From Laetmonice hystrix (lineage: Eukaryota), in NCBI GenBank assembly GCA_965235115.1, contig OZ249436.1, forward strand, positions 22,446,001 to 22,510,000: a stretch of DNA of 64,000 bases, read 5' to 3'. Below, one piece after another: positions 1 to 64,000 of this stretch; position 1 is the stretch's first letter; each line of letters begins with the position of its first letter. A program made the position numbers and the translations under genes. Below the pieces are notes generated by a model. The model was not told where the DNA came from and did not search any database. It worked only from the letters and a program-made list of their open reading frames with translations.

Positions 1-2198
1 AAAGATAACATACTTGGTCTTCTTAATATTGACTGTAAGTTTGTTGCTTTCGCACCATCTAGATAAATTCAGCAGATCTTCTTGCAGTGCCCCAGTTACT
101 TCCTCAATATTACTACCTGACCGAAATGCCACAGTATCGTCTGCATGCAATTGATGATATGAATTTTTTATAGCAGTAGACAAGTCATTAATATACACTA
201 AGAATAGCAAAGGACCCAAAATAGATCCCTGAGGCACTCCGCACATTACTTCTAGTGGATCTGATAGGGAGTTATTGCAGGTAGTACGTTGGAATCGGCC
301 AGAAAGGTAGTTGGCTAACCAGGAAAGTGTCAGACCTTTAATACCTAGGTACTCGAGTTTTTTCAAAAGTATAGAATGGTTAACGGTATCGAAGGCCTTA
401 GATAGGTCTATAAATACGGCAACTGTGACTTCCCTATCATTCATTGCATTAAAAATTCTGTCCACAAGATTTAACGCTGAGTTAGTGGTTGAGTGACCAG
501 AACGAAAGCCCCCTTGTCGATCGTCTAGCAATTTGTTGTCCTCAAAGAACCTAGTCAGTCTCTCATGTACCACTTTCTCCAATAACTTTCCCGGAATTGG
601 GAGGAGTGACACGGGCCTGAGATTCGACACATCAGATTTACTACCGTCTTTTTGGAGAGGCACAACAGTAGCACACTTCCATTCCTGTGGATAAATACCA
701 GTATTCAACGATAAATTGAAAAGGAAGCATACTTTTTCAGGTACGGCAAGAAATGCCTCTTTAATTACTCTACTAGATACGTTATCGATTGATGATGATT
801 TATAGATATTAATATCTTTAGCTAGCTTAATAATTTCTTCTGTTGTCGTGGCTATTTCCCCTATAGCAAGGTTATTCTTAGTACCCTTGTACTCCCACAC
901 CGTGTTATGTTGTCTCGCTAATTTAGGCCCAATATTAGTAAAGAAGTCATTAATAAAGTTTGCGGTTTTATCCAGTTCAATTTTGTTGCCTGTTTCAGTA
1001 TCAATTAGGTTAAATGTGGGCGTTTGCGATTTATTGTTCGGTAACACTTGCTTTAGCATTTGCCAAAACTTCTTACTATCATGGCTATTACTTTCAAGAT
1101 TATCATTGATAAAGTCCGCTTTAGCCCTACGCAGTTTACTTAAAGTTTGATTCTTTAACTTTCTTGCCCTTGCGCAGTCGTCGGGGTTTTGAGTTTGTTT
1201 AGCCCGTTTCAAGGCGTAGTCTTTATCTTTGATAAGTTCAAGTAATTCTGAGGTAATCCAAGGGTCCTTTATTTGCTTGATTTTGAATGTTTTGAGTGGA
1301 CACATACTATCTATTATGTCTCTAACTTTGGTTAGAAAGAGATCCCATGCTTTATCTGGGTTAGTTTCACTGTCAAAGTCCGCCCAGATAGCGTTCCTCA
1401 TACGAGTCTTAAAATATTCCTCATTAAAGTCTCTGTAGGATCTTCCTTTGAACGAAACTTTCTTCTTAATAGTAATGCCTTTTTTACGGGTGACATAAAC
1501 CATATTATGATCACTGATGTTACAGTCTAGGACCCCTGATGTGCAATAAAGTCAGAATTCGTCAGAATCAGGTCCAAACAGCTACATTTACTTTTAGTCA
1601 TTCTTGTAGGTTCATTAATAATTTGTTGTAGTCCGAGAGATCTAGCAAAATTTACAAGTAATTTAAAGTTTTCAGTTTTCTTATCAAGATAGTCGATATT
1701 TATGTCACCCAGGATAAAAAGGTCTTGACCAATCAAATCAATTTCTTGTATGGCATTTTCCAAGTATTCAAGGAATAGTTTAGTATTTCCCTGCGGAGGC
1801 CTATATATCGTAGCAACTATAATTTTGCGTTGTTTCTCAGGTTTTAAGACTATCCATTGTATCTCTATGTCTATGCTGCTTTTATTTAGGTAATTTAGGT
1901 CCGTGTCCGAGAAGGGAATGCCAGCCCTTATGAAGGTAGCCACACCCCCACCCTTTTTGGGGTTCGTACTATCTTGAGAACACCAGGCTCTATCAAGTCT
2001 GACTAAATTGAAATCTGGAATCGATATCATGCCATCTGGTATTTTGGGATTTAACCATGTTTCAGAAACGGTTACTATATGTAAATTCGAGTTATTGATA
2101 TACTGCTTGAGGTGATCAATCTTGTTGAAAATACTCCTCGTATTCAAATGCGAGAGATGTAGGCCCTTGCGACTTGTGATATTGTTCAAGTCATCCAT
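1..2198 (-). pseudogene. LINE-A ORF2 copy 1 (partial), same frameshift near 1538
   Basis: Identical to copy 2, including the frameshift and HADD. Confidence 0.86.
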
Positions 2199-2640
2199 AA
2201 TACAGTGTAAACATTCAAGCTTATTTCATGTGAGAGTGTCCCGATAATGATAGTACCCATCTTCAGTATAATAAACAACTTACAAGTTATCCGACCCTGG
2301 TATAGGCGTCTATCGCCACCAGGGTTATTGTCGACACACAAAGCCATGACACGGTCATACAACATCATGTTGGCTGACTGTAGAAGAAGAAGACAGTCTG
2401 CTCCTCTGCGTGTAGTTTGGAGCATAACCACATTACCTCTGAGAAGAGTATGTCAAGACCTCATCGTTCTGTAAGGTGGTAAGCCAAGTATCACCCCCTT
2501 AGTGAGATTGGTGATTCGTTGAGGCTACCCTTTGGTAATGTTGGCGAATCGGTCTATTAGGACCTAGGAACATTATATATACAACTATATCACATACGTT
2601 GAACCATAATGTACAGCATCATATTTTAGATAACGGCGAG

Positions 2641-3740
2641 CTACATTGAGAACGATGGTTCAGTTGTACAATAACCATCCAATAAACGACGAGTTACTCC
2701 TGTACAAATTACCGTACCTCCTGACTTCGCCATCTTCTACATTGAGATCGATGGGTTGGCACCTGCATCATATGTACGAGTATAAGATACCCGGACCATT
2801 AGGTTTGATCACGTTCTACATTGAGAACTATGGTTCAGTTGTACAATAACCATCCAATAAACGACGAGTTACTCCTGTACAAATTACCGTACCTCCTGAC
2901 TTCGCCATCTTCTACACTGAGATCGATGGGTTGGCCAAGGAGCACCTGCATCATATGTACGAGTATAAGATACCCGGACCATTAGGTTTGACCACATTTC
3001 ACATTGAGAACGATGGTTCAGTTGTTGTGCGATTACTGACGTGCGCCAAGAACTGAAAACCTATATTCTTAATAGTTCTCATTACCTTTGCCCATCCGGA
3101 CACCGCGACTGGGTAGAAACATTTGTAACCAGAAGTCTTACATTACAATAACCATCCAATAAACGGCGAGTTACCCCTGTACAAATTACCGTACCTCCTG
3201 ACTTCGCCATCTTCTACACTGAGATCGATGGGTTGGCCAAGGAGCACCTGCATCATATGTACGAGTATAAGATACCCGGACCACTAGGTTTGATCACGTT
3301 CTACATTGAGAACCATCCAACCCTGTTACCCTGTACAAATTACCGTACCTCCTGACTTCGCCATCTTCTACACTGAGATCGATGGGTTGGCCAAGGAGCA
3401 CCTGCATCATATGTACGAGTATAAGATACCCGGACCACTAGGTTTGATCACGTTCTACATTGAGAACCATCCAACCCTGTTACCCTGTACAAATTACCGT
3501 ACCTCCTGACTTCGCCATCTTCTACACTGAGATCGATGGGTTGGCCAAGGAGCACCTGCATCATATGTACGAGTATAAGATACCCGGACCACTAGGTTTG
3601 ATCACGTTCTACATTGAGAACCATCCAATCCTGTTACCCTGTACAAGTTACCGTACCTCCTGACCTCGCCATCTTCTACATTGAGATCGAAGGGTTGGCC
3701 ATGGAGCACCTGCATCATATGTACAAGTATAAACCTATAT
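2641..3740. repeat. ~154-bp (and longer variant) tandem repeats in the LINE-A inter-ORF spacer, copy 1
   Basis: Unit starts at 3306, 3460 and 3614 (period 154); core tacaaattaccgtacctcctgacttcgccatcttctaca. Confidence 0.9.
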
Positions 3741-3781
3741 ATAGTCTATACCAAGGTGACGGTGGTGAAACACTTCGGCCC

Positions 3782-5128
3782 TTACTGGCTAAGCCTGTCT
3801 CTGTATTCCTGGAGAACAATGCCCAGTTTGTTGCCACTTTTGACGTTAGGTTGTGATATAGAACGGTACTGCGCAAGCGTAAATCCGCACCCGTAAAATG
3901 CATCGTGTGTGGCCTCATACAGATTACCTGTCGTGGAAAGGAGTTTCTCCCTAATTACATTGTTTTGATCAAACTTGAGAGAAACGATCTTCTTCATGGT
4001 TGCGAGTTTAGATTGTTCCCATTCTTGTGTGGACTTGATTTGTTTTCCGAGTCTCATTGCCTCATAAGCATCTTTCGCACAAGAAATTTCCCTCTCTGCC
4101 TCGGGGTTGTGACATTGGCGCGCTTTTTCTGCTTGATACAGGTGTTCTGCCGAGGGGTAGACAGCTCCGTTGTATTTAATTTGACAGGGGTAGAGGTTAG
4201 ATAGAAAGGCGTGGTGCCCCTGGAACGCAACCCCATCTGTTACTTTGACCACCTTGGCCGATTCCAGGGAAAGCCCGTGAGGGAGACTATTGATATCCTG
4301 ATAGGTGTACTTCTCGGCCTCTATGACAAGTGTACCACCCTTGACTTGGGCTTGGATGTCTTGTTTGCGCGCATAGGCTGCGACTGCCCGCAGATCACGG
4401 CGCTCACTCAGGACCTCTGGTGATAAGTCGTCTGTGACGTAGACTCCCTGCCACTTTCTATTGTCTCGTAGACCCGATATGCGTCGAAAGAGTTCTTGTT
4501 TCGCTTGAGTGGTCGAGAACTTGACCATTACCGATCTTGGCCTAGTATTGTTCTTCTTGGGACCCAGCCTGTACACACTGTCGACAATACACGTCGTCAA
4601 ATCCACTTTCAGGTCCCGGAATAACTCCACTACCTTTGCCCTGACATTATCCTCACCGACCTCAGTTAGCCCACCAATAATTATGTTTTTCTTTCTCTTT
4701 TCGTTTTCCAATATGGCAAGCTTTTTTTCTACCGAGCTTAGTTTCAGTTCATATGCTCTCACTTTGGTCTGTGCGTCTTCCAGTTGATCGGATAAGCTGG
4801 ACATATCATTCTCAATTCGGTCCACCCGGTCTGTGAGCGCCTCATTCTTCTCCTTTAACTTATCAACTGTTGCATTTATTGTTTCGATATGTCTGTCCAG
4901 CTTCTCGTTCGCGGCACTAATGGTTGATTTGATATCAGACAACTGTTTACATACGTCTGCATTACCTGCTTGAGTCTTCAGGATCTCCCTCATCAAGTCA
5001 TTCATATCTATTGTATCACTGGGTTCACTTGTGTTCACGCTCACCTGAGGTGTTCTGTTGTCCTGGCCTGAGCACTCAGCCTTTTCCACGCTCCTGGTTT
5101 TGATTTTTGACATGTCCTTAGGGCCCAT
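3782..5128 (-). CDS. LINE-A ORF1p with NADAR domain (copy 1, identical protein)
   Basis: Translation identical to 19938..21284. Confidence 0.85.
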   Translation of the reverse strand: MGPKDMSKIKTRSVEKAECSGQDNRTPQVSVNTSEPSDTIDMNDLMREILKTQAGNADVCKQLSDIKSTISAANEKLDRHIETINATVDKLKEKNEALTDRVDRIENDMSSLSDQLEDAQTKVRAYELKLSSVEKKLAILENEKRKKNIIIGGLTEVGEDNVRAKVVELFRDLKVDLTTCIVDSVYRLGPKKNNTRPRSVMVKFSTTQAKQELFRRISGLRDNRKWQGVYVTDDLSPEVLSERRDLRAVAAYARKQDIQAQVKGGTLVIEAEKYTYQDINSLPHGLSLESAKVVKVTDGVAFQGHHAFLSNLYPCQIKYNGAVYPSAEHLYQAEKARQCHNPEAEREISCAKDAYEAMRLGKQIKSTQEWEQSKLATMKKIVSLKFDQNNVIREKLLSTTGNLYEATHDAFYGCGFTLAQYRSISQPNVKSGNKLGIVLQEYRDRLSQ

Positions 5129-5527
5129 TGGTATCTCCGCAGTAAATGTGAGGGTTATGCTGTTCTCTAATCAAGTATTTGGTATTGACGACCGTATATA
5201 CGGCAATAACGCAGAGGAGCCGACACGTCAACCTGTACTCAGTCCGCCATGTTGTTCCACTGCCTAATCACTGCGCTTCCATATCCTTAAATCTAGCGAA
5301 AGTATACATAATTTCTATTTTATCCGACCACAAACAGGGTGTCTCTCAGTGGCTACGGCGTTCATATACGACTGGGTACCGAGTCGGGGGCAGCCGTATG
5401 CCTGCCACATGCCACTTCTCTAGTTTCGAAGTTTACCACCAGGTAGCAGCACGTCTCTTTTTTCTTTTCTTTTCTCCGTGCGTTTTTCCCAGATCGCCGG
5501 GACGCCCGTTCCCCTGTGGGGGTGGGG

Positions 5528-8500
5528 CTACGCTGTATCCCATTCATTTAGATGGGTATTAATTCTTATTAGGTTTTTTGCTGCCTTATGCACTATGTTC
5601 ATGTCTTTCGAGAATATTTGCGAGATCAGGGTTTTTGTCTCATCGTCTTTGTGTATTCCTGGGCATGTTTCCATAAGGTGTTGTTGTGTTTCATCTTCTT
5701 GGCCACACCCCCTACATTGTAGGTTATTATATTTGTTTTTATAGTTTCCTTTGGCTTTTATCATCCTTGTTCTTGCCATGAATATTGCACTTGCCTGATT
5801 CCTTGTTAGTTCCTGTAGGTATGTCGGTGTTCTTTTTCCATCTTCCTTGTTTGTTGTTAGGAATATATACTTAGATTTGTTTCTCCCGTCATTCTTCATT
5901 TTCTCCTCCATTTGTTGTTTCGCCATTCTCCTTATTGTCTCTTTCCTTTGGTGTATCCCCATTGTTTGGAGGTTTGATATATCCATGCTCATCTGTTCTG
6001 CCAGTTGTCTGGTTCTTTGGTTCCATGATTTAGTGTTGTTGTCTTGGGTTATTTGTCTCATGCTTTTCAGGTTATTTCCTTGTAGTTTGGTGGCATAGTT
6101 AATTTTTTTTGTGGCTATTATGTGTTCAATGTCAAGGAGTTTGGTTTCTTCGTATATGCATTCTCTTGGGGTGGATTGGGGTATTCTTAGGAGTCTTTTT
6201 ATTATGTTGTCGAGGATTGTATTCAGTTTTTTCATTTGGGTTCGGTTTATGGTCCATGTTTCAGCTCCATATGTTATTATCGGGATTATGCATGTTTTCA
6301 CTAGTGTCCATATGGTTTCCATCTCTATGCCTTTGAAGTTGTCGTCTTCTGCTATCTGTAGGATGGTTTGTAGTGCTGCTTCAGTTTTTCTTTCTGTCTC
6401 TTGGATGTGGTCGTCTATGTTGTTTTTATTGTTAATAGTCTCTCCCAGGTACTTGTATTTATTTGTTGGTTCTATGGTAACGTCCCCTATTGTTAGTATA
6501 TTGTCGTGGTTTCCCTTACCTATGGTCATGGTTTTTGATTTTTCTTTTCCGAATTCTATTCTCAGGTCACTCGCCACTCTGTTTGTTATTGCTAGTAGTC
6601 TCTTTTGGTCATCCATGTTGTTTGTTATTAGGACTACATCATCTACCCACAGGAGGCAGATTGAGTTCTTGTCGATGCTGGTTTCCTGGAGTTCTTTGGC
6701 TTTCATTATTTCCTTGTTGATTTCATCCATGAGTGTGGCGTATTGGGTGACCGCTAGGACTCCACCTTGTCTTATGCTATCTCTTATTTTTATGGGTCTG
6801 GTGTTGCCGTGGGATGTTCTTATTGTAGCTGTTAGGTTATTGTTGAGTTTATCTATTAGGTTCCAGGTGGCTCCTGTGCATCCTTGTTTGTGGAGTATGA
6901 ACATGATGGCATCGATCCATGCCTTATCGTATGCTTTGGTCACATCTAGGAATGTTATGTAGGTATTTTTGTTGCAATTTTTGTTTTGTCTTATTATTTC
7001 TTTTATTCTTAGGATGTGGTCCGTGGTGCTCATCCCTTTTCTCCCTCCTGCTTGTTCGTCTGTTATTTTTATGGTTTTTAGGATTCTGTTGTTTATCAGT
7101 CTCTCATATGTTTTTCCTATGTTACTTGACAGGGTTATACCTCTTTCATTGCTGCATTTTCCTTTGACTCCTTTTCCTTTATACATTCTAATGACTTCTC
7201 CCTCTAGCCATTGGGTTGGGATTTCCTTGGTTTCCGAGATGTGGTTGAGTGCTGCTAGGTATATTTTCCTTGTTCTCTTGTTAGCATTTATGAGCACTGT
7301 GTTTGGTATGTTATCTGGTCCATTGGCCTTTTGTTTTTTGAGTTTTTTAATGACTGTGTTCAGCTCTTCGCTAGTGAATGGTTCCATTTGGTCCTGTTGT
7401 GTGGTTTGTCTTAGTTTGTTGACCGTTGCTTGTATGTTTTTTGAGCTTTCTTCGTTTTCTGGTTTTCCTTCTCTTGCTTGGTACAGTTGTTCGTAGTAGT
7501 TAGCTATGTGGTTCTTTTTCTCCTGGGGGTTGGTTATCTCTACTCCTTGTTCGTTTCGGAGGTATTTGTCTATGTTATCTTCCTTTTTTAGGATTTTCTT
7601 CCTTGTTTTCCAGAAATCTTTGGACTTCGACCCTCCTTGGAGTACAAGGTTTTTCATTTTTATCCTTGTTGTTATCTCTAGGTTCGCTTGAATTCTGTTT
7701 CTTAGGTTTTTCTGTGCTCTTATGTAGTTGTCCTGTTTCTGTTCTATTTGGGAGTTAGGCTGTTTTGTTTTGATGGCCTTTTCGTACTCTTGTCTTGTTT
7801 TTCGTTTTTCTTCTCTTAAGTTCTTGGTTTGTCTGTCTTCTTTTTTTCTCCCTTTTCCTCTTATGGTTATTGTTCCTATATTTCTTTTTAGGCTTTCTTT
7901 TATTGTGGTCTCTAGGGTGCTGTAGCTAGTTTTCACCCTCTCTAGGTTTTTTGTAATATCATTGTTGAATTTTCTCCATGCTTCTTTGTTACCTGGTGCC
8001 CATATTTTTGTGTGTTTTTGTTTGGTTTTTCCGATGGCACAGTTTAGGTTGAGGGTAATGGTATTATGGTCCGTCTCTTTCCTCCCTTTCAGGGTGTAGA
8101 TATTGTGGGTATGTATGGTGGTATCCGTTACCCTTTGTGCCATCCCTTCGTTGCATAAGATATAGTCAATTATTGAATGTTCTGAGTTCTTGTTTCTATT
8201 TTGGCGTGTCCAGTTTATGTTGTGCGGTTCTGTGTTCAGGACTTTCATGGCTGTTGCTTCAATGATGTTTGTTAGTAGTTTTCCATTCCTGCTTTCATCT
8301 TGAGTGTATGGTGGTATATCTGTTTTTATCTTTGCGTTAAAGTCTCCTATGAGTATGACGTCTCCTTGTTGTTTTAGTTCCGTGATTGTGGTTCCTATTT
8401 CATAGTATTCCCTGCTTACTGTCTCCTTGTCTATTTTTTCTTGGGGTCCATAGTAGGCTCCGAGGTATGTTGGCTTGTTCTTTGTTTTGATCTTTATCCA

Positions 8501-8842
8501 TATGATTTCGTGGTGGTTATGTTTTGGGAGGTCTAGTTCTTGTGAGTTTTGGAAGGTTTCTTGGTCGATTAGTATCCCTATTCCTCCTCCGCTTTTTTCT
8601 TTTCTTGGTTTGTGGTACCATTGGTATCCTTCTATGTTTGGTGGTTTCTTGGTTTTTGTTTCGGCTATGATGGCTATGTTGGTTTCGTGGGTTCTTAGGG
8701 TTGCTTCTAGGCTGGCTTTTTTCCCTGTGATTCCATTTGCATTGGTATATAGTATTTTGATGGGTTTATTTTGGGTATTCCGATATTTTCTTTTCCTGGG
8801 GCTGTGTTTTCTTTTGTTTTTTTGTAGGGGGTGGCCTTCCTC
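5528..8842 (-). CDS. LINE-B ORF2, 1104 open codons: APE + RT + C-terminal Cys/His knuckle; no AUG before 8248
   Basis: Manual translation of 8842-8249 is stop-free and holds APE motifs ILYTNANG, IIAET, GGGIGILI, YYGPQE and GDFNAK. Downstream are IIDYIL, TDHNTI, FLDVTKAYD, IRQGG, WVDD, YKYLG and CRGC...HLMETC. Confidence 0.9.
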   Translation of the reverse strand, partial: EEGHPLQKNKRKHSPRKRKYRNTQNKPIKILYTNANGITGKKASLEATLRTHETNIAIIAETKTKKPPNIEGYQWYHKPRKEKSGGGIGILIDQETFQNSQELDLPKHNHHEIIWIKIKTKNKPTYLGAYYGPQEKIDKETVSREYYEIGTTITELKQQGDVILIGDFNAKIKTDIPPYTQDESRNGKLLTNIIEATAMKVLNTEPHNINWTRQNRNKNSEHSIIDYILCNEGMAQRVTDTTIHTHNIYTLKGRKETDHNTITLNLNCAIGKTKQKHTKIWAPGNKEAWRKFNNDITKNLERVKTSYSTLETTIKESLKRNIGTITIRGKGRKKEDRQTKNLREEKRKTRQEYEKAIKTKQPNSQIEQKQDNYIRAQKNLRNRIQANLEITTRIKMKNLVLQGGSKSKDFWKTRKKILKKEDNIDKYLRNEQGVEITNPQEKKNHIANYYEQLYQAREGKPENEESSKNIQATVNKLRQTTQQDQMEPFTSEELNTVIKKLKKQKANGPDNIPNTVLINANKRTRKIYLAALNHISETKEIPTQWLEGEVIRMYKGKGVKGKCSNERGITLSSNIGKTYERLINNRILKTIKITDEQAGGRKGMSTTDHILRIKEIIRQNKNCNKNTYITFLDVTKAYDKAWIDAIMFILHKQGCTGATWNLIDKLNNNLTATIRTSHGNTRPIKIRDSIRQGGVLAVTQYATLMDEINKEIMKAKELQETSIDKNSICLLWVDDVVLITNNMDDQKRLLAITNRVASDLRIEFGKEKSKTMTIGKGNHDNILTIGDVTIEPTNKYKYLGETINNKNNIDDHIQETERKTEAALQTILQIAEDDNFKGIEMETIWTLVKTCIIPIITYGAETWTINRTQMKKLNTILDNIIKRLLRIPQSTPRECIYEETKLLDIEHIIATKKINYATKLQGNNLKSMRQITQDNNTKSWNQRTRQLAEQMSMDISNLQTMGIHQRKETIRRMAKQQMEEKMKNDGRNKSKYIFLTTNKEDGKRTPTYLQELTRNQASAIFMARTRMIKAKGNYKNKYNNLQCRGCGQEDETQQHLMETCPGIHKDDETKTLISQIFSKDMNIVHKAAKNLIRINTHLNEWDTA

Positions 8843-10549
8843 CTATCTCCTGTGGTATCTGTCTGGTGATTGATTTCTGGGTCTTTTTTCTCTGGGCTCT
8901 GGGTTTTGCTCGTATCTTTGTTTGTTTGTTGTCCTTCCCTGTCTTTCTTCGTCTTCCCTCTGTTCCACTATTTTCATTATTTCGTGTATTGTTTGGTCTA
9001 CATTTTCCGTTGTTGTTCCTGTTACTTTCATTGTCTCTGAGTCGTTGTCGTAGGCTGCCATGGTTTTGTTTCTGCTTGTTATTGTGTGTATTGTTTTCCC
9101 TCCTCTCCCTAGTACGTGTTTCACGATATTCCTGTTGATCTTTGTTTCTGCCGCACATTTTGTTTTTGTGGATATTTCGAGGTGTTCTGTGCTCGGGGTT
9201 TTTGGGTTTTTGGGTTTTTGGGTTCTTTCATCTGTTTTTTGTTCGTCGAGTAGTGCTTCAATCATTTCTGTCAGATTTTGGGCTGTTGCTTCCGCAGTCT
9301 CCTCTGTTATGTGGTATCCATCTTTCTCCAGTTTTGTGTTTCTTGGGTAGGGGTCGATTACTTTTTTGTTTTCCTCTCTTAGGTATTTTGGGAACATGTT
9401 TCTTTCGATTTCTCTGGATGGTGCTGCGAATCTTGGGGGTTTTATGAATATCGTTTTGTGAGGAGGTAGGTTCTTTGTGGCTCTTGTCAGTTGTCTTGTC
9501 GTTTCTTTCGCTGTCTCTCCGTGTCTGATGTGGTTCGTCCCTATGTGCATCATTATGATGTCGTGGTCCTCTATCTCTTGGGTGTTGTCATCTAGTGTCT
9601 CTTGGAGTTGTTGGGTAGTATATATTGTTTTTATGTGGGTTTCGGTGGTTTCGGTGTCTTCTATGTATCTTGAGATCTTGGTCAGGTTTGAGTCACCGAG
9701 GATGACTACTTTGCTCTTTTTGGGTATTTTGTCTTCTTTTATAGTTTCTTTTTGGGTTTTCATTTTTTCTTCTATCAGCTGGTCAATTACCTCATCTTTG
9801 TGTCCCAGGGTTTCGTAGGCTTCTTCGTTTTCTTTCGTCAGGATTCTGATTTTCTCTTTGTCTTTTGCTGCTTCAAGTTTTAGTTGGGTTATCGTTTTTT
9901 CGTGTTCGTCAATTTGTTCCAGGGCGTTTTCTAGTTGGTCTATGGCATTCAGTGACTGTTCCTGTAGTTCTTCTTGTTTGTTTATAAGTTCTGTTATTTT
10001 CGCGTTGGCGTTTCTTGCCTCCTGGGTTGTCTTTTGTTCGTCTCTGGCACTTTCTCTTTTGAGTTGGTTTTTTTCTTTTTCTGTTTCTGTTAGTTTTGAT
10101 TTTAGGCTTTTGTTTAGGGCTTCCATTTCCTTCTTTGTTCGATTCGCTTCTATTTCCGTTTCTTTGATTTTCTCGTTGAGTTTTTTGTTTTGGGTTTCTG
10201 TCAGGTCACAGTTTTTGCACTTTTTATTTGTTTCCTTGCTGGTGTCTTTGTCTTCTTTCCCCATTGCAAGTTTTTTGTAGCTTCCGTCTTTTTTCCTGGC
10301 AGACTCCCTCATTGGTCTGCTTGTGGTTGGGGTTAGGTCCTGTTGTGGTTGGGTTTTCGTGTTTTTTGGTTTTGTTGTTTGGGTGTTTTGGGGGGTTCTT
10401 GTCTGTGATTCTTCGCTATCTGTAGTTGATGATTCATCGTCCGTGTTTATTTTGCCTTTCGTTTGTATGTCGATTTCAATGTCAGAGGCTGACGTATCGG
10501 GTTTTTCTTGTTTTTTTGGGTTTTTGGGGTCTTCTTGGTCTTGTTCCAT
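8843..10549 (-). CDS. LINE-B ORF1p, 568 aa: coiled coil + SGNH esterase + KH-like domain
   Basis: Long coiled coil at aa ~115-270. SGNH blocks VVILGDSN (S287), HIGTN and DGYH (D410/H413). KH signature IVKHVLGRGGKTIHTI...MKVTG...VDQTIHEI at aa ~466-530. Confidence 0.82.
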   Translation of the reverse strand: MEQDQEDPKNPKKQEKPDTSASDIEIDIQTKGKINTDDESSTTDSEESQTRTPQNTQTTKPKNTKTQPQQDLTPTTSRPMRESARKKDGSYKKLAMGKEDKDTSKETNKKCKNCDLTETQNKKLNEKIKETEIEANRTKKEMEALNKSLKSKLTETEKEKNQLKRESARDEQKTTQEARNANAKITELINKQEELQEQSLNAIDQLENALEQIDEHEKTITQLKLEAAKDKEKIRILTKENEEAYETLGHKDEVIDQLIEEKMKTQKETIKEDKIPKKSKVVILGDSNLTKISRYIEDTETTETHIKTIYTTQQLQETLDDNTQEIEDHDIIMMHIGTNHIRHGETAKETTRQLTRATKNLPPHKTIFIKPPRFAAPSREIERNMFPKYLREENKKVIDPYPRNTKLEKDGYHITEETAEATAQNLTEMIEALLDEQKTDERTQKPKNPKTPSTEHLEISTKTKCAAETKINRNIVKHVLGRGGKTIHTITSRNKTMAAYDNDSETMKVTGTTTENVDQTIHEIMKIVEQREDEERQGRTTNKQRYEQNPEPREKRPRNQSPDRYHRR

Positions 10550-12337
10550 GTTGGTGTTGGATCCGTTTGTCCGTCTCGTGGTCGGTGGGCGATATTGGAG
10601 GTCGTCAGGTGGTCGTGCTGGGTCGCTAGTTTTCCTTTGTTTGTTTTTGGGTTGTTTATTTATTTATTTTTTTTTTTTTGGTGCTGTATTGTTTATCGTC
10701 TTATTATGTGTCTTTGTTCCACTTATCTGCTTTGTTCCTGCCTTTGGTCTCCTTTTCTGTCGGTTTTCCCTTCTGGCTCGGGGCTTTTGCTTGTTGCATC
10801 CGCCATTTGCTTGTTGCATCCGCCATTTGCATTCTCTCTTCCACTCTCGGAAATATCCGGGCCAGGGACTGTCACATCAAGCATGTCGGCAAACTGAATT
10901 AATACCTGCCATTTCCTAACTCAATATTCAATATCAGGGACCCACTATCTGCCGCATATTGCGACTGGGCCTTCCTCACTCAATATTAAATATCAGGTAC
11001 CCCTCAACTGCCACATGGGACTAGAACTTCCTAACTCAACCCCTACCTGTCACAAACTAACTTCCTCAGTCAATAATATGAAATGTCGGGGACATAGGGA
11101 GCGCGCAGCGTGTCTGGTACCATAGTAGGCCTACTAGTGTCGTGGTAGGTGGATGCTAAACTAACGACTACGTCTACGGCGAGGTACTGCGGCCTAACGA
11201 TAAATGATTGAGAGCTAACCCTAACCCTAACCTTAACTAATCCTAACTCTATCTATAGCCCAATCGAGCCCGAAACAGAGCGGCAGTGTGTCGTACTGGA
11301 TGTTGACACCGGCCGGAAGTCCCAGTGTGGCGGAAGTGGGATTTCAGCGCTGGCGGCGCATAGCGGGATTTGAGTGAACTAGTTTTGAGAATCGCATGCC
11401 AAAGTAATTTACCGACAGCGATCGGCTGGTGAAAGTAGATCCCATATTTCTCCTTCAGTCATTGGAGCCACAATTTAATTAGGCTATAGCTGGAATATTT
11501 TTGCATTCTTCACGAGTTTCTCATTAATTGACATTTATTCGACCAATCACAATCGAGAAAATCCCGCAACTCGGACATTCAAGATGGCGCCGTGCATGGA
11601 CTGCGGTCCGGTTACCATCCGGTTTAAGTTGTCGGCTTAGTCAAGTTGGTAGTGGATCGGGCCGAGGTAGAGAAGATCTACGTACGTTGCCGTAACAGCG
11701 CTTCGCGGCGTGGCCTGATTAAATAATATCAGGACCCCCCCCCCCCACCTGCCACATATTGGAACTAGAACTTCCTAAGTCAATATTAAATATCAGGTAC
11801 CCCTCACCTGCAACATATTCGGACTAGAACTTTCTCACTCAATATTCTACCAGATGTACAATTTTTATGGTTTAAACCCGAAAATATTTTTTGACTGAAA
11901 GTGCCTACATATCCATAGCGAAAGATACACGTAGCATCCTCATCGCATTTCTATACATGTGCGTTTAAGCACTGAAGTGTTTGTATCAAAATAAGATATT
12001 TGAAAACGACTCGGGAGAAATGTTATAAGTTTACCTATAATAGTGATCTATATGGCCACCACGTCCGATAACGGATAGGTGGCACCACAAGCGCCGGGGG
12101 CAGGGTGATTAATTGAGGTTTTTAAGCTCCATGTAATCTTAAATCAGGAGAAAAACACCACAGATCGTTTCTTTAGATGGCAAAGGGGATATATATTAAA
12201 AGAATTAGGTGAATTCATCCGTAATTAAGGAAATGGACTATTTCACATTTTTTGGCCCGCCCAGACGCTGTCAGACAGTTGCACTGAAAGGTGATAACTT
12301 TCCTGAAGTTGCGGTAGGCCTAATTGGTCAAAAGTAT

Positions 12338-15300
12338 ATGGCCCTGCAGACTTTCCTGGCGCCGGAGCCAGTCGTATATGAACATGCATGCTGGTAGCCA
12401 CTTAGTGACACCCTGTTTGTGGTCGGATAAAACAGAAATTATATACTTTCGCTAGATTTGAGGATATGGAAGCGAAGCTAAAGACCTTTGTTATCCATTG
12501 AAGTGATCAACGGGAAGATACAACCCGTTACTTATAGATGTTAGAGGCCACTGAGTCTTTGTCCATATATGCCATCTCCCTCGGCCCCATGTCCTTATAT
12601 GGCCCTGCAGACTCTCCTGGCGCCGGAGCCAGTCGGAAATGAACATGCTGGTATAGCCACTTAATTAGAGACACCCTGTGGTCGGAAAAATAGAAATTAA
12701 ATATACTTTCGCTAAATGTATATGTGGAAGGGAAGCTAAAGACCTTAGTTATCCATTGAAGTGGACAAAGGGAAGACACAACACGTTACTTAGATGATAC
12801 AGGCCACGGAGTCAACGTCCATATATGCCATCTCCCTCGGCTCCGTGTCCTTAAATGGCCCTGCGGACTTTCCTGGCGCCGGAGCCAGTCGTATACATAA
12901 TGAACATGCTCGTAGACATGTCCTGTTTGTGGTCGGATAAAATAGATATTAAATATACTTTCGCTAGATTTAAGGATATGGAAAGGAAGTAAAGACCTTG
13001 GTTACCCATGCATTTATTGAAGTGGTCAAATGGGGGAGGGGGGAGGGGGGAGGGGGAGGGGAACCCTCTTGCGGCTCTGGCTTGCAGGCAATAGGCCTAT
13101 AGGCCTAGGCAACTATAAATTTTTACTTCTATACCTTTGTCTCCAAATTCATTAGACGAAACTCCTGTCCACTTGTACTCGGAACCCGCGGATCCAAAGG
13201 GGTGGTGCAGCTGGGCGCACGCGCCCTTTTTATGAAGAAGTGACAGAAGGACACTACGGTAATTTTAACAAGTTTGTCAAAAAGCACCTAGATCTATTCT
13301 AGGTCTGGTCAGGAAGATGAATATCGTGTTAAATATAAAGATTGACCACAATGAGGTATGCTGGGACTCAACGAGGCTTGGGGTATAGGCATAGAGTCTA
13401 CTATAGTCCATCTAGAGTATACTACTTCCGGCAATATATGACTTCCGGCATATTCGACTGGCTCTTAACGGAGTGACGCACTCGAAACGACCGACGCTGC
13501 TTCTGATTGGTTGTTTCTAGGTCATATCCGGGGCGAAGCAGGCCTCGGACAGTGAAAGTGTACGGATTTTATACGTGGATTTAACGGGAATCCGCCGGAT
13601 AGGCCATGTGCTCTCTGATTCGGCCGATTGAAAAAGTAGTGCAGTGGATAGACGTACTGTGGTGTTGTGTGCACTTTAAACAAGATTTCACCGACTGTAC
13701 TGTGTCTATAATGAGCAAACAAGTGACATGTTCACATAATTTGATGTCACAATACGATTTTTGTAGTCTGACTTTTACCATAATGGCGGCACCCACAGCC
13801 ACACGGCGATCGATGCACACGACGATGACAAAATTGTCATAGAGTATAGACATAGCCATAGCCTAGACATGGCGATACCTAATCAAGTCACATTGGCAAA
13901 GAGAAAGGAGATGGGGGTGCCATTCTCTACTCTTGACCCCCCCCCCCCCACCCGTCCATGCATCCCTTGATGGGGGGGGGGGGGGGGGGTCTCTAACCTT
14001 GCCTCGGGCGCCACAAACCCTCGCTACGCCACTAGAATACCTTACAATACTTAGCAAAATGGTATAGGCTACTTTTCATTCTAGTTTTAATCCTATTTAC
14101 AGATAATTACTTCTGTTATGTTATCATGATAGTACTTGGGCTGAATCACAAAAAGGTACTGCGCCCAGAGGACAAGAGTGTTGCACAAACCTTATAAGAA
14201 AATATTCATAAAATATAATGTTGACCTACTTTCATGAAAATATCTCAAATCGTCTTGTATGGCCTGGCGTCAACACTACGTCCATTAGTGCATAAAATAA
14301 CCGCTAGGGAATCCCAACTCAACGATAAATAACTGAGTTAACACTAGGGGGCGTCTTGCCCCGCTCTACTCTAGGCTACAAAAAAAAACAAGAAAAAAGA
14401 CAAATAGGCCTAAATATGTTTGTACAATAATTATTGTAAGTTTAAAAAACATAATTTTGAGTATGTTTTTAAGTAGGTAGGGCCTATAGCATCGATGCAA
14501 CGCAGAAAACTAAATATAGATAACCAACATTTTCAGCTCCACTTATATGCTTGATCTAGCGAAAGTAGGCCTATAGGCCTATTTAATTTTTATTTTATTC
14601 GACCACAAGCAGGATGTCTCTCAGTGGCTACGAGCATGTTCATATACGACTGGCTCCGGCGCGAGACAAGTCTCCAGGCATATACTCGGAGCCGACGGAG
14701 ATGGCATAGGCTAGGCCTATATGGACAAAGACTCCGTCGCCTCTATCATCTAAGTGACGGCCGGGTTGTGTCTTCCCTTTAATCACATCAATAGATCACC
14801 AAGGTCTTTAGCTTCCCTTCCATATCCTTACATTTAGCGAAAGTATATTTCATTTCTATTTTATCCGACCACAAACAGGATGTCTCTCAGTGGCTACGAG
14901 CTTCATACACGACTGGCTCCGGCGCGAGACAAGTCTCCTGCAGGGCATATATGGACACGGAGCCGAGGGAGATGGCATATAAATTATGGACAAAGACTCC
15001 GTCGCCTCTATCATCTAAGTGACGTGTTGTGTCTTCCCTTTAGGGGCCCAAATTACATCAGTAGATAACCTAGGTCTTTAGCTTCCCTTCCATAATCCTT
15101 ATAGGCCTACATAATTGCTATATTATAGCAAAAGTATATTTAATTTCTATTTTATCCCACCACAAACAGCTAGGTACGTGTCTCTAAAGTGGCTACCACC
15201 TTATCTACGACTGGCTCCGGCGTCAGGAAAGTCTGCAGGTCCATGTAGGACATGGAGCCGAGGGAGATTACATATGGACAAAGACTCCGTGGCCTGTATC

Positions 15301-15365
15301 ATCTAAGTAACAGGTTGTATCTACGCGTTGATCACAATGGATAACAAAGGTCTTTAGCTTCGCTT
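12338..15365. mobile_element. Foldback-like element: inverted arms built of ~260-bp tandem units around a ~1.5-kb core
   Basis: Units at ~12340, 12601 and 12857 are reverse complements of units at ~14540-15365. The right arm is interrupted by LINE-A and resumes at 21430-21531. The left arm is repeated at ~28495-29190. Confidence 0.6.
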
Positions 15366-15801
15366 TTTTTTTTTTTTTTTTAATTTCCTTTATTTATCCT
15401 GGCTCGACGTCAGCGTTACCGCTGGTTTACATCGTCTGCCAGCTTACATAATGGTTGATCATCTAGAGATATTATAAATCAACTAAGGTGATATGAAACA
15501 CATCACCGGTAAACGATTACAAACATATTTACACATGGCTTGTTGACATTGTAAGATAGTACATGGGTAGATGGGTACAAATGCTTCTCACTTGGTATAG
15601 GCAATAGATATTAAAATAATCGGGTGCACCTGAGCTTAGAAAAATAAGAATTCTATTTTTTACTAATGTAATACATCTTCGAATTACTAGGTCGCAGGCC
15701 CTGCAATCGCCAGCAATTCAGCCTCCACACATGCCTATGCATTCAACCTATATACATACATACACACACCCATGTCACACCGTCAGAGTGTAGGCAAGCT
15801 A

Positions 15802-18683
15802 TCAGTTATAATTATCATTGTGATTAAAGGAAGCGCTGTTCATCATATTTTTTTGTGTATACTTAAACTGGTCATATGATGTAATATTTCTTATATACAC
15901 AGGTAAGTTATTCCAATCGACAGCCCCTTTGTATAAAGGATTCTGCTTAAATTTTTCTAATCTTGGCTGTGGTACTTTAAACACAGTTGCTGCATGGGTC
16001 CTTGTAGCAATATTCCTACTGTCAATAAGCTCTAAGCATTCCTGTTTTTTGTACATGAAGTTTCTAAGATGGGCTAGTCTTTGGGGTGCTAACATTGCAG
16101 TTTTACATCTTCGATGTAGCTCTGTGGATGATATGTAACCTCCTTCCTTAATGCAAATTCTTAAGGCTCGATTTTGTAGAGTTTGAAGTTTTTTGAGAGC
16201 CTTCTGACTAGCACCGTCGTAAAATAGATCACCATAGTCCAAGTATGGAAGAACCATCGTTTTATACATCAGTAGGCTTGCTTTAAAGTTAATGTATCTT
16301 CTCATTTTGGACAACAGATATACCTTATGAGCAGCTAGTCTGTAACAATTGTCTATGTGCTTAGTGAATGTAAGATGTGTGTCCAACGTGAACCCCAAAT
16401 ACTTGTAAAAGTTAACACGTTCGACAGTTCTATTGTCAAAATACAATTTGTGATTCTTGATTCTTTTAGTTTGGGATTTTAGTCCAAAGATAACATACTT
16501 GGTCTTCTTAATATTGACTGTAAGTTTGTTGCTTTCGCACCATCTAGATAAATTCAGCAGATCTTCTTGCAGTGCCCCAGTTACTTCCTCAATATTACTA
16601 CCTGACCGAAATGCCACAGTATCGTCTGCATGCAATTGATGATATGAATTTTTTATAGCAGTAGACAAGTCATTAATATACACTAAGAATAGCAAAGGAC
16701 CCAAAATAGATCCCTGAGGCACTCCGCACATTACTTCTAGTGGATCTGATAGGGAGTTATTGCAGGTAGTACGTTGGAATCGGCCAGAAAGGTAGTTGGC
16801 TAACCAGGAAAGTGTCAGACCTTTAATACCTAGGTACTCGAGTTTTTTCAAAAGTATAGAATGGTTAACGGTATCGAAGGCCTTAGATAGGTCTATAAAT
16901 ACGGCAACTGTGACTTCCCTATCATTCATTGCATTAAAAATTCTGTCCACAAGATTTAACGCTGAGTTAGTGGTTGAGTGACCAGAACGAAAGCCCCCTT
17001 GTCGATCGTCTAGCAATTTGTTGTCCTCAAAGAACCTAGTCAGTCTCTCATGTACCACTTTCTCCAATAACTTTCCCGGAATTGGGAGGAGTGACACGGG
17101 CCTGAGATTCGACACATCAGATTTACTACCGTCTTTTTGGAGAGGCACAACAGTAGCACACTTCCATTCCTGTGGATAAATACCAGTATTCAACGATAAA
17201 TTGAAAAGGAAGCATACTTTTTCAGGTACGGCAAGAAATGCCTCTTTAATTACTCTACTAGATACGTTATCGATTGATGATGATTTATAGATATTAATAT
17301 CTTTAGCTAGCTTAATAATTTCTTCTGTTGTCGTGGCTATTTCCCCTATAGCAAGGTTATTCTTAGTACCCTTGTACTCCCACACCGTGTTATGTTGTCT
17401 CGCTAATTTAGGCCCAATATTAGTAAAGAAGTCATTAATAAAGTTTGCGGTTTTATCCAGTTCAATTTTGTTGCCTGTTTCAGTATCAATTAGGTTAAAT
17501 GTGGGCGTTTGCGATTTATTGTTCGGTAACACTTGCTTTAGCATTTGCCAAAACTTCTTACTATCATGGCTATTACTTTCAAGATTATCATTGATAAAGT
17601 CCGCTTTAGCCCTACGCAGTTTACTTAAAGTTTGATTCTTTAACTTTCTTGCCCTTGCGCAGTCGTCGGGGTTTTGAGTTTGTTTAGCCCGTTTCAAGGC
17701 GTAGTCTTTATCTTTGATAAGTTCAAGTAATTCTGAGGTAATCCAAGGGTCCTTTATTTGCTTGATTTTGAATGTTTTGAGTGGACACATACTATCTATT
17801 ATGTCTCTAACTTTGGTTAGAAAGAGATCCCATGCTTTATCTGGGTTAGTTTCACTGTCAAAGTCCGCCCAGATAGCGTTCCTCATACGAGTCTTAAAAT
17901 ATTCCTCATTAAAGTCTCTGTAGGATCTTCCTTTGAACGAAACTTTCTTCTTAATAGTAATGCCTTTTTTACGGGTGACATAAACCATATTATGATCACT
18001 GATGTTACAGTCTAGGACCCCTGATGTGCAATAAAGTCAGAATTCGTCAGAATCAGGTCCAAACAGCTACATTTACTTTTAGTCATTCTTGTAGGTTCAT
18101 TAATAATTTGTTGTAGTCCGAGAGATCTAGCAAAATTTACAAGTAATTTAAAGTTTTCAGTTTTCTTATCAAGATAGTCGATATTTATGTCACCCAGGAT
18201 AAAAAGGTCTTGACCAATCAAATCAATTTCTTGTATGGCATTTTCCAAGTATTCAAGGAATAGTTTAGTATTTCCCTGCGGAGGCCTATATATCGTAGCA
18301 ACTATAATTTTGCGTTGTTTCTCAGGTTTTAAGACTATCCATTGTATCTCTATGTCTATGCTGCTTTTATTTAGGTAATTTAGGTCCGTGTCCGAGAAGG
18401 GAATGCCAGCCCTTATGAAGGTAGCCACACCCCCACCCTTTTTGGGGTTCGTACTATCTTGAGAACACCAGGCTCTATCAAGTCTGACTAAATTGAAATC
18501 TGGAATCGATATCATGCCATCTGGTATTTTGGGATTTAACCATGTTTCAGAAACGGTTACTATATGTAAATTCGAGTTATTGATATACTGCTTGAGGTGA
18601 TCAATCTTGTTGAAAATACTCCTCGTATTCAAATGCGAGAGATGTAGGCCCTTGCGACTTGTGATATTGTTCAAGTCATCCAT
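15802..18683 (-). pseudogene. LINE-A ORF2 (APE endonuclease + reverse transcriptase), split by a 1-nt frameshift near 18023
   Basis: APE motifs HLNTRS, VSETWL, GGGVA, YRPP, GDINID and LDLILTN are in 18012..18683. The terminal GVLDCNISDH and the RT motifs (RPVSLLP, QGGFR, FIDLSKAFDTV, GVPQGSILGP, HADD, YKYLG) are in another frame ending at 15802. Confidence 0.88.
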
Positions 18684-19125
18684 AATACAGTGTAAACATT
18701 CAAGCTTATTTCATGTGAGAGTGTCCCGATAATGATAGTACCCATCTTCAGTATAATAAACAACTTACAAGTTATCCGACCCTGGTATAGGCGTCTATCG
18801 CCACCAGGGTTATTGTCGACACACAAAGCCATGACACGGTCATACAACATCATGTTGGCTGACTGTAGAAGAAGAAGACAGTCTGTTCCTCTGCGTGTAG
18901 TTTGGAGCATAACCACATTACCTCTGAGAAGAGTATGTCAAGACCTCATCGTTCTGTAAGGTGGTAAGCCAAGTATCACCCCCTTAGTGAGATTGGTGAT
19001 TCGTTGAGGCTACCCTTTGGTAATGTTGGCGAATCGGTCTATTAGGACCTAGGAACATTATATATACAACTATATCACATACGTTGAACCATAATGTACA
19101 GCATCATATTTTAGATAACGGCGAG

Positions 19126-19895
19126 CTACATTGAGAACGATGGTTCAGTTGTACAATAACCATCCAATAAACGACGAGTTACTCCTGTACAAATTACCGT
19201 ACCTCCTGACTTCGCCATCTTCTACATTGAGATCGATGGGTTGGCCAAGGAGCACCTGCATCATATGTACGAGTATAAGATACCCGGACCATTAGGTTTG
19301 ACCACATTTCACATTGAGAACGATGGTTCAGTTGTTGTGCGATTACTGACGTGCGCCAAGAACTGAAAACCTATATTCTTAATAGTTCTCATTACCTTTG
19401 CCCATCCGGACACCGCGACTGGGTAGAAACATTTGTAACCAGAAGTCTTACATTACAATAACCATCCAATAAACGGCGAGTTACCCCTGTACAAATTACC
19501 GTACCTCCTGACTTCGCCATCTTCTACACTGAGATCGATGGGTTGGCCAAGGAGCACCTGCATCATATGTACGAGTATAAGATACCCGGACCACTAGGTT
19601 TGATCACGTTCTACATTGAGAACCATCCAACCCTGTTACCCTGTACAAATTACCGTACCTCCTGACTTCGCCATCTTCTACACTGAGATCGATGGGTTGG
19701 CCAAGGAGCACCTGCATCATATGTACGAGTATAAGATACCCGGACCACTAGGTTTGATCACGTTCTACATTGAGAACCATCCAATCCTGTTACCCTGTAC
19801 AAGTTACCGTACCTCCTGACCTCGCCATCTTCTACATTGAGATCGAAGGGTTGGCCATGGAGCACCTGCATCATATGTACAAGTATAAACCTATA
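19126..19895. repeat. Same spacer tandem repeat in LINE-A copy 2, 329 bp shorter
   Basis: The offset between duplicates drops from 16485 to 16156 across this array. Confidence 0.9.
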
Positions 19896-19937
19896 TATAG
19901 TCTATACCAAGGTGACGGTGGTGAAACACTTCGGCCC

Positions 19938-21284
19938 TTACTGGCTAAGCCTGTCTCTGTATTCCTGGAGAACAATGCCCAGTTTGTTGCCACTTTTGAC
20001 GTTAGGTTGTGATATAGAACGGTACTGCGCAAGCGTAAATCCGCACCCGTAAAATGCATCGTGTGTGGCCTCATACAGATTACCTGTCGTGGAAAGGAGT
20101 TTCTCCCTAATTACATTGTTTTGATCAAACTTGAGAGAAACGATCTTCTTCATGGTTGCGAGTTTAGATTGTTCCCATTCTTGTGTGGACTTGATTTGTT
20201 TTCCGAGTCTCATTGCCTCATAAGCATCTTTCGCACAAGAAATTTCCCTCTCTGCCTCGGGGTTGTGACATTGGCGCGCTTTTTCTGCTTGATACAGGTG
20301 TTCTGCCGAGGGGTAGACAGCTCCGTTGTATTTAATTTGACAGGGGTAGAGGTTAGATAGAAAGGCGTGGTGCCCCTGGAACGCAACCCCATCTGTTACT
20401 TTGACCACCTTGGCCGATTCCAGGGAAAGCCCGTGAGGGAGACTATTGATATCCTGATAGGTGTACTTCTCGGCCTCTATGACAAGTGTACCACCCTTGA
20501 CTTGGGCTTGGATGTCTTGTTTGCGCGCATAGGCTGCGACTGCCCGCAGATCACGGCGCTCACTCAGGACCTCTGGTGATAAGTCGTCTGTGACGTAGAC
20601 TCCCTGCCACTTTCTATTGTCTCGTAGACCCGATATGCGTCGAAAGAGTTCTTGTTTCGCTTGAGTGGTCGAGAACTTGACCATTACCGATCTTGGCCTA
20701 GTATTGTTCTTCTTGGGACCCAGCCTGTACACACTGTCGACAATACACGTCGTCAAATCCACTTTCAGGTCCCGGAATAACTCCACTACCTTTGCCCTGA
20801 CATTATCCTCACCGACCTCAGTTAGCCCACCAATAATTATGTTTTTCTTTCTCTTTTCGTTTTCCAATATGGCAAGCTTTTTTTCTACCGAGCTTAGTTT
20901 CAGTTCATATGCTCTCACTTTGGTCTGTGCGTCTTCCAGTTGATCGGATAAGCTGGACATATCATTCTCAATTCGGTCCACCCGGTCTGTGAGCGCCTCA
21001 TTCTTCTCCTTTAACTTATCAACTGTTGCATTTATTGTTTCGATATGTCTGTCCAGCTTCTCGTTCGCGGCACTAATGGTTGATTTGATATCAGACAACT
21101 GTTTACATACGTCTGCATTACCTGCTTGAGTCTTCAGGATCTCCCTCATCAAGTCATTCATATCTATTGTATCACTGGGTTCACTTGTGTTCACGCTCAC
21201 CTGAGGTGTTCTGTTGTCCTGGCCTGAGCACTCAGCCTTTTCCACGCTCCTGGTTTTGATTTTTGACATGTCCTTAGGGCCCAT
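19938..21284 (-). CDS. LINE-A ORF1p, 448 aa: coiled coil + L1-type RRM/CTD + C-terminal NADAR (YbiA-like) domain
   Basis: Heptad coiled coil at aa ~45-145. RRM/CTD motifs RKKNIIIGGL, YRLG..PRSVMVKF and VYVTDDLSPE. NADAR motifs FLSNLYP, YPSAEHLYQAEKA, KFDQN..REKLLST, LYEATHDAFYGCG and GNKLG. Confidence 0.85.
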   Translation of the reverse strand: MGPKDMSKIKTRSVEKAECSGQDNRTPQVSVNTSEPSDTIDMNDLMREILKTQAGNADVCKQLSDIKSTISAANEKLDRHIETINATVDKLKEKNEALTDRVDRIENDMSSLSDQLEDAQTKVRAYELKLSSVEKKLAILENEKRKKNIIIGGLTEVGEDNVRAKVVELFRDLKVDLTTCIVDSVYRLGPKKNNTRPRSVMVKFSTTQAKQELFRRISGLRDNRKWQGVYVTDDLSPEVLSERRDLRAVAAYARKQDIQAQVKGGTLVIEAEKYTYQDINSLPHGLSLESAKVVKVTDGVAFQGHHAFLSNLYPCQIKYNGAVYPSAEHLYQAEKARQCHNPEAEREISCAKDAYEAMRLGKQIKSTQEWEQSKLATMKKIVSLKFDQNNVIREKLLSTTGNLYEATHDAFYGCGFTLAQYRSISQPNVKSGNKLGIVLQEYRDRLSQ

Positions 21285-21683
21285 TGGTATCTCCGCAGTA
21301 AATGTGAGGGTTATGCTGTTCTCTAATCAAGTATTTGGTATTGACGACCGTATATACGGCAATAACGCAGAGGAGCCGACACGTCAACCTGTACTCAGTC
21401 CGCCATGTTGTTCCACTGCCTAATCACTGCGCTTCCATATCCTTAAATCTAGCGAAAGTATACATAATTTCTATTTTATCCGACCACAAACAGGGTGTCT
21501 CTCAGTGGCTACGGCGTTCATATACGACTGGGTACCGAGTCGGGGGCAGCCGTATGCCTGCCACATGCCACTTCTCTAGTTTCGAAGTTTACCACCAGGT
21601 AGCAGCACGTCTCTTTTTTCTTTTCTTTTCTCCGTGCGTTTTTCCCAGATCGCCGGGACGCCCGTTCCCCTGTGGGGGTGGGG

Positions 21684-24600
21684 CTACGCTGTATCCCATT
21701 CATTTAGATGGGTATTAATTCTTATTAGGTTTTTTGCTGCCTTATGCACTATGTTCATGTCTTTCGAGAATATTTGCGAGATCAGGGTTTTTGTCTCATC
21801 GTCTTTGTGTATTCCTGGGCATGTTTCCATAAGGTGTTGTTGTGTTTCATCTTCTTGGCCACACCCCCTACATTGTAGGTTATTATATTTGTTTTTATAG
21901 TTTCCTTTGGCTTTTATCATCCTTGTTCTTGCCATGAATATTGCACTTGCCTGATTCCTTGTTAGTTCCTGTAGGTATGTCGGTGTTCTTTTTCCATCTT
22001 CCTTGTTTGTTGTTAGGAATATATACTTAGATTTGTTTCTCCCGTCATTCTTCATTTTCTCCTCCATTTGTTGTTTCGCCATTCTCCTTATTGTCTCTTT
22101 CCTTTGGTGTATCCCCATTGTTTGGAGGTTTGATATATCCATGCTCATCTGTTCTGCCAGTTGTCTGGTTCTTTGGTTCCATGATTTAGTGTTGTTGTCT
22201 TGGGTTATTTGTCTCATGCTTTTCAGGTTATTTCCTTGTAGTTTGGTGGCATAGTTAATTTTTTTTGTGGCTATTATGTGTTCAATGTCAAGGAGTTTGG
22301 TTTCTTCGTATATGCATTCTCTTGGGGTGGATTGGGGTATTCTTAGGAGTCTTTTTATTATGTTGTCGAGGATTGTATTCAGTTTTTTCATTTGGGTTCG
22401 GTTTATGGTCCATGTTTCAGCTCCATATGTTATTATCGGGATTATGCATGTTTTCACTAGTGTCCATATGGTTTCCATCTCTATGCCTTTGAAGTTGTCG
22501 TCTTCTGCTATCTGTAGGATGGTTTGTAGTGCTGCTTCAGTTTTTCTTTCTGTCTCTTGGATGTGGTCGTCTATGTTGTTTTTATTGTTAATAGTCTCTC
22601 CCAGGTACTTGTATTTATTTGTTGGTTCTATGGTAACGTCCCCTATTGTTAGTATATTGTCGTGGTTTCCCTTACCTATGGTCATGGTTTTTGATTTTTC
22701 TTTTCCGAATTCTATTCTCAGGTCACTCGCCACTCTGTTTGTTATTGCTAGTAGTCTCTTTTGGTCATCCATGTTGTTTGTTATTAGGACTACATCATCT
22801 ACCCACAGGAGGCAGATTGAGTTCTTGTCGATGCTGGTTTCCTGGAGTTCTTTGGCTTTCATTATTTCCTTGTTGATTTCATCCATGAGTGTGGCGTATT
22901 GGGTGACCGCTAGGACTCCACCTTGTCTTATGCTATCTCTTATTTTTATGGGTCTGGTGTTGCCGTGGGATGTTCTTATTGTAGCTGTTAGGTTATTGTT
23001 GAGTTTATCTATTAGGTTCCAGGTGGCTCCTGTGCATCCTTGTTTGTGGAGTATGAACATGATGGCATCGATCCATGCCTTATCGTATGCTTTGGTCACA
23101 TCTAGGAATGTTATGTAGGTATTTTTGTTGCAATTTTTGTTTTGTCTTATTATTTCTTTTATTCTTAGGATGTGGTCCGTGGTGCTCATCCCTTTTCTCC
23201 CTCCTGCTTGTTCGTCTGTTATTTTTATGGTTTTTAGGATTCTGTTGTTTATCAGTCTCTCATATGTTTTTCCTATGTTACTTGACAGGGTTATACCTCT
23301 TTCATTGCTGCATTTTCCTTTGACTCCTTTTCCTTTATACATTCTAATGACTTCTCCCTCTAGCCATTGGGTTGGGATTTCCTTGGTTTCCGAGATGTGG
23401 TTGAGTGCTGCTAGGTATATTTTCCTTGTTCTCTTGTTAGCATTTATGAGCACTGTGTTTGGTATGTTATCTGGTCCATTGGCCTTTTGTTTTTTGAGTT
23501 TTTTAATGACTGTGTTCAGCTCTTCGCTAGTGAATGGTTCCATTTGGTCCTGTTGTGTGGTTTGTCTTAGTTTGTTGACCGTTGCTTGTATGTTTTTTGA
23601 GCTTTCTTCGTTTTCTGGTTTTCCTTCTCTTGCTTGGTACAGTTGTTCGTAGTAGTTAGCTATGTGGTTCTTTTTCTCCTGGGGGTTGGTTATCTCTACT
23701 CCTTGTTCGTTTCGGAGGTATTTGTCTATGTTATCTTCCTTTTTTAGGATTTTCTTCCTTGTTTTCCAGAAATCTTTGGACTTCGACCCTCCTTGGAGTA
23801 CAAGGTTTTTCATTTTTATCCTTGTTGTTATCTCTAGGTTCGCTTGAATTCTGTTTCTTAGGTTTTTCTGTGCTCTTATGTAGTTGTCCTGTTTCTGTTC
23901 TATTTGGGAGTTAGGCTGTTTTGTTTTGATGGCCTTTTCGTACTCTTGTCTTGTTTTTCGTTTTTCTTCTCTTAAGTTCTTGGTTTGTCTGTCTTCTTTT
24001 TTTCTCCCTTTTCCTCTTATGGTTATTGTTCCTATATTTCTTTTTAGGCTTTCTTTTATTGTGGTCTCTAGGGTGCTGTAGCTAGTTTTCACCCTCTCTA
24101 GGTTTTTTGTAATATCATTGTTGAATTTTCTCCATGCTTCTTTGTTACCTGGTGCCCATATTTTTGTGTGTTTTTGTTTGGTTTTTCCGATGGCACAGTT
24201 TAGGTTGAGGGTAATGGTATTATGGTCCGTCTCTTTCCTCCCTTTCAGGGTGTAGATATTGTGGGTATGTATGGTGGTATCCGTTACCCTTTGTGCCATC
24301 CCTTCGTTGCATAAGATATAGTCAATTATTGAATGTTCTGAGTTCTTGTTTCTATTTTGGCGTGTCCAGTTTATGTTGTGCGGTTCTGTGTTCAGGACTT
24401 TCATGGCTGTTGCTTCAATGATGTTTGTTAGTAGTTTTCCATTCCTGCTTTCATCTTGAGTGTATGGTGGTATATCTGTTTTTATCTTTGCGTTAAAGTC
24501 TCCTATGAGTATGACGTCTCCTTGTTGTTTTAGTTCCGTGATTGTGGTTCCTATTTCATAGTATTCCCTGCTTACTGTCTCCTTGTCTATTTTTTCTTGG

Positions 24601-24998
24601 GGTCCATAGTAGGCTCCGAGGTATGTTGGCTTGTTCTTTGTTTTGATCTTTATCCATATGATTTCGTGGTGGTTATGTTTTGGGAGGTCTAGTTCTTGTG
24701 AGTTTTGGAAGGTTTCTTGGTCGATTAGTATCCCTATTCCTCCTCCGCTTTTTTCTTTTCTTGGTTTGTGGTACCATTGGTATCCTTCTATGTTTGGTGG
24801 TTTCTTGGTTTTTGTTTCGGCTATGATGGCTATGTTGGTTTCGTGGGTTCTTAGGGTTGCTTCTAGGCTGGCTTTTTTCCCTGTGATTCCATTTGCATTG
24901 GTATATAGTATTTTGATGGGTTTATTTTGGGTATTCCGATATTTTCTTTTCCTGGGGCTGTGTTTTCTTTTGTTTTTTTGTAGGGGGTGGCCTTCCTC
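21684..24998 (-). CDS. LINE-B ORF2 copy 2 (in frame with ORF1 after UAG)
   Basis: Identical to copy 1. Confidence 0.9.
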   Translation of the reverse strand, partial: EEGHPLQKNKRKHSPRKRKYRNTQNKPIKILYTNANGITGKKASLEATLRTHETNIAIIAETKTKKPPNIEGYQWYHKPRKEKSGGGIGILIDQETFQNSQELDLPKHNHHEIIWIKIKTKNKPTYLGAYYGPQEKIDKETVSREYYEIGTTITELKQQGDVILIGDFNAKIKTDIPPYTQDESRNGKLLTNIIEATAMKVLNTEPHNINWTRQNRNKNSEHSIIDYILCNEGMAQRVTDTTIHTHNIYTLKGRKETDHNTITLNLNCAIGKTKQKHTKIWAPGNKEAWRKFNNDITKNLERVKTSYSTLETTIKESLKRNIGTITIRGKGRKKEDRQTKNLREEKRKTRQEYEKAIKTKQPNSQIEQKQDNYIRAQKNLRNRIQANLEITTRIKMKNLVLQGGSKSKDFWKTRKKILKKEDNIDKYLRNEQGVEITNPQEKKNHIANYYEQLYQAREGKPENEESSKNIQATVNKLRQTTQQDQMEPFTSEELNTVIKKLKKQKANGPDNIPNTVLINANKRTRKIYLAALNHISETKEIPTQWLEGEVIRMYKGKGVKGKCSNERGITLSSNIGKTYERLINNRILKTIKITDEQAGGRKGMSTTDHILRIKEIIRQNKNCNKNTYITFLDVTKAYDKAWIDAIMFILHKQGCTGATWNLIDKLNNNLTATIRTSHGNTRPIKIRDSIRQGGVLAVTQYATLMDEINKEIMKAKELQETSIDKNSICLLWVDDVVLITNNMDDQKRLLAITNRVASDLRIEFGKEKSKTMTIGKGNHDNILTIGDVTIEPTNKYKYLGETINNKNNIDDHIQETERKTEAALQTILQIAEDDNFKGIEMETIWTLVKTCIIPIITYGAETWTINRTQMKKLNTILDNIIKRLLRIPQSTPRECIYEETKLLDIEHIIATKKINYATKLQGNNLKSMRQITQDNNTKSWNQRTRQLAEQMSMDISNLQTMGIHQRKETIRRMAKQQMEEKMKNDGRNKSKYIFLTTNKEDGKRTPTYLQELTRNQASAIFMARTRMIKAKGNYKNKYNNLQCRGCGQEDETQQHLMETCPGIHKDDETKTLISQIFSKDMNIVHKAAKNLIRINTHLNEWDTA

Positions 24999-26705
24999 CT
25001 ATCTCCTGTGGTATCTGTCTGGTGATTGATTTCTGGGTCTTTTTTCTCTGGGCTCTGGGTTTTGCTCGTATCTTTGTTTGTTTGTTGTCCTTCCCTGTCT
25101 TTCTTCGTCTTCCCTCTGTTCCACTATTTTCATTATTTCGTGTATTGTTTGGTCTACATTTTCCGTTGTTGTTCCTGTTACTTTCATTGTCTCTGAGTCG
25201 TTGTCGTAGGCTGCCATGGTTTTGTTTCTGCTTGTTATTGTGTGTATTGTTTTCCCTCCTCTCCCTAGTACGTGTTTCACGATATTCCTGTTGATCTTTG
25301 TTTCTGCCGCACATTTTGTTTTTGTGGATATTTCGAGGTGTTCTGTGCTCGGGGTTTTTGGGTTTTTGGGTTTTTGGGTTCTTTCATCTGTTTTTTGTTC
25401 GTCGAGTAGTGCTTCAATCATTTCTGTCAGATTTTGGGCTGTTGCTTCCGCAGTCTCCTCTGTTATGTGGTATCCATCTTTCTCCAGTTTTGTGTTTCTT
25501 GGGTAGGGGTCGATTACTTTTTTGTTTTCCTCTCTTAGGTATTTTGGGAACATGTTTCTTTCGATTTCTCTGGATGGTGCTGCGAATCTTGGGGGTTTTA
25601 TGAATATCGTTTTGTGAGGAGGTAGGTTCTTTGTGGCTCTTGTCAGTTGTCTTGTCGTTTCTTTCGCTGTCTCTCCGTGTCTGATGTGGTTCGTCCCTAT
25701 GTGCATCATTATGATGTCGTGGTCCTCTATCTCTTGGGTGTTGTCATCTAGTGTCTCTTGGAGTTGTTGGGTAGTATATATTGTTTTTATGTGGGTTTCG
25801 GTGGTTTCGGTGTCTTCTATGTATCTTGAGATCTTGGTCAGGTTTGAGTCACCGAGGATGACTACTTTGCTCTTTTTGGGTATTTTGTCTTCTTTTATAG
25901 TTTCTTTTTGGGTTTTCATTTTTTCTTCTATCAGCTGGTCAATTACCTCATCTTTGTGTCCCAGGGTTTCGTAGGCTTCTTCGTTTTCTTTCGTCAGGAT
26001 TCTGATTTTCTCTTTGTCTTTTGCTGCTTCAAGTTTTAGTTGGGTTATCGTTTTTTCGTGTTCGTCAATTTGTTCCAGGGCGTTTTCTAGTTGGTCTATG
26101 GCATTCAGTGACTGTTCCTGTAGTTCTTCTTGTTTGTTTATAAGTTCTGTTATTTTCGCGTTGGCGTTTCTTGCCTCCTGGGTTGTCTTTTGTTCGTCTC
26201 TGGCACTTTCTCTTTTGAGTTGGTTTTTTTCTTTTTCTGTTTCTGTTAGTTTTGATTTTAGGCTTTTGTTTAGGGCTTCCATTTCCTTCTTTGTTCGATT
26301 CGCTTCTATTTCCGTTTCTTTGATTTTCTCGTTGAGTTTTTTGTTTTGGGTTTCTGTCAGGTCACAGTTTTTGCACTTTTTATTTGTTTCCTTGCTGGTG
26401 TCTTTGTCTTCTTTCCCCATTGCAAGTTTTTTGTAGCTTCCGTCTTTTTTCCTGGCAGACTCCCTCATTGGTCTGCTTGTGGTTGGGGTTAGGTCCTGTT
26501 GTGGTTGGGTTTTCGTGTTTTTTGGTTTTGTTGTTTGGGTGTTTTGGGGGGTTCTTGTCTGTGATTCTTCGCTATCTGTAGTTGATGATTCATCGTCCGT
26601 GTTTATTTTGCCTTTCGTTTGTATGTCGATTTCAATGTCAGAGGCTGACGTATCGGGTTTTTCTTGTTTTTTTGGGTTTTTGGGGTCTTCTTGGTCTTGT
26701 TCCAT
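24999..26705 (-). CDS. LINE-B ORF1p copy 2
   Basis: Identical translation to 8843..10549. Confidence 0.82.
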   Translation of the reverse strand: MEQDQEDPKNPKKQEKPDTSASDIEIDIQTKGKINTDDESSTTDSEESQTRTPQNTQTTKPKNTKTQPQQDLTPTTSRPMRESARKKDGSYKKLAMGKEDKDTSKETNKKCKNCDLTETQNKKLNEKIKETEIEANRTKKEMEALNKSLKSKLTETEKEKNQLKRESARDEQKTTQEARNANAKITELINKQEELQEQSLNAIDQLENALEQIDEHEKTITQLKLEAAKDKEKIRILTKENEEAYETLGHKDEVIDQLIEEKMKTQKETIKEDKIPKKSKVVILGDSNLTKISRYIEDTETTETHIKTIYTTQQLQETLDDNTQEIEDHDIIMMHIGTNHIRHGETAKETTRQLTRATKNLPPHKTIFIKPPRFAAPSREIERNMFPKYLREENKKVIDPYPRNTKLEKDGYHITEETAEATAQNLTEMIEALLDEQKTDERTQKPKNPKTPSTEHLEISTKTKCAAETKINRNIVKHVLGRGGKTIHTITSRNKTMAAYDNDSETMKVTGTTTENVDQTIHEIMKIVEQREDEERQGRTTNKQRYEQNPEPREKRPRNQSPDRYHRR

Positions 26706-29700
26706 GTTGGTGTTGGATCCGTTTGTCCGTCTCGTGGTCGGTGGGCGATATTGGAGGTCGTCAGGTGGTCGTGCTGGGTCGCTAGTTTTCCTTTGTTTGT
26801 TTTTGGGTTGTTTATTTATTTATTTTTTTTTTTTTTGGTGCTGTATTGTTTATCGTCTTATTATGTGTCTTTGTTCCACTTATCTGCTTTGTTCCTGCCT
26901 TTGGTCTCCTTTTCTGTCGGTTTTCCCTTCTGGCTCGGGGCTTTTGCTTGTTGCATCCGCCATTTGCTTGTTGCATCCGCCATTTGCATTCTCTCTTCCA
27001 CTCTCGGAAATATCCGGGCCAGGGACTGTCACATCAAGCATGTCGGCAAACTGAATTAATACCTGCCATTTCCTAACTCAATATTCAATATCAGGGACCC
27101 ACTATCTGCCGCATATTGCGACTGGGCCTTCCTCACTCAATATTAAATATCAGGTACCCCTCAACTGCCACATGGGACTAGAACTTCCTAACTCAACCCC
27201 TACCTGTCACAAACTAACTTCCTCAGTCAATAATATGAAATGTCGGGGACATAGGGAGCGCGCAGCGTGTCTGGTACCATAGTAGGCCTACTAGTGTCGT
27301 GGTAGGTGGATGCTAAACTAACGACTACGTCTACGGCGAGGTACTGCGGCCTAACGATAAATGATTGAGAGCTAACCCTAACCCTAACCTTAACTAATCC
27401 TAACTCTATCTATAGCCCAATCGAGCCCGAAACAGAGCGGCAGTGTGTCGTACTGGATGTTGACACCGGCCGGAAGTCCCAGTGTGGCGGAAGTGGGATT
27501 TCAGCGCTGGCGGCGCATAGCGGGATTTGAGTGAACTAGTTTTGAGAATCGCATGCCAAAGTAATTTACCGACAGCGATCGGCTGGTGAAAGTAGATCCC
27601 ATATTTCTCCTTCAGTCATTGGAGCCACAATTTAATTAGGCTATAGCTGGAATATTTTTGCATTCTTCACGAGTTTCTCATTAATTGACATTTATTCGAC
27701 CAATCACAATCGAGAAAATCCCGCAACTCGGACATTCAAGATGGCGCCGTGCATGGACTGCGGTCCGGTTACCATCCGGTTTAAGTTGTCGGCTTAGTCA
27801 AGTTGGTAGTGGATCGGGCCGAGGTAGAGAAGATCTACGTACGTTGCCGTAACAGCGCTTCGCGGCGCGGCCTGATTAAATAATATCAGGACCCCCCCCC
27901 CACCTGCCACATATTGGAACTAGAACTTCCTAAGTCAATATTAAATATCAGGTACCCCTCACCTGCCACATATTCGGACTAGAACTTTCTCACTCAATAT
28001 TCTACCAGATGTACAATTTTTATGGTTTAAACCCGAAAATATTTTTTGACTGAAAGTGCCTACATATCCATAGCGAAAGATACACGTAGCATCCTCATCG
28101 CATTTCTATACATGTGCGTTTAAGCACTGAAGTGTTTGTGTCAAAATAAGATATTTGAAAACGACTCGGGAGAAATGTTATAAGTTTACCTATAATAGTG
28201 ATCTATATGGCCACCACGTCCGATAACGGATAGGTGGCACCACAAGCGCCGGGGGCAGGGTGATTAATTGAGGTTTTTAAGCTCCATGTAATCTTAAATC
28301 AGGAGAAAAACACCACAGATCGTTTCTTTAGATGGCAAAGGGGATATATATTAAAAGAATTAGGTGAATTCATCCGTAATTAAGGAAATGGACTATTTCA
28401 CATTTTTTGGCCCGCCCAGACGCTGTCAGACAGTTGCACTGAAAGGTGATAACTTTCCTGAAGTTGCGGTAGGCCTAATTGGTCAAAAGTATATGGCCCT
28501 GCAGACTTTCCTGGCGCCGGAGCCAGTCGTATATGAACATGCATGCTGGTAGCCACTTAGTGACACCCTGTTTGTGGTCGGATAAAACAGAAATTATATA
28601 CTTTCGCTAGATTTGAGGATATGGAAGCGAAGCTAAAGACCTTTGTTATCCATTGAAGTGATCAACGGGAAGATACAACCCGTTACTTATAGATGTTAGA
28701 GGCCACTGAGTCTTTGTCCACATATGCCATCTCCCTCGGCCCCATGTCCTTATATGGCCCTGCAGACTCTCCTGGCGCCGGAGCCAGTCGGAAATGAACA
28801 TGCTGGTATAGCCACTTAATTAGAGACACCCTGTGGTCGGAAAAATAGAAATTAAATATACTTTCGCTAAATGTATATGTGGAAGGGAAGCTAAAGACCT
28901 TAGTTATCCATTGAAGTGGACAAAGGGAAGACACAACACGTTACTTAGATGATACAGGCCACGGAGTCAACGTCCATATATGCCATCTCCCTCGGCTCCG
29001 TGTCCTTAAATGGCCCTGCGGACTTTCCTGGCGCCGGAGCCAGTCGTATACATAATGAACATGCTCGTAGACATGTCCTGTTTGTGGTCGGATAAAATAG
29101 ATATTAAATATACTTTCGCTAGATTTAAGGATATGGAAAGGAAGTAAAGACCTTGGTTACCCATGCATTTATTGAAGTGGTCAAATGGGGGAGGGGGGAG
29201 GGGGGAGGGGGAGGGGAACCCTCTTGCGGCTCTGGCTTGCAGGCAATAGGCCTATAGGCCTAGGCAACTATAAATTTTTACTTCTATACCTTTGTCTCCA
29301 AATTCATTAGACGAAACTCCTGTCCACTTGTACTCGGAACCCGCGGATCCAAAGGGGTGGTGCAGCTGGGCGCACGCGCCCTTTTTATGAAGAAGTGACA
29401 GAAGGACACTACGGTAATTTTAACAAGTTTGTCAAAAAGCACCTAGATCTATTCTAGGTCTGGTCAGGAAGATGAATATCGTGTTAAATATAAAGATTGA
29501 CCACAATGAGGTATGCTGGGACTCAACGAGGCTTGGGGTATAGGCATAGAGTCTACTATAGTCCATCTAGAGTATACTACTTCCGGCAATATATGACTTC
29601 CGGCATATTCGACTGGCTCTTAACGGAGTGACGCACTCGAAACGACCGACGCTGCTTCTGATTGGTTGTTTCTAGGTCATATCCGGGGCGAAGCAGGCCT

Positions 29701-30896
29701 CGGACAGTGAAAGTGTACGGATTTTATACGTGGATTTAACGGGAATCCGCCGGATAGGCCATGTGCTCTCTGATTCGGCCGATTGAAAAAGTAGTGCAGT
29801 GGATAGACGTACTGTGGTGTTGTGTGCACTTTAAACAAGATTTCACCGACTGTACTGTGTCTATAATGAGCAAACAAGTGACATGTTCACATAATTTGAT
29901 GTCACAATACGATTTTTGTAGTCTGACTTTTACCATAATGGCGGCACCCACAGCCACACGGCGATCGATGCACACGACGATGACAAAATTGTCATAGAGT
30001 ATAGACATAGCCATAGCCTAGACATGGCGATACCTAATCAAGTCACATTGGCAAAGAGAAAGGAGATGGGGGTGCCATTCTCTACTCTTGACCCCCCCCC
30101 CCCCCACCCGTCCATGCATCCCTTGATGGGGGGGGGGGTCTCTAACCTTGCCTCGGGCGCCACAAACCCTCGCTACGCCACTAGAATACCTTACAATACT
30201 TAGCAAAATGGTATAGGCTACTTTTCATTCTAGTTTTAATCCTATTTACAGATAATTACTTCTGTTATGTTATCATGATAGTACTTGGGCTGAATCACAA
30301 AAAGGTACTGCGCCCAGAGGACAAGAGTGTTGCACAAACCTTATAAGAAAATATTCATAAAATATAATGTTGACCTACTTTCATGAAAATATCTCAAATC
30401 GTCTTGTATGGCCTGGGCCCTGTTTCATAAAAAATCTTACATTTTAGATTTAATCATATTGTCGATATACGATAGATTCTGTTTCATAAAAGATTGTTCT
30501 TGTCGAAGAACGATAAATTTGTCACGACCAAATGAAAAATCGCTCAAGTGTTTCATAAAATCGTTCTTGGCTTTTTTTCAATCGTTATTTCCTCGAAAAT
30601 AGTCGTTGGCCACGACCACCCCGAGGGTTGTCGTAGGATAATATAAAAACACGAAATGAGTGAATTCTGGCGAAATTTTACTACAACCGTCATTTATGGA
30701 GAGGAGAAGGAGGCGTCGGTGGTTCTTCGCGTGAATAAACCCAATTAATACTAGGTTTTACGGTGACTTCTTCGTGAAACATATCGTTATTTCCTCGAAA
30801 AAAAATCGTTGGCCACGACCACACCGAGGGTTGTCGTAGAATAATATAAAGGCGCGAAATAAGTGAATTTTTGCGGAATTTTACTTCAACCGTGAA

Positions 30897-31380
30897 TTAT
30901 GGAGGGGAGAAGGAGATGGTTCTTCGCGAATAGACCCAATTAATAGGTTTGACGGCGACTTATTCGGGAAACGGTATCGGCTGGACAAGAAGTCAGTGAT
31001 CGCCCTTTCAAGAACATATGAAGACTCAACGTTTTGCTCAACGTCCGGCGACCCAAGTAGTATCATGAATATAGTCAAAGCTTGAATTTGTGTAAAGAAC
31101 CTAACATTTATTCCAAATTTCCCAAATGTATTACTTAGAAACAAGTAAGGTATACTTCTTTAATAGGGTAATTCTTCTTAAAGTAATTAAGATGCCTATA
31201 TCAGCTGTGTAGGCCTAAAACTAACTCACCAAAAAATATGTTAATAACCCCTTCCTCATTTTGCAGATGTGTTTGGCCCTGTGCTTCTACGCGACAGGGC
31301 CCAACTACAGAGTTCTGAGCGACCTCTAGGACTTTAGCAAGCCCACCGTTAGCCGGGCCGTGGGGGAGGTGACGGATATT
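30897..31380 (+). pseudogene. Harbinger (HARBI1-like) transposase N-terminal remnant
   Basis: RIDPINRFDGDLFGKRYRLDKKSV, then after a ttttgcag acceptor MCLALCFYATGPNYRVLSDL*DFSKPTVSRAVGEVTD (HTH motif with an in-frame stop). Confidence 0.7.
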
Positions 31381-32399
31381 GAGGGAGTCCATACTGTGCC
31401 TCTCTCATCTTGTGCTTTATCTTGGGAGATGATGACTTTTTCTTCTCTTTGTGTTCTTTGTGTTCTTTACTGGGAACATCCGGGACATGGGGTTTCTTGT
31501 GGAGGGCAAAACATAAGACATGTATGCCTATAATGTAGGCCTACATGATTTTATCCTTTATTTACCGGATAACAAGCACTAAGTCTTAGTACTAGCCCTA
31601 ACTAGGTATCTACTATTATAGGTCTATACGGTGTAGTGTTTTCCATTCAGCAGAAATACTTGGTCGCCCAACTACTTATGTTTTTTTTACCATACCAGCC
31701 CATTATAAACTAGATACGTTGTGGAGTACCACAATGGATCCCATCCCCGGGGTGTCCCATGTAACATGTTCTGAATAGGGATAACTATGGTACTATCTTG
31801 CACCCGTGACGACTTATGAGCCTTAGAAGATGGAAGTTACGTCATTATGACCTTATGCTACGTCATAAATATTGATCTCAATGGACTTCCTATTCATGTT
31901 CAAAAATAACTATAGGTGTATCTAGCACCGTTTACTAGTTACAGGCTTCTACCAATCCTTAGAAGGGCTCAGTTACGTCATAAGGATGTAATAGATCACA
32001 CAACAGAATAAATCTTGGTGTCAATTGAAAGAACATAATGAGGACTTCCTGTTTATAAATATTCAATACTAACTATGGGTCTAACTCCTACCATTTACAA
32101 GTTAAAACCCTGAGAAAATATCGATGACATCGTTATGTCATGGGTCACGTGACCTAAGAAATAATGATGCCAAACGAAAGAGTATACATGACTTCCTATT
32201 CGTGTTCAATAGTAACTATGGGTCTAACTTCAAGCATTAACAAGTTATATCCCTTAGAAAATATCGATGACATCTTTACGACGTCACAGGTCACGTGACC
32301 TTAAGGATGACGATACCAAGTGATAGCAAGTTATAGCCCTCACAAAATATAGGTTCACTGGCTGTGGTAATCAGTACCAGTTCAATCCAGTATTAGCTT

Positions 32400-32478
32400 G
32401 TCAGATGGCGTAGCACTGGCGATAAGTGTCTTGACTCACATGCTATGGGTCGCCGGTTCAATCCCAGGCCGAGTCACC
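32400..32478 (+). pseudogene. Degenerate tRNA-like module inside the outermost HINE
   Basis: tggcgtagcactgg ... ggttcaatccc followed by a T-run; the B-box segment is repeated at ~32512. Confidence 0.35.
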
Positions 32479-33379
32479 TATTTTTTTGGACTTCTACCGG
32501 AAGGGTCCCGCGTTCAATCCCAGGCCGAGTCACGTTTCTTTTTGTTTTTGTTTTTTCCCTCTAATTTTTAAAAATGGTCACGTGACCTGAAAAAAAAATA
32601 TCATAAAAGAGCATAATGACTTCTTATCTGTGTTTAATAGTAACCAATGCCAAATCTGGCACCGTTTACAAGTTCTAGAAAATTGACAATTTTTCGAAAT
32701 TTCAAAGTCACGTGATTCAGCGAATATTAGTCAAATCGCTTATCTTTTGATGATTTGAGACAAGCTCATGTTAGAGAGTCCTTCTGCCTAATATTGTCGA
32801 ATTTCACCAAAAAATGAAGAAGGAGTAGCGATTTAAGAGATTTGTGACTGAGGACCCAGTTCTCGCAAAGTTCAAGGTCAAATGACAAATGAAGGGTCCA
32901 TGTTAGACTAGACCCTTGCCTGATTAAAACGCCATGATGGGGTTTGGAAATTCCCAACATGAACGTCATGACGTGACGTCATACGTCACGTCACGTGATA
33001 TGTCACAACTCATTGTCTGACCAGTCCTTGTCATGGTCAAGATGTGTGCCAAATTTGATTGAGATATCTTGAAAACTGACTGAGATGGACGCCACTGTTT
33101 ACTACTACTACTACTACTACTACTACTACGACGCAAAGAACTAGATAGCGTGTGGCGATGCCACAAGGGATCCCATCCCCTGGGGGGGGACGTCATGCAG
33201 TTATAGTGACGTCTTCGTGGAGCTCGGTGTCAATTAAAAGACTATAATGACTTCCTATTCCTGCTCAGTAGGCCTACTAACCATGGCTTTATCTCCCACC
33301 GTTTATGAGTTATAGGCCTTAGAAAATATTGATGACGTCATTATGATGTCATACGTGATGCTACATTATTAATCTTGAA

Positions 33380-35660
33380 GTCAATTGAAAGAGCATATAT
33401 GACTTCCTATTAGTGTTTAATAGTAACTATGGCTCTATCTTCAACCATTTACAAGTTATAGCCCTGAGAAAATATGGATGACATCGTTATGACGTCATAG
33501 GTCACGTGACCTGAAAAATAATGATGACAAATGAAAGAGCATATATGACTTCCTATTAGTGTTTAATAGTAACTATGGCTCTAACTTCAACCATTTACAA
33601 GTTATACCCCAGAGAAAATATGGATGACATCGTTATGACGTCATAGGTCACGTGACCTAAAGAACAATGGTGTCAAATGAAAGAGCATATATGACTTCCT
33701 ATTCGTGTTCAATAGTAACTATGGCCCTATCTGGCACCGTTTACAAGTTATAGCCCTGAGAAAATATGGATGACATCATTATGACGTCATAGGTCACGTG
33801 ACCTGAAAAAAAACGGTGCCAAATGAAAGAGCATATATGACTTCCTATTCGTGTTCAAGAGTAACTATGACGCTAACTTCAACTGTTTACAAGTGATAGC
33901 CCTGAGAAAATATGGATGACATCATTATGACGTCATAGGTCACGTGACCTGAAAAATAATGGTGTCAAGTGAAAGAACATATATGACTTCCTATTAGTGT
34001 TTAATATTAACTATGGCTCTATCTTCAACCATTCACAAGTTATAGCCCTGAGAAAATATGGATGACATTCTTATGCCATCACAGGTCACGTGACCTAAAA
34101 TAATAATGGTGCCACATGAAAGAGCATATATGACTTCCTATTCATCTTCAATAGTAGACTAAGTATGACTCTAACTTCAACCATTTACAAGTGATGGCCC
34201 TGAGAAAACATGGTTGACATCATTATGACGTCATAGGTCACGTGACCTGAAAAACACTAGTGTCAAGTGAAAGAGCATATATGACTTCCTATTAGTGTTT
34301 AATAGTAACTATGGCTCTATCTTCAACCATTTACAAGTTATAGCCCTGAGAAAATATTGATGACATCGTTATGACGTCATAGGTCACGTGACCTAAAATA
34401 ATAATGGTGCCACATGAAAGAGCATATATGACTTCCTATTCATCTTCAATAGTAGACTAAGTATGACTCTAACTTCAACCATTTACAAGTGATGGCCCTG
34501 AGAAAACATGGTTGACATCATTATGACGTCATAGGTCACGTGACCTGAAAAACACTAGTGTCAAGTGAAAGAGCATATATGACTTCCTATTAGTGTTTAA
34601 TAGTAACTATGGCTCTATCTTCAACCATTTACAAGTTATAGCCCTGAGAAAATATTGATGACATCGTTATGACGTCATAGGTCACGTGACCTAAAATAAT
34701 AATGGTGCCACATGAAAGTGCATATATGACTTCCTATTCATCTTCAATAGTAGACTAAGTATGACTCTAACTTCAACCATTTACAAGTGATGGCCCTGAG
34801 AAGACATGGTTGACATCATTATGACGTCATAGGTCACGTGACCTGAAAAACACTAGTGTCAAGTGAAAGAGCATATATGACTTCCTATTAGTGTTTAATA
34901 GTAACTATGGCTCTATCTTCAACCATTTACAAGTTATAGCCCTGAGAAAATATTGATGACATCGTTATGACGTCATAGGTCACGTGACCTAAAATAATAA
35001 TGGTGCCACATGAAAGAGCATATATGACTTCCTATTTATCTTCAATAGTAGACTAAGTATGACTCTAACTTCAACCATTTACAAGTGATGGCCCTGAGAA
35101 AACATGGTTGACATCATTATGACGTCATAGGTCACGTGACCTGAAAAATAATGGTGCAAAATGAAAGAGCATATATGACTTCCTATTAGTGTTTAATAGT
35201 AACTATGGCTCTATCTTCAACCATTTACAAGTTATAGCCCTGAGAAAATATTGATGACATCGTTATGACGTCATAGGTCACGTGACCTAAAAAATAATGG
35301 TGTCAAATGAAAGAGCATATATGACTTCCTATTCGTGTTCAATAGTAACTATGACCCTATCTGGCACCGTTTACAAGTTATAGCCCTGAGAAAATATGGA
35401 TGATATCGTTATGACGTCATAGGTCACGTGACCTAAAAAATGATGGTGTCAAATGAAAGAGCATATATGACTTCCTATTCGTGTTCAATAGTAACTATGA
35501 CCCTATCTGGCACCGTTAACAAGTTATAGCCCTGAGAAAATATGGATGACATCATTATGACGTCATAGGTCACGTGACCTGAAAAATAATGGTCCCAAAT
35601 GAAAGAGCATATATGACTTCCTATTCGTGTTCAATAGTAACTATGGCCCTAACTGGCATT
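33380..35660. repeat. ~146-150-bp satellite array inside a HINE, with a 298-bp dimeric higher-order repeat at ~34100-35200
   Basis: The anchor atatgacttcctatt recurs every ~146-150 bp. The variant aatagtagactaagtatgac recurs every 298 bp. Confidence 0.9.
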
Positions 35661-36649
35661 GTTCAGAAGTTATAGCTATAGATAGCTAAACTGGCCACTG
35701 TTGAAAACTTCAGGGTCACGTGATTCATCGAATATAGGTCAAATCGCTTATCTTTGGATGATTCTATTAAAACCCTTGTTAGAGAGTGTTCCTGTCCAAT
35801 ATTATCAAATTTTACCAAAAAATTAAGAAGAAGAAGCGATTTAAGCGATTTGTGACCTAGGACCCAGTTCTCCCTAAGGTCAAAGGTCAAAGGTCAAATG
35901 AAGGGTCAGTTTTAGGCTAGACCCTTGCCTGATCATAACGCCATGATATATCTTGGAAATTCCAAATATGAACTTTGAAAATGGCCCTCAATATCCCAAA
36001 CACGTTTGACGTCATGACGTCATGACGTGACGTCACGTGACGTCATGACTGATTGTGTGACCTAACTTTGTCATGGTCAAGATCTCTGCCAAGTTTGATT
36101 GAGATATCTTGAAAAATGACTGAGATAGAGGTACTGTTTACAACTACAACAACTACTACTACTACTACTACTACAACGCAAAAAATAATAATAACTAGTT
36201 GCGAGGTGCCCAGGGCACAGGTATCCCATTCACCATTCAATGGTGTTAAAATCGGAAATTAGGTCAACTTGGCCGCCATCTTGGATTTTCAAATTCAGTT
36301 CAAATGGGTCAAGTTTTCCATCCTAACCCCAATGGTGAAAACCAGACGTTGATATCTTTAACCGTTTTAGAGATATCAATGATTTTTGGTTGAAAATGAC
36401 TTAAAAGGGCCAACTTTGAAGAGCCATAACTTGGAAACTATTGATTTTAGGGGAGCCATCTTGGTGTCAGAGACAGCTGACCCATTACCCAATCCAATGG
36501 TGTTAAAATAAAAAATTAGGTCAACTTGGCCGCCATCTTGGATTTTTCAAATTCAAGGAAAATTGGTCAAGTTTGCCATCTTAACCCCAATGGCGAAAAC
36601 CAGACGTTGATATCTTTAACCGTTTTAGAGATATCAATGATTTTGGGTC

Positions 36650-37600
36650 ACATAGGGTCACGTGACCTAAATAAAAATGGTACCATTTGAAAGGCCATAT
36701 ATGACTTCCTATCTGTCTTCAATAGTAACTATGGGCCTATCTGGCTCTGTTTCCAAGTTACTGCTAGCTGAAAACACTGATGACGTCATACAGCCATGTA
36801 GGGTCACGTGACCTAAATAAAAATGGTGTCATTTGAAAGGCCATATATGACTTCCTATCTGTCTCCAATAGTAACTATGGGACTATCTAGCTCTGTTTCC
36901 AAGTTACTGCTATCTGAAAATATCGATGACGTCATAGGGTCACGTAGGGTCACGTGACCTAAATAAAAATGGTGTCATTTGAAAGGCCATACATGACTTC
37001 CTATCTGTCTTCAATAGTAACTAAGGGCCTATCTGGCTCTGTTTCCAAGTTACTGCTAGCTGAAAATACCGATGACGTCATAGGGTCACGTAGGGTCACG
37101 TGACCTAAATAAAAATGGTGTCATTTCAAAGGCCATACATGACTTCCTATCTGTCTTCAATAGTAACTAAGGGCCTATCTGGCTCTGTTTCCAAGTTACT
37201 GCTAGCTGAAAATACCGATGACGTCATAGGGTCACGTAGGGTCACGTGACCTAAATAAAAATGGTGTCATTTGAAAGGCCATACATGACTTCCTATCTGT
37301 CTTCAATAGTAACTAAGGCTTTATCTGCAACCATTTACAAGTTATGACCCTTAGAAAATCTAGGTGACCTCATTATGACGTCATAGGTCACGTGACCTTA
37401 AAAATAAAGGTCTATAATGAAAGATCATATATGACTTCCTATTAGTGTTCAATAGTAACTATAGCTCTATCTTCAACCATTTACTAGTTATAGCCCTTGG
37501 AAAATATAGGTGACCTCCTTATGACGTCATAGGTCACGTGACCTGAAAAAATATAGTGCCAAACGAAAGAGGACATATGATTTCCTATAGATGTTCTATA
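36650..37600. repeat. Related ~146-bp satellite array in the third nested HINE
   Basis: Repeated ggtcacgtgacctaaataaaaatggtgtcatttgaaaggccata. Confidence 0.85.
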
Positions 37601-40600
37601 CTAACTTTAGCTCCATCTCCTATGGTTTCTGAGTTATACCACTTCATGGCATTATGACCCAATATTCAGAAGTTTGAGGTCACGTGACTCAGTAAATATA
37701 ATAAAAATCAAAAAATCCTTTTAGATTCTTAAGGGCATTACTACTGGGCATCTTTTGGTGAAAGTCTCATCCAAATCGGATAATATTTGAGTGAGGAGTA
37801 GGGATTTAAGTGATTTTCACACTTTGACCTTTATTCCATAAAGGTCAAAGGTCAAAGGTCAAATTTCATGACGCCATGTTAGCAGGGCCTTGGGCAATCA
37901 TTCTGGTATATAGAGTTTTTCAAAAGTCCCAATTTCCTATAAAAGAGAGGCCAATATATCTGGAACCGTTTTTACGTCATTACGTCATGACGTAACGTCA
38001 TATGACGTCATGGGTCACATGGCCAACTCAACTTGCCATGGTCGACCTATGTGCCAAGTTTCATTGAGATATCTTGAAAAATAATACCAATTAGGGGTAC
38101 AAAGTTAACAACTACTACTACTACGGGTATAACTAGCCCGACTGATTGCTAAAGCAATACAGGGATCCCTTCCCCTAACTTGTTTGGTGAGGGGAGAGTA
38201 AGGCGACGTGAGAAATCTTAGTGCCAATTGAAAGAGCAAGTGGCCAAATCCTGGCAACTGAAAGAGCATCTATGAGTTCCTATTCGGGTTCAATAGTAAC
38301 CATGATCGTATCTAGCACCGTTTAGGAGTTACAGGCCCCTGAAAATCCTTAGAAAATGGCAATGACGTCATTATGGCGTCATACGTGATGATAGGTCAAA
38401 AATGTTGGTGGCATTCGAAAGAGCATATATGACTTCCTATTTATGTTCAATAGTAACCATGGCTCTATCTTACACCGTTTCAGAGTTACCGCCATTTGTT
38501 TCTCAAAAATGGCTATGACCCAATTTCGATGTCACATGGTATGCTAAAAATAGTGCACAGCCCTTAGTCTGATCCCGGGGATCTGGGAAACCCCATTGAG
38601 ATTCCCTAGTATCAATTTGGGCTCGATTTGTCAAAAATTGTTGGAGGAGAGGCGAATAGTCACATTTTGAGCTGTGACCTACATTTCAAGAAGGTCAAAG
38701 GTCAGAGGTCAAATAGATGAATAAAATTATTCCCTCTCAAGTGGCAAGCTAAGTGCTTTGAATGAATTTTCTCTAACTGATCATGGGACTGGTACAATGA
38801 GACACAATGAGGTACTTTCCAAAACACCAAATTACGTCATTACGTCACGTCATATGACGTAAATCTTGGTGTCATTTGAAAGAGCATCTATGAGATCCTA
38901 TTCGTGTTCAATAGTAACTATGACCCTATCTAGCACAGTTTAAGAGTTATAGGCCTCTGAAAATGCCAATGACGTCATTATGACGGTAAACGTCACATGA
39001 CGTCATAAATCTTGGCGTCAATTGAAAGAGCATATATGACTTCCTATTCATGTTCAATAGTAACCATGGCTCTATTTTACACGGTTTCAGAGTTACAGCC
39101 ATTTGTTTCGCAAAAATGGCTATGACCCAATTTCGATGTCACGTGGTATGCTAAAAATAGGGCACAACACCTAGTCTGATCCCGGGCCTCTGGGGAATCC
39201 TATGGAGATTCCCTGGTATGAATTTGGGCTCGATTTGTCAAAAATTGTGAGAGGAGTATTGAAATAGTCACATTTTGACCTGTAACCTAGATCTCAAGAA
39301 GGTCAAGGGTCAGAGGTCAAATTGATAAATAAAATAATTCCCCCTCGAGAGGCAAGCTGGGTGCTATGAATGAATTTTCTCTAACTGATCACGGGACTGG
39401 TACAATGTGGTACAACGAGGTACTTCCCAAAACATCAAATTACGTCATGACGTCAGGTCATATGACGTAAATGTTGGTGTTATTTGAAAGAGGATCTATG
39501 AGTTCCTATTCGTGTTTAATAGTAACTATGGTCCTATCTAGCACCGTTTAGGAGTTACAGACCTCTAAAAATCCTTAGAAAATGTGAATGACGTCACTAA
39601 CGTCATAGTTCATAGGTAAAAATGTTGGTGTATCTATGACTTACTATTCATGTTCAGTAGTAACCATGGCTCTATCTTAGACCGTTTCAGAGTTAGTCAT
39701 TTGTTTCTCAAAAATGGCTATGACCCAAATTCAATGTCACATGCCATTTCTCTAGTTTCAAAGTTTAGCACCAGGTCGCAGCACGCCTCGGCAATATCCC
39801 GGGTCAGGGGCTGCTGTGGGAGGAAGGGGGTCCCCGATATGCTAGTCCCAATATGCGGCAGGTAGGGGGTCCCTCATATTTAATAGGCCTATTGAGTGAG
39901 GAAGTTCTAGTCCCAATAGATATGGGGAAGGTAGGGTGTCCCTGATATTTAGCCGACATATTGATATGTGACCATCCCTGGCCCAGATATTCTCAATTCA
40001 ATACAATACAATATGTTTATTCACAACCTCGATGGAGGCAAAGGAACAGGGTCAGGGATTGTATAGTATAGTAGCACTGCTCACTCCATCTGCCGCCGCC
40101 AGGGCCCGGCCCCCTAGCGTGAGGACAGTGTGTAGTCGAGACGTGCTGCTACCTGGTGTCAAACTTCGCCCCCCCCCCCACGGTTGATTGTGTGCTAACG
40201 AGATGGGATTTTATTTCTCACTCTAGTCATTTCCTTAGCCAAAACGCAGCCATACTTTTCCAAACGTTACACACAAGGAGCTATAAATGTTTAATCTATA
40301 CATCGACTTTCAAGGCATAAGTCTACATTAAATATTTACAAAGACAGGCATGAGTAGCAATTCAAAGTAATACCAGCAGGTAACGTGATAGCTCTTCACA
40401 AGAGTCTATGCTTGATGTGCGACAGGTCTAGCGTTCGATTCCCCATCAAGTCATTTGCTGTTTTCGTTTTGATGTTTTTTTTTCGACTGAATTTGAAAAA
40501 TATTATGTTTCTCCCCTTGACAATTGCCAGTCGTTCGGCTACAGATAATTTACAGCTATATTTCACGTTTAATGACGAAATATACAGCATTACGCCACTG

Positions 40601-43600
40601 TCTGCAGTGTGGACTAGTAATACTAGTCTCCATACTAGTAGTATGGAGAACGCCATTAGATTTAACCAAAGATCTATGAAAATAGCTTCGGTCTTCACAT
40701 GGCGAGTTCCATTCCGAGACTTGGAATCTTCTCTTCAAAGTTGCCTGACATTGAGCTAAATATGTCCCTGAAGTACTCCCCTATTTATAGATAGAAACAT
40801 TAGATACTTATTCATACAGAGGCCGGTCGGCTCAGTGCCTGCAGTCGGCCCCTTCCAGCGGACAACGAGCGGTGACCCGACGTCACTCACGAAAGAGGTT
40901 TCTAGGTCACTCGATCAGTGGTCAAATTGCCTGTCTCTCTTTACGACCTTCTCTTATATAATTGATCTCCGTGTTGTTAATTATATATTTTGCCAATTGA
41001 AATTTATAATATCTTAAAGTAGACAGTTTAAAGTCCACACCGTGTAAATATTAAAACGCTGAGCTTATTGTCCTGTAGTTGAGAAGTGCCCCAAAGTAAA
41101 GAAGAGATCACGTTGCAGATGACGTTGTAGATGACGTCACAGGTCACGTGGCACCAAAAATATGGTACCTAATTAAAGTAGACATAAACCTTTATGAGGT
41201 TCATTTAAAATTATGGCTCTATCTCAAATCATTCATGAGTTACAGCACAAAATCTTCCAAATGACCCAAGTCAAGCTCAAGTTCAAAACTTTCAGGTCAC
41301 GTGGTTCAGCGAAAATAGGTCAAATCGCTTATCCGCCTAGGAATCTGGTTGAGCTGTCCCTAGAGAGTGCCTGTGCGACATATTGTCAAGATTTATCCAA
41401 AATTGGGGAAGAAGTAATGATTAAACCGGTTTGCGAGCTAGGGACCAGGTATGTCTAAGTTCAAAGGTCAAAGGTCAAATGAAGGGTCAGTCTTATGCAG
41501 CACCCTTGCCCGACTAAAACGCCTTGACGAGTTTTGGAAATTCCCAAGATGAGGTTCAAAAATGGGCTAAATGTACAAAACACGTTTCACGTCATGACGT
41601 CATGACGTGACGTTACGTGACGTCATGGCGCACCATGAGATCAGAGTTTGTCATCGTCAAGACGTAGCCCAAGTTTCATTGAGATATCTTCAAAAATGAC
41701 TGAGATATACGTATAGGTTTACGACTACTACGACTACTACTACAGGCATAAAAATAAGGAAGACGAAACCAGACAATTTCAAGATCCCTTCCCCTATCGG
41801 GGGAAGGGATAATAATAATAAAAAGGAAGACGAAACCATACAATTTCAAAATCCCATTCCCCCAAGGGGGTGAATGGGATAATAATAGGGAAGACGAAAC
41901 CACACAATTTCTAAATCCCATCCCCTGGATAGGGGATGGGATAATAATAATAGGGAAGACGAAACCGTACAATCTGAAGATCCCATCCCCCTGTAGGGGA
42001 TGGGATAACAAGCTTGTGAAGCTTATAGCCCCCACCAAGAACTATGGATTCTTGAAGAAACGATGCACGACTTCAATTGATCTTTAAAGGGCAAAGAAAA
42101 TATTGCCAAAGGAAACTTCGTATGTACTTCGTTCGCATCTTATAGTAACTATGCAGTTATGTACAATTTGATAGTGTTATCCGACGTGAAGTGTTTTGTC
42201 TAGATACAGGCAATTGCAAATATGCTTGACCTTGATTGACCTTTAGAGGTTAGTTAAATTCATGGAAATTCATGATTTTCTCTCTCAATTTTTACTAATA
42301 TTAGTAAATTTCACCAGACCCCGTCAGAGTCACAGCCCACCAACTGAGTAGGGACTAATTATCTGTGGGTCCATGAACTCTGTGTACTTTTGGCACGCTT
42401 GTTGCCCCTCATGCCTTCTGTCACCAAGAAAGAAGGACAGAAAATGTCAGAGTTATTGTTTCGAATTTTTTCATATCCAGGATGGCCACCAAGCAGCCAT
42501 TTTTTTTAATGATATGTTTGACCTGTGTCCTCCTTAGACTGTCCCTGGTTATTATGTAATATTGCATGCAAGATTAGATCTTGTTATCTTCAACTGATTT
42601 GGAGGTACAGGCCATTAAAATCTGCATGACCTTGATTGACCTTTCAAGGTCGCTCAAGGTCATGGGAAATGGCGCCAAATGAAACTTCATATATGACTTC
42701 CTATCTGTCAATAATAGTAACTATTGCCTTATCTTGCACCGTTGTCGCGATACGAGCCAAAACAGTGTTATGGGGGAGTAAAAATATTACTGTGACCGCC
42801 ATGTTGCTATATTTGCTCTGATCTGGGAATACATTGGCATATTCATTGCCCCTCATATGCACCTTCTTTCTACCAAATTTGAAAGAAATCGGGATCGTTT
42901 TGTCTGAGTTATTGCTCCAAATGTGATTATATCCAAAATGGCCACCACGCGGCCATTTTGACTGATGTCAAAAATATCTTTGACCTGCCTTTACCTTGGA
43001 CTGTACCTGATCATTATGTAATGTTTCATGCAAGATTATGTTGTTATCGTTAAAGATCCAGGCTATTGAAAATCTGCATGACCTTGATTGACCTTTAAAG
43101 GTCGCTCATGGTCATGGAAAATGGCGCCAAATGAAACTTCATATATGACTTCCTATCTATCAATAATAGTAACTGTTGCGTCATCTTGCACCGTTTTCGA
43201 GATATAAGCCAAAACAGTGTCACTGTGGGGGTCAAGAAACAAATATGGCCGCCATGTCGCCATTTTGAATCTGAATTGAAATTGTATTGCGATGCATATT
43301 GGCCATCATTATGCCTCCTCCCTGGACCAGGTTTGAAAGAAATCGTGACTGTTTTGGCTGAGATATTGATGAAAATGTGTTTACATCCAAGATGGCCGCC
43401 AAGCAGCCATTTTTGAATTATATCAAAAATCTGTTTGACGTGCATCATACTCAGATCATCCCTGATCATTGTGTGAAGTTTCAAAGAAATCGACCCATAC
43501 ACTTCTGAGAAATCGCTGTCTACGGACATACGAACGAGCAAGAACAAGCATGTGTCAAGGGGGTATTCCCGGAATTCCCCTCCTGACGTCACTATTCAGT

Positions 43601-43795
43601 TCATTCAACTGGTTCCCGGTTGTCTTACCCAGGGTCGACGAGGAACGATTTTCCAATATGTAACGATTTTGATTTTCTTCAACGATGCACTTTATGAAAC
43701 GGAACCGACGATATATCGTAACGATTATCGTTCCTGCTACGATTTTTTAAGAATTATCGTTTTTTTTTGGTCGTGGTTTATGAAACAGGGCCCTG

Positions 43796-46700
43796 GGCCC
43801 TGTTTCATAAAAAATCTTACATTTTAGATTTAATCATATTGTCGATATACGATAGATTCTGTTTCATAAAAGATCGTTCTTGTCGAAGAACGATAAATTT
43901 GTCACGACCAAATGAAAAATCGCTCAAGTGTTTCATAAAATTGTTCTTGGCTTTTTTTCAATCGTTATTTCCTCGAAAATAGTCGTTGGCCACGACCACC
44001 CCGAGGGTTGTCGTAGGATAATATAAAAACACGAAATGAGTGAATTTTGGCGAAATTTTACTACAACCGTCATTTATGGAGAGGAGAAGGAGGCGTCGGT
44101 GGTTCTTCGCGTGAATAAACCCAATTAAACTAGGTTTTACGGTGACTTATTCGTGAAACATATCGTTATTTCATCGAAAAAAAATCGTTGGCCACGACCA
44201 CACCGAGGGTTGTCGTAGAATAATATAAAGGCGCGAAATAAGTGAATTTTTGCGGAATTTTACTTCAACCGTGAATTATGGAGTGGACAAGGAGATGGTT
44301 CTTCGCGCGAATAGACCCAATTAATAGGTTTTACGGCGACTTATTTGGGAAACGGTATCGGCTGGACAAGGAGTCAGTGATCGCCCTTTCAAGAACATAT
44401 GAAGACTCGCCGTTTTGCTCAACGTCCGGCGACCCAAGTAGTATCATGAATATAGTCAAAGCTTGAATTTGTGTAAAGAACCTAACATTTATTCCAAATT
44501 TCCCAAATGTATTACTTAGAAACAAGTAAGGTATACTTCTTTAATAGGGTAATTCTTCTTAAAGTAATTAAGATGCCTATATCAGCTGTGTAGGCCTAAA
44601 ACTAACTCACCAAAAAATATGTTAATAACCCCTTCCTCATTTTGCAGATGTGTTTGGCCCTGTGCTTCTACGCGACAGGGCCCAACTACAGAGTTTTGAG
44701 CCACCTCTAGGACTTTAGCAAGCCCACCGTTAGCCGGGCCGTAGGGGAGGTGACGGATATTGAGGGAGTCCATACTGTGCCTCTCTCATCTTGTGCTTTA
44801 TCTTGGGAGATGGTGACTTTTTCTTCTCTTTGTGTTCTTTGTGTTCTTTACTGGGAACATCCGGGACATGGGGTTTCTTGTGGAGGGCAAAACATAAGAC
44901 ATCTATGCCTACAATGTAGGCCTACATGATTTTATCCTTTATTTACCGGATAACAAGCACTAAGTCTTAGTACTAGCCCTAACTAGGTATCTACTATAGG
45001 TCTATACGGTGTAGTGTTTTCCATTCAGCAGAAATACTTGGTCGCCCAACTACTTATGTTTTTTTACCATACCAGCCCATTATAAACAAGCTTGTGAAGC
45101 TTATAGCCCCCACCAATAACTATGGATTCTTGAAGAAACGATGCACGACTTCAATTGATCTTTAAAGGGCAAAGAAAATAAATATTGCCAAAGGAAACTT
45201 CGTATGTACTTCGTCCGCATCTTATAGTAACTATGCAGTTATGTACAATTTGATAGTGTTATCCGACGTGAAGTGTTTTGTCTAGATACAATTGCAAATA
45301 TGCTTGACCTTGATTGACCTTTAGAGGTTAGTTAAATTCATGGAAATTCATGATTTTCTCTCTCAATTTTTACTAATATTAGTAAATTTCACCAGATCCC
45401 GTCAGAGTCACAGCCCACCAACTAAGTAGGGACTAATTATCTGTGGGTCCATGAACTCTGTGTACTTTTGGCACGCTTGTTGCCCCTCATGCCTTCTGTC
45501 ACCAAGAAAGAAGGACAGAAAATGTCAGAGTTATTGTTTCGAATTTTTTCATATCCAAGATGGCCACCAAGCAGCCATTCTTAATGATATGTTTGACCTG
45601 TGTCCTCCTTAGACTGTCCCTGGTTATTATTTAATATTGCATGCAAGATTAGATCTTGTTATCTTCAACTGATTTGGAGGTACAGGCCATTAAAATCTGC
45701 ATGACCTTGATTGACCTTTCAAGGTCGCTCAAGGTCATGGGAAATGGCGCCAAATGAAACTTCATATATGACTTCCTATCTGTCAATAATAGTAACTATT
45801 GCCTTATCTTGCACCGTTGTCGCGATACGAGCCAAAACAGTGTTATGGGGGAGTAAAAATATTACTGTGACCGCCATGTCGCCATATTTGCTGTGATCTG
45901 GAAATACATTGGCATATTCATTGCCCCTCATATGCACCTTCTTTCTACCAAATTTGAAAGAAATCGGGATCGTTTTGTCTGAGTTATTGCTCCAAATGTG
46001 ATTATATCCAAGATGGCCACCACGCGGCCATTTTGACTGATGTCAAAAATATCTTTGACCTGCCTCTACCTTGCACTGTACCTGATCATTATGTAATGTT
46101 TCATGCAAGATTATGTTGTTATCGTTAAAGATCCAGGCTATTGAAAATCTGCATGACCTTGATTGACCTTTCAAGGTCGCTCAAGGTCATGGAAAATGGC
46201 GCCAAATGAAACTTCATATATGACTTCCTATCTATCAATAATAGTAACTGTTGCGTCATCTTGCACCGTTTTCGAGATATAAGCCAAAACAGTGTCACTG
46301 TGGGGGTCAAGAAACAAATATGGCCGCCATGTCGCCATTTTGAATCTAAATTGAAATTGTATTGCGATGCATATTGGCCATCATTATGCCTCCTCCCTGG
46401 ACCAGGTTTGAAAGAAATCGTGACTGTTTTGGCTGAGATATTGATGAAAATGTGTTTACATCCAAGATAGCCGCCAAACGGCCATTTTGAATGATATCAA
46501 AAATCTGTTTGATGTGCATCATACTCAGTTCATCCCTGATCATTGTGTGAAGTTTCAAAGAAATCGACCCATACACTTCTGAGAAATCGCTGTCTACGGA
46601 CATACGAACGAGCAAGAACAAGCATGTGTCAAGGGGGTATTCCCGGAATTCCCCTCCTGACGTCACTATTCAGTTCATTCAACTGGTTCCCGGTTGTCTT

Positions 46701-46866
46701 ACCCAGGGTCGACGAGGAACGATTTTCCAATATGTAACGATTTTGATTTTCTTTAACGATGCACTTTATGAAACGGAACCGACGATATATCGTAACGATT
46801 ATCGTTCCTGCTACGATTTTTTAAGAATTATCGTTCTTTTTTGGTCGTGGTTTATGAAACAGGGCC
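43796..46866 (+). mobile_element. Second non-autonomous Harbinger (3071 bp), tandem to the first
   Basis: Same TIRs; CTG at 43793-43795 and 46867-46869. It lacks the 31710-42008 insertion (empty site tataaacaagctt at ~45081). Confidence 0.88.
44278..44760 (+). pseudogene. Harbinger transposase remnant, second copy
   Basis: RRWFFARIDPINRFYGDLFGKRYRLDKESV and CLALCFYATG...SKPTVSRAV. Confidence 0.7.
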
Positions 46867-49231
46867 CTGGCGTCAACACTACGTCCATTAGTGCATAAAA
46901 TAACCGCTAGGGAATCCGCCACAAACCCTCGCTACGCCACTAGAATACCTTACAATACTTAGCAAAATGGTATAGGCTACTTTTCATTCTAGTTTTAATT
47001 CTTCACAACCTTCCCCACCCAACCCCCAGGCGCTGTCTTTTAGGTGCGCAATCGTGGGTCGCACCATAGGCTAAACGCCTCAAATCATGAGGTGCGCGGA
47101 AAAAGACACACCTAACATAGGAAGATAGCTTGTCTTGATAGTAAATTATTTTAGTAAATGATCATGAGCAGCCAGACAGCCAGTTCCTCTTTGGTCAGCT
47201 GCTTAGTAGATCTATACACCATCCGCCATCAGTTGATCACTTAAGGATATTGGTTTGATAGCTTTCTTATAGGTTACCTTGAGGAAAAGAAAAGCTTTAT
47301 TTTATGAACTGCTCGTATTGACACGGAGAAACTCAAAATCGCAGATAGGCGCAACACGTCTTTCTTCACTGTTCGCTATTGCCCAAGCGCTGGCAACGCG
47401 GTGCGCTTGCACCGACTTTGGCGTCGCTAGGGAGCTTGTAGGTGGCGCTATAGTAGTTCGGAAAATGGTCTATTTGTAAGCTCACTGACAGTTGGGCTCA
47501 AGTCAGTGAACTGCCGTGACGTAACGGGTAAGAATAAAGATATAGAATCCCCCACGGCCGTATTCCTCCCACACCGTAGCGTTACGAAAACGGAAGTCCT
47601 TCCACCGGACTATTCGGCAGCCTATACTGACTTGTGCCGACAGGGCTAGCCGTTGACTCTCCCCTATACCTACACTAGCGTGTTAGGGTCGTTGGCGATC
47701 TCTTAGAGATTTTGCAAAATCCCTTCAAATAAAGAAACGGTACCGATTCATATCTTTACGAATACATGATTACTTCCCTTTACATCTGACGGCGTGCAGC
47801 GCACAGTTTAGAAGGTAATGCGCTCCTTCTGTAATATATTACGGCCGTTTTTATATACTGAACCGAGGATTCATTCGAGTCCGCCATTGTTGTTTGTCGG
47901 TACTGCGCATGTGCAAATGGAACCGACTTTCTTTCAAAATGGCGACGGAGGAGGAGCTGAAATGGCTTGAAACCGCGGTTTCAATTTACAAAAAAAGGCC
48001 CGTACAGTCAAAATCACCTTTGGAATAGACGATGTCTTGCACGATGATTTAGCGAAATCTATGCACATTAACATGGGCTTTTCATTGTAAGTAGACATCG
48101 CGACAGGGGGTTGAAATCGGCGTTGAAACCGAGCCAACCGACGCATTTGGTAAATTCTCTATGGCTTGTCCATTATCCTTAACGCGGAGCTGTTAAGGGT
48201 ACCCACGTCTAACTGACAGATATCTATTTTAATTCTCATTTTTGGATAATTCAATTTTAATGTCTATCGGCCTCATTACCATAAGACTGGAGTGAGCAAT
48301 GTTTTAATTTTTTTCAGAAAAGACGATGAGAGTTAATAGGCCTACTGCATGACGTACGAGGAGAGGGTAATAATCAACAAACGAATTACAAAGAGGTCCT
48401 CTGTTGGGAAACAATGGAACTGTTGAACACATCTGTGAACAATACGTATTTTCATCAAAATTCGTATTTTATTTCGCGGATTCTTGGTACACAAATCCAG
48501 GCAAATTATTCTGATAGACCTGACAACGTGAAGCAATGGTCAGAAATGCATACAAATCTAAAAGCATGAGAGTGATCGGTTAACCCCGCTCCTTTCTGAA
48601 CCACTCGGCCATTCTTCTCCCGTAAACTTGATCTCTTCTGGAGCTTCCTTTTATCTGAACGTCCCAATACCTTACTGTGCTGTCCCTCCAATGCCTTTCA
48701 AGTAATCAGTTCCTTTCAAAACAGAATAGAAATCACCGAAACCTAAAATAATCTTAGATAAGCAATGGACATTACAGAGATATTATCGTACTCATTGACT
48801 TATACCCGTCACCCAAACAGGTCGTCCTGCATGTGGTAATGTATTATCAAAAAGCCTATCATTTAGCCATTAATGGACGATTAAAAATATACTCGATTAT
48901 ATTTCTAGACCGTTTCATATCATTTGGTGGTAGTGTTTTATTCATGTAAATTATGTAATAAAAAAGGCTCTTGTAGACATATCTTTCTCCCCAACGTGCA
49001 TCATGCATGGGTTGATCACTGGGGCTCAATGCCACTCAGTAATGCTGGGGTGACTTTGATTTTATAAACTCGGCGATAAACTGCTGTTAACTCCAAGATA
49101 ATATGAACTCCAGCATTAGTCATAGCGAGGATTATTTCATGCCTTCTTTCTCAGTGATCGTAGACTTGACGACACTCGTTGTTTCAAACTGTTTCATGGT
49201 ATCGTCAGCAGCCTATTGGGAGTGCAACCCA

Positions 49232-49638
49232 CTAGCCTGAAAATATCAAGAGAAAAACTGACATGTATTAGATTTATGACATTACAATTAAGATGTCACT
49301 TTTTAAATGCATCATTTTTTTTCAAGTGCCTCATTTGGGGGTTAGACGCTGCCAATAATGATCCCCTTGTGCGACCCCTATCTATGAAGACATATTTTAG
49401 ATTTCGTACCGTAATATGTTCTACTGGATGTTCTACGTGGTGGATAATAATATGACCGGCCGGATCTGGGTGTGTATCGCGAAGGTCGGTATGTCCGGAA
49501 TCTGAATCTGAATGGCGTCCGGCGGAATCTGTATGACCGGGATGAGCGCCGGGATGTCGCACTGCCCCTCCGATATTCCGTGCCCATCACGGCTCCGATG
49601 AGGAGCATGGCCACAAGGAGACACACAAGGACACGCAT
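49232..49638 (-). CDS. Putative secreted Arg/Tyr/Ser-rich cationic peptide precursor, 77 aa; exons 49638-49410 and 49236-49232
   Basis: Acceptor ttttccag upstream of 49651 and Kozak-like gccaacATG. Signal peptide MRVLVCLLVAMLLIGAVMG. Donor G|gtacga at 49409 and acceptor tttttctcttgatattttcag at 49237 give ...RTYYG-stop. AATAAA lies at 48942-48937. Confidence 0.7.
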
Positions 49639-50042
49639 GTTGGCTGAACACCTGGAAAATTATTAAAGTTACCAATGATAGCGGCAGGTAGTATTAGCCT
49701 GCATATCGAATTTACAAGTCCTGGGCCTGCTCGAAGTCAGGCACCCGCCGGCCTGCATGCTGGATATCAGCCCACCGCTGTTTTTGTGTCGGGAACTCGG
49801 CATTTATTTAGTAAATAAACGCTAGTAGATCTAAAGCCGTGCTCTCACGGTGCGATTTTCATTTTGTCGGCGACGTTTTTATGTCGGCGACATTTGGAAC
49901 CGATATCGGACGGGCAAGACCTTACGATGAAACTGCTCACATGACGCAACGTCGATTTATGTTGCGCGGCTGATTTCTGCCTGGCGCTGAAATCAGCCGC
50001 GCTGTGAACCCTGGGAGAGAATGGTTGCCACGGCGACACACA

Positions 50043-50412
50043 ATGGCGGCACACTCAAAGTTCACCGATATGAGGGAGAGGCAGAAGACGAGGAGGAGGA
50101 GGAAAATCGCGATTTTGGGGGCAGCATGGATTGTGCAGACCTGGTGTGAGAAGACCAAAAGGATGTGGGTCCGGAATTGGTTCAGGAAGAGGCCAAGTTT
50201 GGGGGCATACGACACTCTAATGAGTGAACTAAGAGATGGGGACAACGCCAATTATGGTGGTGATTTCCTCAATTTCATGAGGATAACACCTGAGCTATTC
50301 GACCATCTGGTCGAACTTGTCACCCCCGTCATACGAAGAGAAAACACCAATATGAGGGAAGCCATCTCCCCTGGCATGCGACTAGCCATTACACTGCGAT
50401 ATTTGGCAACAG
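50043..50412 (+). CDS. PIF/Harbinger transposase, first exon (rest displaced by the HINE nest)
   Basis: MWVRNWFRKR..GAYDTLMSEL...FLNFMRITPELFDHLVELV...NTNMREAISPGMRLAITLRYLATG is a typical HARBI1-like N-terminus, followed by a G|gtcagt donor. A probable left end lies after TAA at 49835. Confidence 0.82.
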
Positions 50413-52596
50413 GTCAGTATACTATATTGATCAATTTAATAATACCGGTACATGAAGTACGAAAATTATCTGTCACAATCACACATCATGTGTAAAAAAA
50501 TTTAAAGCATGCTCCAGATTTAATAATAAAGCACAAGAAAAACGTCCTTATGTATGCATAGCAATACATGTGTAGTAATACATGTGTAATTGTTATTATC
50601 CCATCCCCTACAGGGGGATGGGATCTTCAGATTGTACGGTTTCGTCTTCCCTATTATTATCCCATCCCCCGTCAGGGGATGGGATCTTGAAATTGTCTGG
50701 TTTCGTCTTCCCTATTATTATCCCATCCCCCGTCAGGGGATGGGATCTTGAAATTGTCTGGTTTCGTCTTCCCTATTATTATTCTTTGCGTCGTAGTAGT
50801 AGTAGGAGTTAAGACATTTCGTCTATCTCAGTCATTTTTCAAGATATGTCAATCAAACTTGGCACACGTCTTGACCATGACAAAGTCAGGTCACACAATC
50901 AATCATCACGTCACGTCACGTCACATCATGACGTCATGACGTCAAACGTGTCTTGCACATTGGGGCCATTTTTTTAAAGTCTTATTCGAAATTTTCAAAA
51001 CCCATCATGGCGTTTTAATCAGGCAAGGGTCCTGTCTCAAGTTGACCCTTCATTTGACCTTTGACCTTTGACCTTAAGGAGAACTGGCTACTGGGTCAGA
51101 ATCGGATTAAATCGCTACCCCTTCGCCATTTCTGGGAAGAATTTGACAATATCTGGCAATAACCCTCTACATCGAAAGGTCCAAAACATACAAAGAGGGA
51201 TTAGCGATTTGACCTATATTTACTGAACCACGTGACCTTAAAGTTTTTAACAGCGGTCAGTTTAGATATTTATGGGTATAACTTTTAAATGGTGCCAGAC
51301 AGGGCCATAGTTACTATTGAACATGAATAGGAAGTCATATATGATCTTTCATTATACACCTTCATTTTCCAGGTCACGTGACCTATGACGTCATAAGGGT
51401 GTCATTGACATTTTCTCAGGGCTTTAACTTGTAAACGGTGCCAGATAGAGCCATAGTTACTCTTGAACACAAATAGGAAGTCATATATGGTCTTTCATTT
51501 GACACCATTATTTTGGAGGTCACGTGACCTATGACGTCATAAACGTCACTTATATTTTCCCCGGGCCATAACTTGTAAATAGTTGAAGATAAAGCCATAG
51601 TTACTATTAAACACTAATAGGAAGTCATATATACTCATTTATTATACACCTTCATTTTCCAGGTCACGTGACCTATGACGTCAGAGCAAGGTCGCCAATA
51701 TGTTCTCAGGTCTATAACTTGTAAACGGTGCCAGATAGGGCCATAGTTACTATTGAACACGAATAGGAAGTCATATATGGTCTTTCATTTGACACCATTA
51801 TTTTTTGGGTCACGAATAGGAAGTCATATATGGTCTTTCATTTGGCACCATTGTTTTGTAAGTCACGTGACCCATGACGTCTTAACGACGTCACCTATAT
51901 TTTCCAGGGCCATAACTTGTAAATGGTTGAAGATAGAGCCATAGTTACTATTAAACACTAATAGGAAGTCATATATACTCCTTCATTATACACCTTCATT
52001 TTCCAGGTCACGTGACCTATGACGTCATAAGAATGTCATTGGCATTTTCTAAGGACTATAACTTGTAAATGGTTGAAGTTTGAGCCATAGTTACCAGTAA
52101 ACCCTAATATGAAGTCATATATACATGCTCTTTCATTATGCACCCACAATTTTCCAGTGACGTGACCTATGACGTCATAGCAAGGTCGCCAATATTTTCC
52201 CAGGGCTATAACTTGTAAACTGTGCCAGATAGGGACATAGTTACTATTGAACACGAATAGGAAGTCATATATGATATTTCATTTGGCACTATTGTTTTGT
52301 ACGTGACGTGACCTATGACGTCATAAGGAAGTCACCTATATATTCCCTGGGCTATAACTTGTAAATGGTTGAAGATGCAGCCATAGTTACTATGACGTCA
52401 TAAGGATGTCATAAATATTCTCTCAGGGTCATAACTTGACACCTTACCTGGCACTTCCCAAACACCACTGCCTATTACAGATGTGTCGGGAAATGTCTGC
52501 CTTGAACGTAACTCTACTCAAACTCAATATCAGAAAGGACATGTCACCCCGGGGATGGGATCCATCGTGGTCTCGCCACGACATGACTAGTTATTA

Positions 52597-55500
52597 TTAT
52601 CCCTTCCCCCGATAGGGGAAGGGATCTTGAAATTGTCTGGTTTCGTCTTCCTTATTTTTATGCCTGTAGTAGTAGTAGTCGTAGTAGTCGTAAACCTATA
52701 CGTATATCTCAGTCATTTTTCAAGATATCTCAATGAAACTTGGGCTACGTCTTCACGATGACAAACTCTGATCTCATGGTGCGTCATGACGTCACGTAAC
52801 GTCACGTCATGACGTCATGACGTGAAACGTGTTGTGTACATTAAAGCTCATTTTTGAACCTCATCTTGGGAATTTCGAAAATCCGTCATGGCATTTTAGT
52901 CGGGCAAGGGTGCTGCATAAGTCTGACCCTTCATTTGACCTTTGACCTTTGAACTTAGAGAGACCTGGTCCCTAGCTCGTAAATCGGTTAAATCATTACT
53001 TCTTCCCCATTTTTGGATAAATCTTGACAATATTTCGCAGAGGCACTCTCTAGGGACAGCTCCAACAGATTCCTCGGTGGATAAGCGATTTGACCTATTT
53101 TCGCTGAACCACGTGACCTGAAAGTTTTGAACTTGGGCTTGACTTAGGTCATTTCGAAGATTCTGTGCTGTAACTCTTGAATGATTTGAGACAGAGCCAT
53201 AATTCTTAATGAACCTTAGAAAGTTTTATGTCTACTTTAATTAGGTACCATATTTTTTGTGCCACGTGACTTGTGACGTCATATACAACGTCATCTACAA
53301 CGTCATCTCTTTCTTAATTTTTGGGCACGTCTCAACTACAGGACAATAAGCTCAGCGTTTTAATATTTACACGGTGTGGACTTTAAACTGTCTACTTTAA
53401 GATAATATAAATTTCAATTGGCAAAATATATAATTAACAATACGGAGATCAATTATATAAGAGAAGGTTGTGAAGAGAGACAGCCAATTTGACCACTGAT
53501 CGAGTGACCTAGAAACCTGGTTTCGTGAGTGATGTCGGGGCCTCGCTCGGTGTCCGCGTGATGGGCCGACTGTGGACGCTGAGCCTATCGCCCTCTGTAT
53601 TAATAAGTATCTAATATTTCTGCCTAAAACTATGGGGAGTACTTCAAGTAGATATTTAGCTCAATGTCAGGCAACTTTGAAGAGGAGATTCCAAGTCTCG
53701 GAATGGAACTCGCCATGTGAAGACCGAAGCTATTTACTAACAAAACTCAGTTAAATCCAATGGCGTTCTCCATAGTAAGTCCACACTGCAGAGACTGAGA
53801 GAGTGAGTGGTGTATATGCTGTATATTTCGTCATTAAACGTGAAATATAGCTGTAAATTATCTGTAGCCGAATGACTGGCAATTGTAAAGGGGAGAAACA
53901 TAATATTTTTCAAATTCAGTCGAAAAACAACATCAAAACGAAAACAGCAAATGACTTGATGGGGAATCGAACGCCAGACCTGTCGCACATCAAGCATATA
54001 CTTTTCTGAAGAGCTATGACTTTCTGTTTAATGCTATGGCTTTGAATTGCTACTGCTGCCTGTCTTTGTAAATATTTAATGTAGACTTTTGCTTTGAAAG
54101 TCGATGTATAGATTAAACATTTATAGCTTTTTGTGTGTAACGTTTTAAAAAGTATGGCTGCGTTTTGGCTAAGGAAATGGCTAGAGTAAGAAATCAAAAA
54201 ACCATCTTGTTAGCACACAATCAACCGTGGGGGGGGGGGGCGAAGTTTGACACCAGGTAGCAGCACGTCTCGACTATACACTGTCCTCACGCTAGCGGGC
54301 CGGGCCCTGGCGGTGGCAGATGGAGTGAGCAGTGCTACTATAAGATACAATCCCTGACCCTGTTCCTTTGCCTCCATCGAGGTTGTGAATAAACATATTG
54401 TATTGTATTGGATTGAGAATATCTGGGCCAGGGATGGTCACATATCAATATGTCGGCTAAATATCAGGGACCCCCTACCTTCCCCATATTGGGACTAGTA
54501 TTATCGGGGACCCCCTTCCTCCCACATGGCGATATTGTGGCAGCCCATGACCCGGGATATTGCCAGGGGGGGGGGGGGGGGGGTGCGACCAGGTGCTAAA
54601 CTTTGAAACAAGAGAAATGGCATGTGACATTGAATTTGGGTCATAGCCATTTTTGAGAAACAAATGACTGTAACTCTGAAACGGTATTATAGAGCCATGG
54701 TTACTTTTCAATATGAATAGTAAGTCTTAGATACTCTTTCAATTGACACCAACATTTTTACCTATCGTGACGTATAAACTATGACGTCATAGTGACGTCA
54801 TTCACATTTTCTAAGGATTTTCAGTGGTCTGTAAATGGTGCTAGATAGGACCATAGTTACTATTAAACACGAATAGGAACTTATAGATGCTCTTTCAAAT
54901 GACACCAAGATTTACGTCATATGACGTGACGTCATTACGTAATTTGGTGTTTTGGGAAGTACCTCATTGTGCCTCATTGTACCAGTCCCATGATCAGAGA
55001 AAATTCATTCATAGCACTTAGCTTGCCACTTGAGAGGGAATAATTTTATTCATCAATTTGACCTCTGACCTTTGACCTTCTTGAAATCTAGGTCACAGCT
55101 CAAAATGTTACTAATTCGCCTCAACTCCAACAATTTTTGACAAATCGAGCCCAAATTTATACCAGGGAATCTCCATGGGGTTTCCCAGATCCCCGGGATC
55201 AGACTAAGGGCTGTGCACTATTTTTAGCATACCATGTGACATCGAAATTGGGTCATAGCCATTTTTGAGAAACAAATGGCGGTAACTCTGAAACGGTGTA
55301 AGATAGAGCCATGGTTACTACTGAACATGAATAGGAAGTCATATATGCTCTTTCGAATGCCACCAACCTTTTTGACCTATCATCACGTATGACGTCATAA
55401 TGACGTCATTGCCATTTTCTAAGGATTTTCAGAGGCCTGTAACTCCTAAACGATGCTAGATACGATCATAGTTACTATTGAACCCGAATAGGAACTCATA

Positions 55501-55831
55501 GATGCTCTTTCAGTTGCCACCAAGACTTATGACGTCGTGTGACGTATAACGTCATAATGACGTCATAATACATCAATGCCTGTTGTGCCATTGTTATAGC
55601 CATACTAATCGCCATGTCTGGTTTTGGGCTAGGTACACGTCATGGCTAGGTACACGTCATGTAGTTGTACACGTCATGGCTAGGTGCACGTCATGTACAT
55701 AAATGGGAAATGGGATCTGGTGTTGCCTAGCAACACCTATTGCCTCGTTATCATTATTATTTTATTATTGCTTCATTGTTCCTCGTCAGGGGAAGGGATC
55801 CCTGTATTGCTTTAGCAATCAGTCGGGCTAG
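52597..55831 (+). mobile_element. HINE family Y copy; a diverged inverted copy lies at 38133-41812
   Basis: Same head (atcccttcccc..ggggaagggat), cargo and 3' end (attgctttagcaat..gggctag) in opposite orientation. Confidence 0.82.
54274..54414 (+). mobile_element. ~140-bp retroposed fragment (5'-truncated LINE 3' end or SINE) with AATAAA and (TATTG)n tail; inverted copy at ~39995-40135
   Basis: Ends gtgaataaacatattgtattgtattggattg and interrupts cagcacgtctcga/gaatatctgggcc. Confidence 0.55.
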
Positions 55832-58479
55832 TTATTCTTTGCGTCGTAGTAGTAGTAGTAGGAGTTAGACATTTCGTCTATCTTCGTCTATCTCAGTCAT
55901 TTTTCAAGATATGTCAATCAAACTTGGCACACGTCTTGACCATGACAAAGTCAGGTGACACAATCAATCATGACGTCACGTCACGTCACATCATGACGTC
56001 ATGACGTCAAACGTGTCTTGCACATTGGGGCCATTTTTTTTAAAGTCTTATTCGAAATTTTCAAAACCCATCATGGCGTTTTAATCAGGCATGGGTTCTG
56101 TCCCAAGTTGACCCTTCATTTGACCTTTGACCTTTGACCTTAGGGAGAACTGGCTCCTGGGTCAGAATCGGGTTGAGTCGCTACCCCATCCCCATTTCTA
56201 GGTAAAATTTGACAATATCTGGCATTACCACTCTACATGGAAAGGTTCAAAACATACAAAGAGGGATTAGCGATTTGACCTATATTTACTGAACCACGTG
56301 ACCTTAAAGTTTTCAACAGCGGTCAGTTTAGATGTTTATGGGTATAACTTGTAAACGGTGCCAGATAGTGCCATAGTTACTATTGAACATGAATAGGAAG
56401 TCATATATGGTCTTTCATTATACACCATTATTTTGTAGGTCACGTGACCTATGACGTCATAACGACGTCACCTATATTTTCCCAGGCCCATAACTTGTAA
56501 ATGGTTGAAGATACTGCCATAGTTACTATTAAACACTAATAGGAAGTTATATATGCTCTTTCATTATACAACTTCATTTTCCAGGTCGCGTGACCTATGA
56601 CGTCATAAGGATGTCATTGACATTTTCTCAGGGCTATAACTTGTAAACGGTGCCAGATAGGGCCATAGTTACTCTTGAACACGAATAGGAAGTCATATAT
56701 AGTCTTTCATTTGATACCACTATTTTTTGGGTCACGTGACCTATGACGTCATAATGGCGTCACCTATATTTTCCCAGGGCCATAACTTGTAACTGGTTGA
56801 AGATAGAGCCATAGTTACTATTAAACACTAATAGGAAGTCATATGTTCCCTTTCATTATACACCTTCATTTTCCAGGTCACGTGACCTATGACGTCAGAG
56901 CAAGGTCGCCAATATGTTCTCAGGGCTATAACTTGTAAACGGTGCCAGATAGGGCCATAGTTACTATTGAACACGAATAGGAAGTCATATATGGTCTTTC
57001 ATTTGGCACCATTGTTTTGTAGGTCACGTGACCCATGACGTCTTAACGACGTCACCTATATTTTTCCAGGGCCATAACTTGTAAATGGTTGAAGATTGAG
57101 CCATAGTTACTAGTAAAACCCAATATGAAGTCATGTTCTTTCATTATGCACCCATTTTCAAGTCAAGTGACCTATGACGTCATAGCAAGGTCGCCAACGG
57201 TGCCAGATAGGGCCATAGTTACTATTGAACATAAATAGGAAGTCATATATGGTCTTTCATTTGGCACCATTGTTTTGTAGGTCACGTGACCCATAACGTC
57301 TTAACGACGTCACCTATATTTTTCCAGGGCCATAACTTGTAAATGGTTGAAGATAGAGCCATAGTTACTATTAAACACTAATAGGAAGTCATATGTTCCC
57401 TTTCATTATACACCTTCATTTTCCAGGTCACGTGACCTATGACGTCAGAGCAAGGTCGCCAATATGTTCTCAGGGCTATAACTTGTAAACGGTGCCAGAT
57501 AGGGCCATAGTTACTATTGAACACGAATAACTTGTAAATGGTTGAAGATTGAGCCATAGTTACTATGACGTCATAAGGATGTCATAAATATTCTCTCAGG
57601 GTCATAACTTGACACCTTACCTGGCACTTCCCAAACACCACTGCCTATCACACATGTGTCGGGAAGTGTCGGCCTTGAACGTAACTCTACTCAAACTCAA
57701 TATCAGAAGGGACATGTCACCCCGGGGATGGGATCCATCGTGGTCTTGCCACGACATGACTAGTTATCCCGTTCCTCCGACTGAGGAACGGGATTCTGAA
57801 ATTGTACGGTTTGGGTGTACACTATTATTATTGTCGTAGTAGTAGTAGTAGTTGTAGTTAAGGTCTGGTGAATATCTCCCTCAGTTTTCAAGATATCTGG
57901 ATGAAACTTTCAGGCTAGATACATCATGACATGGAGACCTCAACATATGATGGAATATGTCATATGACGTCATGACGTCATGTTATGACGTATTATATTC
58001 GGCAACTTTGAGATCACGTGGTACACTTCCAGTCAGAGATAGACAAAACTTATTCATGTCATCTCACTTAGGACTTGTACCTTTATCATTTACCACATAC
58101 ATTTGACCTTTGACCTTTGACCTTTCTGACATACAAGTCAAGCCATAGAAAACAGTCAAAATCTATCTACTCCTTCATTTTTTGCAGAATCTTCTCCAAA
58201 TTTAATTTATAGCTTCGTCATAGTGGGGCGGATCGATTAATGGCATTTTTTTTAAATATGACGTCATATCGCTGAGTCACGTGACTTTGAATTTTGTCAA
58301 TTTTGCATGTAATGAGGAATTTCGTGGAATTTCGTGGATATCTAATGATAATGGCATAATTCTCTTCCACTAGGCATCCTTTATAAGCTTGCTATGACGT
58401 AACGATGGTATGACGTAACACACAGTTATCTACCACTATGGTGATTCATTTACAGCAACACTCAACAAATTGAGTGTGC

Positions 58480-58551
58480 GCCCGGATGGCTCAGTGATAG
58501 AGTGTATGATCTTCATGCCAGAGGTCTCGGGTTCGAATCCCACCTGTGACA
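58480..58551 (+). pseudogene. tRNA-derived (Lys-like) sequence inside a HINE
   Basis: gcccggatggctcagt (A box) ... gggttcgaatccc (B box), followed by a T-run. The stems pair poorly. Confidence 0.55.
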
Positions 58552-58733
58552 AAAGATTTTTTTCATTTATTTATATATGTTCTACCTCCGGTAATCTTGG
58601 TAAATAGCTCTCGTACAATAGGGGACCTTTATAAGCCTGGTATGGCGTCTCCCCGGTATGATGTAATTCATCGTTCTTTACTTCTATGCCAATGGTCATT
58701 CATTTATTGCAGGACTCTACAAATTCTGTGCGT

Positions 58734-58805
58734 GCACGGATGGTGCAGTGGTAGAGAGTAGGACTTTCATGCTAAGGGTCGTGGGTTCGAATCCTACCCA
58801 TGGCA
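58734..58805 (+). pseudogene. Second tRNA-derived sequence inside the same HINE
   Basis: tggtgcagtgg (A box) and agggtcgtgggttcgaatcc (B box). Confidence 0.55.
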
Positions 58806-59302
58806 TGATTTAAAAAAAAAAATTCTACTTAGTTCCTAATTACTTTGGTCATGAATTTACAGAAACACAAAATATGTGTGTGAACAGATGTGTGGGAATT
58901 TTATGACAAGGGTATTGCCTTCAAATCCCACCTATGTCAAACCTTTTTTGGGTATTCATTTTTATATTTTTTATTTTAAAGAAATTTTTGTGTACACAGG
59001 TGTCTAAGTGGTCTGTCGGTACCCTATGCTCATTACTGGTCAAAATGCATCTACTCCCTCATTTTTTGGAGAATCTTCTCCAGATTTGGAATATACCTTC
59101 CCCACAGTCTTTCTCTTGTAACCCTATGCTCATTATTGGTATGACTCACTTGCTTTCATGCTATACAGAACCTTTCTAAAAACATCCATAGAGGAACGGG
59201 ATACCTGATTGCCTGCAATCTGCATGTCTAGTTATTATTATTATCCCATTCCCCTGTACAGGGGAATGGGATTTTGAAGTTGTCGTGTTTGCGTGTACTT
59301 TA

Positions 59303-62300
59303 TTATCCCATTTCCACTCTGTGGAAATGGGATCTTGTTGTTGTATGGTTTCGTGTACACTATTATTATTATTCTTCCTGTAGTAAGACAAGGCTGGCCA
59401 TTCGCTCAGTTTTTAAGGTATCTGAATGAAACTTGGACAGAAGGTTCACCTAGGCAAGGACACCTGGCACCCAGATGCATTACGTCATAGGACGTAATTT
59501 GGACGTTTTATGACGTAATATTGGCGTTTTTCAGCTAAATTTTGAAGTCGTTTTTCATAGTGCTCTGAGAAGATACTCAAGAAGCGTTAATGCCATCTGA
59601 TGAACATTAAGTCCACTAATAATTTTCTAGGTGAAGTTGACCTGTGACCTTTGCCCTTAGTCGAAATTAGGTCAGAGGTCGGAAAACGCTTAAAACGTAT
59701 CTTCTCCCTCAATTTTCAATAAAATTTCACCAAATTGGGCAGAGAGGCTCCTGATAGGAGGGTGCTTAAAAGTTTGGCTGGATTTTTTGATTTGACCTAG
59801 TTTCACCCTGTCACGTGACTTTAAACATGTGCATATGTTATGTTTGCATAGAGAATATACAATTTTGTATCTATGCAATATCTAAGCAATATCTAAGCAT
59901 ATTTTAGACAGGTTTGTTAGCCTGTCATACATAAAACATGTTTCAATTATTTTTTTTTCAGAATTGACCCTGTGACCTTTGACCTTTGGCAAAATTAGTT
60001 GCAATATATGGAATCGCCTGTACCTTGAAAACAAGGCAAAATAAGCCAATAGTTGCTATTAATCAAGTATAGGAAGTCATATATTGCCTTTCATTTGGCA
60101 CCATTTGTACTTCGCTACAGTGACCTTGAAAGGTCAAATCTATGACCTACATAATTATATTCAATGCTCTGTATCTTGGAAACCGTGCACAATAGGCCCA
60201 TAGTTACTATTAAACATAGATAGGAAGTCATATATGGCCTTTCATTTGGCGCCATTTGTACTTCGCTACAGTGACCTTGAAAGGTCAAATCCATGACCTA
60301 CATATATTCAATGCTCTGTATCTTGGAAACCGTGCACAATAGGCCCATAGTTACTATTAAACATAGATAGGAAGTCATATATGGCCTTTCATTTGGCGCC
60401 ATTTGTACTTCGCTACAGTGACCTTGAAAGGTCAAATCCATGACCTACATATATTCAATGCTCCGTATCTTTGAAACCGTGCATAATAGGCCCATAGTTA
60501 CTAATAAACATAGATAGGAAGATATATATGGCAATTCATTTGGCGCCATTTTTATTTCTCTGGAGTGACCTTGAAAGGTCAAATCCGTGACCTGCCAATA
60601 TTCAAAGCTCTGTATCTTGGAAACCATGCACAATAGGCCAATAGTTACTATTAAACATGGATAGGAAGTCATATATGGCCTTTCATTTGGCGCCATTTTT
60701 ATTTCTCTGGAGTGACCTTGAAAGGTCAAATTGGTGACCTGCCAATATTCAGAGCTCTGTATCTTGGAAACCGTGCATGTTAGGCCCGTGGTTACTGTTA
60801 ATCATATATAGGAAGTCATATATGGGCTTTCAGTTAGCGCCATCTTTTTTTCTCTGGAGTGACCTTGAAAGGTCAAATTGGTGACCTGCCAATATTCAGA
60901 GCTCTGTATCTTGGAAACCGTGCATGTTAGGCCCGTGGTTACTGTTAATCATATATAGGAAGTCATATATGGGCTTTCAGTTGGCGCCATCTTTTTTTCT
61001 CTGGAGTGACCTTGAAAGGTCAAATTGGTGACCTGCCAATATTCAGAGCTCTGTATCTTGGAAACCGTGCAAGCTAGGTCCATGATTACTATTAATCATG
61101 GATAGGAAGTCATATATGGCCTTTCATTCGGCGCCATCTTTATTTCAATACAGTGACCTTGAAAGGTCAAATCTATGTCCCGCCAATATATAGATTTTGT
61201 ATCTTGGAAACGATGGATGATAAGCACATAGGTACTATTAAACATGCATAGGAATTAAGTTTAGATGTTTTTTCTTAAATGTCACCTGCTTTTGTCCTTG
61301 CCCTCCCATGATACAGGAAATGGGATTTGGTGTTGCCCAGCAACCCATCGCTCTAGTTATCCCATTTCCACTCTGTGGAAATGGGATCTTGTTGTTGTAT
61401 GGTTTCGTGTACACTATTATTATTATTATTATTATTCTTCCTGTAGTAAGACAAGGCTGGCCGTTTGCTCAGTTTTTAAGGTATCTGAATGAAACTTGGA
61501 CAGAAGGTTCACCTAGGCAAGGACACCTAGCACCCAGATGCATTACGTCATAGGACGTAATTTGGACGTTTTATGACGTAATATTGGCGTTTTTCAGCTA
61601 AAGTTTGAAGTCGTTTTTTATAGTGCTCTGAGAAGATACTTAAAAAGCGTTAATGCCATCTGATAAACATTAAGTCCACTAATAATTTTCGAGGTGAAGT
61701 TGACCTGTGACCTTTGCCCTTAGTCGAAATTAGGTCAGAGGTAGGAAAATGCTTAAAACGTATCTTCTCCCTCAATTTTCAATAAAATTTCACCCAATTG
61801 GGCACAGAGGCTCCTGATAGGAGGGTGCTTAAAAGTTTGGCTGGATTTTTCGATTTGACCTAGTTTCACCCTGTCACGTGACTTTAAACATGCGAATATG
61901 GTATGTTTGCATAGAGAATATAACATTTTGCATCTATGCAATATCTAAGCAATATCTAAGCTTATTTTAGACAGGTGTGTTAGCCTGTCATACATAAAAC
62001 ATGTTTCAATGATTTTTTTCATAATTGACCCTGTGACCTTTGACCTTTGGCAAAATTAGTTGCAATATATGGAATCGCCTGTAACATGAAAACAATGCAT
62101 AATAGGCCAATAGTTGCTATTAATCAAGGATAGGAAGTCATATATGGCCTTTCATTTGGCGCCATTTGTACTTCGCTACAGTGACCTTGAAAGGTCAAAT
62201 CCATGACCTACATATATATTCAATGCTCTGTATCTTGGAAACCATGCACAATAGGCCCATAGTTACTATTAATCAAGGATAGGAAGTCATATATGGCCTT

Positions 62301-63122
62301 TCATTTGGCGCCATTTGTACTTCGCTACAGTGACCTTGAAAGGTCAAATCCATGACCTACATATATTCAATGCTCTGTATCTTGGAAACCGTGCACAATA
62401 GGCCCATAGTTACTATTAAACATAGATAGGAAGTCATATATGGCCTTTCATTTGGCGCCATTTGTACTTCGCTACAGTGACCTTGAAAGGTCAAATCCAT
62501 GACCTACATATATTCAATGCTCTGTATCTTTGAAACCGTGCACAATAGGCCCATAGTTACTAATAAACATAGATAGGAAGTCATATATGGCATTTCATTT
62601 GGCGCCATTTTTATTTCTCTGGAGTGACCTTGAAAGGTCAAATCCGTGACCTGCCAATATTCAAAGCTCTGTATCTTGGAAACCATGCACAATAGGCCAA
62701 TAGTTACTATTAAACATGGATAGGAAGTCATATATGGCCTTTCATTTGGCGCCATTTTTATTTCTCTGGAGTGACCTTGAAAGGTCAAATTGGTCACCTG
62801 CCAATATTCAGAGCTCTGTATCTTGGAAACCGTGCATGTTAGGCCCATGGTTACTGTTAATCATGGATAGGAAGTCATGTATGGCCTTTCATTCGGTGCC
62901 ATCTTTATTTCAATACAGTGACCTTGAAAGGTCAAATCTATGTCCCGCCAATATTCAGAGTTTTGTATCTTGGAAACGATGGATGTTAAGCACATAGGTA
63001 CGATTAAACATGCATAGGAATTAAGTTTAGATGTTTTTTCTTAAATGTCACCTGCCTTTGTCCTTGCCCTCCCAGGATACAGGAAATGGGATTTGGTGTT
63101 GCCCAGCAACCCATCGCTCTAG
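59303..63122 (+). mobile_element. Two head-to-tail copies of HINE family W (59303-61356 and 61357-63122) with internal satellite arrays of different length
   Basis: Identical heads (atcccatttccactctgtggaaatgggat) and tails (ggaaatgggatttggtgttgcccagcaacc..ctag). Confidence 0.82.
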
Positions 63123-64000
63123 TTATTATTATTATTAGCCCATCCCATATCCATGGGATGGGCTCTTGAAATTGTGTGGTTTCGTCTTCCCTATTATTAT
63201 TATTATTATTATTATTTGCGCAGGTGTAGTAGTAGTAGTAAAACAATCAGACTTATCTTGTAATATCTTGGTCATTTGTTATCATATCTCAACCAAACTT
63301 GGCAGGCCTGTAGACAATTAGGAAATCTCACCTTACAAATGTCAGTGACATGACGTGACGTTACGTCATGACGTAATCACGTCATTAGTATGGTGACTTT
63401 TTACCTACTTTTACCTACTTTTTAGATTACCTACTAATTAGAACATTTACATTGTTTTCTGACATTTGACACGACTCAAGGTCCTCTTTTATTTTGACCC
63501 TTTATTTGACCTTTGACCTATGACCCTAGTCAGATATGGGTCAATGGTAAGAAATCAGTCAAATCACTACTTCTCTGTCATTTTTTGTTAAATTTTGACC
63601 ATTTTTGGCAGAGACATTCCCCATTACGACATTAAAGAAATATAGCTTTGTTTAAGAGATATGACATAATTGCGCTGAACCACGTGACCTTGAAGTTTCG
63701 AACATAGGTCACATTACACATTCAGTGTGATATCTTGTAAATGGTGCAAGATACAGACAAAGTTACTATTAAAGATGAATAGGAAGTCATACATGCTCTT
63801 TCAATTGGAACCAAGATTTATGACGTAGCATGACGTATGACGTCATAATGACGTCATTGAATCTTTTGATGCTTATAACTCCTAAACGGTGAGAGAGGGA
63901 GCCATGGTTACTATTAAACATGAATAGGAAGTCATGCATGCTCTTTCAGTTGGCACCAAGATTTATGACGTAGCATGACGTATGACATCATAATGACGTC

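What the first reader, a model, noticed from the sequence alone, without database searches (positions are those of the whole stretch)
19938..20387. LINE ORF1p fused to a NADAR (ADP-ribose/N-glycohydrolase) domain: candidate retrotransposon-encoded counter-defence
Seen: aa ~300-446 of the 448-aa ORF1 carry, in order, FLSNLYP, SAEHLYQAEKA (E328, H329, K335), KFDQN..REKLLST, YEATHDAFYGCG (E405, D409) and GNKLG. They follow an ordinary L1-type coiled coil/RRM/CTD, and the ORF lies inside a TSD- and poly(A)-bounded LINE (second copy at 3782-4231). Known: NADAR/YbiA proteins hydrolyse N-glycosidic bonds, and the NADAR antitoxin of DarT1-NADAR removes ADP-ribose from guanine in DNA. Animal guanine-ADP-ribosylating enzymes exist (pierisin, clam CARP-1). 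The LINE ORF1 accessory domains I know are PHD, CCHC, RRM and esterase, not NADAR. Inference: the RNP may carry an eraser that protects its RNA or nascent cDNA from host ADP-ribosylation, much as viral macrodomains do.
Basis: partly seen in the sequence, partly recalled or inferred. Interest (0 to 1): 0.9.

Follow-up and report, generated by a model that had tools for sequence, protein, structure and literature searches.

The report
LINE ORF1 protein with NADAR enzyme domain
A jumping gene in this animal genome makes an RNA-binding coat protein that ends in an apparently working NADAR enzyme domain (the kind that cuts ADP-ribose off DNA and RNA bases), a fusion mentioned once before for oyster elements but never tested.

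Summary
The core observation holds. ORF1 (window 19938-21284, minus strand, 448 aa) ends in a NADAR domain: Pfam E 1.7e-25, and an AlphaFold model whose best PDB match is Phytophthora NADAR. It follows a coiled coil, RRM and CTD that match human L1 ORF1p by fold. All residues that contact ADP-ribose in the solved NADAR are kept or conservatively replaced, including the catalytic Glu (E405).

The fusion is not confined to this locus. 52 distinct open ORF1s from this genome, as little as 28% identical in the NADAR part, keep E328 (52/52) and E405 (51/52). NADAR is the best-conserved third of the protein. A profile search finds 2,798 public cluster representatives at E<=1e-30.

- The "second copy" belongs to a 16-kb tandem segmental duplication.
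- No target-site duplication is detectable.
- A 2025 paper already notes NADAR domains in ORF1 of oyster Tx1 LINEs.

New context: many sister families carry an SGNH-esterase ORF between ORF1 and ORF2. A Gypsy-like Pol in the same genome also carries a NADAR domain.

An eraser of base-linked ADP-ribose on the element's RNA or cDNA is the best-supported reading, but it is untested. No host writer enzyme was found, and those searches were uninformative.

The parts
15364..21412 (-). Complete LINE copy, 6,049 bp: 5'UTR, ORF1, spacer, ORF2, 3'UTR, poly(A)
   Evidence: The ends are defined by alignment to three other copies with different flanks (L031, L032, L033); all start AACAACATGGCGG
19938..21284 (-). 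ORF1, 448 aa, open: coiled coil, RRM, CTD and NADAR
20850..21161 (-). Coiled coil (aa 42-145)
   Evidence: One long helix in the AF2 model, pLDDT about 90; Foldseek matches the human L1 ORF1p trimer 2ykp/2yko at E about 7e-9
20442..20843 (-). RRM plus CTD-like part (aa 148-281)
   Evidence: A beta-alpha-beta-beta-alpha-beta unit, then a helix and three strands in the AF2 model; Foldseek hits 2ykp, 2yko and 2ldy (RRM-CTD of L1 ORF1p) and many RRMs; no Pfam family matched this part
19947..20372 (-). NADAR domain (Pfam envelope aa 305-446); the finding's 19938-20387 covers it
   Evidence: Pfam E 1.7e-25; 8bau/2b3w by sequence and by fold, TM 0.73/0.69 on the target; active-site residues S310, E328, K335, W370, E405, D409, Y412
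18684..19937 (-). ORF1-ORF2 spacer with a 154-bp tandem array at 19480-19888; no esterase ORF in this family
   Evidence: tblastn with the esterase-like ORFs finds nothing in this element
15802..18683 (-). ORF2 (APE endonuclease 18012-18683, RT 15802-17988), broken by a frameshift between the two parts
   Evidence: Pfam Exo_endo_phos and RVT_1; comparison with the open 960-aa ORF2 of L031
15364..15394 (-). AATAAA (15389-15394) and an 18-A tail (15364-15381)
1..5256 (-). Same LINE in the other unit of the tandem duplication, cut by the window start; ORF1 3782-5128, NADAR 3791-4216

Best explanation
ORF1p of this LINE is an L1-ORF1p-like RNA-binding protein (coiled coil, RRM, CTD) with a catalytically competent Glu-type (YbiA/NADAR-class) NADAR N-glycohydrolase added to its C-terminus. 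Because ORF1p coats the element's own RNA, the enzyme travels in the RNP. It most likely removes ADP-ribose that is N-linked to guanine or cytosine on the LINE RNA, on the exposed target DNA or on the nascent cDNA, so that reverse transcription is not blocked. This is a counter-measure to nucleic-acid ADP-ribosylation by host (CARP-1/pierisin-type) or environmental ADP-ribosyltransferases. Shown here: domain identity, fold, active-site residues, long-term selection, and spread over many LINE families plus one LTR lineage. Inferred: enzymatic activity (my odds about 0.75), a nucleic-acid ADP-ribose substrate (about 0.45), and a counter-defence role (about 0.35-0.4).
For: The domain is a NADAR by Pfam, E 1.7e-25, and by fold: 8bau with ADP-ribose, E 2.4e-9, target TM 0.73, rmsd 2.8. 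Every ADP-ribose-contacting residue named for P. nicotianae NADAR in PMC11543638 (passages) is kept or conservatively replaced in the alignment: E43=E328, K50=K335, R79=K362, W89=W370, R93=K374, E125=E405, D130=D409, W133=Y412. Of 52 distinct open ORF1s from 70 loci of this genome, which are 28-100% identical in the NADAR part, S310 is kept in 52, E328 in 52, E405 in 51, W370 in 51, D409 in 49, and position 412 is aromatic in 52. NADAR is the most conserved third of the protein. Between families synonymous sites are saturated (pS 0.75-0.91) while pN is 0.21-0.54. Of 147 public representatives, S310 is kept in 146, E328 in 146 and E405 in 144. NADAR- and YbiA-class enzymes, including a sponge enzyme, remove G-ADPr and C-ADPr from ssDNA and ssRNA in vitro (PMC12945103, passages). 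DNA guanine-N2 ADP-ribosylating activity exists in six clam species, and CARP-1 has no receptor-binding domain (PMC11209040, passages). NADAR domains also sit in polyproteins of annelid and bivalve picornaviruses and other invertebrate RNA viruses, where they largely exclude macrodomains (PMC9503650, passages). A Gypsy-like Pol in this genome carries a NADAR domain too.
Against: No activity was measured and no substrate is known. No writer enzyme was found in this genome (with silent controls). The phosphate-binding Lys (K335) is K or R in only 38 of 52 genome copies (Cys in 10) and in 125 of 147 public representatives. D409 is kept in only 88 of 147 public representatives. Earlier notes of this scan (e1-7350017, e1-7350018, not checked by me) describe LINE ORF1 NADAR-fold domains in other genomes that have lost the catalytic residues, so a non-enzymatic role exists somewhere in this group. 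The one paper that notes the fusion suggests RNA processing instead. An animal NADAR protein, C. elegans SNA-3, works in an snRNP with no known ADP-ribose link.
Confidence: 0.45

Rival explanations
1. The NADAR domain serves the element's own RNA metabolism rather than counter-defence. It would process an NAD- or ADP-ribose-derived group that arises during RNA processing or repair (for example products of 2'-phosphotransferase-type reactions) or an unknown N-glycosidic adduct on the LINE transcript.
For: PMC12477816 proposes processing of RNA intermediates for the oyster and Ectocarpus elements. PMC9503650 recounts predicted links of NADAR to RNA repair. C. elegans SNA-3, a three-NADAR protein, is an essential SL1 snRNP factor, and mutating residues homologous to the N-glycosidase residues impairs it (PMC9303266, passages). 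The active site is conserved, which fits any enzymatic role.
Against: No such step is known in LINE replication, and most LINE clades do without the domain. The only activities shown for this class on nucleic acids are removal of base-linked ADP-ribose.
Confidence: 0.2
2. The domain is a non-catalytic binding module, for nucleic acid or ADP-ribose, that extends ORF1p's RNA-binding surface.
For: Earlier scan notes (e1-7350017, e1-7350018, unchecked) report LINE ORF1 NADAR-fold domains with replaced catalytic residues in other genomes. K335 varies: it is K or R in 38 of 52 copies.
Against: The catalytic Glu is kept in 51 of 52 genome copies and 144 of 147 public representatives, and E328 in 52 of 52 and 146 of 147, at as little as 26-28% overall domain identity. 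A pure binding module would not hold these residues.
Confidence: 0.1
3. The enzyme acts on soluble ADP-ribose-derived signals or metabolites (cyclic ADPR-like immune signals, or reactive riboflavin intermediates as for E. coli YbiA), not on nucleic acids.
For: YbiA's proven role is hydrolysis of riboflavin intermediates (as cited in PMC11543638). [quoted passage not shown]
Against: The domain is fused to an RNA-coating protein and inherited by LINE and LTR elements, which points to a substrate at the RNP. PMC9503650 itself argues that NADARs of animal RNA viruses target macromolecular ADP-ribosylation.
Confidence: 0.1
4. A chance, locus-specific fusion: a host NADAR exon captured once and drifting neutrally.
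For: The two window copies are one segmental duplication, so the window alone gives no independent replication.
Against: 97 ORF1 matches in this genome run down to 29% identity, and nearly all reach the end of NADAR in open frames. With the Pfam NADAR model, 150 of 150 scored matches (of 741 candidates) pass the cut-off, mostly in frames of 430-480 aa. 2,798 public representatives score E<=1e-30.
Confidence: 0.01

Closest known systems
ORF1 NADAR domains of Tx1 LINE families of Crassostrea gigas (Repbase), noted in PMC12477816 (Genome Biol 2025)
   Same: A YbiA-family NADAR domain inside a LINE ORF1 protein of a marine invertebrate. This is the same kind of fusion.
   Different: That paper gives one sentence and an alignment figure, with no active-site, fold, selection or copy analysis, and it suggests RNA processing. 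I could not see Repbase, so I cannot say whether this family is one of theirs. The ORF2 here has no Cys/His knuckle at its C-terminus by eye, and scores no better against L1 (2e-14) than against R2 (1.2e-15). A Tx1 (L1-group) placement is therefore not established.
Human LINE-1 ORF1p (PDB 2ykp, 2yko, 2ldy)
   Same: Coiled coil, RRM and CTD in the same order; Foldseek E 7e-9 to 2e-6.
   Different: 17-20% identity and no Pfam Transposase_22 hit. L1 ORF1p ends after the CTD, whereas this protein goes on into a 150-aa enzyme domain.
Phytophthora nicotianae NADAR (PDB 8BAU) and E. coli YbiA (2B3W)
   Same: Same fold; Ser/Glu/Lys core and Glu-type catalytic position. The Phytophthora enzyme hydrolyses guanine-ADPr (PMC11543638).
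   Different: Those are free-standing proteins. About 26% identity. R79 and R93 are Lys here, and W133 is Tyr.
DarG1 NADAR antitoxins and orphan phage NADARs that neutralise DarT1 (PMC11543638; PMC11825919, abstract only from the search listing)
   Same: The proposed logic is the same: a mobile element carries a NADAR to undo guanine ADP-ribosylation of its nucleic acid.
   Different: DarG1 has Asp and phage NADARs have His at the catalytic position, whereas this protein has Glu. No DarT is nearby and no DarT match was found in the genome (control silent). This is a eukaryotic retroelement.
Macro and NADAR domains in polyproteins of animal positive-strand RNA viruses (PMC9503650)
   Same: An ADP-ribose-removing domain built into the replication proteins of an RNA-based parasite; annelid and bivalve picornaviruses are among the carriers.
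   Different: Here the carrier is a nuclear retrotransposon, and the domain sits on the RNA-coating protein rather than next to the polymerase.
[quoted passage not shown]
   Same: A retroelement-borne NADAR. This genome also has a Gypsy-like Pol with NADAR between protease and RT (L081).
   Different: The Ectocarpus domains retrieve bacterial relatives. The Gypsy-like NADAR here groups with this genome's LINE ORF1 NADARs in an unrooted tree.
Esterase-type ORF1 proteins of CR1/L2-group LINEs (recalled, not from a call)
   Same: Sister families of this LINE carry an SGNH-fold esterase. The ORF2 tails share a WN.LP...FK motif that I recall from the CR1/L2 group.
   Different: Here the esterase is a separate ORF placed after an L1-like ORF1, and the window's own family has lost it.

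Membership tests
NADAR superfamily (PF08719) | Profile match above the curated cut-off | tested here: met
   90.6 bits against 35.1, E 1.7e-25; sister families score 77.6-92.7 bits
NADAR superfamily (PF08719) | NADAR/YbiA alpha+beta fold | tested here: met
   AF2 model with pLDDT 93-98 over the domain; Foldseek 8bau E 2.4e-9 with target TM 0.73, 2b3w E 1.2e-7 with TM 0.69
NADAR superfamily (PF08719) | Conserved Ser, Glu and Lys of the substrate channel (PMC12945103) | tested here: met
   S310 in 52/52, E328 in 52/52, K335 as K or R in 38/52; 146, 146 and 125 of 147 public representatives
YbiA/NADAR-class (Glu-type) as against DarG1 (Asp) or phage (His) class | Glu at the position of P. nicotianae E125 / SCO5665 E167 | tested here: met
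   E405 aligns to it; kept in 51/52 and 144/147
NADAR superfamily (PF08719) | N-glycohydrolase activity on base-linked ADP-ribose | not testable with these tools
   Needs an enzyme assay
DarTG1 toxin-antitoxin system | NADAR encoded next to a DarT1 ADP-ribosyltransferase | tested here: not met
   The neighbours are LINE ORFs. No PF14487 match in the genome, although the control genomes were silent too
L1-type (coiled coil-RRM-CTD) ORF1p | Coiled coil, then RRM, then CTD | tested here: met
   AF2 secondary structure; Foldseek to 2ykp, 2yko and 2ldy
L1-type (coiled coil-RRM-CTD) ORF1p | Sequence-family membership (Pfam L1 ORF1 models) | tested here: not met
   No such Pfam hit at E<=0.01; the likeness is by fold only
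L1-type (coiled coil-RRM-CTD) ORF1p | Trimer formation and RNA binding | not tested
   No complex prediction or assay was run
Tx1 clade of LINEs (as published for the oyster elements) | RT-domain phylogeny placing ORF2 in the L1/Tx1 group | not testable with these tools
   No named reference RTs were at hand. PDB scores for R2 (1.2e-15) and L1 (2e-14) are alike, and Atlas look-alikes are unnamed APE-RT LINEs
APE-type non-LTR retrotransposon | APE endonuclease plus RT in ORF2, poly(A) tail, multiple dispersed copies | tested here: met
APE-type non-LTR retrotransposon | Target-site duplication | tested here: not met
   No shared word above chance in 3 of 3 full copies
Esterase-bearing LINEs | SGNH/GDSL esterase encoded upstream of ORF2 | tested here: inconclusive
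   Present in sister families: SGNH fold, and 34 of 94 ORF1 places have it within 1 kb downstream. Absent from the window's family, with a remnant in the C12 copy

The most novel reading that the evidence does not exclude
Base-linked ADP-ribosylation of nucleic acids (CARP-1/pierisin-type writers) is a so-far unrecognised restriction mechanism against retroelements and RNA viruses in lophotrochozoan animals. LINE ORF1p, a Gypsy-like Pol and picorna-like viruses of these hosts would then all carry NADAR erasers to escape it. In many LINE families the NADAR works beside an SGNH esterase, as a two-enzyme de-modification kit.
Probability: 0.25. Interest if true: 0.9.

Novelty: new member of a known kind. 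Interest (0 to 1): 0.62.

Why it matters
Physiological roles of eukaryotic NADAR enzymes are unknown. The ADP-ribosylation papers read here say openly that endogenous guanine or cytosine ADP-ribosylation in eukaryotes may exist but has not been found (PMC12945103). A NADAR with an intact active site, welded to the RNA-coating protein of hundreds of LINE copies and passed to an LTR element, is a natural pointer to such a modification and to where it acts. It turns the question into a simple enzyme assay plus a search for the host writer. For transposon biology it adds an enzymatic ORF1p type: coiled coil, RRM, CTD and NADAR, often followed by an esterase ORF. That type has so far had only one sentence in print.

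Tried and rejected
- RNA evidence: no RNA holder was listed for the ORF1 stretch, so no reads were laid.
- Host writers: family searches of the genome with PF01375 (Enterotoxin_a), PF14487 (DarT) and PF01129 (ART) gave no match, but the control genomes were silent too. I had no pierisin, CARP-1 or ScARP sequence or profile to search with.
- Taxon range: word-indexed protein searches gave only 12 and 6 unnamed hits. The cluster look-up gave no names. The only taxon labels are 'Annelida' for two Atlas clusters.
- LINE clade: not resolved.
- Longer public relatives (660-727 aa) are not ORF1-esterase fusions. Their extra C-terminal parts do not match the esterase ORF, and Pfam sees only NADAR in them.
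- Esterase ORF: Pfam and the PDB sequence search found nothing. Only the fold search identified it.
- dN/dS: only 5 of the 1,326 pairs had usable dS. NADAR omega was 0.22-0.38 on 4-7 nonsynonymous changes in four of those pairs; the fifth had no synonymous change in NADAR. This is weak on its own.
- TSD search: nothing above chance.
- My first reading of the ORF2 break as a simple in-frame stop was wrong. The two pieces are in different frames.
- 'Independent convergent capture by LTR elements' is not supported as such. In an unrooted tree of 113 NADAR domains the Gypsy-like domain sits on a long branch inside a group of this genome's LINE domains, with enclosing supports of 0.84-0.97. That suggests transfer between elements, but there is no outgroup and only one Gypsy sequence.
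Full report
WHAT IS THERE

On the minus strand, window 19938..21284 is an open 448-aa frame. Residues 328, 329, 335, 405 and 409 are E, H, K, E and D, as stated. Pfam places a NADAR domain (PF08719) at aa 305-446, with E 1.7e-25 and 90.6 bits against a cut-off of 35.1, covering profile positions 9-162 of 163. A sequence search of the PDB finds two chains: the Phytophthora nicotianae NADAR solved with ADP-ribose (8bau, E 9.3e-11) and E. coli YbiA (2b3w, E 5.4e-9).

FOLD

I built an AlphaFold2 model from an alignment of 60 relatives. It has mean pLDDT 87.4, and 93-98 over the NADAR part. It shows four parts:
- a disordered head (aa 1-40);
- one long helix (aa 42-145);
- an RRM-like unit followed by a helix and three strands (aa 148-281);
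- the NADAR domain.

Foldseek against the PDB ranks 8bau first (E 2.4e-9, target TM 0.73, rmsd 2.8). The human LINE-1 ORF1p trimer follows (2ykp, 2yko; E about 7e-9 to 5e-7; target TM 0.45-0.56), then YbiA (E 1.2e-7, TM 0.69) and the L1 RRM-CTD solution structure 2ldy. No Pfam L1 ORF1 family matches by sequence.

ACTIVE SITE

Schuller et al. 2023 (PMC11543638; passages read) name the residues of the P. nicotianae enzyme that hold ADP-ribose: E43, K50, R79, W89, R93, E125, D130 and W133. E125 is the position that defines the classes: Glu in the YbiA type, Asp in DarT1-associated NADARs, His in phage NADARs. Changing the equivalent Asp in E. coli C7 NADAR abolishes efficient guanine de-ADP-ribosylation.

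In the alignment these residues correspond to E328, K335, K362, W370, K374, E405, D409 and Y412. Every one is kept or conservatively replaced, and the protein is of the Glu type.

The 2026 Toxins paper (PMC12945103; passages) reports three things that bear on this:
- Ser, Glu and Lys are the most conserved residues of the family.
- The Glu equivalent to E328 mainly positions the ribose.
- NADAR- and YbiA-class enzymes, including one from a sponge, remove both G-ADPr and C-ADPr from ssDNA and ssRNA.

THE ELEMENT

ORF2 has APE endonuclease and RT domains. Alignment to three further copies on other chromosomes, each with different flanks, fixes the element at window 15364..21412, or 6,049 bp. It starts AACAACATGGCGG and ends in AATAAA and 18 A.

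I found no target-site duplication. In 3 of 3 full copies the longest word shared by the 5' flank and the 3' end is 5-6 nt, as in random sequence.

The window copy's ORF2 is broken by a frameshift between the endonuclease and RT parts. Another copy (L031) has both frames open, at 448 and 960 aa.

Between ORF1 and ORF2 lie 1.25 kb that include a 154-bp tandem array.

Window 1-14267 equals 16486-30416 at 99.5-99.85% identity, a tandem segmental duplication.

NOT A ONE-OFF

- Searching the window's own 627-Mb assembly with ORF1 gave 97 matches (94 scored of 898 candidates), from 100% down to 29% identity. Nearly all reach residue 444-448, and most are in open frames.
- The Pfam NADAR model gave 150 matches over the cut-off from 150 scored of 741 candidates, mostly in frames of 430-480 aa.
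- From 70 fetched loci, 60 ORFs of 300 aa or more hit the query. Of these, 53 cover it from aa 120 or earlier to aa 440 or later, and 52 are distinct.
- In those 52: S310 in 52, N311 in 50, E328 in 52, W370 in 51, E405 in 51, D409 in 49, an aromatic residue at 412 in 52, N433 in 51 and G436 in 52.
- Less well kept: K335 is K in 30, R in 8 and C in 10. K362 is K or R in 25.
- NADAR is the best-conserved third of the protein in most comparisons with diverged families, for example 35-49% identity against 12-32% for the N-terminal third.
- Between families, synonymous sites are saturated (pS 0.75-0.91) while pN in NADAR is 0.21-0.54.
- Only five pairs had usable dS overall. Four of them gave a NADAR omega of 0.22-0.38 on a handful of changes; the fifth had no synonymous change in NADAR.

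PUBLIC DATA

A profile of the 60-sequence alignment, run against 1.84 billion cluster representatives, gave 85,750 hits at E<=0.001, 39,963 at E<=1e-10 and 2,798 at E<=1e-30. By my count from the table, about 140 of the best 150 match in one stretch from the coiled coil or RRM part through to the end of NADAR.

I aligned 147 of those 150, dropping three for length. They are 26-52% identical to the window's NADAR, with a median of 34%. S310 is kept in 146, E328 in 146, E405 in 144, W370 in 138 and K or R at 335 in 125. D409 is kept in only 88, with N in 31 and S in 11.

The ESM Atlas look-alikes are three clusters of 415-489 aa in which 100% of members carry NADAR. Two of those clusters carry a taxon record, Eukaryota with Annelida the commonest phylum; the third has none.

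CONTEXT FOUND ON THE WAY

1. Esterase ORF. Sister families, including the 55-57%-identical one, have an extra ORF of 215-266 aa between ORF1 and ORF2.
   - No Pfam or PDB sequence match was found.
   - Its model (pLDDT 82.7) matches SGNH/GDSL esterases, with 137 Foldseek hits at E<=0.001.
   - It has 123 matches in the genome.
Of the 94 ORF1 places, 34 have the esterase within 1 kb downstream on the same strand. This is a lower bound.
   - The window's family has lost it. An older copy on C12 keeps a remnant.
2. Gypsy-like Pol. A Gypsy-like Pol in the same genome reads protease, NADAR, RT, RNase H, integrase.
   - Its NADAR is 30% identical to the window's and has His at the catalytic-Glu position.
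   - Three long open frames, one only 63% identical to the others, keep it.
   - In an unrooted tree of 113 NADAR domains it sits on a long branch inside a group of this genome's LINE domains, with enclosing supports of 0.84-0.97.
   - That suggests transfer between elements. There is no outgroup, so this is a lead only.

CLADE

I could not place ORF2 in a named LINE clade.
- It scores alike against R2 (1.2e-15) and human L1 ORF2p (2e-14) in the PDB.
- Atlas look-alikes are unnamed APE-RT proteins of echinoderms, cnidarians and arthropods.
- The ORF2 tails of all eight families I read share a WN.LP...FK motif and lack a Cys/His knuckle. From memory this looks like the CR1/L2 group rather than L1/Tx1. 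That is recalled, not tested.

WHAT IS IN PRINT

I ran six searches linking NADAR, YbiA or DUF1768 with retrotransposon, LINE, ORF1, ORF1p, non-LTR or transposable. I opened only the one with many NADAR mentions and judged the other rows from their titles and abstracts. It is the Ectocarpus TE paper (PMC12477816). I read its passages and the legend of its supplementary Fig. S2.

That paper reports NADAR domains in Pol of one Gypsy lineage. [quoted passage not shown]

The survey of viral NAD-ADPr systems (PMC9503650; passages) does not mention retroelements: both search terms gave 0 occurrences. It does report NADAR in polyproteins of annelid and bivalve picornaviruses, invertebrate nidoviruses and hepe-like viruses. 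There the domain is largely exclusive with macrodomains, and the authors argue that these viral domains counter host macromolecular ADP-ribosylation.

The pierisin review (PMC11209040; passages) reports guanine-N2 DNA ADP-ribosylating activity in six edible clams. It describes CARP-1 as a transferase without a receptor-binding domain.

Two earlier notes of this scan (e1-7350017, e1-7350018; other genomes, not checked by me) describe NADAR-fold domains in LINE ORF1 whose catalytic residues are replaced. The scan has therefore met this kind of fusion before, on other DNA, in a degenerate form.

MOST LIKELY MECHANISM

ORF1p coats the LINE RNA in cis, as L1 ORF1p does; this is established for L1 and inferred here from the fold. 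The NADAR domain would then ride on the RNP into the nucleus. Given the intact Glu-type site and the published substrate range of this class, the most likely chemistry is hydrolysis of the N-glycosidic bond between ADP-ribose and guanine or cytosine in single-stranded RNA or DNA. Those forms are exposed during target-primed reverse transcription.

Three points make counter-defence the leading reading:
- retention over deep divergence in LINEs;
- spread to an LTR element;
- the same domain in RNA viruses of related hosts, together with clam DNA-ADP-ribosylating enzymes.

None of this is shown. I found no writer in this genome, because the three family searches had silent controls. I had no expression data. 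An RNA-processing role with a different substrate, as for C. elegans SNA-3 in the SL1 snRNP (PMC9303266, passages), remains a serious rival.

VERDICT

The fusion is real, probably enzymatically active and under selection. It is a very large family rather than a curiosity of this locus. Its existence in oyster LINEs is already in print, and its function is open. I rate it a new member of a known kind, with fairly high interest, because it gives a direct and cheap test for an unproven nucleic-acid ADP-ribosylation conflict in animals.

Noticed in passing
window 1-14267 and 16486-30416: A tandem segmental duplication with a unit of about 16.15 kb, 99.5-99.85% identical, carries the NADAR LINE, a second LINE and flanking DNA. 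The two units differ in the copy number of the 154-bp array inside the LINE spacer.
   Followed up: partly
L036:2878-3552, L029:786-1475, L024:843-1640 and others; 123 matches in the genome: Many sister families have a 215-266-aa ORF between ORF1-NADAR and ORF2, with DSRG, GVNNLT and DGLHP motifs. Its AF2 model (pLDDT 82.7) matches SGNH/GDSL esterases, with 137 Foldseek hits at E<=0.001. 34 of 94 ORF1 places have it within 1 kb downstream. No Pfam family matches it.
   Followed up: yes
L081 (G000:C1:23016500-23023500), ORF 2824-6999+: A Gypsy-like LTR-retrotransposon Pol reads protease, NADAR (aa 349-490, Pfam E 1e-29), RT, RNase H, integrase. Its NADAR has His at the catalytic-Glu position, as phage NADARs do. 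Three long open frames (1649-1667 aa), including one only 63% identical, keep the NADAR-RT stretch; other Gypsy Pols match only the RT part.
   Followed up: partly
window 21684-26705 (minus strand); duplicate at 5528-10549: The neighbouring LINE differs in kind. Its 568-aa ORF1 has a long coiled coil, GDS...DGYH motifs that look like an SGNH esterase by eye, and a borderline Pfam KH_1 hit (21.9 bits against a cut-off of 21.5). Its ORF2 has RT and a C-terminal Cys/His knuckle.
   Followed up: no
window about 32000-39200, 51100-57700, 60000-63100: Large satellite arrays with 146-147-bp (and 298-bp) periods fill much of the right half of the window.
   Followed up: no
L033 (G000:C12:30058600-30067000): An older copy of the window's own family (95% ORF1 identity) still has about 745 bp between ORF1 and the repeats, with a remnant of the esterase ORF. 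It is interrupted by an unrelated 885-aa ORF on the other strand.
   Followed up: partly
public representatives P0019 (4,240 aa, 7 stretches), P0026 (1,075 aa, 5 NADAR stretches), P0160: Some public proteins hold several NADAR domains in tandem. I did not work out what they are.
   Followed up: no
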